Counted from the first letter of the stretch, positions 1 to 64,000 are shown. The stretch: 64,000 nt of DNA from a virus (IMGVR_UViG_3300022555_000030:1-64000); one strand, 5' to 3'. Made by a program: numbers and translations. Notes: generated by a model from the letters alone, not told the origin.

Positions 1-1
1 A

Positions 2-94
2 AGCCTTATGGCATGAAGGGCATGTATATGTTGAGCCTTCTAATCTATGCTGAACTAATGTTAATTCAATACTATCATAAGGACAATTAGCCAT
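2..94 (-). CDS. 5' part of a gene running off the window edge (MANCPYDSIEL...TCPSCHKA)
   Basis: ATG at 94-92 after a GGGGAA RBS-like sequence; open to the window edge; CxxC motif. Not in the ORF track. Confidence 0.4.
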   Translation of the reverse strand, partial: MANCPYDSIELTLVQHRLEGSTYTCPSCHKA

Positions 95-130
95 TTATTT
101 ATTCCCCCATAATACTATTATACTATCCTT

Positions 131-1324
131 TTAAATACCCCATATTACACCATATACACGTGGTTGTTCAGTATCTACTGCATTAACAAATGATATCTTA
201 GCATCAAGATGTATAGGATGATCTTCCCCAAAATCTGTATTTGCTGGGATATATTCGCCACGGTCTTCAGCATTTGTACCATTGATATTTGCATCTTGAT
301 TATAATGCACATAACAATCTTTAGTAACATGAAATCTATAACTTCTAATGCTGCTTAATTTTCTCCATCTGCGAGATGTAGATGCATCTGCAGTACCATC
401 CCACCAATGAAGGTATCCTTGCGCGCCATCACAATATGTAGTAACTTCAGGAAGTGCTTCTGCTTGCCAGCCATCAGCATAGAAATCTGCCCCATTAGAA
501 GTAGCAGATAATACAAACGCAAAATATAAACTAACATTATTCAATATATGATTATTAGTACCAATTAGAGTTGCAGTAGATCCTGAAGAATTGCCTGTAA
601 TGGTTTCATTCTGGGGGAAACTAGATTCACATGAGAATAATGTATTATTACCGTTTCTAACAGCAATCCAACCAGTGCCAACAGTGCTTACTACTGCAGT
701 AGCCCCGGAAGTACCACCAGTTAATGTTTCATCTTCGGTAAAAGTACCATTCGCTCCTGTGATTGTAAATATTTTAACAGATCTATTTACCCCAGATAGC
801 AATGTATATCTTGCCATAGTACCACTCAAAGCAGCATCAGCTCCTACTGCAACTCTAATAGTACCAGTAACTCCTGTTAAATTAATATCAGGGCAGAGTA
901 GTTCAATTCTAGCAGAAGGGGCCGGATTTCCAGCACTAGCTCCCCATACAGATAATGCTAATGGTATATCTTTAGGATATGTACTTAAGTTATAATATGC
1001 ACCTTCTCCTTTTAAATGTGACCCCGTTACTGCTATTTTAAGAGAATTTGATCCATATTTTTTATATGTACTACTCACAGTTAATGAGGTACTTTTTAAT
1101 GCTGTATATCCTGTAGTAGCACTTTCTATTGATGGATTAGCAATCATATTTACAGTAGCTATACTACTTTTATCTACCAATATAATATTTTCTGCTGTTC
1201 CTGCGGTAGTTAATGTTTTATCTACAGGGTATGCTTTAGTAAAAAGCATCATAGATTCTCGAGTACTTGGATTAAGCTCCCATGATTTATATGTAGATGG
1301 ATCATAATCTGATCTAAATGCCAT
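131..1324 (-). CDS. Probable virion structural protein (tail/fibre-like, carbohydrate-binding-like beta fold)
   Basis: Thr/Gly/Ser-rich; IANPSIE...FYADGWQAE...TYCDG...WDGTADASTS pattern typical of phage tail beta-sandwich modules; lies in the capsid operon. Confidence 0.5.
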   Translation of the reverse strand: MAFRSDYDPSTYKSWELNPSTRESMMLFTKAYPVDKTLTTAGTAENIILVDKSSIATVNMIANPSIESATTGYTALKSTSLTVSSTYKKYGSNSLKIAVTGSHLKGEGAYYNLSTYPKDIPLALSVWGASAGNPAPSARIELLCPDINLTGVTGTIRVAVGADAALSGTMARYTLLSGVNRSVKIFTITGANGTFTEDETLTGGTSGATAVVSTVGTGWIAVRNGNNTLFSCESSFPQNETITGNSSGSTATLIGTNNHILNNVSLYFAFVLSATSNGADFYADGWQAEALPEVTTYCDGAQGYLHWWDGTADASTSRRWRKLSSIRSYRFHVTKDCYVHYNQDANINGTNAEDRGEYIPANTDFGEDHPIHLDAKISFVNAVDTEQPRVYGVIWGI

Positions 1325-1345
1325 CGAATTACCTCCAGGAAATTA

Positions 1346-1765
1346 TTATTTTATTGTAAATGGCTTTGAAATAAATTCTTTTGTAATTTCCCTTATAGGA
1401 TTCACTCTAATTACTTCTGTTATTTGTAATGTATATATATCTGATGCTATTCCTAAGGGAATTATTACTGTGCTCGAAACTACTTTATTCTCTGCTACTG
1501 GCAAATTAGATCTTGAATAATCTAATTGATACATAACTTTATCATTAAGTTGTCTATACATTATTGCTGAATGATTGCAGCATTTAGTATATTCAAATGT
1601 ATATACAATTGCATCTCCTGGATGATACTCTGCTTGAGTGGTCTGAAAATCTTCTATATTAATAGTTTTATATGGATAAGATAACCAAAATATTATTATT
1701 GATAATACACCCATTGCTACAATAATAATTAACCAAATTAAATAATTTATTAATTTCTTTTTCAT
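1346..1765 (-). CDS. Membrane-anchored protein
   Basis: N-terminal hydrophobic helix (LIWLIIIVAMGVLSIIIFWLSY) followed by a beta-rich soluble domain. Confidence 0.5.
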   Translation of the reverse strand: MKKKLINYLIWLIIIVAMGVLSIIIFWLSYPYKTINIEDFQTTQAEYHPGDAIVYTFEYTKCCNHSAIMYRQLNDKVMYQLDYSRSNLPVAENKVVSSTVIIPLGIASDIYTLQITEVIRVNPIREITKEFISKPFTIK

Positions 1766-2136
1766 TTTGTTATCACCAATGTTATTAATGCTCCTATTAC
1801 TGCTAATAATATTACACCAACCATTCCATAAACTATATTCCTAACAGGATCAAATTCTGCTCTAGTTACATAATGAGAATCTAATTTGATATTAATATCT
1901 TCTACATCAACTTTAATGTATTCAATATCATTTTTAATTAATGTAGTAGCTTTAATAGCTTCTAAAAGTGCATCAGTCTCAACTTTTGCGGGGCCAAGTA
2001 TTGCATCAGCGGTCAATTTAGCTGCCTCCTGCGCACTATTAAATATAATATTAGCTATTTTATTATCTAGACCTTCAGCAAGTGCTTTAATTTTGAAGTC
2101 TATATTATTAAATTCTTTTTTTAATTCTTCATCCAT
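1762..2136 (-). CDS. Coiled-coil protein with C-terminal TM helix (holin/lysis-associated-like)
   Basis: Helical N-terminus, then YVTRAEFDPVRNIVYGMVGVILLAVIGALITLVITK; overlaps the next membrane gene. Confidence 0.4.
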   Translation of the reverse strand: MDEELKKEFNNIDFKIKALAEGLDNKIANIIFNSAQEAAKLTADAILGPAKVETDALLEAIKATTLIKNDIEYIKVDVEDINIKLDSHYVTRAEFDPVRNIVYGMVGVILLAVIGALITLVITK

Positions 2137-2176
2137 TAATCATTTATCCATTTATTATTTATCCATTTATTAATAA

Positions 2177-2707
2177 TTAATCAGTAGGGGTCCATTCCAT
2201 ACATAATGAAATATAGCCCCTGGCATCTACATTATGATTAGAAACAACTATTTTAGCATATACATGCTGGCCTTCAAGAAGATTAACTACTCCTGCTGTT
2301 GAGCTAAGAGTTCCGTCAATAGCTGTATCTAATACTGTTGCTGAACCTAAAGTTGCTTCACCTACTTGTATCCCACTTGCTGTATTATCAGTTAATAGAG
2401 CAGTATCACTAGCCCCAATTACTGCTTTATATACCTGAACATAAGTAGTGCCACTAGAAGCCATATCTACATATGGTGTACCATTTACATAAATGCGAAC
2501 TACTTTACAATCACAAGGAGCAACAAAGAATGATTTATATTCAGTTTGAGCTTTAATAGCTGTAGCATTTGCTAAGTTAGGATCTGTACTATTAGTACGT
2601 GCTTGTGCAACAGAAAATCCTGTTCCAGCAATATTTCTTACTTTTCTTCCTTGTGTACATTGTTCTATAAATCTTGCTTGAGGATCATTTACTACTGCAT
2701 GTGCCAT
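2177..2707 (-). CDS. Putative capsid decoration/cement protein, paralogue A
   Basis: Just downstream of MCP; beta-rich; clear paralogue of 2747-3256. Confidence 0.5.
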   Translation of the reverse strand: MAHAVVNDPQARFIEQCTQGRKVRNIAGTGFSVAQARTNSTDPNLANATAIKAQTEYKSFFVAPCDCKVVRIYVNGTPYVDMASSGTTYVQVYKAVIGASDTALLTDNTASGIQVGEATLGSATVLDTAIDGTLSSTAGVVNLLEGQHVYAKIVVSNHNVDARGYISLCMEWTPTD

Positions 2708-2746
2708 ATATCAATACCTCACAATTTTACTGCTATTAATTATTTA

Positions 2747-3256
2747 TTACCCATTAGGAGAATCAGTAGCTACCCACTCCATCATTAAAGTAACATACCC
2801 AGCTGCATCACAATCATGAGCAGATACTGTTACTGTGGCGAATATATGCTGGCCTTCAAGAAGATTTAATGCACCTGAAGTAGTGCTTAAAGTTCCATCA
2901 ATTGCTGTATCAAGAACAGTAAGAGTGCCTAAAGTCGCTTCTCCAATTGATATTGCAGAACATAAATCAACATCAGTAGTCCCAATAACTGCTTTTGTTA
3001 ATTTAACAGTTACAGTCCCTCCAGACGCCATATCAACATATGGAGTGCCATTTACTGTAATTTTTACTACTTTGCTATCACAAGGTGCTACAAAGAATGG
3101 AATTATAGCAGTTTCACTCTTAATTGCATCAGCCATATGAGTAGAACGAGCAGTATCAATTACTAATCCTCTACAAACTACATTCCTTGTTTTTCTGCCC
3201 TGAGTGCATTGTTCAATTATACGAGCCTGGGGATCATTTACTACTGTATGTGCCAT
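2747..3256 (-). CDS. Putative capsid decoration/cement protein, paralogue B
   Basis: Shares MAHxVVNDPQARxIEQCTQGRK, FFVAPCD, NGTPYVDMAS and LDTAIDGTLS with 2177-2707. Confidence 0.5.
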   Translation of the reverse strand: MAHTVVNDPQARIIEQCTQGRKTRNVVCRGLVIDTARSTHMADAIKSETAIIPFFVAPCDSKVVKITVNGTPYVDMASGGTVTVKLTKAVIGTTDVDLCSAISIGEATLGTLTVLDTAIDGTLSTTSGALNLLEGQHIFATVTVSAHDCDAAGYVTLMMEWVATDSPNG

Positions 3257-3257
3257 T

Positions 3258-3497
3258 TTATTTAATTTCCTCCTTTACTGAAGTTGTAATATTATCTATT
3301 GTAGTCTTAACTAAACGTTGATTTTTATAAACTATTTGCCTGACATTAGACTTGACAGCCTCTGCTTGCTTTTCTGATGATATGACAGCTTCAACAAAGG
3401 TAAGAAGTTCACCAAGAAGTTTATCATTACAATCTCTTAATACATTTATAAGTTTTCCATATTCTACATATTCAATACAAGACATAACATTTACCAC
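3258..3497 (-). CDS. Small helical hypothetical protein
   Basis: ORF with a GGTGG RBS; resembles the C-terminal half of 42388-42774. Confidence 0.55.
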   Translation of the reverse strand: MVNVMSCIEYVEYGKLINVLRDCNDKLLGELLTFVEAVISSEKQAEAVKSNVRQIVYKNQRLVKTTIDNITTSVKEEIK

Positions 3498-3503
3498 CTT
3501 TAT

Positions 3504-3547
3504 AAAAAACGAGTAGCAAGATTCTTTCCTCTCACTACTCGCTTTTT
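3504..3547. terminator. Bidirectional intrinsic terminator downstream of MCP
   Basis: A-tract, CGAGTAG...CTACTCG stem, T-tract. Confidence 0.65.
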
Positions 3548-3583
3548 ATATTATATCACTATTAACTTGTTAATGGTTAATAT

Positions 3584-4945
3584 TTAGGCACTAAGATCAG
3601 CGATCTTGGCCTGTACATCGAACCTTGTACAACGAGTTTCAGCCATCATGTAGATGAGACCTCTTACAACCATTGCAGTAGCAGCGAAGAAATCACGATT
3701 CTCGATATATTGAGGTTGCATAGCCACAGCAATTTCCATATAATCGGTATCAAGTACATAGACATTAGAACCTAATACTGTAGAACCACCAGCAGCTACA
3801 GATTTAGAAGTATCAGGATCTGGCAGAATAGGAATTCCCATATAGGTACTCAGGATAAGACCTGTACGAGTGCCTTCCAATGTTCTCTCATCCCCAACAC
3901 CAACCTGGAAAGTTTCCTGGCCAAGGTATCTTTGATGAGCATTCAAAAGACGTTCTAGATTGAAGTATTGATCCCATCCCATAGTAATCAGTTTGGGCTC
4001 TCCACCACGTTCCCTAACCTTCTGGATACAAGTATCAATCAAGTTCAAAGAAAGAGCACGACCTACACCAGAGTTATAAGAACAATATGCACCAGCCGCA
4101 TAAGTTCCGGCAGTCCTGGAGCCAAGGGTAAGATTATAAGCATTGGCTTTTGCCTTATAACCGCCCACAGTACAATCATCTTCCATGCAGATTTCATCAA
4201 TACCAGTTAAACCGGCACGAGCAACTACATATACTATATCACTAGTAGTAGGAGTATATGAAGAAGCAGTAGAATCAGTTGTAGTAAAAGTAGTAACACC
4301 ATTTGCTGAAGTTGATCCCGAGATCGTACATGTCGCATCACATACACGATGTGCAGTTCCGGTAACATCATACCATTGAATCTGGTCACCAATTTGAAAA
4401 CTTGGAGCAACAGCATCAGGTACTGCAAAAGTAGTAGATGAACCAGTAGAAATAGGCTGAGCACTGCTAGCCATGATCATTTGGTTAACGCCTTTAACGA
4501 AGTCCCTCTCAGTTGCCTGAAGCTCAGTCGCTAAAACATCTCCCATACCGCCTTCCAGAGTATTAACAACTATTGACTTGATAGGAACACCAAAATCAGC
4601 AGCTATAATCTTTGGGAGTGTATAGACACCAGTATAGTTTGACACATCAATAGTAGGAAGAGATCCTGTTTCAGTGACAGCTCGCATTCTACCAGAACCA
4701 CGATCAGTCCTCAGAACCCAGCCGGCAGTGTTCCCCCAAGCTACTTTCTTTAGGGCATTATACATTACAGTACGATTATTCAGCGCATCCCATACCTTAC
4801 GGCCATATACATTCTGGTAAGTAGTAGCACTGGTATTAAGGCCAGTAGTCATGCTCTTTTTCATGAAATCCGGACCAAAGATTCTACCAGTAAGACCTCT
4901 CTGAGTTTGTGAAATATATTCAGCTAATGAAACATTCTGACTCAT
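3584..4945 (-). CDS. Major capsid protein (HK97 fold)
   Basis: YGRKVWDALN...KKVAWG..GW N-terminal signature, IDTCIQKVRERGGEPKLITMG and YMGIPILPD motifs; downstream of a scaffold-like gene. Confidence 0.85.
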   Translation of the reverse strand: MSQNVSLAEYISQTQRGLTGRIFGPDFMKKSMTTGLNTSATTYQNVYGRKVWDALNNRTVMYNALKKVAWGNTAGWVLRTDRGSGRMRAVTETGSLPTIDVSNYTGVYTLPKIIAADFGVPIKSIVVNTLEGGMGDVLATELQATERDFVKGVNQMIMASSAQPISTGSSTTFAVPDAVAPSFQIGDQIQWYDVTGTAHRVCDATCTISGSTSANGVTTFTTTDSTASSYTPTTSDIVYVVARAGLTGIDEICMEDDCTVGGYKAKANAYNLTLGSRTAGTYAAGAYCSYNSGVGRALSLNLIDTCIQKVRERGGEPKLITMGWDQYFNLERLLNAHQRYLGQETFQVGVGDERTLEGTRTGLILSTYMGIPILPDPDTSKSVAAGGSTVLGSNVYVLDTDYMEIAVAMQPQYIENRDFFAATAMVVRGLIYMMAETRCTRFDVQAKIADLSA

Positions 4946-4992
4946 ATTATTTTATTTTAACCTCTCAAAATTTATTATTTATTACTGATTAA

Positions 4993-5739
4993 TTACTGAA
5001 TCAATTGACGAATATTATCCGGGATATTATCAGCATCACTATTGAGTTCCATTCTCTTCAAAACATTATAAGGAAGCTTAGCAAGTTTCTTCTCTACTTC
5101 TTCAGGACTATCACCTTTCTTAATATCAACCTCTCCTGCTCCAATTTCAGTCCGTATAGGACTATTCAATCCTTTCTCTTCTTTCCAACCAGCTTTTCTT
5201 AGCCTATTAGAGACTTCAGTTTCCAATTTAGTATCAAATGCTTTTTGCATTTCATTCATTTGTTTCTTTAATTCTTCAATCTGAGAATATTCTTCTTTCT
5301 TTTCATCTTTTTCTTCTGATTCATCTTCTTTGTCTTCACAAGAATCATCTGCTTTAGAAGTATTAGGGCCAATATTAGGGGGAGTCAATCCGGGTTTACT
5401 GCCAACTTTACCATTTTCGATAGTGCCTTGCATGTCTTCTTTATTAGTCTTAATAGAAGCCTTCTGATTATCTTCACCTTTAGCACCAGAATCAGACATA
5501 GCCTTTAGCAAAGCATTAAATACATTATCAGTAATAGCTTTTACAAGTTCTTCTTTTTCGTCTTCCACAGTTTTTTCATCTTCTTTTTCTTGCTCTTCTT
5601 TCTCATCTTCTTCTGCGGCTTTGGCAATATACCCGAAGAAGGTGTTAATATTATCGAGAGTTTCATTATTTTTAGTAAGAACTTCTGCCATAGCATTCAA
5701 AGCTAGAGTAATTCCTTGTTCATTGGTATTTTCTGACAT
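4993..5739 (-). CDS. Capsid scaffolding protein
   Basis: Acidic, E/K-rich coiled-coil protein directly upstream of MCP. Confidence 0.7.
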   Translation of the reverse strand: MSENTNEQGITLALNAMAEVLTKNNETLDNINTFFGYIAKAAEEDEKEEQEKEDEKTVEDEKEELVKAITDNVFNALLKAMSDSGAKGEDNQKASIKTNKEDMQGTIENGKVGSKPGLTPPNIGPNTSKADDSCEDKEDESEEKDEKKEEYSQIEELKKQMNEMQKAFDTKLETEVSNRLRKAGWKEEKGLNSPIRTEIGAGEVDIKKGDSPEEVEKKLAKLPYNVLKRMELNSDADNIPDNIRQLIQ

Positions 5740-6142
5740 TATAATTCTCCTTTTTTAATACTTTATAAATTTTTTATATATATTAATTTTAAATTATTGG
5801 TCTTTGCCAGCCGATAATATTAATTAATATATATCTATCTAATATATATAATATATTAATATTTAATAAAAGTAAATAGTTTCTTTATAAAAATATTTAT
5901 TTATTAATTATTATTTTAATGATTTATATTTTACTTATAAATAAATAGTAATTATTATTAAATTAATAAGGAATAAGTTATAATATTATTAATATATATA
6001 TTATATATACAATATAAGTATTAATATTAATTAATAACAATAAAATATTAAGTATTAAATATTATATATATATCAAATAAATAAATAATAAAGATAATAA
6101 ATATAATAATATTATTAACAATATATTAATGGAGTATAAATT
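5740..6142. promoter_or_regulatory. Extremely AT-rich divergent intergenic region
   Basis: About 400 bp almost free of G/C between divergently transcribed scaffold and protease genes. Confidence 0.55.
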
Positions 6143-8737
6143 ATGAATATATATGATTTTCTAGCCACTTATTCTAGACTTGCTCATGATATAGCCACAA
6201 AAGATGAAATAGATATGGCATATTTTGAACTAGAAGGTCTTGTTAAAAATACTACTATTGAAAATTTATTTACTAAAAGTAATCCTAACCGTCTCGATAA
6301 AATATTATCTATTGATAGTGTAGCCCATAATTTTCATTCTAAAAATCCTCAACTATTAGATGATATATTCCCAGGATCTGACTATGCAGTAGTAAAACAT
6401 GAATTAGATAAACTAGCTGGTTATGAAGTAACAAGCGATATCCGTAAAGCTAATAGAGGATTCTTTACTACTATGCTAGCCGAAGAAGGACTATTCTTTC
6501 TTGAAAAAGGTATTGGTAAAGTATCTTCAAATGAAATATCAACAGAAATGGAACATTATGAAATATTATATGAAGCACAATTAAAAGCCCCTGGAATTGA
6601 TATGTTATCCAATGCAGAACTTTTAACTCTTTACCGTTATTATAATGATAATAAATATGCACAAATGATTAATGAAAGAGGACTTAATAAAAATAAACCA
6701 ATAATTGTAGGCGGTTACGCAAGCGTTATAATAATTGACCGCCAAGGACATCTTATTACAAAAGCAGCATTAGAAGAAGCATTTATTGGCTTTATGAAAT
6801 CATTTCGTACTAGGAATATTATGATAGCGCATTGCCTTACACCAGAAACATTAATTAGTATATCACCAATTAATAAAAAGAATAAAGAATATAAAAGAAT
6901 AGACGAAATTAAAGTAGGCGATAAAGTAAGAACTTCTGAAAATAGATTAAGAAAGGTTTTAAAAGTAATTATTCATGATTATAAATATGATATAAATAAA
7001 ATACATCTTGATAATGGAGAAATAATTAGAGTAACTGATGAACATCCTATTTTAACTAAAAGAGGTTGGGTTAGAGCTGGAGAAATAAATAATAATGATA
7101 TTCTTCTTACAGAAAAATTATTATCGTCTAATTTAATCCCTGTATCAAATGGTACGCATATTATTTCAATAACAAAAGAATGGTATGATGGGAAAGTATA
7201 TAATCTTGAAATAGAAGAAGATCATACTTATGCTGGGAAAGGGATAATATACCATAATTCGGATGTACAAGTTGGTTGGCCGCTTCCAGTATATATAAAT
7301 GAAGACGGAGAAGCATTTAAATCTGGGGTAGATGATAAAGGCTTATATCTTATCACAGAAGTACGTCCAGATACTCAAATAGCTGAAAAAGTTAGAAAAG
7401 GTGTGAACGGAGGGGAATTCAAATCATATTCTATTGCTGGCACTGCAATGGATAAGCGTATAGTTACTAAGAATGATAAAACATATATGCAAGTAGATAA
7501 ACTTGAACTAGTTGAAATTACGATTTGTTCAACCCCGGTTAATCAAGATTCTAACTTTATTATGATTAAATCATTTGGAGAAAATGTACATACCCGTAAA
7601 ATATTAGAAAATCTTAATATTAATAAGGCATTAGCAACTATTGATGAAGCCAAGAAGATAGGGGATGAAATTAATGTATCTTGGGATGAAGTAGATCTTG
7701 AAGAATTTAGGAGAGGCATACAAGAAGAGAAAGAGCATATAAAAACTGTTAGTGGGAATATAGATACTATAGGGCAAATAGCATTAGATCATTTAAAAGA
7801 AGACCCTGAATATTATCATAAATTAAAAGCTGTTATGAGTAAGAAATGGGAAAATTGGCCAGTTACTAAAGGGAATACAGCAGTAAATGATTTTATTACT
7901 TATATTAGTAAACAAAATAATACCGATAAATCATTAGAACGTACTAAAAAATATGATGTTATAGGCGATTCCAGGCAATCTCCAAAATACCATACTGGTG
8001 GCGATAAAGTTAAAGACCTTGATGAAGCATTTAATTCTGGGAAATTAGAAACTGCTGGTATTGAACCTAATCTCCAAAATTCATTAAGTAATCTTAATCT
8101 ATATATAAAAAGTAATGGTGGATTAATATTCCGCCCAGAAAAATATTACTCAAAAATGAATAAAGGAAAAAGCATAATAGAATTAAATAATTTTATTATG
8201 AATGAAATGTCCAAAGATGACGCTATGAAATTCCATAGAAAATTAAGTGATGTAACCCCTGATAAGTTCAATCCTAGACGGTTTAGTGAAGAAGCAGCTG
8301 AATCTATATCTAATAAAGATCCTAAAGATACTCCTTTACAAAATAATAAAACTCATGATACAATCCCATATCGTCCTCAATTAGAAGAAGAATCTCCTAC
8401 CCATTATAGAGTAGGCTATAATGATATTCCTATCCCTGAGGATGAAAAAGAAGAACCAAAAATGGCAGAAATAGGTGGTACTAAAAAAATAACTAATAAA
8501 AAAATATTGAATGATGAACCAGTAAAACATAATAGTTATCCTAATATCCAAAATTCGTTAGATTTATTAAAAGAGCATCTAAAAGAAAATAATAAAGATA
8601 AAGATGATAAAAATAAAAAGAAAGAAAAAATTAAAATAACAAGGATTGATATTGATTTAGCACATGATCCTGGGAATTATGATTGGATACGGCAAGCTAA
8701 AGAAAAGAACAATAAAAAAAATAAAAAAGAGGACTAA
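6143..8737 (+). CDS. HK97-type prohead protease with mini-intein and C-terminal extension (DUF5661-like domain)
   Basis: GGYASVIIIDRQGHLI...NIMIAH|SDVQVG...KSYSIAG...ELVEITICSTPVNQ protease motifs; later EEFRRGIQEEKEH...IALDHLKEDPEYYHKLK. Confidence 0.85.
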   Translation: MNIYDFLATYSRLAHDIATKDEIDMAYFELEGLVKNTTIENLFTKSNPNRLDKILSIDSVAHNFHSKNPQLLDDIFPGSDYAVVKHELDKLAGYEVTSDIRKANRGFFTTMLAEEGLFFLEKGIGKVSSNEISTEMEHYEILYEAQLKAPGIDMLSNAELLTLYRYYNDNKYAQMINERGLNKNKPIIVGGYASVIIIDRQGHLITKAALEEAFIGFMKSFRTRNIMIAHCLTPETLISISPINKKNKEYKRIDEIKVGDKVRTSENRLRKVLKVIIHDYKYDINKIHLDNGEIIRVTDEHPILTKRGWVRAGEINNNDILLTEKLLSSNLIPVSNGTHIISITKEWYDGKVYNLEIEEDHTYAGKGIIYHNSDVQVGWPLPVYINEDGEAFKSGVDDKGLYLITEVRPDTQIAEKVRKGVNGGEFKSYSIAGTAMDKRIVTKNDKTYMQVDKLELVEITICSTPVNQDSNFIMIKSFGENVHTRKILENLNINKALATIDEAKKIGDEINVSWDEVDLEEFRRGIQEEKEHIKTVSGNIDTIGQIALDHLKEDPEYYHKLKAVMSKKWENWPVTKGNTAVNDFITYISKQNNTDKSLERTKKYDVIGDSRQSPKYHTGGDKVKDLDEAFNSGKLETAGIEPNLQNSLSNLNLYIKSNGGLIFRPEKYYSKMNKGKSIIELNNFIMNEMSKDDAMKFHRKLSDVTPDKFNPRRFSEEAAESISNKDPKDTPLQNNKTHDTIPYRPQLEEESPTHYRVGYNDIPIPEDEKEEPKMAEIGGTKKITNKKILNDEPVKHNSYPNIQNSLDLLKEHLKENNKDKDDKNKKKEKIKITRIDIDLAHDPGNYDWIRQAKEKNNKKNKKED
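6833..7258 (+). mobile_element. Mini-intein (142 aa, no endonuclease) in the prohead protease
   Basis: Starts CLTPET, contains VTDEHPILTKRGW and VYNLEIE, ends YHN with Ser at +1. Confidence 0.9.
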
Positions 8738-8739
8738 AT

Positions 8740-18165: not shown

Positions 18166-21100
18166 ATGAAAGATTCTGATAGTCCATTTATAATAATATT
18201 GACAATAGTTATTATAACCCTTTTAAGTATATTAATTTTGAGTAAAGAGAAATCATCAATTTATTTTGAGCCTAATACTACTCATCTAATGTATAGATCT
18301 GTAGAAAATACAGGATATCGAGGAGAGGCTGAATATTACGTATTCGATGATAATGGAGTTAGGTATTTAGTAACACAAAAATATTTTGATTCTAGAGTAG
18401 ATTTGGAACGGAGATAATAATGAGTGATTATATAGGTATAATGAAATTTTATTGTGAAACTTGTAAATGTAAAACCCCTCATATAGAAGATACTGTAATT
18501 GATAGAGAAAGTTCTACTGTATGGCATTGTCTTTATTGTGGTACAGAATTTCGCCCTCGAGGCGGTAATGCAATGGTGCCTGCATAATAATAATTTGGAG
18601 TGAATAATATGCCTAATTGTAAATTTTGTATGAGGTATTCCTCAAAATGTAATGAAGATTTATTTGCGTTTGGTCATGACCCAGAAGAAGAATGTGATAT
18701 GTTTATTATTGATACTAGTAATGACAAGAATATAGATAATAGATGTAATTGTGGGTATTATCCACCACATTTAAAATCAAAATGCAAATATGGTGTAAAT
18801 AATAATGATGAATAAAGAATATAAAGAATGCGGGTTTATTCCAAATTATCATCTTATGCCTAGCAAAGAAGGTTATTTTATATGCCCTAATATAGGATTT
18901 TGTAATGAAAAGCACGAGGGTGTATGTGAATGCTTTGCATGTGACAGTATTTCATGCCAAGAATGCAGATACTGGGATAAATATGTAAGTAGTGCAGAAA
19001 AATTAGAAGATATATGGGAACATAATAAAAAAGAGAATAAAATAAATAAATTATTTTCTGAATTAGATGCTAAATGCCCCCATTTTGGTCAAGTATATAT
19101 GACAGTTAAAAATTGTTCAATATGTTATAAAGAATTAAAAAATAAATATAATATAAAATAATTTTTGCTATTTACTATATGATAGTATATTATTAGTATA
19201 TTAATATAAGGATTAAATAAATGAAAAAAAGATATTATATACTATTAATTATTGTATTGTTATTGGGTCTTATAATTAGTATAAGAACATGCTATCATAA
19301 CCACAAAGAAATATTAATATCTCCATTACCACCTATTTCTGAAACTATATTAGGTAATTATCAAAATCAAGAAACTGTAATAGTATTCTCTGTGCTATAT
19401 GATAATTATACACCTCCATATATTATAAATAATGATATATAAGATGATATACAATAGTATAGAAGACATCATAATAATGCTATTGCTCCTGTGGCATATT
19501 CTTCAGTACTATCATTGCCGGTGCCTAGTCCTGTCCCACCAGTACCTGAGCTTTCATCTTTGGTATTATTTGGGGCAGGGATACTTGGATTAGGAATTTT
19601 TATATATATTAAAAAGGATAAATAAAATGAAAAGAAAAATGAAAAAGATTAAGGTTCCTAGTGGTGCTACTTGCCATTATGAAAGGATTAACGGAGAATG
19701 GTATGTAGTATGGAGCGAAGATTTTATAGGAGATGATCCTGGTAAACAAAAAGTAGAATATTCTGAAGCGTTATATTTAGAAATAGGTTATCAAACCCAT
19801 GAACAAGAAAATAAAATTGTGGAATATTATTAAAAAAGGAGAAATAATATGAGTGGTGGGGTAGAAGATTCAGTAAAATATTGGGAAAATAAACAAAAAA
19901 AGTTCAATGATGAAGAAAAAAATATATTTACTGAAGAATATAGAATAAAATTTATACAGAATGCATTACAAAATAATTATATTGCTGCGCAATATATATA
20001 TTTTCTTGAAAAAAGAATAGAAAAATTAGAAATTAAACTTGGGGAGCGATAATAATACTATGGATAATTATACAGCACAAGAAAGTTTTGCGGAAGAACG
20101 TGCTTATTATCTTAATAAAAAGGATATTAAAAGACAAGCAAAGTTGGAATTGCTGGATGAGATGGAGAAGCCTTGCCCTCATGAACCATATAAATGCTTA
20201 GAAGTTAAAAGATGTGATTGTTATATCTGTTTAGAGGAAATAAGAAAGGAAATTACAGATGTCCCTTAAACATAGCTGTAATCACTGTGCCCGTCAAAAA
20301 ACCTGTCAAAAAATATCAAGCCCAGGTCAATACCATAAATGTTGGGAACCTGAAATCAGCCATTATACAATAACAGAGCATAATGTACTGCGTTCTACTG
20401 CATGGTTAGAAGCATCTTATGAAATATCGAAGGAACTAGGAAAAATTATAGAAAAGGATTTTGTGAAATAAATGTTTAGAAGAACTTTTACAAAAATAAG
20501 AGATTTCCCTCAAAAAGTAGAAAGATTTATTCAGCGTGGGAGACGTGGCTGGGCAGATTCAGATACTTGGGATATGCATTGCTATCTTATTAAAGTTATT
20601 ATACCTATGCTTAAATATTTAAAAAGTAATAACCATGGTTTTCCAGGTTCTTTAAAATCTTCAGATGAATGGAGTAATATCCTCTCTGAAATGATCTCAG
20701 GGTTTGAAGCAGGAAAGCGCGTATTAGATGATAATTATTTAGATGAAATACAACCTGGCTGGTGTGAGGCATCTAAAGAAACTAAAGAATTATTATCTGG
20801 ATTAAATATTAAACCATCTTCTCGCATAGAAGAGAGAAAACGTATGAAAGCTGATGAAAAACAATTTCATAAAGCGATGAGATTAATGGATAAATGGTTC
20901 TTTAATTTGTGGGATTAAAAATATGAAGATAAATTTAAATTAGAGAGTGGATAGGCATGAGGATATTGTTAACTGATGCAGAATTAATGGATAATCGAAC
21001 TAAAGCAGGAAAAGAGTATGCAGAATTATGTGAAGGAGTAGGGTATATTAATCCAATTACTCATATGAGATTAATACAAGAAATAACTGCTAAGGCACAA

Positions 21101-21844
21101 GTCATAAAGTTGCTAAATGAACTAAAGAAGAACTTTATACATGATTCTGAACATAAATTTCATTATTTGTTACCTGTTGAATATATAATAGAAATTACAA
21201 AAGAATTGGATAGTAAATGATGGGAATATTTGATGCTAATCTGCCACCAAATGAGCCTACATGGGAAGTTACTTACTCAGGAGAGAAGATTAAAAAGGAG
21301 ATAAATTAATGGAAGAGAAAGTAATTATTAAGGAAGAATATTTTCATTATAAAGCAGATTCTGGGCAAAAAAGACCGTATGTATATACTATTTGTACATT
21401 ATTAGATAATAATAATAATAATAAATTATTGGCGTTTGGTATATCAATTTGCTCTTGGAGAGATCAGTATGACAGAAAGAAGGGGAATAGAATAGCTAAA
21501 AATCGTGCATATATAGCATATGATGAGAAAAAGAATTCATCAATAATAAGAAAAGATTTAGCAGATATTATTGCATTCTATAATTTACCAGCATATAAAA
21601 GTGTATATATGGGATTCTAATAATGAAAAAGAATAAAAAGATTGTAAAAGCAAAAGTACCAAATAGGCGTAAAGGTTATAGAGGCGATTGGACAGAGGAT
21701 GGATTAGGCTTTTTATTAGATGATTATATATGGGTATTAAAAGAAATGCCAGAATATCGGGGTAATTCAGAAATAAAAACAATGATATTATGCCATGTAT
21801 CTAAATATGAAGAAACAATAAATAATTTAAAAAAGGAAAATTAA
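18166..21844 (+). CDS. Cluster of small hypothetical ORFs, many Cys-rich (includes untracked Zn-ribbon ORF 18420-18587)
   Basis: Tightly packed co-oriented ORFs with RBSs; CxxC pairs in several. Confidence 0.6.
19221..19625 (+). pseudogene. Signal-peptide protein with PEP-CTERM-like C-terminus, interrupted by two in-frame stops
   Basis: One frame reads signal peptide...NNDI*DDIQ*YRR...PVPPVPELSSLVLFGAGILGLGIFIYIKKDK*; TAA at 19440, TAG at 19455. Confidence 0.55.
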
Positions 21845-21855
21845 ACAGCAAATAA

Positions 21856-22293
21856 ATGGATAAAAATGAATGCTATAGAATATTAGGTATTAAAGTAGAT
21901 AGCTCTCAGGATGATATAAAGAGTGCTTATAGATTATTAGCGAAGAAATGGCACCCTGATATTAATAAGGAACCACATGCCGCAGAAGAATTTAAAAAAG
22001 TACAGAAGGCATATGATATATTAATAAATAGTAATAATAAAAATACAGCATATGCAGACATAAATTCTAATTTTACAGGATTTAATATTAATCTTAATGA
22101 AATATTCCAAAATATTATGAAAAATGATTTTTATAGTAATATTAATTATCATAAACAGACTACAAATATGAAGAAATGTACTATATTAGAACTAGAATTT
22201 GATTCTTTAAAAGAAGATGACACTAAAAAAATTATAGAAATTTTAAAAGAAAAAGGATATAATGTGATACTTCGTTCTATTATAAAATTATAA
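21856..22293 (+). CDS. J-domain (DnaJ-like) protein
   Basis: YRILG...IKSAYRLLAKKWHPD...EEFKKVQKAYDIL with the HPD motif. Confidence 0.9.
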   Translation: MDKNECYRILGIKVDSSQDDIKSAYRLLAKKWHPDINKEPHAAEEFKKVQKAYDILINSNNKNTAYADINSNFTGFNINLNEIFQNIMKNDFYSNINYHKQTTNMKKCTILELEFDSLKEDDTKKIIEILKEKGYNVILRSIIKL

Positions 22294-22384
22294 TTAATTA
22301 CATAACTTTTTTGCTTTTTATTAATAAATACTATAATACATTTATAAAGATTAATTAATAATAAATAATTAAAGGAGAAAAGAA

Positions 22385-23344
22385 ATGACTGCATATGTTG
22401 AATCAATGGCATATTATGGTGAAACTCCATGGCATAATTTAGGTACTAAACTAGATAAACCTGCAACTTCAGAAGAAGCAATTATTGCTAGTGGTTTAAA
22501 TTGGGAAGTAGTAAAATATCCTTTAACTATGGAGAAAGATAGTTCTACTAGTATTAGAGTCCCAGGATATTATGCACTTACACGTAAAGCTGATAATCGT
22601 ATATATAATATTGTAAAAGATAGATATAACCCTCTCCAAAATCGTGATGCATTTAAATTTTTTGATGATGTTGTAGGCAAGAAATTAGCTATTTATCATA
22701 CTGCTGGATCATTAAAAAATGGGGCAATTGTATGGATTCTTGCGCGATTAAGTGAATGTATTAAAGTTAAAAATGATGCAATAGATGAATATTTACTTTT
22801 AAGAAATCCTCATGATGGTTCTGGTGCGGTTGAAATGTTCTTTACACCTATACGAGTAGTTTGTTGGAATACTCTTGCAATGGCAGAGTCAAGCACAGTA
22901 AATAAATTTTATGCAAGGCATACTACGAATATGATGTCTAAAATCCAGGATGCACAAGAATTATTACAATTATCACAAAAATATTTCTTAGAACAAGAAG
23001 AAAAATATAATTTCATTGCTGGCAAACAATTAACTAATAAGCAATTAGATGAATTAATTAGAACGGCATTAAATATTACTGAAGAAAAGGAATTTGAAGA
23101 TATTTATGGCCCAATGAAAAGAGAATATGAAAAAGTACAAGAATTATTAGAAACTGGTCGTGGATTAAATAATCCTGAAATCCGTGGGAGTGCTTATTGG
23201 GCTTATAATGCAGTAGTAGAATATGTTGATTATTATAAGAATATTCGTGGTAATGATAAAGAAGATAAAAGATTGTATTCTGCTTGGTTTGGATCAGGAA
23301 ATAATATTAAAAATAGAGCATTAGATTTTGCATTGGCAGTATAA
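22385..23344 (+). CDS. DUF932-family phage/plasmid protein
   Basis: ETPWHNLG...LNWEV...YNPLQNRDAF...TAGSL...HDGSG...TPIRVVCWNTL...AYNAVVEYVD...WFG. Confidence 0.85.
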   Translation: MTAYVESMAYYGETPWHNLGTKLDKPATSEEAIIASGLNWEVVKYPLTMEKDSSTSIRVPGYYALTRKADNRIYNIVKDRYNPLQNRDAFKFFDDVVGKKLAIYHTAGSLKNGAIVWILARLSECIKVKNDAIDEYLLLRNPHDGSGAVEMFFTPIRVVCWNTLAMAESSTVNKFYARHTTNMMSKIQDAQELLQLSQKYFLEQEEKYNFIAGKQLTNKQLDELIRTALNITEEKEFEDIYGPMKREYEKVQELLETGRGLNNPEIRGSAYWAYNAVVEYVDYYKNIRGNDKEDKRLYSAWFGSGNNIKNRALDFALAV

Positions 23345-23867
23345 AAATGATATTAAATGAATTTGAGGGTAAAGGAGAATGGATAAGAAAAATTGCACTA
23401 CATGTATTCATTGGAAAGGGCGTACAGATTTAAATAAGTGTAAATTAAAACCAAATATTATACCTAATTGGTCTAATCCTAATTGTATAGATTATAAAAC
23501 AATTGAAGGACAAATAAATGGGATTAAGAGATGAAATAGCCAAACTGACGAAGGAGAGAGAATCCAATGACAGACGAACAACGGATAGTTTACGTTAATG
23601 CCAAAATTGCTTCCATGTTGGTCGAAATGAATGCCATGATAGCAGAGAATCAGGATAGAACAAACCACGGAGAGGCTCAGGCGTGGGGTTATAAAGAGTT
23701 TATGGAACTCCAAGAAAACTATGGTATGCAAGAAAACACCCTGACGAAAACTTTACTTGGTGGGTCTTAAGTGAAGGAATAAAACAGGGTTGCGTATCTG
23801 CTAAGCACGTACACTAGGTTTTGAAGTTTCTGGTAGAGTCGGTTATTCAATAGATTTTACTAAATAA

Positions 23868-24047
23868 CCAGAAAACTGGCATGGATTAGCGCCTGAGCAT
23901 GAAAGGCAAGCTAATATTATTCTTGCTCTTGTATTAGACGAGTTGGAAACTTATTGTCCTCATTATCCTGATATTAGCAGTACAATACGAAAAAGATTTT
24001 GTACAGAATGTTTAAAGGAAATAAGAAAAGAGATTGAAAATGAATAA
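23868..24047 (+). pseudogene. Start-less copy of the LDELxxPCPH...CxxC paralogue family
   Basis: After an in-frame TAA at 23865 the frame reads ...VLDELETYCPHY...RFCTECLKEIRKEIENE*. Confidence 0.5.
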
Positions 24048-24431
24048 GATGATAAAAATAGAACGATTACGGAAAGCTTTGATAAAAGACTTTAATAACT
24101 TATATGTTAAAGAATTTACTACTGATTCACAAATCCAAAGGGTTATAAGACAAGTCGAGATTAATATAATGCCTTTAGATAATGTTATGAAGCTTATTAA
24201 CCCTAAAGAGACTAAGAATGTCTAAAATAATACCAGACGATATGGATATGTGCGGAAGATGTTATGAGGTCGTTAGTAAAGTATTTACAGCTAACTGTAG
24301 TGAGAAACCTGAACTATTAAAGGGACAACCTTTAGGACAGTATCATTGCCCCGATTGTGGTGCTATGATTATAGCTGGAATAAAACACCCACCTATGTGT
24401 AAAAAATGTATAGATAGAAAACATCCAATGT

Positions 24432-24791
24432 TTGATGAGAGAAATTAAATTTAGGGCATGGGATAAAAAACACAGCAGAATGACTCCTATTATAGCATTA
24501 GGTCTTTTATCGAAAGAAGCAGTTGGTGATTCTTGTACTTTGAAATTTAACAAAGATTGTGAGCTTTTACAATATACAGGACTAAAAGACAAGGATGGTA
24601 AAGAGATTTATGATGGGGATATCGTCACACACGGATTCCAAAGCAATCCAACTAAAATTTATTGGGATAATTTCAATGGTAAATGGGTAAGAACCAGTTA
24701 CACAGGGATAACTCAAGGTGATATGGAATTAATGGGTAAAGTCATCGGCAACATTTATGAAAATCCAGAATTAGTTGATAAGGAGGAATAG
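24432..24791 (+). CDS. YopX-family protein
   Basis: REIKFRAWDK...LLQYTGLKDKDGKEIYDGDIV...VIGNIYENPELV. Confidence 0.9.
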   Translation: MMREIKFRAWDKKHSRMTPIIALGLLSKEAVGDSCTLKFNKDCELLQYTGLKDKDGKEIYDGDIVTHGFQSNPTKIYWDNFNGKWVRTSYTGITQGDMELMGKVIGNIYENPELVDKEE

Positions 24792-27700
24792 AGATGAAAG
24801 TGGAAATAATAATACCAGACGGAAAATATTGTGATGGTTGCCAATTATTTGATAACGGTTCGAGTTATGAATATTCCTGTTGGTGTAATTATATTGACAA
24901 AAGCCTTGAGACAGTATACGATGGCGGTTTTGTTAAGAAAACTCTTAAGCATTCCAAATGTCCAAGTTATGAGGAGTATAGAATGGATAAGTATTTATTG
25001 GAAATAGTAGCAAGGACTATATACGATTGGTTTGGAGACGAAGATACAGAATGGAAAGATGTAGGAGAAGTTACTCAGGATAGATTTACTGATGCCGCAG
25101 AGTCAGTTCTTGCTAAAGCCGAGCCATTAATCAGACAGGAAACTGTCAAGGAGGAGTAGAGAATGATTGAGATTAAATCAAGGTTTACAGGTGATGTAAT
25201 TGTTTCAGGAGATTATCAATCAGTCGGGGAATGCCTCGAAAAAAACAGAGGTGCTTGTCTCAGAGGCGCTGATCTCATAGGCGCTAATCTCAGAGGTGCT
25301 AATCTCGGAGGCGCTAATCTCGAAGACGCTAATCTCGAAGACGCTAATCTCGTAGGCGCTTATCTCGGAGGCGCTAATCTCGTAGGCGCTTATCTCGTAG
25401 GTGCTTATCTCGTAGGAGCTGATCTCAGAGACGCTGATCTCAGAGGTGCTGATCTCGTAGGAGCTGATCTCAGAGACGCTGATCTCGGACGCGCTAATCT
25501 CATAGATATAAAAAATTACTCTCAAAATCACAGTATATTTGTGGAATTAATCCACAAACAAAAAGCAGACATATTTACAGAAGCGGAATGGTCTGCTATT
25601 GCACAAATTATGATATATACTCTATGTTGGGGTTCCATACGAAAGCGGTTTGCTAATGCCATCCCTCATGTATTTGAGATATTGGCTCATGCAGGTTGGA
25701 GAGAATATCTTGACCACTGGAATAAATTAGTTAAGAAAGAGGAGTAGAGAATGGATAAGATTTTATTGACTGATGAGGAACTAATAAGTATAACTGATGA
25801 GACTTGCCTGAGACACAACAAAACATGGAATGACATTGAGAAACTTGATGAGTGTAATCTAATTATTGATCTATACGAATCAGCCGCCAAAGCTCAACAT
25901 ATCAAAACAGCTAAGGCGATATTTGATGAGTTAAGAAAAGTCAGGCAGGTACGGTTAACTGATAAATATTTACCAGAAATCTTTTTTGATGCGCCCAAAT
26001 TTAATAGGATAGAACAGTCATTTTTTGGAGGGTAAATAGTATGTGCGAATGTATAGAATTGGTAACTAAGGCCGGATACGTAGGTAAATCTATTTTAGGC
26101 CACCAACCGAATTATCTTCTATACCCCTTAGAGTTCAAAAATGGGAAAGTAAAAGTTAAGAAAGACCCATACTTATTCATTACATATTGCCCTGTTTGTG
26201 GTAAACAGTTATTGGAGGATAAATAGATGAGCAAGTGGCGACCTGAGGGATGGCCAGAACCACGTTGTGTTGATTGTCCAGACAAAGCTGAAGATCAATA
26301 TGGACTACTTTGTAATCTGTCATGCGGTGTGGAATCACTGGATAAAATGTATGAAGCTGGTGCTGATGCCATGCTAGCGGCATTGAGGAAAGAGGGCTAT
26401 GGCAGAATGGTAACAAAAACAATACCGCCATATCCTCAGAGAAACTTTGCGGATGGAGAATTTACACCAGGTTGTGGCCATGAAAGCCATGTAACATATT
26501 TTGAAAAGTTGGAGGGGAAATAGATGGTGATATTGCTGGATAAGAAAGAATTTAGGAAAGTACTAAATGAATGCTCAGTATGGGAAGGAAAATACGACCC
26601 CTTGCTCAAAGCTCAAGCTCTCAAGGTACTGGATGAGCTGGGGAAACCGTGTCCACACGTTCATAAGATTTTGCCAAATAGACCGAAAAGAGCTTGTGAA
26701 GAATGCATGGCGGAAATTAGCGCGGCATTGGAGGGTAAATAGTATGGAGACGAGAGAGGAAATAGCAAAACATTTACTCGATTTAGTTACAAGATTCGAG
26801 TCAGATTTAGTTAGACATTTGTCGCCCAAAGTGCAGAAATCTATTGATTATCAGAAATTCACCTGGAAGACAATTTCAGAGTACCAAAAATCTTTTTGGC
26901 TAGAAGAAGCTGATAAGGTAATTAAGTTGAGAGATAAATAATGGATAAAATTCCTTGGTATGGCTTAATGCAAGATTCTATTCATGAGCAAAAAGGAAAA
27001 CTGATTAAGTGTACTCCAATAAGGAGAAATAAAATGTCTAATCTAATACTTCAAAAGCAAATAGCTGTAATGTTTACTGCTTTGTATTGGGGATTGTCAG
27101 AGAATGCAGCCCTAAATTTTTTTGATGATGCTTCTAAAACTCAAAAGCAAATGTTTTTGGACTATGCTGATAAAGCTATTAAAGAAGTGCGACAAGAACT
27201 TATTAAGGCAATATTTGAGGAATTGTCTAAACCATGTCCTCATCCAGTTAATAAAGGTTATCCAAAACGAGAATGTACTGTGTGTTGCAATAAATTAAGA
27301 AAAGAATTGGAGGGTAAGTAATGGAGATACTGCAAACTATATATGAGTTTACTAATAAAGAATGCGAAACAACCTGCGGTTTATACCATGTAAAATTAGA
27401 TAGTGGTGCAACACATTACCTATTACGTAATAATGATTCTGTGGCTGTAATAGCACATTACTTAGGGCATTCAGCAACAGAGTGTTTAAGTTTAATCATA
27501 GACGATGTAAAAAAAAGAATTCTTCGATAGGTTGGAGGGTAAGAATGCTTACAGACGATGATATAATTTTGTTTGCTATATGCTTCATCAGCATATTGAT
27601 AGTTTTGATTATTATAGCTTGTAGAGTTGGAGGGTAAATAGAATGGAATTAATAAAAGTGCCAATGACTCATAAGGAACTATTAACTCTACCTATAGAAT

Positions 27701-29083
27701 TACAGAGAAAAATTATAGAGCGGCAAGTTGCGGAATTACAATCACTTAAAACAGGTGCATTATGTATAACCTGTTCAGAGATTATAAATTGTAAAATGCG
27801 TGATGCAGTTCAATATTGTGGTGGATTTAAACGAAAAAAGGAGGGTAAATAGATGAATAAAACACCAAAGAATTTACCCATATTGCATATCCATGAATGG
27901 GAATATCCTAAAACTAGACACCATAAACTCATGCGTAAATGTAAATCATGTCCTGTGATTGAAAAATTAAATGATAAAGCATTAAAGATTAAGGGTAAAT
28001 AAATGATGGGGATATTGTTGAGTGATGAGGAATATGAAATAGCCCATAAAGCTGAGGGACATTCAAGAACATTTATAAATTCGTGGACAGTACAACCATA
28101 CTTAAAAGCCCAAGCCTTGAAGTTGTTGGATGAGTTGAATAAGCCTTGCCCACATGAAACATACGCAAATATAAAAAGAGAATGTGAGGAGTGCATGACA
28201 GAAATCCGAAAGGAGATTGAAGATGTGGGCTAAATTGTTATGCAAGCTGGGTATCCACTCTTACGGAGAGTGGGAAACAGTCAAAGTAGCAGATGTCCTG
28301 TATTGGCGAGCCTGCAGGCGTGGATGCGGTTGTAGAGAAGTAATTATGCTGGAGGGTAAATAGAATGGAAAATGTAACAGTAATTTGTGACAGATGCAAG
28401 AAAAAAGTTCATGGCACAGAAAGCCCAGGTACAACTGGTGGGTTTTATCGCCGTGCAGCATGGTTTATGTACATGGAAGATGGTGAAAATATAATCTGTG
28501 ATGAGTGTATGTTTGCGAATCCAGAATATACAAAGATTTTCGGTAAACATGAAGCCAAGATTGGGAACCTTAATCATCATTTCAAGACATTTGAAGGGTA
28601 AATAGATGAATCAACGAACAGGTAAAGAGTGTAAAAAGATAAACTGTAAATACTATAAATACTATTCTAATTGGTTTAGTAATTTAGGACAAAGAGAACT
28701 TGAAATTTGTATGAATTGCCGTAACTCTCATTTATCTCAATATGTTAAGGAGTTGAAATAACATGTTTGAAAACCATATAAATGCTGGAAACAGGAGAGT
28801 AAAAGTGGAAGATTTTGATAAATTAAAAGCACAAAAGGATGAGATTGTATTACGGCAAATGGCAGATACGTGCCGTCTGGACTGGCTGGAAAAACAGGAC
28901 GGATGCGGTTTAATCAGTGACGATGCTGGAAGATGGGCGATGAACAAATGCGGATATCAGAACTACCTTAATCCTGATAAAACCATCAGCTATGCTAAAT
29001 CTTCCGTTTGGGTGGGAGCTCACGAATGGAAACCCTCAATCAGGGCGGCTATTGATTACGCTATGAGGGAGGGTAAATAGATG
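24781..29083 (+). repeat. Dispersed gene-junction repeat, consensus TTGGAGGGTAAATAG(A/T)ATG, plus a GAGGAGTAGAGAATG variant
   Basis: Copies at about 26027, 26214, 26511, 26730, 27309, 27534, 27629, 27840, 27991, 28351, 28591 and 29068; variant at 24782, 25148 and 25739. Confidence 0.85.
25163..25747 (+). CDS. Pentapeptide-repeat protein
   Basis: [11 protein letters not shown]-terminus followed by many A[DNY]LxG/D repeats. Confidence 0.9.
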
Positions 29084-30918
29084 GGGATATTACTTAATAG
29101 CAAAGAGCGTCTTAAAATTATAGGTGAGTCCAGAATCGGAAAGGGTGTTGACAATGTAATGAAAGCCCAAGCCATCAAGGTACTGAATGAGCTGGATAAG
29201 CCGTGCCAATATACATATACTTCTGCTGGGCATGCAGTAGAATACAGGCTGAAAAAGTATTGCCCTTATTGTATGACAGAAATTAGAAAGGAGATTGAGG
29301 GAATAAATAATGGATAATAATAAAAGTAATATATCATGCGATGAATGTAAGAAACTAATGAATTGTCCTCGGGATTATGTGCCAATTGATTTGCGCAAAG
29401 AAATGGCAAAAGAAATGGGCTGTTCTGACTATAAATTTGCCAGTGAAAGAAAATTTGCCAGTAAAAGAAAAAAATAAATAACCCATAAAATCAACCGCGC
29501 TGACTACCTGTATATCTTATATACGAATAATACACATACTTTATAAAAGCACAATTTCTCTTATAAAGTTTTTGCTATTTATTATTATAATATATAATAC
29601 ATATATATAAATTAATAAATTATATATATAGAGGATAATAATATGGATACAGAAAATTATATTCAAAGAATGCAAGAAATTAGAGATGGAATTGAATTTA
29701 AAATCGGCAAAAAATTAACCGCCAAGCAATGGGGAGCCATTTCATACCAAGCATATGAAGATGGCCATTATGCTGGTATGTCAGAAATAGTAAGCAAAGC
29801 AAAAGACTTAACTGAATTAGTAATAGATTTGTTAAAAGAATAATAATATGGATGAGGTATTTATATGCCATATGAAGTTAAGACTTATGATTGTGTATAC
29901 ATGACCCCAGAAGAAATGGGAATAATATTATATTTTATAGGTAATTATAATAAAAAGATATTATTAAATGCATTATTCGGGGATGAATTATTTATAATGC
30001 TAGCATATAAAAATTAAATAAATAAGGAGCAGATAAATGGCTAATAAACCCCAAAAAAGTAATGAAAAATATAATGTAATGATTGATGAATATAAGGGAA
30101 GTCCTATATTGCAAATATGGTCTGAAGAGAATTCACAATTCCCGGTAATATCATTTGGGATTAAAAGGGCTAGAGCAATACATAGTTGTATGCCTGATAT
30201 AGAGAAATTTATTCATGATAATGAGGCATAAATAAATGTCCAGAACTAACCGGGATATTAATCATAATATGTGTAAAAGATTACGCCGGGAAGGAGAATA
30301 TATGACTATAGACTGTTTAGAATGCCGGGGATGTCCTACACATACTACATTTCTTAGGAAAGAAGCAAATACAACTGCCAGAGCAAAGCAAAATAATGCA
30401 TTCAAAGCACAAACAGATGATCCAGAAATACCTATCTTTAAATCAGGAAAGGAATGATGGGATTAAATATTATAAATAATATATATAAAGCATTGATAAT
30501 TAATGCAATCCTGGATAATAAATTGGCCCTGGGGGCAGGAAATATGGATAAATACTTGGTCCAGGATCAAAAAATTAAGCAAAATATCAATAAGCACTCA
30601 AATAATGGCACAGACCACCTGCATATCTTATAAGAACAACTCATATAATATTTTCAAAAGCAGTAAGATTACAATAAATTTTTGCTTTTTACTATTATAT
30701 TTTATAATATATATATAAGAGTAAGAAAAGAAAGGAGTAATAAAATGTTAAGCCCTATTATTATTACAATCCATAAATGCCCTAAATGTAATTGTAATTT
30801 ATTCCTGGACAAAAAGAAATTAACCTGTGAATTATGTAATAAGGAGATAAAGAATAAATAATGAAATTAATTAGTATTGAAAGAAAAATAACAAAATGCT
30901 ATTCTAGAAGGAGTTATA

Positions 30919-31413
30919 ATGGGTGAATATTTTATTGCTACAGCACGTACGTATAGTTTTAGTGTGGCTGGTCATTCTACAGTAATTGCAAATGGTCTAA
31001 CAATGGATGAATGCATCATTAATGCTGAAAAATTTCTTATCCAACATCCTGGAGAATTTACTAAACTGATTGATGTATATGAAGCTAAACAGGTTGCCTA
31101 TAAAAGTAGCGAATGGCAGGATTTACGTCAAAATCAAAATGTTACATACAATTTTACAGACCTAATGAAAACGTATATCAAAAGAAAAGAATCATCTGTT
31201 TTAGCTAAAAAGATCGCGGAATTAAAATGTGAAACTAAATTAAATATGATTTGGCCAATTGGTGCATCCATAACTTGTGGTATATTAATGTTTGTTAATC
31301 ATAAAATTGATTATTTTGCATGGTTTATGGCTATAAGCTTGGTATTTTGTATTGCATCAATTTTTGAAAAATATAAAGAATACAAATATAAATTGTATAA
31401 ATTAAATAGATAA
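30919..31413 (+). CDS. Hypothetical protein with two C-terminal TM helices
   Basis: Hydrophobic segments near the C-terminus; downstream of the promoter at 30682. Confidence 0.5.
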   Translation: MGEYFIATARTYSFSVAGHSTVIANGLTMDECIINAEKFLIQHPGEFTKLIDVYEAKQVAYKSSEWQDLRQNQNVTYNFTDLMKTYIKRKESSVLAKKIAELKCETKLNMIWPIGASITCGILMFVNHKIDYFAWFMAISLVFCIASIFEKYKEYKYKLYKLNR

Positions 31414-31432
31414 AAACAGGAGGAATAAATAA

Positions 31433-31783
31433 ATGGCCAGAGATTATATGAATATTGGTTCAACCCCTGCTGGAGAGGAATGTGTCCAAGTCGGTACTTC
31501 CGATTATTATTCCAAGTCCATGAAAGAAGGTAAAGCATTCATAAATCAATTAACTAGAATGTTTGGTGATCCATCAGAATATAATTGTTCATTCCGGGTT
31601 AAAGCATTCCCCCATGATTTCGGTACATATCATGAAGTTGTTGTCTCATATAATGACGAAAATGAAGACGCTTGCCAATTTGCATATAAGGTTGAAGCCG
31701 AAGCTCCTGAGTATTGGGATAATGAGGCAAAACTTGAATTACGAATACTAGAAGTAGCATTCCCAACAAAGGAAAGTAAATAA
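31433..31783 (+). CDS. Conserved-looking phage hypothetical protein
   Basis: AGGAGG RBS; IGSTPAGEECVQVG...FPHDFGTYHEVVV motifs. Confidence 0.6.
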   Translation: MARDYMNIGSTPAGEECVQVGTSDYYSKSMKEGKAFINQLTRMFGDPSEYNCSFRVKAFPHDFGTYHEVVVSYNDENEDACQFAYKVEAEAPEYWDNEAKLELRILEVAFPTKESK

Positions 31784-31863
31784 ACTTTTGCTATTTATGA
31801 ATCATATATTATAATAATAATGAGCTTGGAGTGATACACCAGGCTTCATAGTTACTCCTTTTT

Positions 31864-31906
31864 GGGAGGGTAGAGGAATGATATACCTTTGCCCTCTCAT
31901 ATTTTT
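31864..31906 (+). terminator. 13-bp hairpin with G-U pairs followed by a T-rich tail
   Basis: GGGAGGGTAGAGG / CCTTTGCCCTCTC then ATATTTTT. Confidence 0.55.
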
Positions 31907-32121
31907 ATGGGGGATATTAATTAATTAGGTACGGGATCTTAGACTACCTTCATATTTCCAGGGCTAGACTACCTGGCATTTCATATACGCGATATATCTA
32001 TAAAATTATTTAAGCCGGCATTAACTTGATAATATTTTTGCTTTTTATTATTATATTATATAATATTAATATAATAAATTAATAAATATTAATTATATAT
32101 TACTATATTAATAAATAAATT

Positions 32122-32272
32122 AATAATTTAATAAATTTTTGCTTTTTATTAATCTATTATATAATATATATATAAAGTGATTAATAAATAAATAAATAAT
32201 TTAATAAATTTTTGCTTTTTATTAATCTATTATATAATATATATATAAAGTGATTAATAAATAAATAAATAA
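32122..32272 (+). repeat. 73-bp-period tandem duplication of a promoter
   Basis: 32122-32199 matches 32195-32272; each copy has TTGCTT-N15-TATAAT. Confidence 0.85.
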
Positions 32273-32292
32273 AAGATGAGAGGAGAAAAGAT

Positions 32293-32592
32293 ATGACATT
32301 AGAGGAAAAAATTAATTATTATGCAGAACTCACTGCAAAAGCAAAACAATTCGAAGATATGAAAACTGCACTCAGCAAAGAACTTATTGCAACTATCAAA
32401 GGGATGGGATTGACTGAAAAAGAAACTGAAATATACATGGCGAAAGTATATCCAGTATCAAGAGATTATGTAGATGCTAATAAAGCTCGCGAATTATTAC
32501 CAGCTCCTTTGCTCTCTCAAATGATGAAAACAACTACATATGATTGTCTTAGAACTACTCGCAAGAACCTTGTTCCTTCCTTCGGTGACTAA
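32293..32592 (+). CDS. Hypothetical early protein
   Basis: Strong GAGGAG RBS after three tandem promoters; GAGGGGG/CCCCCTC hairpin follows. Confidence 0.65.
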   Translation: MTLEEKINYYAELTAKAKQFEDMKTALSKELIATIKGMGLTEKETEIYMAKVYPVSRDYVDANKARELLPAPLLSQMMKTTTYDCLRTTRKNLVPSFGD

Positions 32593-32642
32593 ATAATAAT
32601 AAAATGAGGGGGTGAAATTCCCCCTCAAGGAGTTATCAATAA

Positions 32643-32942
32643 ATGGATAATGTAACCAGGAATAGTCTTCAGAATATTATGAATGGTCTTACAGCCGAAG
32701 ATGTTAAAGAGGTTAATGAAATGCTCCGGGAAGTTATTAGTCGAAGTAATTACATTGCTAAAGGTAACTTCTGCATTGGTGATACAGTAGAATTTACTTC
32801 CCCTCGTACCGGTTATAATATAACTGGCACAATTATGAAGAAGAATACAAAGACTGTCCAAGTCAGAGTTATAGATGCTGGAATGTGTGATAGTCAATTA
32901 TGGAGAGTCCCACCAACTATGTTAAGAAAGGTGACAAAATGA
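32643..32942 (+). CDS. Small protein with SH3/KOW-like C-terminus
   Basis: FCIGDTVEF...TGTIMKKNTKTVQV...WRVPPTML. Confidence 0.5.
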   Translation: MDNVTRNSLQNIMNGLTAEDVKEVNEMLREVISRSNYIAKGNFCIGDTVEFTSPRTGYNITGTIMKKNTKTVQVRVIDAGMCDSQLWRVPPTMLRKVTK

Positions 32943-33462
32943 GTTTATTCCCTCAAAGCGGGTTTAAACATTCTAAAGAAGAGACTGAATCATGGAATAG
33001 ATATTGGGAAGTAACTAATGTTAAAGAAAAAGAATTTGAAATAGGCGAAGAAAAAATTTGTAACGATTGTATGCGTAGTCACGATGATTGCCCAGATTGC
33101 TGTGATGGAGATAAATATTGTAGTCCTGATTCTTATGAAAGAGATATGGATAAATAAGGAGAATAAATATGGAAGAGAAAAGAAAATTAAAGAAACCTTT
33201 ATGGATTAGAAAAGCAGTAATAGAACAGAACCCTTTAATGACTCCGCCATTATTTTATTCCAGGAAGTATACTCTAGATAATATGGATAAGACATTATTA
33301 ACTACTAGATATTCTTCCCCGGAAGATCTATTCCATTCAATGAATATGAATTAATAATCAATAAAAGAAAGAGGGGGGTATTAATGAATTAATAATTCTT
33401 TAGTATCCCCTTTTTTTATCTCATAATTGATAAATAGGATACTTATATATTATGAGCCGGTA

Positions 33463-33574
33463 GACTACCTATATATTATTGGCATATGGACTACCTACAA
33501 ATTATTAAGTGATAGACTACTTCATATTTCTTTAGCGCTGACTACCCGCATATTATTTCTAGCTCTGACTACCT
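33463..33574. repeat. Five GACTAC(C/T) repeats at 25-27 bp spacing
   Basis: Starts at 33463, 33489, 33515, 33540 and 33567; more copies at 29502, 31942, 31967, 38779 and 38865. Confidence 0.8.
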
Positions 33575-33914
33575 ATACTTCATATATGCGATTTGCTCAT
33601 AAAATTATTAAACCCAGGAATTATTAGATATTATTAAGCATTTATAAAGTTTTTGCTTTTTATTATTTAATTATATAATATATATATAAGATAGTAAATT
33701 AATAAGTTATATGAATATTTTAAATAATTTTTGCTTTTTATTAAAACATTTTATAATATTTATATAACAATTAGTTAAAGTACATTAATAAATAAATAAA
33801 GATTATAAAGACTTCAAGTAATTTTTGCTTTTTATTAATACAATATATAATATAAATATAAAGAATTAATTAAGAGCACAGTAAAGTATAAACGAAAAGT
33901 GGAGGGTATATAAA

Positions 33915-35033
33915 GTGACTATGATGTTAGGGGCAGATCCAGAATTTGAAGTTCAAACAAAAGGTGGTATATTCAAGAATGCTAGTGGTTTCTTCTCCAC
34001 TGATACTTCTGAGAAACTTGGCTGCGATGGGTGCAGTAACACAGGAGAACTCCGCCCAGCTCCAGGTGATGGCAAATTTGTTACTAATGAAATCAAAGGA
34101 CTATTAACTCGTGCTTTCCAACGTATTGGTGCTAACAATAGATTAATCGGTGGTTGTGGTGTTACTGTCTCCCTCGGTGGGCATATTCATCTTTCTGATG
34201 TAGCTCGTGACTCTACTATCCTGGCAATGCTTGATAAGTTTATTGCTATTCCTCTTAGACAAGTGTCTAATACTCGTATCCGCGATAATCATGGTTATGG
34301 TAGGCTTAGTGAATACAGAAGTCAACCCTGGGGATGGGAATATCGTGCTCCATGTTCTTGGATTATCCATCCTGCCATTGTTAAAGGGGTATTATTAACT
34401 GCTGAGTACATTGCAAAAGCCAAGACGGCTAACAGGACATTATTAGAATTTGATGATCTCTATAATTTTGTTGCTGAGACATCTCAAGAAGATATGCTCA
34501 CTGTTAAACGTTTCCAGCACATTGTCTATTCCTTAATACAGAATAACCGTAAAATTGAATCAATGGAAGTCTTTAATGGTTGGGGCTTTATGGACAATGT
34601 AGCAACCACGGTAATTCAAAGCAAGATATTCAGATTTGAATTCTCAAGTGATTACTTAATGGATCAAATTAATAGAGAGTTAGATTATACACGGATTAAT
34701 CTGTCCCATATTCTCCCTGTTGAAACAATCCGAATATGCGGTGCGTCTGATATTCGTGCTAACTTTGAACCGGCATTCTTTGTGCCTGTACGACTTCGCC
34801 CAGTGTTTCCTCTTTATGTGCAACATACAAAAGTATTGACTTGGGACTTGGATACTATTGGTATCACTCGAAAGTTAAGAGAAGTATATTCACCCGTAAA
34901 GATTGCTTCTATGCTCAATGAACTTCGACGTTATGCAAAAAGGAATTATTTTAAACTCAGTGAGAATAATACCTGCACAATTGATAGAGAAGCAATAACA
35001 ACTAAAAGAATAATTGAAGGAGTAACTGTATAA
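33915..35033 (+). CDS. phiEco32-like COOH-NH2 ligase (amidoligase type 2)
   Basis: LGADPEF, GCDG...ELRPAP, GGHIHL and YR.QPWGWEYR motifs; GTG start after GGAGG. Confidence 0.8.
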   Translation: MTMMLGADPEFEVQTKGGIFKNASGFFSTDTSEKLGCDGCSNTGELRPAPGDGKFVTNEIKGLLTRAFQRIGANNRLIGGCGVTVSLGGHIHLSDVARDSTILAMLDKFIAIPLRQVSNTRIRDNHGYGRLSEYRSQPWGWEYRAPCSWIIHPAIVKGVLLTAEYIAKAKTANRTLLEFDDLYNFVAETSQEDMLTVKRFQHIVYSLIQNNRKIESMEVFNGWGFMDNVATTVIQSKIFRFEFSSDYLMDQINRELDYTRINLSHILPVETIRICGASDIRANFEPAFFVPVRLRPVFPLYVQHTKVLTWDLDTIGITRKLREVYSPVKIASMLNELRRYAKRNYFKLSENNTCTIDREAITTKRIIEGVTV

Positions 35034-35809
35034 TGTGTGGAATCTCTGGGTACATCTCAAATAAGAATAATCCCCTGGGATGGGATAAAATCCAGAAGTT
35101 ATGGCTTAGTATTGAAAACCGTGGCAAAGATGCAAGCGGTGTTGCATGGAGTAATGGTGACTATTATATTAATATCTTAAAGGGGAATATGAGTATATCT
35201 GAATTCATAAAATCTCCTGAAGTATTAGCTCATAGAGAGTCTATAGAGAACTCAAAAATGGTTATGCTTCACACTCGCGCCGCAACGCATGGATCCCCTA
35301 CAGACAATAATAATAATCATCCTATATTCAATGGTCGTGGCGTCTTAATTCATAATGGTATTGTAAAGACTAAAAAACAATACAAAGGGAAAGGAATTTG
35401 TGACTCTGAACAATTAATGCTTGCTATACAGAATGAAGGTTGGGAGAAGTCAATTGTAGGTACATCCGGTATGATGGCTATTGCATACTTTGATACTTTA
35501 AATAAAAGTTTGTATTTATACCGGGATACATCTCCGATGTTCTATACTGATGATAAAGAATTAATTGTGTATAACTCATATTTTTATCCTTTGAAGTCGA
35601 ATATATCTGACAATGTAATAGAAAAGAAACCATATTCAATCCTTCGAATTAAAGAGGATACTCTTGAAAAGAAAGTTATCATGACATTCGTCGCTCCCAA
35701 GACTCAGTCATTCATTCCAAAGCATAATAAGACTTATGCTCCTGCTTATGGTGCTGCGCATGATTGGAAACAAACTTATGGATATGGTATGTACGATGGT
35801 TGCTATTAG
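35033..35809 (+). CDS. Class II (Ntn) glutamine amidotransferase
   Basis: MCGISG N-terminus, RGKDASG, HTRAAT, NNHP, HNGIV, CDSE. Confidence 0.9.
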   Translation: MCGISGYISNKNNPLGWDKIQKLWLSIENRGKDASGVAWSNGDYYINILKGNMSISEFIKSPEVLAHRESIENSKMVMLHTRAATHGSPTDNNNNHPIFNGRGVLIHNGIVKTKKQYKGKGICDSEQLMLAIQNEGWEKSIVGTSGMMAIAYFDTLNKSLYLYRDTSPMFYTDDKELIVYNSYFYPLKSNISDNVIEKKPYSILRIKEDTLEKKVIMTFVAPKTQSFIPKHNKTYAPAYGAAHDWKQTYGYGMYDGCY

Positions 35810-37149
35810 TTTTTGCTATTTATAAATTAATAGTATAATAATAATATAAAGAATAGATAAGTGAGGATAATATGTATAGCGAGATATTCGAGAAGTATGA
35901 TGGAACCGGCAAGCAATTAGATAATGCAAAATATTTCCAAGGTGAATGCTCTACATCTTATGACTTAACTGGAGATGATATACTCTCCTTCAGATTAGGA
36001 TACACTGACGAAGATGTAGCAGCATCCCCTGGGTATCCTTGGATAATCATGAAATTAAAGAGTGGTAAAATAATAACATTTGTAATTAATGATATAGTAC
36101 AGGAGAAAAGTAATGTTGAATAATAATGATGACTTTAGACATCCATTCCCTGGAGAATCATGGGTAAGTCTGCAAGATATAAGGAAAGAGATATACCGCA
36201 TTGAAGGTATAGTCGATGGATTATATGATAAGATTGCAAAAGATGATAAGCTAGATGAGAGAGTTATCAAGAAGATGGAGGAAGACCTTCAATTTAATGA
36301 AGGGAAGATAGCCGGCCTTAAATTTGCACTAGGCATTGGGGATAAGTATGACTCATATAATATTAATGATGATACCACAGCAATCACTAAAACAAATTAT
36401 ATAGCTGATGCCAATGGTTATATCTCCACAAAAGAATTAGTCTCCCCTGGATCCAGTGCAGGGTACCTCATAAAAACAAATAATAAATTGCCTGAAATTT
36501 CTTACAACGTAATTAAGTATAAATAAATAATTAATAAATAATAAGGGGATTAATAAAATGCCTATAAATGATGCAACAGTAGTATGGGATAGCAATAGAC
36601 TGCATATGCGTGGCAGGAAGGCTTCTAGGAGCCTACAGATAGTAAAGGACATGGCAGTAGGGGAAATAATAAGTCTATGCCATGATGATGTACAATGTAC
36701 AGTAGGAATACCTAATACGAAACCCGCTTGCAGCTTAGGTATGGGAATATATTACTTGAATAAGAAGGGTGGTGGCAATATATTATATGAGTATTATCAT
36801 ACTAATAATAAAATTGCTGTAGTGAAAAGAATAAAATAATTTCTTTTGCTTTTTACCCCTTAATAATATAATAATAATATAGTAAATAAATAATTGATAA
36901 ATAAATAGTAAGGAGACGTGGAAATGAAGTGCCCTCATTGTAAGAAAGAATTAAAAGAAGTTGTTTGGGAAACAAGTGGTGGTGTGACAGAAGAATACTT
37001 TAAGATTGATAAAAAGAATAAGAAATTAATATATGAAGATACAGAAACTGGAGATGCTAATGATTCAAATTTTGTATGTCCTCTTTGCTGGGAAAGATTA
37101 CCTTATGATTTATTAGATGATTATGGTATAGGGGGGATAGGCAATAAAG

Positions 37150-37530
37150 ATGTTATATAAAGATAAGAATAAGGAGATTAAAGTCAATGTAGTAGCAAAG
37201 ACTAATGATGGGTGGTTAATCATTGAACGTTGTGACAGTGAGTTATTCTCAAATAATGTAGAAAGGAAAATAGTTATTCCTGAGGAGGTATACGAAGAAA
37301 AGAAATCATCAAATGATATTGTTCATATTAATCCTAACTCAAAAAGCTTTTATGTAGAAACAAATAATAATCCAGCAATTCTTAAGAAAGCTATTATGGC
37401 TACTCTTCCGTGGTTAATAATCTTTGGGATCTTATCATTAACAACTTTACCTACTAGTCTCATAGTATGGCCATTTATTTATCTATTAATATTATGGAGG
37501 GCGTTGAGTAAGAGAGGATACTTTAAATAG
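37150..37530 (+). CDS. Membrane protein with two C-terminal TM helices
   Basis: Hydrophobic C-terminus. Confidence 0.5.
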   Translation: MLYKDKNKEIKVNVVAKTNDGWLIIERCDSELFSNNVERKIVIPEEVYEEKKSSNDIVHINPNSKSFYVETNNNPAILKKAIMATLPWLIIFGILSLTTLPTSLIVWPFIYLLILWRALSKRGYFK

Positions 37531-37632
37531 AATAATATTTTTGCTGTTTATTCATTGGTAATATAATAATAATATAATAATTAAGTAATTAATAAGCAAT
37601 AAATAAATAAATAAGGAGTTACAAACAAACAA

Positions 37633-37953
37633 ATGAAGAAAGCAGATTTGAAGAAAGGGGCAGAAGTAATGATTGTCTTTGGCAAGTATAAAGGATCCAC
37701 CGGTGTTATTTCTCGAGCTCTTGATAAAGGTACATCTTCTGCCAGGGCCAAGGTTAAGATGAGCAATGGCAGTGTTATGACTCTTGCGTCTGGTTATATG
37801 CAACCTCTAAGTAACTTCACAGGTGTTCATACAGGAGCATGTAATAATGCAGCAGCTATTAATGATACAGCTGCTAATGATATAAACGCATTCATTAATA
37901 GTCTTGTAAAATGTATGGCGAATGCAGAGGAATTTAAAAGAAAATATATGTAA
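37633..37953 (+). CDS. KOW/SH3-like small protein
   Basis: KKGAEVMIVFGKYKGSTGVI KOW-like motif; own promoter at 37541. Confidence 0.5.
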   Translation: MKKADLKKGAEVMIVFGKYKGSTGVISRALDKGTSSARAKVKMSNGSVMTLASGYMQPLSNFTGVHTGACNNAAAINDTAANDINAFINSLVKCMANAEEFKRKYM

Positions 37954-37977
37954 TTAATTTATTACATATAAATAGTA

Positions 37978-38101
37978 TATAAAGGATTAGCGGTACATCC
38001 TTTATAGATAATTTGCTAGAGGTGTGCAGGGTATCAACAAAAGGAGTGCCCATCTATTAATAATAGACAAAAGCCTTAAAAATTTCAGTCCTCTAGCAAA
38101 T
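37978..38101 (+). ncRNA. Putative structured RNA or DNA element
   Basis: 10-bp hairpin at 37978-38006; 12-bp stem ATTTGCTAGAGG/CCTCTAGCAAAT enclosing two small hairpins. Confidence 0.35.
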
Positions 38102-38921
38102 AACTAATAAATATTATGAGGTACAAAACATATGGCTGACTGCAATAAAAGAAAAAGAAGAAGGACAGGTAATATGAAGTATATAAAGGAGGGATATACA
38201 TTAATATTAGTCGGTCCGAAGAGTATTTTATATACTATTGATCTTCATGGTATTTCATCTGATAGTATAGATAACACTGATATGAAATTAGACACGATTA
38301 ATGATATAATCGAGAATATTCCCAATGAAGCCTGGGAAGGATAATTAATAAGTAATAAATAATTAATAATAGGAGGATAAAGAGTAGGTAACCTTATAAT
38401 AGTAAATGAATAAATAATTAATGTAGAGAAATAATGTGGGGGAGAAAGAATATCTATAGATTAATAGAATATCTTTCCCCCCTTATTATATATATATGTG
38501 TGTATTGCTAGGCTCAAAAGATATATAATAATAAATACATTAAATCATTTTTTGATAAGCACATCACTTTCTTCTTCTTCGCCTTAGTTTTATTGTATCA
38601 TGTTTTTTTCAAAAGTAAATACCATGTATTTTGGATAATTTTTAATAATCAGAATTTTGTCCAACTATTAATAATATGAGTTAATTATATTATTTTTGTT
38701 CTAGAAATTTATTATTTATCAATTTTTTTTGTTGATTATTTATTAATAGATTATTTATTAATAGATTATTTATTAATAGACTACCTACATATTTATGCAT
38801 GAATAATTTATATATTTTTTTAAGTGGCATATTCATTTAGTTATTAATTTATTATTTATTAGTTGACTACCTCAATATTCATAGATGAATAATTTATATA
38901 TTTTTCATAGGGGCATTATTC

Positions 38922-39560
38922 TCATAAAAATGATGTCTCTTCTTCTTTCTCCCCTTCCTTCTCTTCTTCCTCTATCTTCATTCTATACTTATTAGTATCA
39001 TGTTCTGCTATCTCTTCTAAGGTCATTCCTCTCTTTGCTTCCCACCTTTCTTTCTGATATTCAAATGAACTACTTATTAATAATTTATTCCCCGTAGCTG
39101 TCTTCCTTAATTCATTTCTTGAGAGTTCCAAGATCTTTAATAAGTATGCTGTATCCTTATTCCTTTTATCTCCCTCCCCTTCCTCGGGGAGATATTTATA
39201 CTCACATTCTGATTTACGGATACATTGCCAGGGATTACTTCCCATTAATACATCATTATATATTATGAATTTACAGAACATATTATGCATCAAGCATCTA
39301 TCAGGATTAAACCCTTGAATGATGTCTGGCTCAGTTTGTCCCTTTATATATTCTTCTTCTATTGCTATATCTTCTTCTTTATCTTCTACTACTATATCCT
39401 TTTCTTTATCTTTTACTATTATTGTATCTTCACAGGTTCCTGGCAATATGGGCATTTGAATATTTGTGATGCTTTGTCTTTCGTTGGTATCATCTCCGAT
39501 ATATGGATCCTCTCTTTGCATTTCTTGCATATTATATATACTCCCATTTTCCTCTCCCAT
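38922..39560 (-). CDS. Hypothetical protein with Cys motifs
   Basis: ORF with RBS; CxxC motifs; acidic tail. Confidence 0.5.
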   Translation of the reverse strand: MGEENGSIYNMQEMQREDPYIGDDTNERQSITNIQMPILPGTCEDTIIVKDKEKDIVVEDKEEDIAIEEEYIKGQTEPDIIQGFNPDRCLMHNMFCKFIIYNDVLMGSNPWQCIRKSECEYKYLPEEGEGDKRNKDTAYLLKILELSRNELRKTATGNKLLISSSFEYQKERWEAKRGMTLEEIAEHDTNKYRMKIEEEEKEGEKEEETSFL

Positions 39561-39836
39561 TATATACTCCCATTATTTATCCATTATTAATTATTTATCA
39601 ATTATTAATTATTTATCCATTATTAATTATTTATTTATTATTTATATAATATTTATATATTCGCTTTTCCCCGGGGGTGATACTTTTTATTTATCAATGT
39701 ATGATGCCCCGATATCAATTTATCAATAAGTTGTTTTTGACCGGGGAACATATTATTTATCAATTATTAATCATTTATCAATTATTAATCATTTACTTAT
39801 CAATTACTTATCCATCATTTATTACTTACTAATCAT

Positions 39837-40928
39837 TTATTTATTACTAGGTAACTTACTAAATCGATCCTTTACATGATTTAATGCTTCCGCATAATCT
39901 TTATATTTACCTACGACTTTACCATTCTCTTTTACATATGCTCCTTTTAATCCTTCATTAATATCTATAAAGAATTTCTTATCCTTTGTTGAATATCTTG
40001 TAATAGGTGAATACCCAGTATCATCTAATTCACTAACTGTTACTCCATGCTCTTGCATCCATGCATTTGGGCCTTGTTCAAGTTCTTGATTTTGCATTCC
40101 TTCAGCTTCATTTTGATCTGTCATACCAGCAGGATCTCCTGCATGAACAGCATTCATATCCTCTTCTTCTTCTCTTTCAAATGTTACATTAGCTTTCTTT
40201 CTGCTTTGAGGAGAATCATATGTTGGTACATATTTCTCCCCTTTTGATTTCGCTTCTGCTCTTCCTATGTTCCCTGGAGTATTCATATTTAATGGTTTCC
40301 AATAAAATTGCTTTCCATTAGGAGATGTTTCAATTGCTGCTCCTTTTGGTGCAGGAACTCTAGCCGTTACATATTTTCTTTCAAAGCCAGGACGATCTTG
40401 GAATAGTTTAGGACGACCCTTTAATAAATTATCACTATTATTATCACTTGATTGATTATTTATTGATTGATAAATAAATGGTGAAGAATCCCCTAAATCG
40501 TAGAGTTTTTGAAATTCTTGGAGAGGGATTTCCATTTGGGTATCTTTACTTAATACAAAGTATCCTTCCTCAGATACATGACCAGTAAATATGAAATTAG
40601 TATCTTTTGGCATCTCCATTGCTTTACGAATAATCTGTAATTTTAAATCATTATCAGATACACCTTTTATCTGTATATTATTCCCCTCTTTCTTTATATA
40701 AGCATTTTCTTCTATATCTTTATCTTCTATATTATTATTTATATGAATATCTTCTATATCTTTCTTCATATAAGCTGATGCATCATTCATTCTATTATTT
40801 ATTTCTTTAGTATTGTCTGTATTAATACCTTGTTTATTACTCTTAATTTCTGAAGAATCTTTATTATTTATAAAGTCTTTATATTTATTAAGTGCTTTAT
40901 ATTTAGTATCTTCTGGTTCTTGTAACAT
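39837..40928 (-). CDS. Acidic low-complexity probable internal head protein
   Basis: IRKA and LLKG motifs; APKGAAIETSPNGKQFYW segment. Confidence 0.45.
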   Translation of the reverse strand: MLQEPEDTKYKALNKYKDFINNKDSSEIKSNKQGINTDNTKEINNRMNDASAYMKKDIEDIHINNNIEDKDIEENAYIKKEGNNIQIKGVSDNDLKLQIIRKAMEMPKDTNFIFTGHVSEEGYFVLSKDTQMEIPLQEFQKLYDLGDSSPFIYQSINNQSSDNNSDNLLKGRPKLFQDRPGFERKYVTARVPAPKGAAIETSPNGKQFYWKPLNMNTPGNIGRAEAKSKGEKYVPTYDSPQSRKKANVTFEREEEEDMNAVHAGDPAGMTDQNEAEGMQNQELEQGPNAWMQEHGVTVSELDDTGYSPITRYSTKDKKFFIDINEGLKGAYVKENGKVVGKYKDYAEALNHVKDRFSKLPSNK

Positions 40929-41215
40929 ATTAATTATCCCCCATTATTTTTATTATGAACCCACCAATTATATAAATATTATATTTATGTAATAATCATC
41001 AATGTCTTATACTTTTCTTCTTCATTACAATTCTTCATAAATTCTTTTAATGCATTATGAGCTATTTCACTATTTTCTTTATTATTCCGGTCAAATTTTA
41101 AGTTTAATCGTTTATTGCTAGGAGATATTACTTCCATTTCTATTATATCTTTTACAATACAAGATGAACTAGAAATTTTATAATCCATTCCTTTATCTCC
41201 TTATATATACTTATA

Positions 41216-41812
41216 TTATACTATTTTATCAGCAATACCATAATCTATAGCTTCTTCCGCCCCCATCCAATATTCCTTATTTATATCTTTTAATATTTGC
41301 TTACTACTTTTAGTTGCACCACATTCTATTAAATTATCAATTAATAATGATTTATTTTTATTAATTTCTTTAGATTGCAATGCAATATCATCTGAATCAC
41401 CCTCAGCATTGCCTGACGGCAAATGTAACATTATTCTAGTATTCTTATATACATATCTATGTCCTTTTGTACCTGCAGCTAATATGAGCACTGCCATAGA
41501 TTGGCAACTTCTACCATATGTATGTATCTCTGAACCAATTTTCGATACTTCTCTCATAGTATCAAATAATGTGAAACCACTAGATACATAACCGCCAGGG
41601 GAATCAATATATAATTTTATAGGTGCATGTTCTTGAGCATCAAGTGCAAGAATCATATCTTGAGTATACATAGAACTATATGCATCTGAACGAAGCATTA
41701 CAGGTGCAATTATTCCATAAAGAAATAATGATCTATTCTTTCTGAGTAATAGTTCATGAGGTCCCATTAATTCATTCTTTTTAATATTATCAGGCCTTTG
41801 AAAATATTCCAT
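41216..41812 (-). CDS. clpP: ClpP-like protease subunit
   Basis: IKLYIDSPGG, CQSMAVLILAAGTKGHR, IMLHLP, AEEAIDYGIADKIV. Confidence 0.9.
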   Translation of the reverse strand: MEYFQRPDNIKKNELMGPHELLLRKNRSLFLYGIIAPVMLRSDAYSSMYTQDMILALDAQEHAPIKLYIDSPGGYVSSGFTLFDTMREVSKIGSEIHTYGRSCQSMAVLILAAGTKGHRYVYKNTRIMLHLPSGNAEGDSDDIALQSKEINKNKSLLIDNLIECGATKSSKQILKDINKEYWMGAEEAIDYGIADKIV

Positions 41813-41831
41813 AATTCTTTTCTCCTTTCTA

Positions 41832-42401
41832 CTATTCTTTAATATTTATATTAATATATGATCTAGAAGCTATATAATCACTAGATTGAACTATAATTTG
41901 CAATATATCCCCAGTCTCTACCCCATTTTCAAATGGAAAATCCCAATGGCTCATATGAGTAACTATAAGTTTTGCTATTTTCTTAAAATTTTTATTATTT
42001 GAAATATATTCAAATTCTTCTTTACCAGAGAACATAGTATAAAATGCACATCCATGGCCATGTATACAATATCCAAGATCATTAGGATAACCATGATGAG
42101 TTATATCATGCAATAATAGTGCTGATAATATACAATCTCTATCATCACCTGATATATTAAATTCTCTACAAAGATCTTCTCCTACTTTAAATGCTTTTTT
42201 AATATGGATTACTAATCCCCCGGCACAATTTTCATCAGCAGGATGATATTTGCCAGAACTTGAAGATGCTATATTCCAAAAATATTCAGGTGCGCGTAAT
42301 AATGTATTAATAGTAAATTGCTGAATATCTTGATTATTTATTTTTCTTATTTCTGATAAAAAATTCTTATCTATTCTTGATCTATTATTATTTTGCACCA
42401 T
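41832..42401 (-). CDS. HD-domain phosphohydrolase
   Basis: ASSSGKYHP...GGLVIH...ALLLHDI...HG...HM...SDY. Confidence 0.8.
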   Translation of the reverse strand: MVQNNNRSRIDKNFLSEIRKINNQDIQQFTINTLLRAPEYFWNIASSSSGKYHPADENCAGGLVIHIKKAFKVGEDLCREFNISGDDRDCILSALLLHDITHHGYPNDLGYCIHGHGCAFYTMFSGKEEFEYISNNKNFKKIAKLIVTHMSHWDFPFENGVETGDILQIIVQSSDYIASRSYININIKE

Positions 42402-42785
42402 TTTCTCCTAAACTATTTTTAATCTTTTCTTTAGTTTCATCAGATTTTTCTGCAATACAAGTTATAAATTCTTCTCTTTGTGTTTTATCTACTAATGCAA
42501 GATTAATAAGTCTATTTAATTCACTAGACATTAATTCAAATATTTCATTTATTTTTTGTATTACTTTTTCAGATGACATATTAAACATTAAATCTCTAGT
42601 GCCATATATTTCTGTTTCAAACATCTTTTTAAGTCTTTCTTTTTTTGAATATCTATCATTAGATGCAGAATCCATTGTTATATCAATATAATCTAACATC
42701 CTTCCAACAAACCATTTCATTTCATCTTTTATAATAGAATCTTTTGTACTAATAATAGGCTTTCTATCTATCACTTTATGCTCCT

Positions 42786-43163
42786 TTAAGTAATTTCTAC
42801 TCTCCCATATTTTTTTAATTTATCACCAATATCATACTTTAATTTTTTAAGTCCTGCCCTTGCAGCTTCTCGTAATACTGCAGGATCAGTATGTTCATGT
42901 TTTGTATTTACTTTTTTAGTATAAGGTTTTACACGAGTTCCATCACTTTTTGTATAACCATATACGTGCTTAGTAAAATTACCATAAACAATATAATATG
43001 AAGGATATTCAATATCTCCACCACCATTATTATTAGCAGTAAATGTACCTTTAAGATATATAGAATATCTAAGAGCTATATTTTTAGAAATATCAAATAT
43101 CCTTCTAGTATTATTAGCTAATCCTTCATTAATTGATTTAACTAATTCATTGATCTGAACCAT
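42786..43163 (-). CDS. Small phage protein with HVxGYTKSDGTRVKPY motif
   Basis: Motif common in phage structural-region proteins; N-terminal LVKS. Confidence 0.45.
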   Translation of the reverse strand: MVQINELVKSINEGLANNTRRIFDISKNIALRYSIYLKGTFTANNNGGGDIEYPSYYIVYGNFTKHVYGYTKSDGTRVKPYTKKVNTKHEHTDPAVLREAARAGLKKLKYDIGDKLKKYGRVEIT

Positions 43164-43600
43164 TATTCTTCCTGTGATTTTTTATTCTTTTTAGTTTTCT
43201 TAATTTCTTTTTCTTCAATTGATGGCATATCATCCATTTTATGGCATGAATCACAAATAAAGTCTTCATTAGAGCCACTTATTACTCTCATAGAGATTAA
43301 TGCCCCACAAATTTTGCAATTAACATACTTACCCATTTAATTTTACCTCTATCTCCTTTTATTTTTTTTATTTATGGCTACAAATAATACTTGTAGTATA
43401 TGTTATATTAGGACTAGCAATTGTAGTAATATAAGGGCATGTATTCCAATGATAATAATGACTTAATTCACATTTTTTAAACCATTCATACCCACAATCA
43501 ATACAATATACAACATCACATATATCACAATATTTTACATTAAAGTGCTTGCAAGTTTCTTTTTTATGCAAATGATTATTCACAATTATCTCCTCATTTA

Positions 43601-44677
43601 TTATTTAATAGTTATTGGATATCTCCAAGTTACGCCTTTATGTACGTTCACTCCAATAATCCATTGGCTAGGGTTAGATGATATACCAAGTGTAGAAAGT
43701 GCCCAATCATCATCACTGACTAATGTCCCACACATAAAATACTCAAATTTTGAGGCTATTTCATCACAGTGTCTTTTATGAAAATGGCCACTAGCCGCAT
43801 AATCAAAGCCATTAAATTGAATATACCAAGATTTTAACTTTTTATCAAGTGCAAAATATGGAACACCCTGAGAGCATTTTATACTATCGCCATGAAAGCA
43901 AAAAAATCTAAAACCATTAATCATTACAATATCCCCAAAGTCTTCATGGATATTAATTTTAATTCTAGGGTATGTATTTAATCCTGCTTTAATTATATCA
44001 TATAATAATAAATCATAACTAGAAGTCTCTGGAGCTAATTTATCTTTACCATGATTACCTTTAAAACCATCAAATTCTACTTCTGTAAATTCTTGTGCGA
44101 ATGAACATATTATATTATTCCATGTAGGAGCTGCAAGCTTTGTTACTTGATCTCTACCACCCATTTCTGTAGTACCTATTTTAGAACCTTGAAATGGATT
44201 TTCACCTTGAACATTATCACCTAAGTTTAGAATATGTAATTTATTAATTTTATACATTTTTCTATGAAGATTAACTATCCTCATAGTAGTTTCGAATAAT
44301 TCATGCATTCTATTTTTATAAATTTCTTGATTAAAAGATTTTGTAACTTTACCAGCATGACCATCACTTGTAATTAATACTGCAATTTCTTCATCTTCAG
44401 TATGAGTATATTTTTTAGGGGTAAGCAAATTAATTTTTGGAAGATTAACAATTAATTGTTCATCATTTTTCTGTTCCATATTCTCTATTGTTTTACTTTT
44501 AGGATATTCTATTTTTTTATCTCTTCTATGCGCACCAGCTAAACGCATCATTCTTAAATATGAAGTATATAAAATTTTTAATTCTTTAGCCCTATCTTTT
44601 ATTTGTTCTACAGTAGCATCTTCAAAAAATTCCTTTTCTTGTTCAAATTCTTTAGTATCTTTTCTTGGAATAGGCAA
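43601..44677 (-). CDS. Calcineurin-like metallophosphoesterase (large phage type)
   Basis: SDGHAG, NLGDNVQG, GNHG, FHGD and GHFH motifs. Confidence 0.85.
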   Translation of the reverse strand: MPIPRKDTKEFEQEKEFFEDATVEQIKDRAKELKILYTSYLRMMRLAGAHRRDKKIEYPKSKTIENMEQKNDEQLIVNLPKINLLTPKKYTHTEDEEIAVLITSDGHAGKVTKSFNQEIYKNRMHELFETTMRIVNLHRKMYKINKLHILNLGDNVQGENPFQGSKIGTTEMGGRDQVTKLAAPTWNNIICSFAQEFTEVEFDGFKGNHGKDKLAPETSSYDLLLYDIIKAGLNTYPRIKINIHEDFGDIVMINGFRFFCFHGDSIKCSQGVPYFALDKKLKSWYIQFNGFDYAASGHFHKRHCDEIASKFEYFMCGTLVSDDDWALSTLGISSNPSQWIIGVNVHKGVTWRYPITIK

Positions 44678-44678
44678 T

Positions 44679-45608
44679 TTATTTTCTCCTTTTCTTTTTA
44701 TTCGTTAATATATCAGAACCACCAAAAGTTGGGGTAAATATACCTACATTCCCACCAATTCCTACACCAAAACTTTTCATTAATAAATCATCTGTCATTA
44801 AGTTAGCTATTGATGTTTTATTCATATCAATCCAATGGCTGCCTGAAGGTCTTTCATTATTTTTATTATTAGCTTTAATTAATGGTGCTTCATATTCTGT
44901 ACCATTGAATACTTTTGATTTCATAAATTGATAAGTTTCTTCATCTTGTATTAATAAAGATAATGGATCTTGAATATAATATAAATAACTTTCTGCAAAT
45001 CTTTCATCTAAGTCTGTATCACCATATTTAGTAATTGCCGGCTTATCATGATTAAGTTGTTTCCATTCAGACATAAAATTAGAAGCAACTCTATGCCCTA
45101 CCTCATGAAGCATCATTATTCTCCAAGGAGAAGATATTCCAGGAAATTCTGAGGAATAATATTCTGCTATTTGTTCAGAAGTAATATTCCCAGATGCTTT
45201 TGTAAGGAATATAGAATCTGTCATTTCATTATATTCAGCTAAATCACCAATTTTAGAAGGTGTTGAAGTTAATATAATCCTTACTCCATTCCAATGTTTA
45301 GAAGGTAAATTAGAGAATAATTGCATTGAATTAGTTTTTACTCTATCTGATAATTGTTTTAATTCTTCTTCTGCCGATTCTACAGAAATTTCTCCTTGGA
45401 ATTGTTCTTGCTCTTCTTTTCCTCCTTCATTTTTCTTTTCTTCATCTTTTGTACCTTCTTTACCAGTAGGTACATAATATAACCCTCCTTTACTTCCTCT
45501 CTTTACTTTAACCCCCTTAGGAGCTTCACTTTCACTACTTATATATGTCCTAATTGGGTCTGCTTCTTGTTCAGTTACCCATTTTTTAAGAAATTCTAAA
45601 TTACTCAT
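44679..45608 (-). CDS. Zincin-like metallopeptidase, probably head-associated
   Basis: LHEVGH followed by TKYG...ERFAESY; adjacent to portal. Confidence 0.65.
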   Translation of the reverse strand: MSNLEFLKKWVTEQEADPIRTYISSESEAPKGVKVKRGSKGGLYYVPTGKEGTKDEEKKNEGGKEEQEQFQGEISVESAEEELKQLSDRVKTNSMQLFSNLPSKHWNGVRIILTSTPSKIGDLAEYNEMTDSIFLTKASGNITSEQIAEYYSSEFPGISSPWRIMMLHEVGHRVASNFMSEWKQLNHDKPAITKYGDTDLDERFAESYLYYIQDPLSLLIQDEETYQFMKSKVFNGTEYEAPLIKANNKNNERPSGSHWIDMNKTSIANLMTDDLLMKSFGVGIGGNVGIFTPTFGGSDILTNKKKRRK

Positions 45609-47511
45609 TATCTTCTTCTTCGGATAATTCAGTATTTTTATTATTCTTTATTTTTTTAGGAATATTCTTTTTAATAAGAGGTGACATTTTAAAAACATCT
45701 AATAACATATTATTTCTACTAAATATTGCAGAATATTCTTCATTTTTACTGATAAAAGATAATGCAATTGAATCATTTATATTATAAATATTATTTACAT
45801 TATCTACTTTATAACCTTTAGAAATTAACTGTTCTCCCCAAGATTTATTAACAAATGATTTAAACATATTTTGTTCTTCATCAGTAAGATTTGTTGTTGG
45901 GTTTTCTGCATTTCCTAGTACTTTTTCTCCACCAGTTGGAGGTTGGCCGCCATCAGCTTGAGGAACTCCGCCAGGCATCCCATTAGGCATTCCACCAGCC
46001 ATCATTTGTTGCTGCATTTGATCTAGTTCACCTGATATAATATAATCAATATCATCAATTGTATCTGTAGCTTCTTTTATTTCAATTTTAAAGCCAAGTG
46101 ATTTAAGTTGTGTAGCAACCATCGTTCTTTGCTGGGCAAATAGAATTCTAGTTGATTCAGCTTTTTCTTCTGGCTGCTGTACTACCATTTTCCAATCAAT
46201 AATACCAAATGCGTCCATAATAAAAGGAAACACATTTTCATTAAAGATTCTTTGGTCTGATTCTACAACTCTAGAAAATTGTGTCATTTGTTGAGATTGA
46301 CCGGAAAGACCACCTATACCTGTCTGTTCAGATTGCCACATAGGCGGAAGACCCCATAAAGCTGCAATCCTTTCACGAATTTCAGTTCTTACTGGCATAT
46401 AATCCATTTCTTGAAGATTATGAAATAATCTAACTAAGTCTACTTTACCGCGCATATTTTGTCTTGAAGAATAACCTACAATAGGAATATGTTCAGGATC
46501 AGCTTTTAATTGTGATACTACATCAGCACGCAATCTTCTTATTGAATCTGTATCATCTGTACCAATCATTAGCATACTAGCAGGTATTTTTCTTTCAAAG
46601 AAATACCTATATACTGTTTTGTCCATCCCTATAATTGAAAGTGCTTTTTCGAATATAGTTAATATAGGAGAAAACCCTGTAGTTTCTGAAGGGAAAAATT
46701 TAGACTTATGAAATACTTCATTTCTTAAAAAATAATGAAATTTGCCACGAAATTTAAAACGATACATAGCGGGAGATAAGTCTCTTCCACATTTTTCACA
46801 TTTGCCAGGAGTATCAGATACTGCTTCCGAACGATGGAATACACAAAGCCAATGTGAATTCTCTGGATACCCAGAAGTATCAAGATCATAATCCATACCA
46901 GAAGGTCTTAAATGGCGTATTTCTATAGGCTTTGATCTTATAATTTCTTTTCCATTTTTATCTTTTTCACCAGTTCCTAGATATTCTTTGCGTATATAAA
47001 GATATGCATCATCAACTGCATTTACTGAAAAATGAAATTGTTTTAAAATATTTTCAAGATTTTCGCCAAGGATATTTGATTCTTTAATAAATTTTTTAAG
47101 TTCTTCTGTTTGAGATTCTTCGGGTTCTCTTAAATGAGTACTTTCACAAGCATCGCATTTTTTAATAGAATTTTGGAATTCTTTCCCGCATTCTTCACAT
47201 TTTTTAGCAAATTTCTTTTCAATAGTAATACCACGCCTAAATACTTCATTTCTAAGATGTAATATGGGGGCTGCTACTTCAGATACAGTCTTAGCAATAG
47301 TAATAAGATCTTCTGTTAATTGCTCTTTATATGCAAATTGTTGTTTAACCCAGGAATTAACAATAGTATCAATACCAGTTGAAATACCTCTACCAGTATC
47401 TCCCTGATTTGCACCAGATTTAGATAGAAAATTGAGAAATCCTATAATTTCGTCTTCTCTATCATGCGCCAATAATAAATTATTATCACCGAGATATTCT
47501 TTCAATTTCAT
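45601..47511 (-). CDS. Portal protein with Zn-ribbon insertions
   Basis: Downstream of terminase; GFSPIL...MDKTVYRYFFERKIP...RIAALWGLPP portal-like motifs; two Cys clusters. Confidence 0.75.
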   Translation of the reverse strand: MKLKEYLGDNNLLLAHDREDEIIGFLNFLSKSGANQGDTGRGISTGIDTIVNSWVKQQFAYKEQLTEDLITIAKTVSEVAAPILHLRNEVFRRGITIEKKFAKKCEECGKEFQNSIKKCDACESTHLREPEESQTEELKKFIKESNILGENLENILKQFHFSVNAVDDAYLYIRKEYLGTGEKDKNGKEIIRSKPIEIRHLRPSGMDYDLDTSGYPENSHWLCVFHRSEAVSDTPGKCEKCGRDLSPAMYRFKFRGKFHYFLRNEVFHKSKFFPSETTGFSPILTIFEKALSIIGMDKTVYRYFFERKIPASMLMIGTDDTDSIRRLRADVVSQLKADPEHIPIVGYSSRQNMRGKVDLVRLFHNLQEMDYMPVRTEIRERIAALWGLPPMWQSEQTGIGGLSGQSQQMTQFSRVVESDQRIFNENVFPFIMDAFGIIDWKMVVQQPEEKAESTRILFAQQRTMVATQLKSLGFKIEIKEATDTIDDIDYIISGELDQMQQQMMAGGMPNGMPGGVPQADGGQPPTGGEKVLGNAENPTTNLTDEEQNMFKSFVNKSWGEQLISKGYKVDNVNNIYNINDSIALSFISKNEEYSAIFSRNNMLLDVFKMSPLIKKNIPKKIKNNKNTELSEEEDNE

Positions 47512-48025
47512 TAATATTCTCCGCTACAGCTAATTTAGATAATGTATTAATAATCTGAGATTTTAATTTATAACTTTCTGTTCCTGAATTTTTTTGTATC
47601 TCTTCTCGTAAAGTATTATTATATTTTTCAAGATCTCTCATTTTATTAGTTTGTTCATTATACATTTCTTGATAATTTTCAATATCATGCTTTAATGATT
47701 CTATTTCTAATTTATTATCAGAACTAGATCCTTTACCTAATCCTACTACACTTTCATCAAGAACACCCTCTTTAATGGCTGTAGCAATTAATTTAGAGAA
47801 CATTGCATCTGTAAGAATAGTAACTGCTGGACTATCATCAGGAATATCAATATCAACTCCTTCTAAATCAAAATTCTGGATTTTCTTAATAGATTCATTT
47901 TGAATATCTAAGATTCTCCATGTTCCTGTAATCTTATTAAAAGTTATTTGATATTTATCTAATTTCCCAAAGTCATTTGATAATGTATTCATTCCTTCTC
48001 CATTACTGCCCCACAAATAAGGCAT
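47486..48025 (-). CDS. Coiled-coil hypothetical protein (true start probably near 47992)
   Basis: Lies between terminase and portal. Confidence 0.5.
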   Translation of the reverse strand: MPYLWGSNGEGMNTLSNDFGKLDKYQITFNKITGTWRILDIQNESIKKIQNFDLEGVDIDIPDDSPAVTILTDAMFSKLIATAIKEGVLDESVVGLGKGSSSDNKLEIESLKHDIENYQEMYNEQTNKMRDLEKYNNTLREEIQKNSGTESYKLKSQIINTLSKLAVAENINEIERISR

Positions 48026-49758
48026 TTTATTTTAGTTTCTTCTCCGGGGTTAACTAAACTATTATTTTTACTATATACTAACCCTTCTTTATACCCACAT
48101 GATACACATACTCTATTATTCTTATTATAATCAAAATTATTAGGAATTGGTAATTTCCTATTTTTCATATCTATAAGATCAAATGCTTCTTCTAATGAAT
48201 TAGAAACTTGTATATATGTGTTACTTTCACTAGGACGATCTGAAAATATAGAATTTAAAGACCCATAACTTACTATATTAGAGCCTTTGCCTGCAAATGA
48301 CATAGCTACTGCATCAAACTTATCAGGACTCCTACCAATACGTTCTTTAGTGTCTTTTTTAGGCTCTACTTTAAATTGACCTTTTGATGTAAATTCAAAT
48401 TGTATACCAGTAATTTCTGCAGCTAAATCATTATCTTCAGGTAATTTAATTTCATTCTTTTCTAATGCATTACGAACATTCCAATACATTTCTGAACGCA
48501 AATTAAAATAATGTTCTGGATCATGAGCAGTTGCGCCAGCAATAATAGCATTAATATCATAACCTAATTCTTTTAAACGGTCACATACTCCATTACCAAC
48601 ACCAATATAATCTATATTAACAGCATCAGGTTTTATTTTATCTATTTCATTTTTAACTATGCCGGCGGTTTCCATTGTATCTTTATGTTGCCATTCTTTT
48701 AATGGTTCTATAATATTACCATCACGAATACATAATACAGAAGAATCTTCACCTTGATTAGCTACATCAACAGCTAATATTTTTTTGCCTCTTTCTGCAT
48801 CTTCTTTTTCCATTGCTCTTTCAACCCAAGATAATGGAACAAACTGATTATCACCAACTAAAGGAAATTCTCCAAGTACTTTTACTCTAAATAATGGATT
48901 ATCCATACCCCATGTAATAAATTTTTGATATGCCCAATAAGGATTTGATAAATATTGGCGAGGTAATTTATCAGTTATTTTTTGTTGCCATGTATTATTT
49001 ATAAAATCTTCAAGTGTTATTCCAAATTTAGTAAAATTAGGAGAATCAAATACAGAAACATGAAACGATTTATAAAATTTTGACTTAAATGATCTTCCAA
49101 AATCTGTTTGTTCATCTGTAGGATTTCCTATTAATAATAAGCGTACTATATAACCTGAGGATAAAAGACCTTCAATAGCTTCAAAAATTTTTGAACCAAC
49201 ACCAGCGGCTTCATCTACAATTACTAATATATAATCATTATGAAAGCCTTGGAATCTATCTAATGATGTTTCATCTGTAGTAAAACCTTCAGCAAACCAT
49301 TTTTTTTCAGTTGACATTATTAATTGCTGGGTAAGCATTCTCCCGCCAAGATTAACTTTAGCTGCATAATATTGAGCTGCAATTTCTTTCCAAAGAATAC
49401 CACGAACTTGGCGCCCTGTTGGTGCTGTAGTAATTACTGTTGAAGGCATATATGAATTAATAAACCAATGTACTGCCGCACCAGCAATCCAAGATTTACC
49501 CATACCATGAGCACTTCTTACAGTAGTCCTTTCATTATCTCTTAATGAACATAGAATTTCTTGCTGTTTTTCATAAGGATCAGAATTTAATATTTCTCTA
49601 CAAAATTCTACTGGGTGAGTCCTATAATATATTCTTTTTTCATCTGTAATAGGAACTACTTGCTCTGCAATTTGTTTTTTAGAAGATACTACTAATAAAT
49701 CACCAGCAGCTTTTAATGCATCTTCTAAAGATAATAGTTTTTTACTATTATTATCCAC
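47989..49758 (-). CDS. terL: Terminase large subunit
   Basis: Walker A SAHGMGKS, Walker B IVDEAAG, LIGNP coupling motif, nuclease AVDVA...EDSSV and RSPDKFDA. Confidence 0.92.
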   Translation of the reverse strand: MDNNSKKLLSLEDALKAAGDLLVVSSKKQIAEQVVPITDEKRIYYRTHPVEFCREILNSDPYEKQQEILCSLRDNERTTVRSAHGMGKSWIAGAAVHWFINSYMPSTVITTAPTGRQVRGILWKEIAAQYYAAKVNLGGRMLTQQLIMSTEKKWFAEGFTTDETSLDRFQGFHNDYILVIVDEAAGVGSKIFEAIEGLLSSGYIVRLLLIGNPTDEQTDFGRSFKSKFYKSFHVSVFDSPNFTKFGITLEDFINNTWQQKITDKLPRQYLSNPYWAYQKFITWGMDNPLFRVKVLGEFPLVGDNQFVPLSWVERAMEKEDAERGKKILAVDVANQGEDSSVLCIRDGNIIEPLKEWQHKDTMETAGIVKNEIDKIKPDAVNIDYIGVGNGVCDRLKELGYDINAIIAGATAHDPEHYFNLRSEMYWNVRNALEKNEIKLPEDNDLAAEITGIQFEFTSKGQFKVEPKKDTKERIGRSPDKFDAVAMSFAGKGSNIVSYGSLNSIFSDRPSESNTYIQVSNSLEEAFDLIDMKNRKLPIPNNFDYNKNNRVCVSCGYKEGLVYSKNNSLVNPGEETKIKCLICGAVMEKE

Positions 49759-49898
49759 TATTTTTATTCCATTTAAAGAACTTTATCATTGTCCCGCATT
49801 TATGTTTATATTTATTAGTATTTTCAATTTGGGTCATTGTAGAATCTTTTTCAAGTCTTCCATTAATAATATCTAAAAAGTACATTGATTTGCATGTA

Positions 49899-50456
49899 CT
49901 ACATTGTGCTATTACTGTTTCGCACTGATAAGATTTCCGAGGCTTCATCATGTAACCTCCTTGCGATTCTTCCTTTAACTTCATCATCCGTTATCTCTTC
50001 TGCTAATATTTTCATTATTTTTTGAATAAATTTAAATGATACTAATCCTGTAATTGCTTGCCTTTCACCTTTAACGCCTATATCTATAAGACCGGCTGCA
50101 TCTGTAATTTTATCAATTATTAATGTATCATCCCGTAATCCTTCAACACCTTTATCAATCATTTCACGATATACATTTTTATGTTGTTCAATTCTATTAA
50201 TGATAGAATGTTCTGCATCTGATTCTATAATATTACTAGCTTTTTCTATCATTGCAGTACGCTTTTCAGCCCAACCTCGTGAAATAATCCACGTATTTAC
50301 TAATGTTTGGCTAGCATTACGGCCTACAAGTTTAGATATTTCTTCTGCTATTTCTCGAGAACAAACGCCTTTATAAAACATTTTTTCCGCTATAAGCTTT
50401 ACTTCTTCAGGCCATAACATAAATTTTTTACCAGAAGTATTTGGAGATTTACCCAT
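49899..50456 (-). CDS. Probable terminase small subunit (HTH)
   Basis: N-terminal HTH-like segment, helical body, upstream of terL. Confidence 0.55.
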   Translation of the reverse strand: MGKSPNTSGKKFMLWPEEVKLIAEKMFYKGVCSREIAEEISKLVGRNASQTLVNTWIISRGWAEKRTAMIEKASNIIESDAEHSIINRIEQHKNVYREMIDKGVEGLRDDTLIIDKITDAAGLIDIGVKGERQAITGLVSFKFIQKIMKILAEEITDDEVKGRIARRLHDEASEILSVRNSNSTM

Positions 50457-50761
50457 TTATAGTTTCCTTTTTGTCTTTACATTCTTCATATCTTTTTCTG
50501 GAATTGATATAGGCTGCATCTTTGTAAAATCAATATGTCCTAATGATTTATCGGATCTTGTACGACATTCTGCTAAATTATAATCTATTATCCCACCACA
50601 AATATTTCTAGGTTCAATAGCAATTTCTTTACGAATACATTCCCCAAAATATCCATCATCTTCCCCAATAGGTTTGTAATCTTTACAAAATTCAATAATA
50701 TGTTTTTCTTCAAGTTTTTTCCACCAAAGACATTTTATATCATTGCAAAATACTTTAGGCA

Positions 50762-51100
50762 TTACTTGTCCTCCGCTATAACTTTAATAGGGAACATAAG
50801 ATCATACCAATCATTAACACTATCATCTTCAACATTCATATATGATATTATTGTTAATTCATTACCAAGTTCAGTATATTTGCCACATCCTAAAGATACT
50901 TCATTAGGTTTTCCTTGAGTTACAAAAGCTTCAAAATATTCACTAGTAGAATTATTATATACTTTTACAATTTCGCCTATAGCAATACTAGCTTTTTGTA
51001 ATAGAGCACTATCTATTTTAATACTGCCATATTCAGCACCAAAATCATTTATTTGCAAATTAGTAATTTTACTTTTAACCATTACTCTTTCAAATTTCAT
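50762..51100 (-). CDS. Divergent PanD-like (pyruvoyl-dependent decarboxylase fold) protein
   Basis: MVKSKI...YGSIKID..LL..A.I..GEIVKVYN...F...GNELTIISY aligns by eye with PanD and keeps the Gly-Ser cleavage site. Confidence 0.65.
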   Translation of the reverse strand: MKFERVMVKSKITNLQINDFGAEYGSIKIDSALLQKASIAIGEIVKVYNNSTSEYFEAFVTQGKPNEVSLGCGKYTELGNELTIISYMNVEDDSVNDWYDLMFPIKVIAEDK

Positions 51101-51102
51101 AT

Positions 51103-51687
51103 TTACTCCTCTATCCTATCAATTAAACCTAATTCTAATGCTTCTTTACAATCATAATATTGTGGGGTGCTTTCATCAAGAATTGATGCCCAAAATTCTT
51201 TTGTATGATGAATAGGATCTTCTGAAGTATTCTCAATTGCAATAATTTCAGAAAAATCTACTTGGAACTTATCCATAATCTTTTTCTGTGAATCAATATC
51301 TTTCTTATCACCAATAGAAAATCCTGATGCTCCATGGCACATAAGTACATCATATTTACCCATTATTCGTTCATCACAACATTGTAAAATCATAAAAGCT
51401 ATAGACATTGCATAGCCTTGAACATTTCCAATAAATCTAATACCCTGTTTTTGAAATTCTTTCATTGCACGAATAATAGCTAAACCACCATATACTTCAC
51501 CACCAGGAGATGAAATATTCAATTTGATATCTTTATGCCCATAATATATAGCATATTTAACTTGTGCTCTAAAGTATGATATCTCATTCCCAAATATTTC
51601 ATCACATATTTCAACTTCACCATTTTTACCAGAGATATAATCTTTAAATTCAAATTTAAGCTTTACATCTAATTCAAGATCTTTCAA
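51103..51687 (-). CDS. clpP: Second ClpP-like protease subunit
   Basis: LNISSPGGEVYGG, GYAMSIAFMI, LMCHG, EALELGLID. Confidence 0.85.
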   Translation of the reverse strand: MKDLELDVKLKFEFKDYISGKNGEVEICDEIFGNEISYFRAQVKYAIYYGHKDIKLNISSPGGEVYGGLAIIRAMKEFQKQGIRFIGNVQGYAMSIAFMILQCCDERIMGKYDVLMCHGASGFSIGDKKDIDSQKKIMDKFQVDFSEIIAIENTSEDPIHHTKEFWASILDESTPQYYDCKEALELGLIDRIEE

Positions 51688-51742
51688 TTAGTAACTCCTT
51701 TATATATTTATATTATACACTATTTATTAGAATGCAAGTAAA

Positions 51743-54637
51743 CTAAATACTACATTTTCCCCCATCACATTCACTAAGATGCCCATCATTAGTGGCTTTT
51801 AATGGTGCATCTCTACTACCATCACGATATACTGTAATTCCTTTACAACCTAAAGAATGAGCAAGAAGATATGCATCATTAATATGCTCTAAAGTTGCAT
51901 TATTATGAAGATTAATAGTCTTACTTACTGCATTATCTGTATATTGCTGAAATGCTGCTTGCATATTAATATGCTGTTCAATTGTTAATTCATGAGAAGT
52001 GACTACAGCCATTTCCTGTTCTTCAGTATATTTTTTACTAAGATCCAATTTTACTCCATTCAGCACAGTCTTTGTATATTCTCTAGCAAATAATGGCTCA
52101 ATACTACTAGATGTATTAGCTAATACAGAGAGGGTACCGGTCGGGGCGATTGTGGTGAGGGTTGCATTACGTCTTTTTAATTGCTCTAATGCCCCTAAAC
52201 CTTTTTCTTTGCCTAAATCTCTTGAAGTCATATGAGCAACTTCTCTAATATTCATCATAAGCCTTTTAGCAAGTTTTATGGCTTCTTCTGAGTCATATCT
52301 AATACCCATTTCGATAAGAGCATCAGCCCAACCCATAATTCCTAAACCTACTTTTCGAGTCATTTTTGTTTTACGTTCAATTTTAATAGTAGGGAACTTA
52401 TTTACATCAATAACATCATCAAGAAATCTAGCTGCAATAGCTACCACTACTGCTAATTTATCCCAATCAATTTTATTCCCTTTTATAAATTTTGCTATAT
52501 CAATAGACCCTAAATTACAACTTTCATATGGTAAAAGAGGTTGCTCTCCACATTGCATTGTATTTATAAATATCTGTTCTTTCCCATTTTCAAAACCGCC
52601 TATATAATAATTATGGAAATCATCGACTGTACCATTATAAACATCTTCATATCCATCTTCCGTAACATAAATTACTTTATGATTTGAATATACAAATAAT
52701 TCTTTTGGAATACCTTTACGTTGTTCAGCAAGTTTATTATTCCAGCATTTATGGCTACAATAAGAAACTTCTCTTTTTGCCCATTTTACTGAAAAATTAA
52801 TGCCACATCTCTCACATTTTTTCTCAACCATTACAATATTATTATTCAAATAACATCTTAAATCTGTTTTATTTTTACATTCTTCTAACTTTTGTTGAGA
52901 TCGTTCTTTAATAGCTAAATCAAGATTTTCTAGAGCGTTATTAAGACCATTCCTATCTTTATGATGAACAATTGATTTATAGCCTATTTTTCCAAAACCA
53001 TAATTAGCAATTAATCTATGCTCTAAATTAAAAGTTTTTTCATTGCTATTTTTTATCCATATATAATCTTGAGAAATGCTATTTGAATGCGCTAAAATTT
53101 CGTTAAATTTAGCTTTTTTCTTAATTAAAATATTTAAACTATCTCCATTTTGTAATTTCTCTGCTTCTTTTTTAGTTCCATCTGAAAGAATAAATTTATG
53201 ATTTCCAGTAACTCTTAAGCTATTACCATCATCTAAAGTAATCTTATATATTTTTTGTGAATATCCTGTAACTCTTGGATTTCTTAATATTCTAATTTTT
53301 GTTTTTCCATTATCACTACAATATACAGGAACATCTTTTCCTTCTTCTGCTAATTGTTTAATTGATATTGCACCTCTCCCATCTGCAATTGCAATTAAAG
53401 TATCTCCCGATAAACAAGGGTTAGTTCCTTCAATATTCCCAAGCCATGGAGTAGGATTTTTAGCATTAATAGAGTCTAAGAATATAAGTCCGGGTTCTCC
53501 AGTCTTCCAAGCTTGGGTGCATATAGCCTCCCATAATCTTTCAGCTTTAATATATATCTTTTCTTTAGTCCTAGGATTAATTAAAGGATATCCATTCCTT
53601 TGCTTTACTGCTTTTAAGAAATTATCAGTAATTCCTACACTCATATTAAAATTACTAAATTGAGAAATATCTTCCTTACATCTTATAAAATTAAAAATAT
53701 CTGGATGAGAACAATGAAGAATACCCATATTTGCTCCACGGCGAACACCACCTTGCTTAACTACATCAGTAGCAGTATCAAATACTCTCATAAATGATAC
53801 TGGGCCAGAAGCAACACCGGATGTACTTGCGACCATACTATTTGCTGGTCTTATATTAGAGAATAAAAGCCCGGTACCCCCTCCACTTTTATGTATAAGC
53901 GCTGTTTGTTTCACTTGTTCAAAAATATTAGATAAATTATCCTCCATCGGGAGAAGAAAACAATTATGAACAAAAATATTATTTGCAGCAAAATTATGAT
54001 ATTTATCTACTGATAAATCATATACATCTTCTCTACCGCAATATTCTATAGATACGACTTTATGATTATAATCATAATTAAGAGGCATTATTGATTGACC
54101 TACAGATAATTCATCTACTCTACTAAATTTACCATTTCTATGCATAATAAGATGATCTTTTGTAGCTTTTAATTCACTCCCGTCATCAAATTTAATTAAG
54201 AATACTTCTTCATTTTTTCTTGTTAATCTAGGATTAAAAGCCTTTCCTATACCTAACTCTGAAAAAGATGCAGCACAAAAAACATCAAATTTTTCATTAG
54301 GTTTATCTTTATATTTTTCTGCTAATTCTTTTATTGTAAAATCACCAGCACAAGTTCTAATAATAGTATTCCCAGAAAGACAAGCACTCAATTGTCCTAA
54401 TTCTTTTCCTGAATTCATAAGTGTAGGACTATTAGGTAAAAATTCAAGAGTATCCATAATACTCATAAATTTATCATACCAATAATTTTTTAATTCATTT
54501 GTTTTCTCTGCATTTGATATATGTTTTGCAACACGCTCAAGCATTTGGTCTGGTGTCTCTATTACAACCCCTTTTTTATCTTTTAATAGATATCTTGCTT
54601 CCAAAATAGGAATAGCATTATTACTCCATTTAGCCAT
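51743..54637 (-). CDS. nrdJ: Class II (B12-dependent) ribonucleotide reductase with two inteins
   Basis: FLPNSPTLMN, GGGTG, QGGVRRGANM, TNPCGEQPL (after splicing), CNLGSI, TIAPTGT, DNAVSKTIN; no ATP cone and no nrdB nearby. Confidence 0.88.
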   Translation of the reverse strand: MAKWSNNAIPILEARYLLKDKKGVVIETPDQMLERVAKHISNAEKTNELKNYWYDKFMSIMDTLEFLPNSPTLMNSGKELGQLSACLSGNTIIRTCAGDFTIKELAEKYKDKPNEKFDVFCAASFSELGIGKAFNPRLTRKNEEVFLIKFDDGSELKATKDHLIMHRNGKFSRVDELSVGQSIMPLNYDYNHKVVSIEYCGREDVYDLSVDKYHNFAANNIFVHNCFLLPMEDNLSNIFEQVKQTALIHKSGGGTGLLFSNIRPANSMVASTSGVASGPVSFMRVFDTATDVVKQGGVRRGANMGILHCSHPDIFNFIRCKEDISQFSNFNMSVGITDNFLKAVKQRNGYPLINPRTKEKIYIKAERLWEAICTQAWKTGEPGLIFLDSINAKNPTPWLGNIEGTNPCLSGDTLIAIADGRGAISIKQLAEEGKDVPVYCSDNGKTKIRILRNPRVTGYSQKIYKITLDDGNSLRVTGNHKFILSDGTKKEAEKLQNGDSLNILIKKKAKFNEILAHSNSISQDYIWIKNSNEKTFNLEHRLIANYGFGKIGYKSIVHHKDRNGLNNALENLDLAIKERSQQKLEECKNKTDLRCYLNNNIVMVEKKCERCGINFSVKWAKREVSYCSHKCWNNKLAEQRKGIPKELFVYSNHKVIYVTEDGYEDVYNGTVDDFHNYYIGGFENGKEQIFINTMQCGEQPLLPYESCNLGSIDIAKFIKGNKIDWDKLAVVVAIAARFLDDVIDVNKFPTIKIERKTKMTRKVGLGIMGWADALIEMGIRYDSEEAIKLAKRLMMNIREVAHMTSRDLGKEKGLGALEQLKRRNATLTTIAPTGTLSVLANTSSSIEPLFAREYTKTVLNGVKLDLSKKYTEEQEMAVVTSHELTIEQHINMQAAFQQYTDNAVSKTINLHNNATLEHINDAYLLAHSLGCKGITVYRDGSRDAPLKATNDGHLSECDGGKCSI
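52553..53416 (-). mobile_element. Intein 2 in RNR (288 aa) with HNH-like endonuclease, ending in Gln
   Basis: TNP|CLSGDT...VTGNHKF...EHRLI...VHHKDRNGLNNALENL...CERC...CSHKC...VYNGTVDDFHN...TMQ|CGEQ. Confidence 0.85.
53963..54382 (-). mobile_element. Mini-intein 1 in RNR (140 aa)
   Basis: QLSA|CLSGNT...ATKDH...VYDLSV...FVHN|CFLL. Confidence 0.9.
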
Positions 54638-54722
54638 TAATTTCCTCTCTAAGATATTATTTATTTATTACTTTATAAGTATATATTAATATCATTTATA
54701 GCAAAAATAATTATTATATTAA

Positions 54723-55175
54723 TTATTCATTAGTCATTCTTATCCAACCATATTGACAAATACATGAAGCATCAGCGAGATCTTGATTTGTAATTAAATC
54801 CCCCCATTTTGCTTTTGCAAATTCCATAATAGCTTCTTTTTGCACTTTGCCATTACCAAGTATTGATTTTTTCCAACTCGTGACTTCTACCGTTTGTACA
54901 GGAATATTATTAAGTACACAGGCAAATCTTACCGCGTCAACTACTGAATGAATAGCTAATGTCACTTTGATATTCTGAAGATATGGAGAATTTTCTACAA
55001 ATACCATATCAGGATTTAATACTTTAATAGCAGTTTTTACTTTTAAAAACATTTCATTAATACGCATATTTGTATCTTTATTATTTGATTCTATTTCAAC
55101 TCTAACATTTTCTCCATTATCAATAACAAATATTGCAATCTTTTTTGTACTACAGTCTATACCTGCTACTATCAT
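54723..55175 (-). CDS. RuvC-like Holliday junction resolvase
   Basis: IVAGIDCS, VFVEN, WKKSILGNGK..KE, DLADA. Confidence 0.85.
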   Translation of the reverse strand: MIVAGIDCSTKKIAIFVIDNGENVRVEIESNNKDTNMRINEMFLKVKTAIKVLNPDMVFVENSPYLQNIKVTLAIHSVVDAVRFACVLNNIPVQTVEVTSWKKSILGNGKVQKEAIMEFAKAKWGDLITNQDLADASCICQYGWIRMTNE

Positions 55176-55177
55176 CT

Positions 55178-55951
55178 TTATACTCCTATACTATGACAAA
55201 GTGAAAAATATCCACACCATTTTTCTCCGCACCACCAACCGCAAGGATTTGGAGGGAATATCCCTGAATTAATTTGCTTATCAATATTAATAATAAGATT
55301 TTTAAACCATTCAATATCATTAATAGTCTTAGATACATGAACTAATTGTATTTCAGGTACCTTCTTCTTTACTGCTACATGGAATGTGAATTCACGTTTT
55401 CCATTTAATAATGCATATGAATAAGGTTGTAGTTCTTTATTAGCATCATCTTGTGACATTGAACGACTTTTTAATTTATGATCTGCTGTTTCTCCTAATA
55501 ATTCTAAATCAATAAACCCCATAAAATGAATATCGCCTATATTAACATCCCTTCTTTGTTCTACTGCCAATGGACGTATCATAGGTGCAATCTTAGAATG
55601 ATATACCTTTAATGCATTTATAGTTTCATCTTTAAGTTCACCGGGGTCTTTATCTTCCCAATTAACTTTTTCTTCTATAATATCATTAAAGTCTTCATCA
55701 TCTTTTACTGCTTTAGTATTATTATCCCATGATGTTGAGAATGCATCTAACAAATCATTAGCAAGTAAATCATCCCCTGTTCTAATTTTATTTTCAAAAT
55801 TAGCTTTTAATGCTTCATGATAAGATGACCCTTGCACAAGTGCGCCTGATGGTCTAATCTTTAACCCTTTAATATAACGAAATTCCCATTGTCGAGGACA
55901 ATGCAACATAGTCCCTATTTGTGAATTACTTATATACTCTGGTCTTCCCAT
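55178..55951 (-). CDS. Cas4/RecB-like PD-(D/E)XK exonuclease
   Basis: SNSQI...CPRQW, GFIDL...DHK, C-terminal C..WC...WC......C Fe-S-type Cys cluster. Confidence 0.8.
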   Translation of the reverse strand: MGRPEYISNSQIGTMLHCPRQWEFRYIKGLKIRPSGALVQGSSYHEALKANFENKIRTGDDLLANDLLDAFSTSWDNNTKAVKDDEDFNDIIEEKVNWEDKDPGELKDETINALKVYHSKIAPMIRPLAVEQRRDVNIGDIHFMGFIDLELLGETADHKLKSRSMSQDDANKELQPYSYALLNGKREFTFHVAVKKKVPEIQLVHVSKTINDIEWFKNLIINIDKQINSGIFPPNPCGWWCGEKWCGYFSLCHSIGV

Positions 55952-55954
55952 TAT

Positions 55955-56251
55955 TTATTCTCCTTCTATCTCTAAAAACTTATTTAATTCTTCTTTATCT
56001 TCTTCTGATTTATAACGAAATATTTGTATCTTATAAGCCTCTAATATATATTTATCTCTTTTTTCATCTCTTCTTTTACCATGAAAAGGTTTCCCATCAT
56101 ATTCTATTGCCTTATTAAGTTCTGGGAGAAAAATATCTAAAATAAATGGTTCTACTTTATATTCTAGAATTGTTTGTAATCCTTTACTTTCTATATATTT
56201 CTGTAAATCCATTTGGCCTTTTGTAAATCTAGTAGGTATAGTATGCGCCAT
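55955..56251 (-). CDS. DUF559/Vsr-like endonuclease
   Basis: FILDIFLPELNKAIEYDGKPFH...RDEKRDKY. Confidence 0.8.
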   Translation of the reverse strand: MAHTIPTRFTKGQMDLQKYIESKGLQTILEYKVEPFILDIFLPELNKAIEYDGKPFHGKRRDEKRDKYILEAYKIQIFRYKSEEDKEELNKFLEIEGE

Positions 56252-56790
56252 TATTTTGAACCATCTCTTATTATTACCCCGGCTTCTATTAGAAGATCAT
56301 ATCCAGTAATACCAACTTGTTTATAAATAACAGGTTCTCCTTTTAAAATAACTTCTTTAATGCCGGCATTAATAATAAGTTTAGCACATTCCCTACAGGG
56401 CATAATTTGAGAATTAATATATATTGCTGAATTATCAATTTTTACACCATTTCTTGCTGCAAAGACTATTGCATTAGCTTCTGCGTGAGTAGCAGAACAG
56501 TATTCTAATCCTTCCCCGGATTTATAACCCATCCTTTGTCGTGGACATTCAAATTTCGGTTTATATACACTATGAATAAAATCGTTTAAAGTCTTTAATT
56601 TGGCCCATTCCCCTCTATCATTACGCCATTCACAATGCATTATCCCAGATGGTGGCCCATTATATCCTGTACTTAATATCCTTCTATTATTAACTATTAT
56701 ACATCCAAGGTTTCGTGATAAACAGTGAGACTTTTTAGATACTTCATCTGCTATATTTAAAAAATATTTATCCCAAGTTAAGTTGTCCAT
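56251..56790 (-). CDS. dCMP deaminase
   Basis: LSTGYNGPPSG, HAEANAI, PCRECAK. Confidence 0.92.
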   Translation of the reverse strand: MDNLTWDKYFLNIADEVSKKSHCLSRNLGCIIVNNRRILSTGYNGPPSGIMHCEWRNDRGEWAKLKTLNDFIHSVYKPKFECPRQRMGYKSGEGLEYCSATHAEANAIVFAARNGVKIDNSAIYINSQIMPCRECAKLIINAGIKEVILKGEPVIYKQVGITGYDLLIEAGVIIRDGSK

Positions 56791-57784
56791 CTACTATTCC
56801 TTCTTCTTTATTTACTTTCTCAAGTTTTGCTACTTCACCACGTAATGCTGCCCGTAATTTATCACAAATTTCTGTATTGCCTGTAAGTGCTTCTCGTAAT
56901 TTTAATTTCCCATGAATTTTTTCACCAAATAAATAATATGATGCTCTATCATGAGGAATAATATTATTTTCAAGGCATATTTCTATTAACCCGCCAATAG
57001 AATCTATCATACCACCTTCATAAATAAAAGGCAATTCACAACTTTGGAATTGTTTACCACTAACTTTATCTTTTTCAAGAGTAATTCTTTGAGTAAATCC
57101 AATCTTTTTAGCATTATCATCTTTAATTGCTGAACCTCTTGATATAAACATCATTAAAGATGCAAAATCTTCTTGAGCTTTACCGCCTGGAATAGACTTA
57201 CTTGCAAATCTTCCTACACCTTCTCTAATATGATTTAATAATACTAATACTGAATTATGATTCTTTTGTTGTGCAAGTCTTATCCCTCTAGTATTACATT
57301 TAGCTATTTCAGTACCATATGATACATTCTCCATAGATGTATCAATAACCGTAGGAATAATAGCATCAAGACTATCCATAACAATAAGGTCTACTTCATT
57401 ATCAATAGCTTTATGAACATAATCCCATGCTTGTTCCCCATAATCTGGAATTAATATAGGAAGATCAGTAACATCCACACCAACAGTAGCACACCAATCG
57501 GGTTCAAAAGTCTTATCAATACAAACATATAATATTTTCTTACCAAGTTTTTGAACCATAGCAAATAATTTATAACAAAGAAATGTTTTGCCTACTGATC
57601 CTTCCCCATATATTAAAGTGAATCTGCCATAAGGTAATCCGCCATTTGTTAAATCATCTAGTAAATCAATACCAAAAGGAATTTTTTCTTTCTTTAATTT
57701 TTTATCATTACCAGTAGTTAATATCATACCTTTAATTTTCTTTTCTGATAATCCTTTAATTACATCATCCGCCATTGTCCCCAT
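56768..57784 (-). CDS. recA: RecA/UvsX-like recombinase
   Basis: GGLPYGR...YGEGSVGKT, IVMDS, LNHIRE, IPGGKA. Confidence 0.88.
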   Translation of the reverse strand: MGTMADDVIKGLSEKKIKGMILTTGNDKKLKKEKIPFGIDLLDDLTNGGLPYGRFTLIYGEGSVGKTFLCYKLFAMVQKLGKKILYVCIDKTFEPDWCATVGVDVTDLPILIPDYGEQAWDYVHKAIDNEVDLIVMDSLDAIIPTVIDTSMENVSYGTEIAKCNTRGIRLAQQKNHNSVLVLLNHIREGVGRFASKSIPGGKAQEDFASLMMFISRGSAIKDDNAKKIGFTQRITLEKDKVSGKQFQSCELPFIYEGGMIDSIGGLIEICLENNIIPHDRASYYLFGEKIHGKLKLREALTGNTEICDKLRAALRGEVAKLEKVNKEEGIVDGQLNLG

Positions 57785-57804
57785 ACTTTGTACCTCTCAT
57801 TTAT

Positions 57805-60516
57805 TTATCTATAATAATATTTTTTTATTTTATAATCGTTCCGTTTATTATATAATTCACAATTATATGCATCTATTCTATTAAAATACTTTTCTTTATC
57901 AAATTCTAATGCTCCTGCAGCTAATAATGCTTCTATGATTCTCTTATTAATTTTATTCTTAGGAACACGATTCATAAAATTTTCTAATGATGTATATTTA
58001 CCATTCTTTATACGTTCTTGTTCTATTATTGCTGCTGCCTTACTACCTATATTTTTAATACTTAATAAACCTTCCCGTATAGTATTATTAATTAATGAAT
58101 AATCTGATGATGAATTAATATGAGGTGTTAATATCTTTATTCCTTCACATACTGCATCAACCTTATATTTTAATATATCCTCATCAAAAAGTGCATGCTT
58201 TATTTTTATAAACCAAAAATATTTAGAATAATATAATTTATAAAACATTTGGTATATACTAATTACAGCATAACCTGTTGCATGGCCTTTATTAAAAGAA
58301 TAAACAACCATACTATTAAATAATTCATCTGCATCTTTTTCTATATACCCTGATTTACAAGCCCCAGCAACAAATTTGCTTCTTAATATATCCTCTTCAG
58401 TTTTACGTTTAGCTAATACCGTTTCACTAATAGAACCACCCTTTAATAATTTCATTAGCTTATCTATATCACCCCATTCCATAAGTCCTATATTACGGCA
58501 TATAGCCATAATTTGTTCCTGATAGACAATAGTTCCATATGTTTCTTTTGTATATTTAAGGAATGGATTAGCATCATCCATAATCATTTTTGATTTATTC
58601 TCAGCATATTTTTGAGGCATCTTTAAAGATAATGGCCCAGGACGATTTAATGCTTCTGCTGCAATAATGTCTTCAACACAATCAGCCTTCATACCTTGCA
58701 ATATATTTTTAGCCGCATTCTTTTCAAATTGGAATATGCCATCAGTATTACCTTTAGCAAATTCCTGGAATAAATCAGAATTATTAAAGACTTCATAATC
58801 TACTTTTACATTAGTTAAAATCTCTAATTCTTTTAATTCTGATACAGTCTTTAACCCTAAAATATCAAATTTAATTACATTAATACTTTCAAGATTTAAT
58901 AAATCATACGCTGTTACAAATTTATCAGTTCTTTTTTGAATAGCTGTGTATTTAATAATATCTACAGGGGTAATAGCTATGCCAGCTGCATGTACACTAA
59001 TAAACCTTACTTGCTTATAAAGATTAATAAAATGAATAATAATATTATCATAAGTTGTATTATATTCATTATAACGTTTATCTGTGGTAAGCTTTACAAT
59101 ATTTAGTGCATCTTCAATAATATATTCACTAATATAATTCTTAATCTTTACTTTAACATCCGCTGCATTGCATACTTTGCATAAATCATTCATTAAAACA
59201 TCCGGCTTATATAACCCATAACTGCATATTTGTGCGGCTCTTCCTTCATACTTATTAAGTATATAATTAATGACTTCATCCCGTCTTTCCTTTTCAAAAT
59301 CAAGGTCAATATCAGGTAATTTTTTCTTATCCATTCTTAAAAATCTATTAAAATCAAGTTTAAAGAATATAGAATCTACTTCAGTAATACCTAATGCATA
59401 TGCAATTAATGAATTACAAACTGATCCTCTCCCGGTACCAACTTTAATTTCATTATTTTTAGCATATTTTACATAGTCTTCTACTATTAAGAAATAGTCT
59501 TCAAAGCCATGCTTTGTAATTACTTCATACTCTTCTTTTGCTCGTAATACATATTCCCTATTATATTTATTTAATTGTTTTAATCCAGCAATAATATTAT
59601 CATGCAATAATACTTTACTATCTATATTGGGATCAAATTTAGGAATCTCCAACTTTAAATTGCTTAAAATTTTATCTTCAACTTTATTGTATAAATCATT
59701 CATATTATTAATTATTGTTCTAAGCAAATGCTTTTGCTCAGGATGCATTCCTAAAAATCTTTGGTATAATTCTTTAGGGGATGGCATATAACGATCAATA
59801 TAAGTTGCTATAACTTCTACTTCATTCTGAATTCCACCAATTTTATGCATTTTAATATATGTAGGGAAATCTTCTTTAGAACTATAATGGCTATCTGATG
59901 TTAATATAAGTTTTACATTACTTATTTCTGATAATTCAAAAAGACATTTATTTATAATTTGCTGCCTATTACTTAATTCAATATTCTTTATCTTCCCAGG
60001 GCTTATTTCATATGGCATAATTTCTATATACATATCATCATGAAATATTTCAATAAATTGCCCCATTTCATGCATAATAATAGAGCCCTTTTCATCATCT
60101 ATTACTAATGATGGGATATAACCATCCACACAAGCAGTGCTGCAAATTAATCCTTCATGATATTTTTTTAATAAATCAAAAGTAACAATTGGATGATAAT
60201 AAAATGTATCTTTACTCGCTTCAGTAATTATTCTATTAAGATTTTCATAGCCTTTAATATTTTTAATAAAAAGGCATAAATGATATCTTGGCTTTTCTTT
60301 ATCAAATTCTGGTTGGAAATATGCTTCTATGCCTAATATAGGTTTAATATCATTATCATTACAAGCATTATAATGTTCAATTAAGCCACTAATATTACCA
60401 TGGTTTGATATGCCTAATGCTTTATGACCTTTTTGTTTAGCGAGCATAGCTAACTTTGCAGCTTTGCCATACCCATCAAAACTACTAAATTCATCATGTC
60501 TATGTAAATCAAACAT
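57805..60516 (-). CDS. dnaE: DNA polymerase III alpha subunit (family C)
   Basis: PHP domain (LHRHDEFSSFDG, SNHGN, TSDSHY), GRGS, PDIDLDF, HAAG, KFDILGL, GIFQFE, YSFNKGHA. Confidence 0.95.
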   Translation of the reverse strand: MFDLHRHDEFSSFDGYGKAAKLAMLAKQKGHKALGISNHGNISGLIEHYNACNDNDIKPILGIEAYFQPEFDKEKPRYHLCLFIKNIKGYENLNRIITEASKDTFYYHPIVTFDLLKKYHEGLICSTACVDGYIPSLVIDDEKGSIIMHEMGQFIEIFHDDMYIEIMPYEISPGKIKNIELSNRQQIINKCLFELSEISNVKLILTSDSHYSSKEDFPTYIKMHKIGGIQNEVEVIATYIDRYMPSPKELYQRFLGMHPEQKHLLRTIINNMNDLYNKVEDKILSNLKLEIPKFDPNIDSKVLLHDNIIAGLKQLNKYNREYVLRAKEEYEVITKHGFEDYFLIVEDYVKYAKNNEIKVGTGRGSVCNSLIAYALGITEVDSIFFKLDFNRFLRMDKKKLPDIDLDFEKERRDEVINYILNKYEGRAAQICSYGLYKPDVLMNDLCKVCNAADVKVKIKNYISEYIIEDALNIVKLTTDKRYNEYNTTYDNIIIHFINLYKQVRFISVHAAGIAITPVDIIKYTAIQKRTDKFVTAYDLLNLESINVIKFDILGLKTVSELKELEILTNVKVDYEVFNNSDLFQEFAKGNTDGIFQFEKNAAKNILQGMKADCVEDIIAAEALNRPGPLSLKMPQKYAENKSKMIMDDANPFLKYTKETYGTIVYQEQIMAICRNIGLMEWGDIDKLMKLLKGGSISETVLAKRKTEEDILRSKFVAGACKSGYIEKDADELFNSMVVYSFNKGHATGYAVISIYQMFYKLYYSKYFWFIKIKHALFDEDILKYKVDAVCEGIKILTPHINSSSDYSLINNTIREGLLSIKNIGSKAAAIIEQERIKNGKYTSLENFMNRVPKNKINKRIIEALLAAGALEFDKEKYFNRIDAYNCELYNKRNDYKIKKYYYR

Positions 60517-60875
60517 TATTTGCTCTTACATTTATTTTTGATTATATTTTCTATATTATCAGAATTATATAATGCACTTATAATTTTAATATATGCTGAT
60601 ACATCCATTAATCTAGACTTTATATTCTCTATTTTACCATCTTCACCACGTTCTAATAATGAAAATACTGCATCCAATTGTTTTAGCATATAAGTGCATG
60701 CAATCCCTTCCGGAGTAGACCAATCAGTATTTGGGTATAATTGTTTAATGACTGATACTCTTCTAATTGCTGTATAATTATCCCCAAACTCAGTACCGTT
60801 ATATTCTAAATTCTTTTTCTTATGGAGTTCTATTTCTTCTTCACAGAATTTAACAAAATTATCAGTTTTATTCAT
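60516..60875 (-). CDS. Nucleotide-modification-associated (DUF1599/Nmad-like) helical protein
   Basis: LHKKKNLEY...DN...RLMDVSAY pattern; located in the nucleotide module. Confidence 0.5.
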   Translation of the reverse strand: MNKTDNFVKFCEEEIELHKKKNLEYNGTEFGDNYTAIRRVSVIKQLYPNTDWSTPEGIACTYMLKQLDAVFSLLERGEDGKIENIKSRLMDVSAYIKIISALYNSDNIENIIKNKCKSK

Positions 60876-61600
60876 TACTGTCCCCTTATACTCTTAAACT
60901 TTTTATCCCATGCCTGCATTGGCCATGTGACTCCACAAGGATGTTTTTGCCGGCATTTATTATTAGTAACACAATCAGGCCCAAGAATTGGGAATATTTC
61001 AGGGGCAGTTTCTTTTAATAATTTATATACACAACCAGCAACATAAAGTGTCTCTGACGTATTCCTAAGGCAAAGACGCTGATTAAGTATCCATTTCCAT
61101 TCACGAGCATTAGCAGTCATCAATAAATTCAATCGAGTTGCATTAGTAAGTACTTGCCTTGCAACTTCATGCTTAACCTTTAATTTGTCTTTTAAATATA
61201 AGTAATTATCAATTGCTGTCTGTTGGGCTTCATGATAAAATGATTGTGCATCTATATCTGCTTCAATAATTTCTATAGGAGTTACATATGATAAATTTTC
61301 TGCATCATAATTAATCCAATGTTGGGAAGAAGCAGTGAATGAAGCAAGCCTATGACGAGTAATTTGAGCTAAAAAGCTTCTACTAACACCTTCAAAAAGA
61401 AATGTATATACAAAGTGTTCAAATACACTTTCATGCCCCATTTCTAATAATGTTTTAGTAAGATTATTTTTATCTTCATAACTCTGCATCTCTGAAGATA
61501 TATCATTCTGCCATTTACCATTTGATGTAAGTTTAGCAATAGCCGCAGGACTATAATCCATCTTTGTCGCTTGGTGTATTGTTACTTTAATTTTATCCAT
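60875..61600 (-). CDS. thyX: FAD-dependent thymidylate synthase
   Basis: GHESVFEH, SRSFLAQITRHRLASFTASS (RHRX7S), ARQVL, TANARE. Confidence 0.9.
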   Translation of the reverse strand: MDKIKVTIHQATKMDYSPAAIAKLTSNGKWQNDISSEMQSYEDKNNLTKTLLEMGHESVFEHFVYTFLFEGVSRSFLAQITRHRLASFTASSQHWINYDAENLSYVTPIEIIEADIDAQSFYHEAQQTAIDNYLYLKDKLKVKHEVARQVLTNATRLNLLMTANAREWKWILNQRLCLRNTSETLYVAGCVYKLLKETAPEIFPILGPDCVTNNKCRQKHPCGVTWPMQAWDKKFKSIRGQ

Positions 61601-61626
61601 TCTCTTATCCTTTCGTCTATTTATTA

Positions 61627-61962
61627 TTAATTTGATTTAGTCATATGAATTTTACCGCGATCAATATTCTTATTTCTTTTTTTGAAGTATAATTCTTCAA
61701 CTTCTTCTATATTAGTAACTCCCCATATGATATATAGTTCAAGGACAAAATGAAGAATATCCGTAATTTCCTCGAGTAGATACTCCCTATCAATCTCTTT
61801 CGACTTACTCCATGGAAAACACGCATATCCATCCGATAATTCAGAAAGTTCTTTAATAATAGCATGAATCATCATATTAGAACTTTCAATTTTATTATCT
61901 TGATTTAGTAAATCTGGCCAATGCTTCTTTACTAATTCCAGTTGTCCTTGAACTATGTCCAT
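61627..61962 (-). CDS. Dimeric dUTPase / MazG-like NTP pyrophosphatase
   Basis: IIKELSEL...FPW...LLEEITDILHF...YFKKRNKN. Confidence 0.8.
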   Translation of the reverse strand: MDIVQGQLELVKKHWPDLLNQDNKIESSNMMIHAIIKELSELSDGYACFPWSKSKEIDREYLLEEITDILHFVLELYIIWGVTNIEEVEELYFKKRNKNIDRGKIHMTKSN

Positions 61963-61966
61963 CTAT

Positions 61967-62281
61967 TTATACCTCTTTTTCTACTTTTTTAATAATTTGA
62001 GATTTTAATTCTTCTATCTCAATATCAAGTTTTTTAAACTTTCTTTGAAGTTGTGATACTAATTCTTTATCCATATCAAAATTTATTAGAATTTCGTCCC
62101 CTGCAATATTACTTATTTTATCTAAAGTTTCCTTTAAAGCCTTTTCTGCAAGTTCCAATTGTGGATAAATATCCACATTAGTATCAATATCAGAAATACC
62201 AATCTCAGGACGTATAAACTCATAACTATCCTTTTTATTTATTTTAAGAGTAAAACCTAACTTTGCTTCTACTTTAGCCAT
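61967..62281 (-). CDS. Hypothetical protein in the replication operon
   Basis: ORF with RBS between SSB and dUTPase. Confidence 0.55.
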   Translation of the reverse strand: MAKVEAKLGFTLKINKKDSYEFIRPEIGISDIDTNVDIYPQLELAEKALKETLDKISNIAGDEILINFDMDKELVSQLQRKFKKLDIEIEELKSQIIKKVEKEV

Positions 62282-62301
62282 TTAATTATTCCTCACTTAT
62301 C

Positions 62302-63048
62302 TTAGAATAGGTCTTCTACTTCTTGGATACTAACCCCATCTTGTTCTTTAGTAGAAACATTATTAGTAGGTACTGTATTAGTAGCAGTAACGGTATCTTT
62401 ATTCCTATTCCCTATAACAATATCTTCAATAGTAGGAGCTTCTGCTTTTGCTTTCATAACTTCTTCAGACATCTTACTAGGGTCTTTAGGAAGGAATGAA
62501 TAATGGGTACTCATACTCTCCCCAGTTCTTGTATATTTATAGTCTCTATCACAAAGAGTACCATATTCATTTACAAACTGTATAATGGATTCTTTAATAT
62601 ACCCATCTTTACCAAACTTAGTCCTAAGAATACGTAAACCATTTACAGTCTCTTTATAAAATACTTGGTTCCCTTGTTTAATAGGTTCCCATGATATTGC
62701 GTTGCTATCTTTATTAAGTGCTGGATTTTGATTCTTATGAGCAATAGAATATACATATACCAAGAATACGTATACATTCCTAGCAATATTCCCTGCCGCA
62801 CACCATTTGCAAGGTGCACCAGTCAAATGTTCATAACAATAAGTATCTTTATATTTTTTACCAGTCACAGCAATTTCTTCATATTCATGAATTTTTGTTT
62901 GGAGCATTTGCTCATCATCAATAAATCTGATAAGTGCAGTTTCACCAGATTTAATCCAAAGAAAATTCATTCTATTAGGATTAGTTTGCTGCTGTTCTGC
63001 AGGCTCCTCTGCCTTTTCTTGTATACCCTTAAGACCTTTAATAAACAT
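62302..63048 (-). CDS. Single-stranded DNA-binding protein (gp32-like)
   Basis: FLWIKSGETALIRF...H...C..CKWC...RDYKYTRTG...THYSFLP with an acidic tail ending EDLF. Confidence 0.7.
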   Translation of the reverse strand: MFIKGLKGIQEKAEEPAEQQQTNPNRMNFLWIKSGETALIRFIDDEQMLQTKIHEYEEIAVTGKKYKDTYCYEHLTGAPCKWCAAGNIARNVYVFLVYVYSIAHKNQNPALNKDSNAISWEPIKQGNQVFYKETVNGLRILRTKFGKDGYIKESIIQFVNEYGTLCDRDYKYTRTGESMSTHYSFLPKDPSKMSEEVMKAKAEAPTIEDIVIGNRNKDTVTATNTVPTNNVSTKEQDGVSIQEVEDLF

Positions 63049-63066
63049 TTTTTTATTTTCTCCTTT

Positions 63067-63921
63067 TTATATTGCTTCTTTTAATATTTTTTCTATTTCT
63101 TCTTTTGATAAATTATCTGGGTCTTTGCCCATTGGAAGTGTACAAATTCTTTTTATGAATCTAGAACCAAGTAATGTTCTTATTTTTAAACTTGCATTAA
63201 TTCCGGCTTGATCTCCATCAAGCATTGTATATACGTAATCTGTTACACCCCCTAATATTTTTATTTGATCTCTAGTTATATCAGCATGTAATAAAGCTAA
63301 TGCATTATGAAATCCTAATTGATGTAGGTATATACAATCTAAACTTCCCTCTACTAATATTATTGAAGTTGCTAATTTATCTAATTTACTTAATCCAAAT
63401 AATGTTTCTGATATTTTAGTTCCTGTAACATACTTATACTTCTTTGGGGCGTCCTTATTTATATACCTAATAATATATCCTTTATCCTCTACTGTAATTA
63501 CTATTGCATTCTCTGATTGCCAATATTGAATATTCCAATACTTAATAGTTTCTGTAGTAATACCTCTTTTATTTAAATATTCTTCCCCAATATTATTTAC
63601 AGCTAATGGTAATAAAGGAATTGAAGGAATAATCTTCCTATCTTCTTCTCTTTTATATGATAATTTATTAAAAATAACATCTTTTGCAGGTACACCAGCT
63701 ACACTAACACCAGTTAATTGAAAAATTAATTGATGAATACCCCTTCCTTTAAGGCAGCCTGCAAAACAATGATATACCCCTGTATCTAAATTGAAGAAAA
63801 AGCTAGGGTTTGAATCACTATGCTTTGGGCATTTGCAATTAACTTCTTTGCCCACTACTTTTACAATTTCAATATTTAATTTTTCTATTTGTTTTATTAT
63901 TTCTAAATCTTTATTATTCAT
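63067..63921 (-). CDS. DNA primase (CHC2 Zn finger plus TOPRIM)
   Basis: CPKHSDSNPSF...HCFAGC; LVEGSLD; LDGDQAG; KDPD. Confidence 0.92.
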   Translation of the reverse strand: MNNKDLEIIKQIEKLNIEIVKVVGKEVNCKCPKHSDSNPSFFFNLDTGVYHCFAGCLKGRGIHQLIFQLTGVSVAGVPAKDVIFNKLSYKREEDRKIIPSIPLLPLAVNNIGEEYLNKRGITTETIKYWNIQYWQSENAIVITVEDKGYIIRYINKDAPKKYKYVTGTKISETLFGLSKLDKLATSIILVEGSLDCIYLHQLGFHNALALLHADITRDQIKILGGVTDYVYTMLDGDQAGINASLKIRTLLGSRFIKRICTLPMGKDPDNLSKEEIEKILKEAI

Positions 63922-64000
63922 TTGTATTTATATTATATTCTTGATTAATAAATAGCAAAAGTATTATTACATAGATATTATGCCCTCATTAATATTAAAT

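Follow-up and report, generated by a model that had tools for sequence, protein, structure and literature searches.

Integrons combine the IntI tyrosine recombinase with attC sites, hairpin-forming imperfect inverted repeats of some 57-141 bp. In phages, the modular theory proposed linker sequences that flank exchangeable modules and target recombination to viable positions; linkers are a concept rather than a sequence family and were proposed for multi-gene functional modules of lambdoid phages (Botstein 1980; Susskind and Botstein 1978, as discussed in PMC2839356). Promoter-early stem-loop (PeSL) cassettes occur in hyperplastic regions of T4-type phages. PeSLs measure about 100 bp and carry a sigma-70-like promoter and a terminator stem-loop, each cassette being its own transcription unit. 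Mini-circles were demonstrated, and the element has been read as a linker in Botstein's sense (Arbiol et al. 2010, PMC2839356; Comeau et al. 2014, PMC4122927). The start-associated sequence (SAS) of Cluster K mycobacteriophages is a 13-nt asymmetric repeat with a Shine-Dalgarno (SD) core, located 3-7 bp upstream of starts, with consensus GGGATAGGAGCCC. SAS copies are scattered across half a genome and tied to particular gene families, and roughly one in two is preceded by a 17-bp inverted repeat (ESAS); their function is unproven and no link to rearrangement breakpoints is described (Pope et al. 2011, PMC3203893). A literature search for a stop-start or RBS linker in phages gave the PeSL and SAS work only.

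The locus described here belongs to an uncultured phage for which the longest contig measures 88,294 bp. The analysed stretch, hereafter the window, covers 64 kb of it and encodes portal, terminase, DNA polymerase and RNR. The nearest relatives of the DNA polymerase are found in phages of gut Clostridia, and the phage is gut-type, not T4-like. The window contains an array of about 20 tiny genes, all on the plus strand, in which one short sequence closes each gene and opens the next. The head of the array (24432..25747) is composed of g1, encoding a YopX protein (24432-24791), g2, a fused ORF (24794-25159), and g3, encoding a pentapeptide-repeat protein (25163-25747). The cassettes g4 to g20 then follow back to back (25751..29477) and encode 30-126 aa each.

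Within g4 to g20, g7, the C-terminal part of g9, g14 and g19 are paralogous. The other cassettes are all ORFans. Searches of Pfam, PHROGs and the ESM Atlas assigned a function to no cassette other than YopX and the pentapeptide-repeat protein. A blastn search of INPHARED with the array as query matched the YopX gene only, and no homologue of g16 was found beyond its own 90% cluster. The array looked GC-rich by eye in a preliminary description, and the measured values are 0.368 for 25751-29317 and 0.299 in the remaining window; per-gene values are uneven, from 0.27 to 0.475. Cassette alleles do not differ preferentially at third codon positions (16/18/14 by position), and their differences affect 12 codons synonymously and 32 non-synonymously. 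Thus, these comparisons do not demonstrate purifying selection on the cassette proteins.

The joint between cassettes, called J, has the consensus TTGGAGGGTAAATAG(N)ATG and a shared length of 13-20 nt. It contains the SD core for the following gene, TAA and TAG in two frames, and the next ATG after 0-1 nt. Two of the three upstream reading frames terminate within it. The 13-mer GGAGGGTAAATAG has 14 matches with at most 2 mismatches in 64 kb, as compared to 1.7 +/- 1.2 in shuffled sequences. Eleven of these 14, all on the plus strand, mark successive gene boundaries between 26027 and 29080, which bears out the earlier proposal of a shared boundary sequence combining RBS, two-frame stops and start. 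No real copy was found on the minus strand of the 64-kb window. Alignment of the 15-mer TTGGAGGGTAAATAG gave at most 2 mismatches in 11 of the 16 junctions from g4/g5 to g19/g20.

Six copies of the 13-mer are exact. The first is at g4/g5 (26027..26039), where g4 stops with TAA at 26033-35 and g5 starts with ATG at 26041. The motif scan places the others at g7/g8 (26730..26742), g11/g12 (27629..27641), g12/g13 (27840..27852), g15/g16 (28351..28363) and g18/g19 (29068..29080). One mismatch is present at g5/g6 (26214..26226, GGAGGATAAATAG), where the A variant remains with g6 in the relative L058, at g6/g7 (26511..26523, also from the motif scan) and at g16/g17 (28593..28605, GAAGGGTAAATAG). Two mismatches are present at g9/g10 (27309..27321, GGAGGGTAAGTAA), where stop and start overlap as TAATG. 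The same overlap is seen in the degenerate copy at g8/g9 (26927..26941, TTGAGAGATAAATAA). The 15-mer alignment also identified a variant at g10/g11 (27532..27546, TTGGAGGGTAAGAAT) and a degenerate copy at g13/g14 (27988..28002, ATTAAGGGTAAATAA).

The same bases are read in two frames. In the TAG frame, J encodes a C-terminal EGK (LEGK) followed by the stop, as in the genes ending at 26742, 27852, 28363 and 29080. In the TAA frame it encodes GG or EG followed by the stop, as in the genes ending at 26035, 27637 and 28601. Given these two reading frames and the small number of paralogous genes (4-5), the conservation is at the DNA level, as the preliminary description had argued, and is not a residue of duplication.

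A second junction type, Jb (GAGGAGTAGAGAATG), occurs in exact form at g2/g3 (25151..25165), with TAG and ATG in the same frame, and at g3/g4 (25739..25753). L058, a relative, has g2a-X rather than g4 after the g3' end. A third copy (24971..24985) is a fossil: its TAG has become TAT and it lies inside the ORF 24794-25159, which fuses two former cassettes in frame. At 24780-24796 the boundary carries only a looser version of Jb. Jb therefore joins two live boundaries and not three.

Neither J (GGAGGGTAAATAG) nor Jb (GAGGAGTAGAGAATG) was found outside the array at 1 mismatch or less in the 64-kb window, in agreement with first inspection. J is also distinct from the ordinary ribosome binding sites of the phage. 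Outside the array these are varied, the usual form in the window being AAGGAGA followed by an A/T spacer, and among 70 other SD-bearing ATG starts the best fit to the 15-mer has 4 mismatches. The idea that J is a genome-wide RBS was rejected on the basis of these starts in the 64 kb. The TTG and GTAAATAG that surround GGAGG presumably add no complementarity to the usual Bacillota anti-SD. Hence, rRNA pairing would not explain these conserved bases.

Thirty IMG/VR contigs contain the exact 15-mer, each with a single match and none with an array. In JGI metagenomes, the general joint followed by ATG gave 29 loci with a single match each, and the g16-specific joint gave 0 loci. A near-match rescan of all loci confined the arrays to this phage group. 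No relatives were retrieved from IMG/VR with the paralogue alignment, and the IMG/VR relatives of a neighbouring DUF932 gene (27-43% identity, L031-L041) have no repeated joint. A more distant phage, L048, has a homologue of g18 (56% identity) outside any such array. It also has its own locally repeated joint, tied to duplicated genes.

A recurrent intergenic motif, TTTTGCTTTTTATTA, is a candidate phage promoter element. It is present in 11 copies in the window, with 0.1 expected. The last plus-strand copy before the array is at 22309..22323 and the next lies right after it, at 29570..29584. Because no copy falls within 22324-29569, the array is probably one transcription unit. Promoter-like sites in the region 18000-34000 are not in excess (95 as compared to 98.6 in shuffled sequences), no -35/-10 pair is contained in the 13-20 nt joint, and no terminator-like site was found on the plus strand inside the array. 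None of the 13 inverted-repeat pairs found in 24400-29700 is at a joint, and direct reading of the joint shows no dyad symmetry.

Genes for general recombination are present elsewhere in the window, on the minus strand. They encode a UvsX-like, RecA-family recombinase (56768..57784; phrog_97, E 8e-44), which is a candidate exchange enzyme, and a RuvC-like Holliday-junction resolvase (54723-55175), an exonuclease (55178-55951) and a single-strand DNA-binding protein (62302..63048). No integrase, whether a tyrosine or a serine recombinase, was identified among 50 of the larger ORFs scanned in the 64 kb or among the array genes, consistent with what had been noted by inspection.

Relatives of the array fall into two groups. 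Near-identical contigs, representing the strain of the window, show one fixed gene order in 47-58 sample blocks; rearrangement is thus not frequent on short time scales. In a second phage lineage, known from contigs of other metagenomes, the cassettes recur with nucleotide identities of 92-100% and in at least 7 other arrangements, bringing the total in real populations to at least 8. The lineage also has long contigs, of 76,449 bp in ERZ1426811, 44,019 bp in ERZ1426813 and 11,860 bp in ERZ1426812, besides those used for the arrangements. Its backbone proteins are much more diverged from those of the window, with 33% identity for YopX, 29% for ThyX and 68% for the pentapeptide protein. Gene order is therefore not fixed among relatives, and the breaks fall in the junction. 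All 11 new adjacencies are made via the junction, seamlessly, with normal joint spacing and no scars.

Relatives and window together illustrate the gain, duplication and shuffling predicted in the preliminary description. Cassettes n62 and n63 are found in relatives and are missing from the window. g16 is duplicated in L059. As to shuffling, g16 is followed by g17, g13 or a hybrid paralogue and preceded by g15, n63 or g5', so that it has three left and three right neighbours. Similarly, g9 is followed by g10 or g4', g3 by g4 or g2a-X, and the gene upstream of g8 is g7 or n62, that upstream of g6 being g5 or g2a-X. In L059, the genes g13, g14, g15 and g16 are present between g16 and g17, at a site that is empty in L060, where g16 directly precedes g17. 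Judged from the contigs, this difference would be compatible with mini-circle excision and also with unequal crossing-over.

The variant of the g16/g17 joint accompanies g16 into all other contexts. The g12/g13 joint is a partner in the g16/g13 crossover of L047, L059 and L061, and in L047 the crossover zone is 17 nt long (AGGGTAAATAGATGAAT). In L055, identity to the window changes at joints, from 99.2% to 92% and then 96.7%. The same relative has the g9/g10 joint followed by g4', and just 6 bases of this g9/g4' joint are identical to the window versions of both parents. More generally, joint variants resemble chimeras of the left and right parents. Breakpoints off the joints lie in identical stretches common to paralogues, including a 33-nt core, or within g16 between alleles.

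Assembly chimeras were considered and rejected. Most alternative arrangements were found in 2-5 independent assemblies, several variants coexist in single samples (ERZ27313100, ERZ27313106, ERZ27313109 and ERZ18627097), and the assembly k exceeds the length of the shared joint (contigs named k141). A literature search for the sample accessions gave no publication. For these reasons, the arrangements are unlikely to be assembly artefacts.

By analogy, the array is best read as a translational counterpart of the PeSL cassettes of T4-type phages. In both cases a short conserved element lies between small ORFans in a plastic region, in a phage with its own recombination system and with no integrase, and the element bounds indels and replacements between relatives, here the 11 new adjacencies of a hyperplastic region. 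In both cases also, the element would supply expression signals to the following gene, which here would be translational. The joint differs from PeSLs in its length of 13-20 nt, in its overlap with the upstream coding end and in its putative action, on translation within one long transcript. It contains neither a sigma-70-like early promoter nor a stem-loop terminator. Mini-circles were shown for PeSLs, and the exchanges described here were read from contig sequences.

We favor the view, with a probability of roughly two in three, that the joint couples translation and also serves as a short-homology linker for cassette exchange. On this view, the array is a series of small accessory genes on one strand, without promoters of their own, within a hyperplastic region of a lytic phage proficient in recombination. 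On a long polycistronic RNA, a ribosome finishing one micro-gene would go on to the next, irrespective of which of the two frames the upstream gene used. The joint is the only sequence common to otherwise unrelated neighbours and, as such, would present a short stretch of homology at which the phage's general recombination or annealing machinery could carry out ectopic exchange, within one genome or between co-infecting phages. Candidate enzymes are the UvsX-like recombinase, SSB, exonucleases and resolvase. Each exchange at a joint would leave intact, expressible genes, so that whole cassettes could be inserted, deleted, duplicated, reordered and passed between lineages. Copied along with the cassettes, the joint would stay uniform. 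The same process acting on identical internal stretches of paralogous cassettes would give in-frame hybrid genes, and one-base loss of an in-frame TAG would fuse neighbouring cassettes. A length of 13-20 nt is short for RecA-type exchange. The preliminary description had proposed shuffling by recombination at the junction: rearrangements at the joint are indeed observed, and from them we infer the mechanism. Homology at the junction would drive the exchanges rather than merely mark the only viable places.

The strongest competitor, which we regard as unlikely, is that the joint is a translation signal only. Random illegitimate recombination would then leave survivors at gene boundaries, and the coincidence with the joint would be a by-product. 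Because every array boundary bears the joint, any viable breakpoint is expected to fall there under illegitimate recombination followed by selection for intact genes. The 6-nt identity between the available parents of the g9/g4' joint also goes in this direction, and the model agrees with the mainstream view of phage mosaicism as random joining plus selection (PMC3974807). On the other hand, the varied RBSs working elsewhere in the phage indicate that translation does not need these exact 13-15 bases, and the spacing is unchanged, and the join seamless, in all 11 new adjacencies. Off-boundary breakpoints, which all lie at homologous positions of identical paralogue stretches or between alleles, show that homology-guided exchange is active, and the chimeric joint variants also speak against a purely translational role. 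With the present data, homology-guided exchange and illegitimate recombination plus selection are not fully separable.

The joint could also be an mRNA operator through which a phage or host regulator switches all micro-genes together, shuffling being secondary. T4 RegA is a known translational regulator. Translational regulation was also proposed for SAS (PMC3203893), and the joint has an SAS-like anatomy: a 13-15 nt asymmetric motif with an SD core, lying just 5' of the ATG (which follows the motif by 0-1 nt), in one gene class and with more conserved bases than rRNA pairing explains. Like SAS, it has one orientation, accompanies non-structural genes only and is absent from the remaining genome, here the 64-kb window. 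It differs in consensus (TTGGAGGGTAAATAG instead of GGGATAGGAGCCC), and inverted repeats of the ESAS type were not found upstream of joints. In addition, the joint occurs in contiguous copies that overlap stop codons and fall at the breakpoints. We consider the operator model improbable as the main explanation: no candidate regulator was found, the motif must also encode the upstream protein end in two frames, and regulation alone leaves unexplained why cassettes are rearranged and shared between lineages. An operator function is compatible with the coupling and linker role of the joint, and not exclusive of it.

Much less probable is an integron-like system in which a dedicated recombinase or nuclease recognises the joint and moves cassettes as circles. 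The array does resemble an integron in its promoterless small genes of one orientation, bounded by a single repeated site, in their variable order and content, and in a pool spread across replicons. The comparison of L059 with L060 also looks like the insertion of four genes as one unit between direct copies of the joint. However, no IntI-type or other tyrosine or serine recombinase was found (50 of the larger ORFs in 64 kb plus the array genes), and no attC-like site is found at the joints. The joint, part of coding and RBS sequence, is far shorter than attC and lacks dyad symmetry or a stem-loop. Crossovers occur at other shared sequences too, as general recombination predicts, and exchange appears general-homology based.

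Finally, the joint could be left over from tandem duplications of a single ancestral micro-gene, with coding parts diverged beyond recognition. This would suit the 4-5 clear paralogues and the association of a repeated joint with duplicated genes in L048, but it is hardly credible and was rejected in its simple form, given that joints are 13/13 identical where paralogue cores are 71-78% identical, that the motif is read in two frames, that cassettes are heterogeneous in length (30-126 aa) and GC (0.27-0.475), and that the remaining genes have no mutual similarity.

A broader reading, which we put forward tentatively and at odds somewhat below even, is that of an integrase-free "translational cassette" system, in which a communal pool of micro-genes moves between distantly related phages by means of a portable joint and short-homology recombination. 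The joint would re-initiate translation and persist by travelling with each successful transfer, stop losses at in-frame TAG-ATG would create new multi-domain proteins, and the micro-genes would probably be host-takeover or anti-defence genes.

Whether conserved linkers, through their homology, or random joining followed by selection generates phage mosaicism is a long-running question. With about 20 unrelated genes, one 15-nt joint and two diverged backbones, the array is a compact natural test case, in which single micro-genes are the modules and stop-start joints the linkers. The joint also offers a natural model for designing frame-tolerant polycistronic linkers. For annotation, the array suggests the rule that identical stop-start joints mark hyperplastic accessory arrays, likely of anti-defence or host-takeover genes. 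If the broader reading is true, the array would be direct evidence for Botstein-type linkers at the scale of single genes, and the "translational cassette" system would be a general, so far undescribed mode of phage accessory-gene evolution.

Positions 24432-29477 carry 20 plus-strand ORFs placed back to back (g1 to g20, in array order). A short stop-start sequence, hereafter the joint, recurs at their boundaries. Its 13-nucleotide form, GGAGGGTAAATAG, is matched 14 times in the window with up to 2 mismatches (1.7 expected), and 11 of the 14 matches sit at consecutive gene boundaries, from 26027 to 29080. The 15-nucleotide form, TTGGAGGGTAAATAG, is found with at most 2 mismatches in 11 of 16 junctions. 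This joint is not the ribosome site used throughout the genome: among the 70 other SD-bearing starts of the window, the closest to TTGGAGGGTAAATAG has 4 mismatches, and the commonest ribosome site outside the array is AAGGAGA with a varied spacer. As read from the sequence, upstream genes end inside the joint in two frames, either at TAG after EGK or at TAA after GG or EG. The joint is therefore conserved at the DNA level and specific to this array. The observations of the preliminary description were thus confirmed, including a higher GC content than the flanks (0.368 in the array versus 0.299 in the remaining window, very uneven from gene to gene). One point has to be amended. A second junction type, GAGGAGTAGAGAATG, had been assigned to the three preceding genes; exact copies are present at 25151 and 25739, but the third copy, at 24971-24985, has TAT for TAG and lies within ORF 24794-25159.

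Exact-protein look-ups recovered the window's strain from 47-58 sample blocks; gene order was constant throughout, the sole exception being an altered length of the pentapeptide-repeat gene. A second lineage was entered through a g18 homologue at 89% identity and then followed with its own proteins. By sequence comparison it is a different phage, with protein identities to the window of 33% for YopX, 29% for ThyX and 68% for the pentapeptide protein; several flanking genes have no match. Yet g2a (the first half of the fused ORF g2), g4, g5, g6, g8, g9, g10, g12-g18 and others are found there at 92-100% nucleotide identity. Two diverged backbones carry the same cassettes.

Gene order is not fixed in these relatives. 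With n62 and n63 denoting cassettes absent from the window, related contigs read g3' g2a-X g6 n63 g16 hybrid(g7 C-terminus) g8 (L058); g6 n63 g16 hybrid(p20039-like C-terminus) g18' g19r (L045, L062); n63 g16 g13 g14 g15 g16 g17 g18 (L059, L061); n63 g16 g17 (L060); n62 g8 g9 g4' g5' g16 hybrid g8 (L055, L050, L051); n62 g8 g9 g10 (L056); and g13 g14* g18' preceded by g12 (L046) or g16 (L047). Cassettes are gained, lost, duplicated and reordered among natural variants, with breaks in the joint. These arrangements support the proposed shuffling of small genes at a shared junction; the mechanism of exchange is plausible, not proven.

Within each joint, the sequence as far as the stop goes with the left gene and that from the ATG onward with the right gene, the middle being common to both. 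In L047, the parental junctions g16/g17 (left) and g12/g13 (right) have 17 nt in common, AGGGTAAATAGATGAAT, and the contig changes parent inside this stretch. All 11 new adjacencies are unscarred and normally spaced. Sequence identity changes stepwise at joints, for instance from 99.2% to 92% to 96.7% in L055. A four-gene block flanked by direct joint copies fills a site in L059 that is empty in L060. Breaks away from the joints fall within 33 nt over which paralogues are identical, within the shared EIRKE tail, or between alleles within g16 (g16 is chimeric in L060). Hybrids are placed by homology. Short homology at the joint may guide exchanges by strand annealing, UvsX-type invasion or template switching, and co-copying of the joint with each transfer would keep it uniform. 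Random joining followed by selection equally predicts breaks at joints, because every boundary has one; as a caveat to homology-guided exchange, one new joint has just 6 nt in common with the available parents. Chimeric assembly is an unlikely source of the arrangements since two to five assemblies from different pipelines agree on most adjacencies and the length of the joint is well below the assembly k; several variants coexist in single samples.

A remnant of gene duplication is a very unlikely source of the joint, because paralogues are few (g7, g14, g19 and the C-terminal part of g9 within the array, and two ORFs upstream of it) and their best-conserved cores reach 71-78% DNA identity whereas the junctions are identical. 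The family (20039-20269, 23943-24047, 26524-26742, 26941-27321, 28003-28233 and 29081-29317) comprises proteins of roughly 75 aa that follow the pattern KAQALKxLDEL-KPCPH...CxxC..EIRKE, without match in Pfam or PHROG. In-frame recombination at its conserved internal stretches gave hybrid genes in L045, L050 and L058. Allele differences of cassettes show no third-position excess (12 synonymous versus 32 non-synonymous codons), so that protein constraint is not established; all ORFs stay open in all variants.

"Fossil" joints, with in-frame TAG changed to TAT, were found in two independent cases, in the window (24971-24985) and in gene x of L055 (82-145). The stop is lost and the upstream cassette reads through into the next ATG; because TAG and ATG share a frame in the joint, one base change yields a fusion protein. 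The resulting g2 combines a Cys-rich half and a helical half, and in the second lineage g2a is joined to another tail (148 aa). Region 146-283 of L055, flanked by joints, lacks an open frame of its own but has a normal joint at its end; it is probably a decayed cassette. The pentapeptide-repeat gene (25203-25547) is built of 15-nt units, and its product differs in length between contigs, with 194 aa in the window, 179 aa in contig L044 and 159 aa for the second lineage; it is a contingency-like repeat whose product may be a DNA mimic. In a more distant phage (L048, JGI contig Ga0172380_10000574, 8132-9977), a local joint peculiar to it, AAGGAGTGTTGAGCTAAG-ATG, precedes four adjoining genes, among which genes of 163 aa and 116 aa are repeated; there the shared joint accompanies tandem duplication.

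PHROG matches identify the window as phage DNA, with portal, large terminase, major head protein, family-A-type DNA polymerase, ribonucleotide reductase, primase, SSB, thymidylate synthase and dCMP deaminase. Window proteins were found on an 88,294 bp contig. The closest polymerase relatives (44-49% identity) belong to phages of gut Clostridia and human faecal phage contigs; the host would be a low-GC Bacillota, which fits the strong GGAG-type ribosome sites. Judging from matches to two exonucleases, a RuvC-like resolvase and a UvsX-like recombinase, the phage encodes recombination genes. As noted previously, no integrase was found among the window ORFs scanned. An 864-aa protein (6143-8737) combines Hint/intein-like, prohead-protease (S78) and DUF5661 segments; the following 1500-aa ORF (8740-13242) gives as sole hint a weak C-terminal DRAT-like (ADP-ribosyltransferase) match. 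The second lineage lacks both genes at the corresponding place. In the ribonucleotide reductase large subunit (51743-54637), residues ~518-634 match HNH endonuclease families, which suggests an intein or homing-endonuclease insertion.

No inverted repeats were found at the array junctions, and promoter-like and terminator-like sites around the array are no more numerous than expected by chance. A 15-nt motif, TTTTGCTTTTTATTA, occurs 11 times in the window (0.1 expected); every copy lies in a non-coding gap, and copies are often clustered (plus strand: 17215, 22309, 29570, 30680, 32036, 32137, 32210, 33651, 33729, 33823; minus strand: 63946). This motif probably forms the -35 side of an early promoter specific to the phage. 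Copies at 22309 and 29570 bracket the array and none is inside; together with the chance-level site counts, this argues that the array probably belongs to one long transcript, its cassettes lacking promoters of their own. In the joint, stop and start overlap or stand 0-6 nt apart, an arrangement that favours re-initiation, so the joint would couple translation of consecutive genes.

Of the systems described so far, the PeSL cassettes of T4-type phages (PMC2839356, PMC4122927) come closest: there a repeated expression element serves as recombination linker in a hyperplastic region, with no integrase, and the joint would follow the same logic. Unlike PeSL (~100 bp, with promoter and stem-loop), the present joint is 13-20 nt long, has neither, and would act on translation. 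Start-associated sequences of Cluster K mycobacteriophages (PMC3203893) resemble it in their extended SD motif anatomy but differ in sequence and distribution and have no link to breakpoints. Promoterless one-way cassettes are shared with integrons, whose other features were not found here. The literature searched contained no account of a stop-start joint in such a role.
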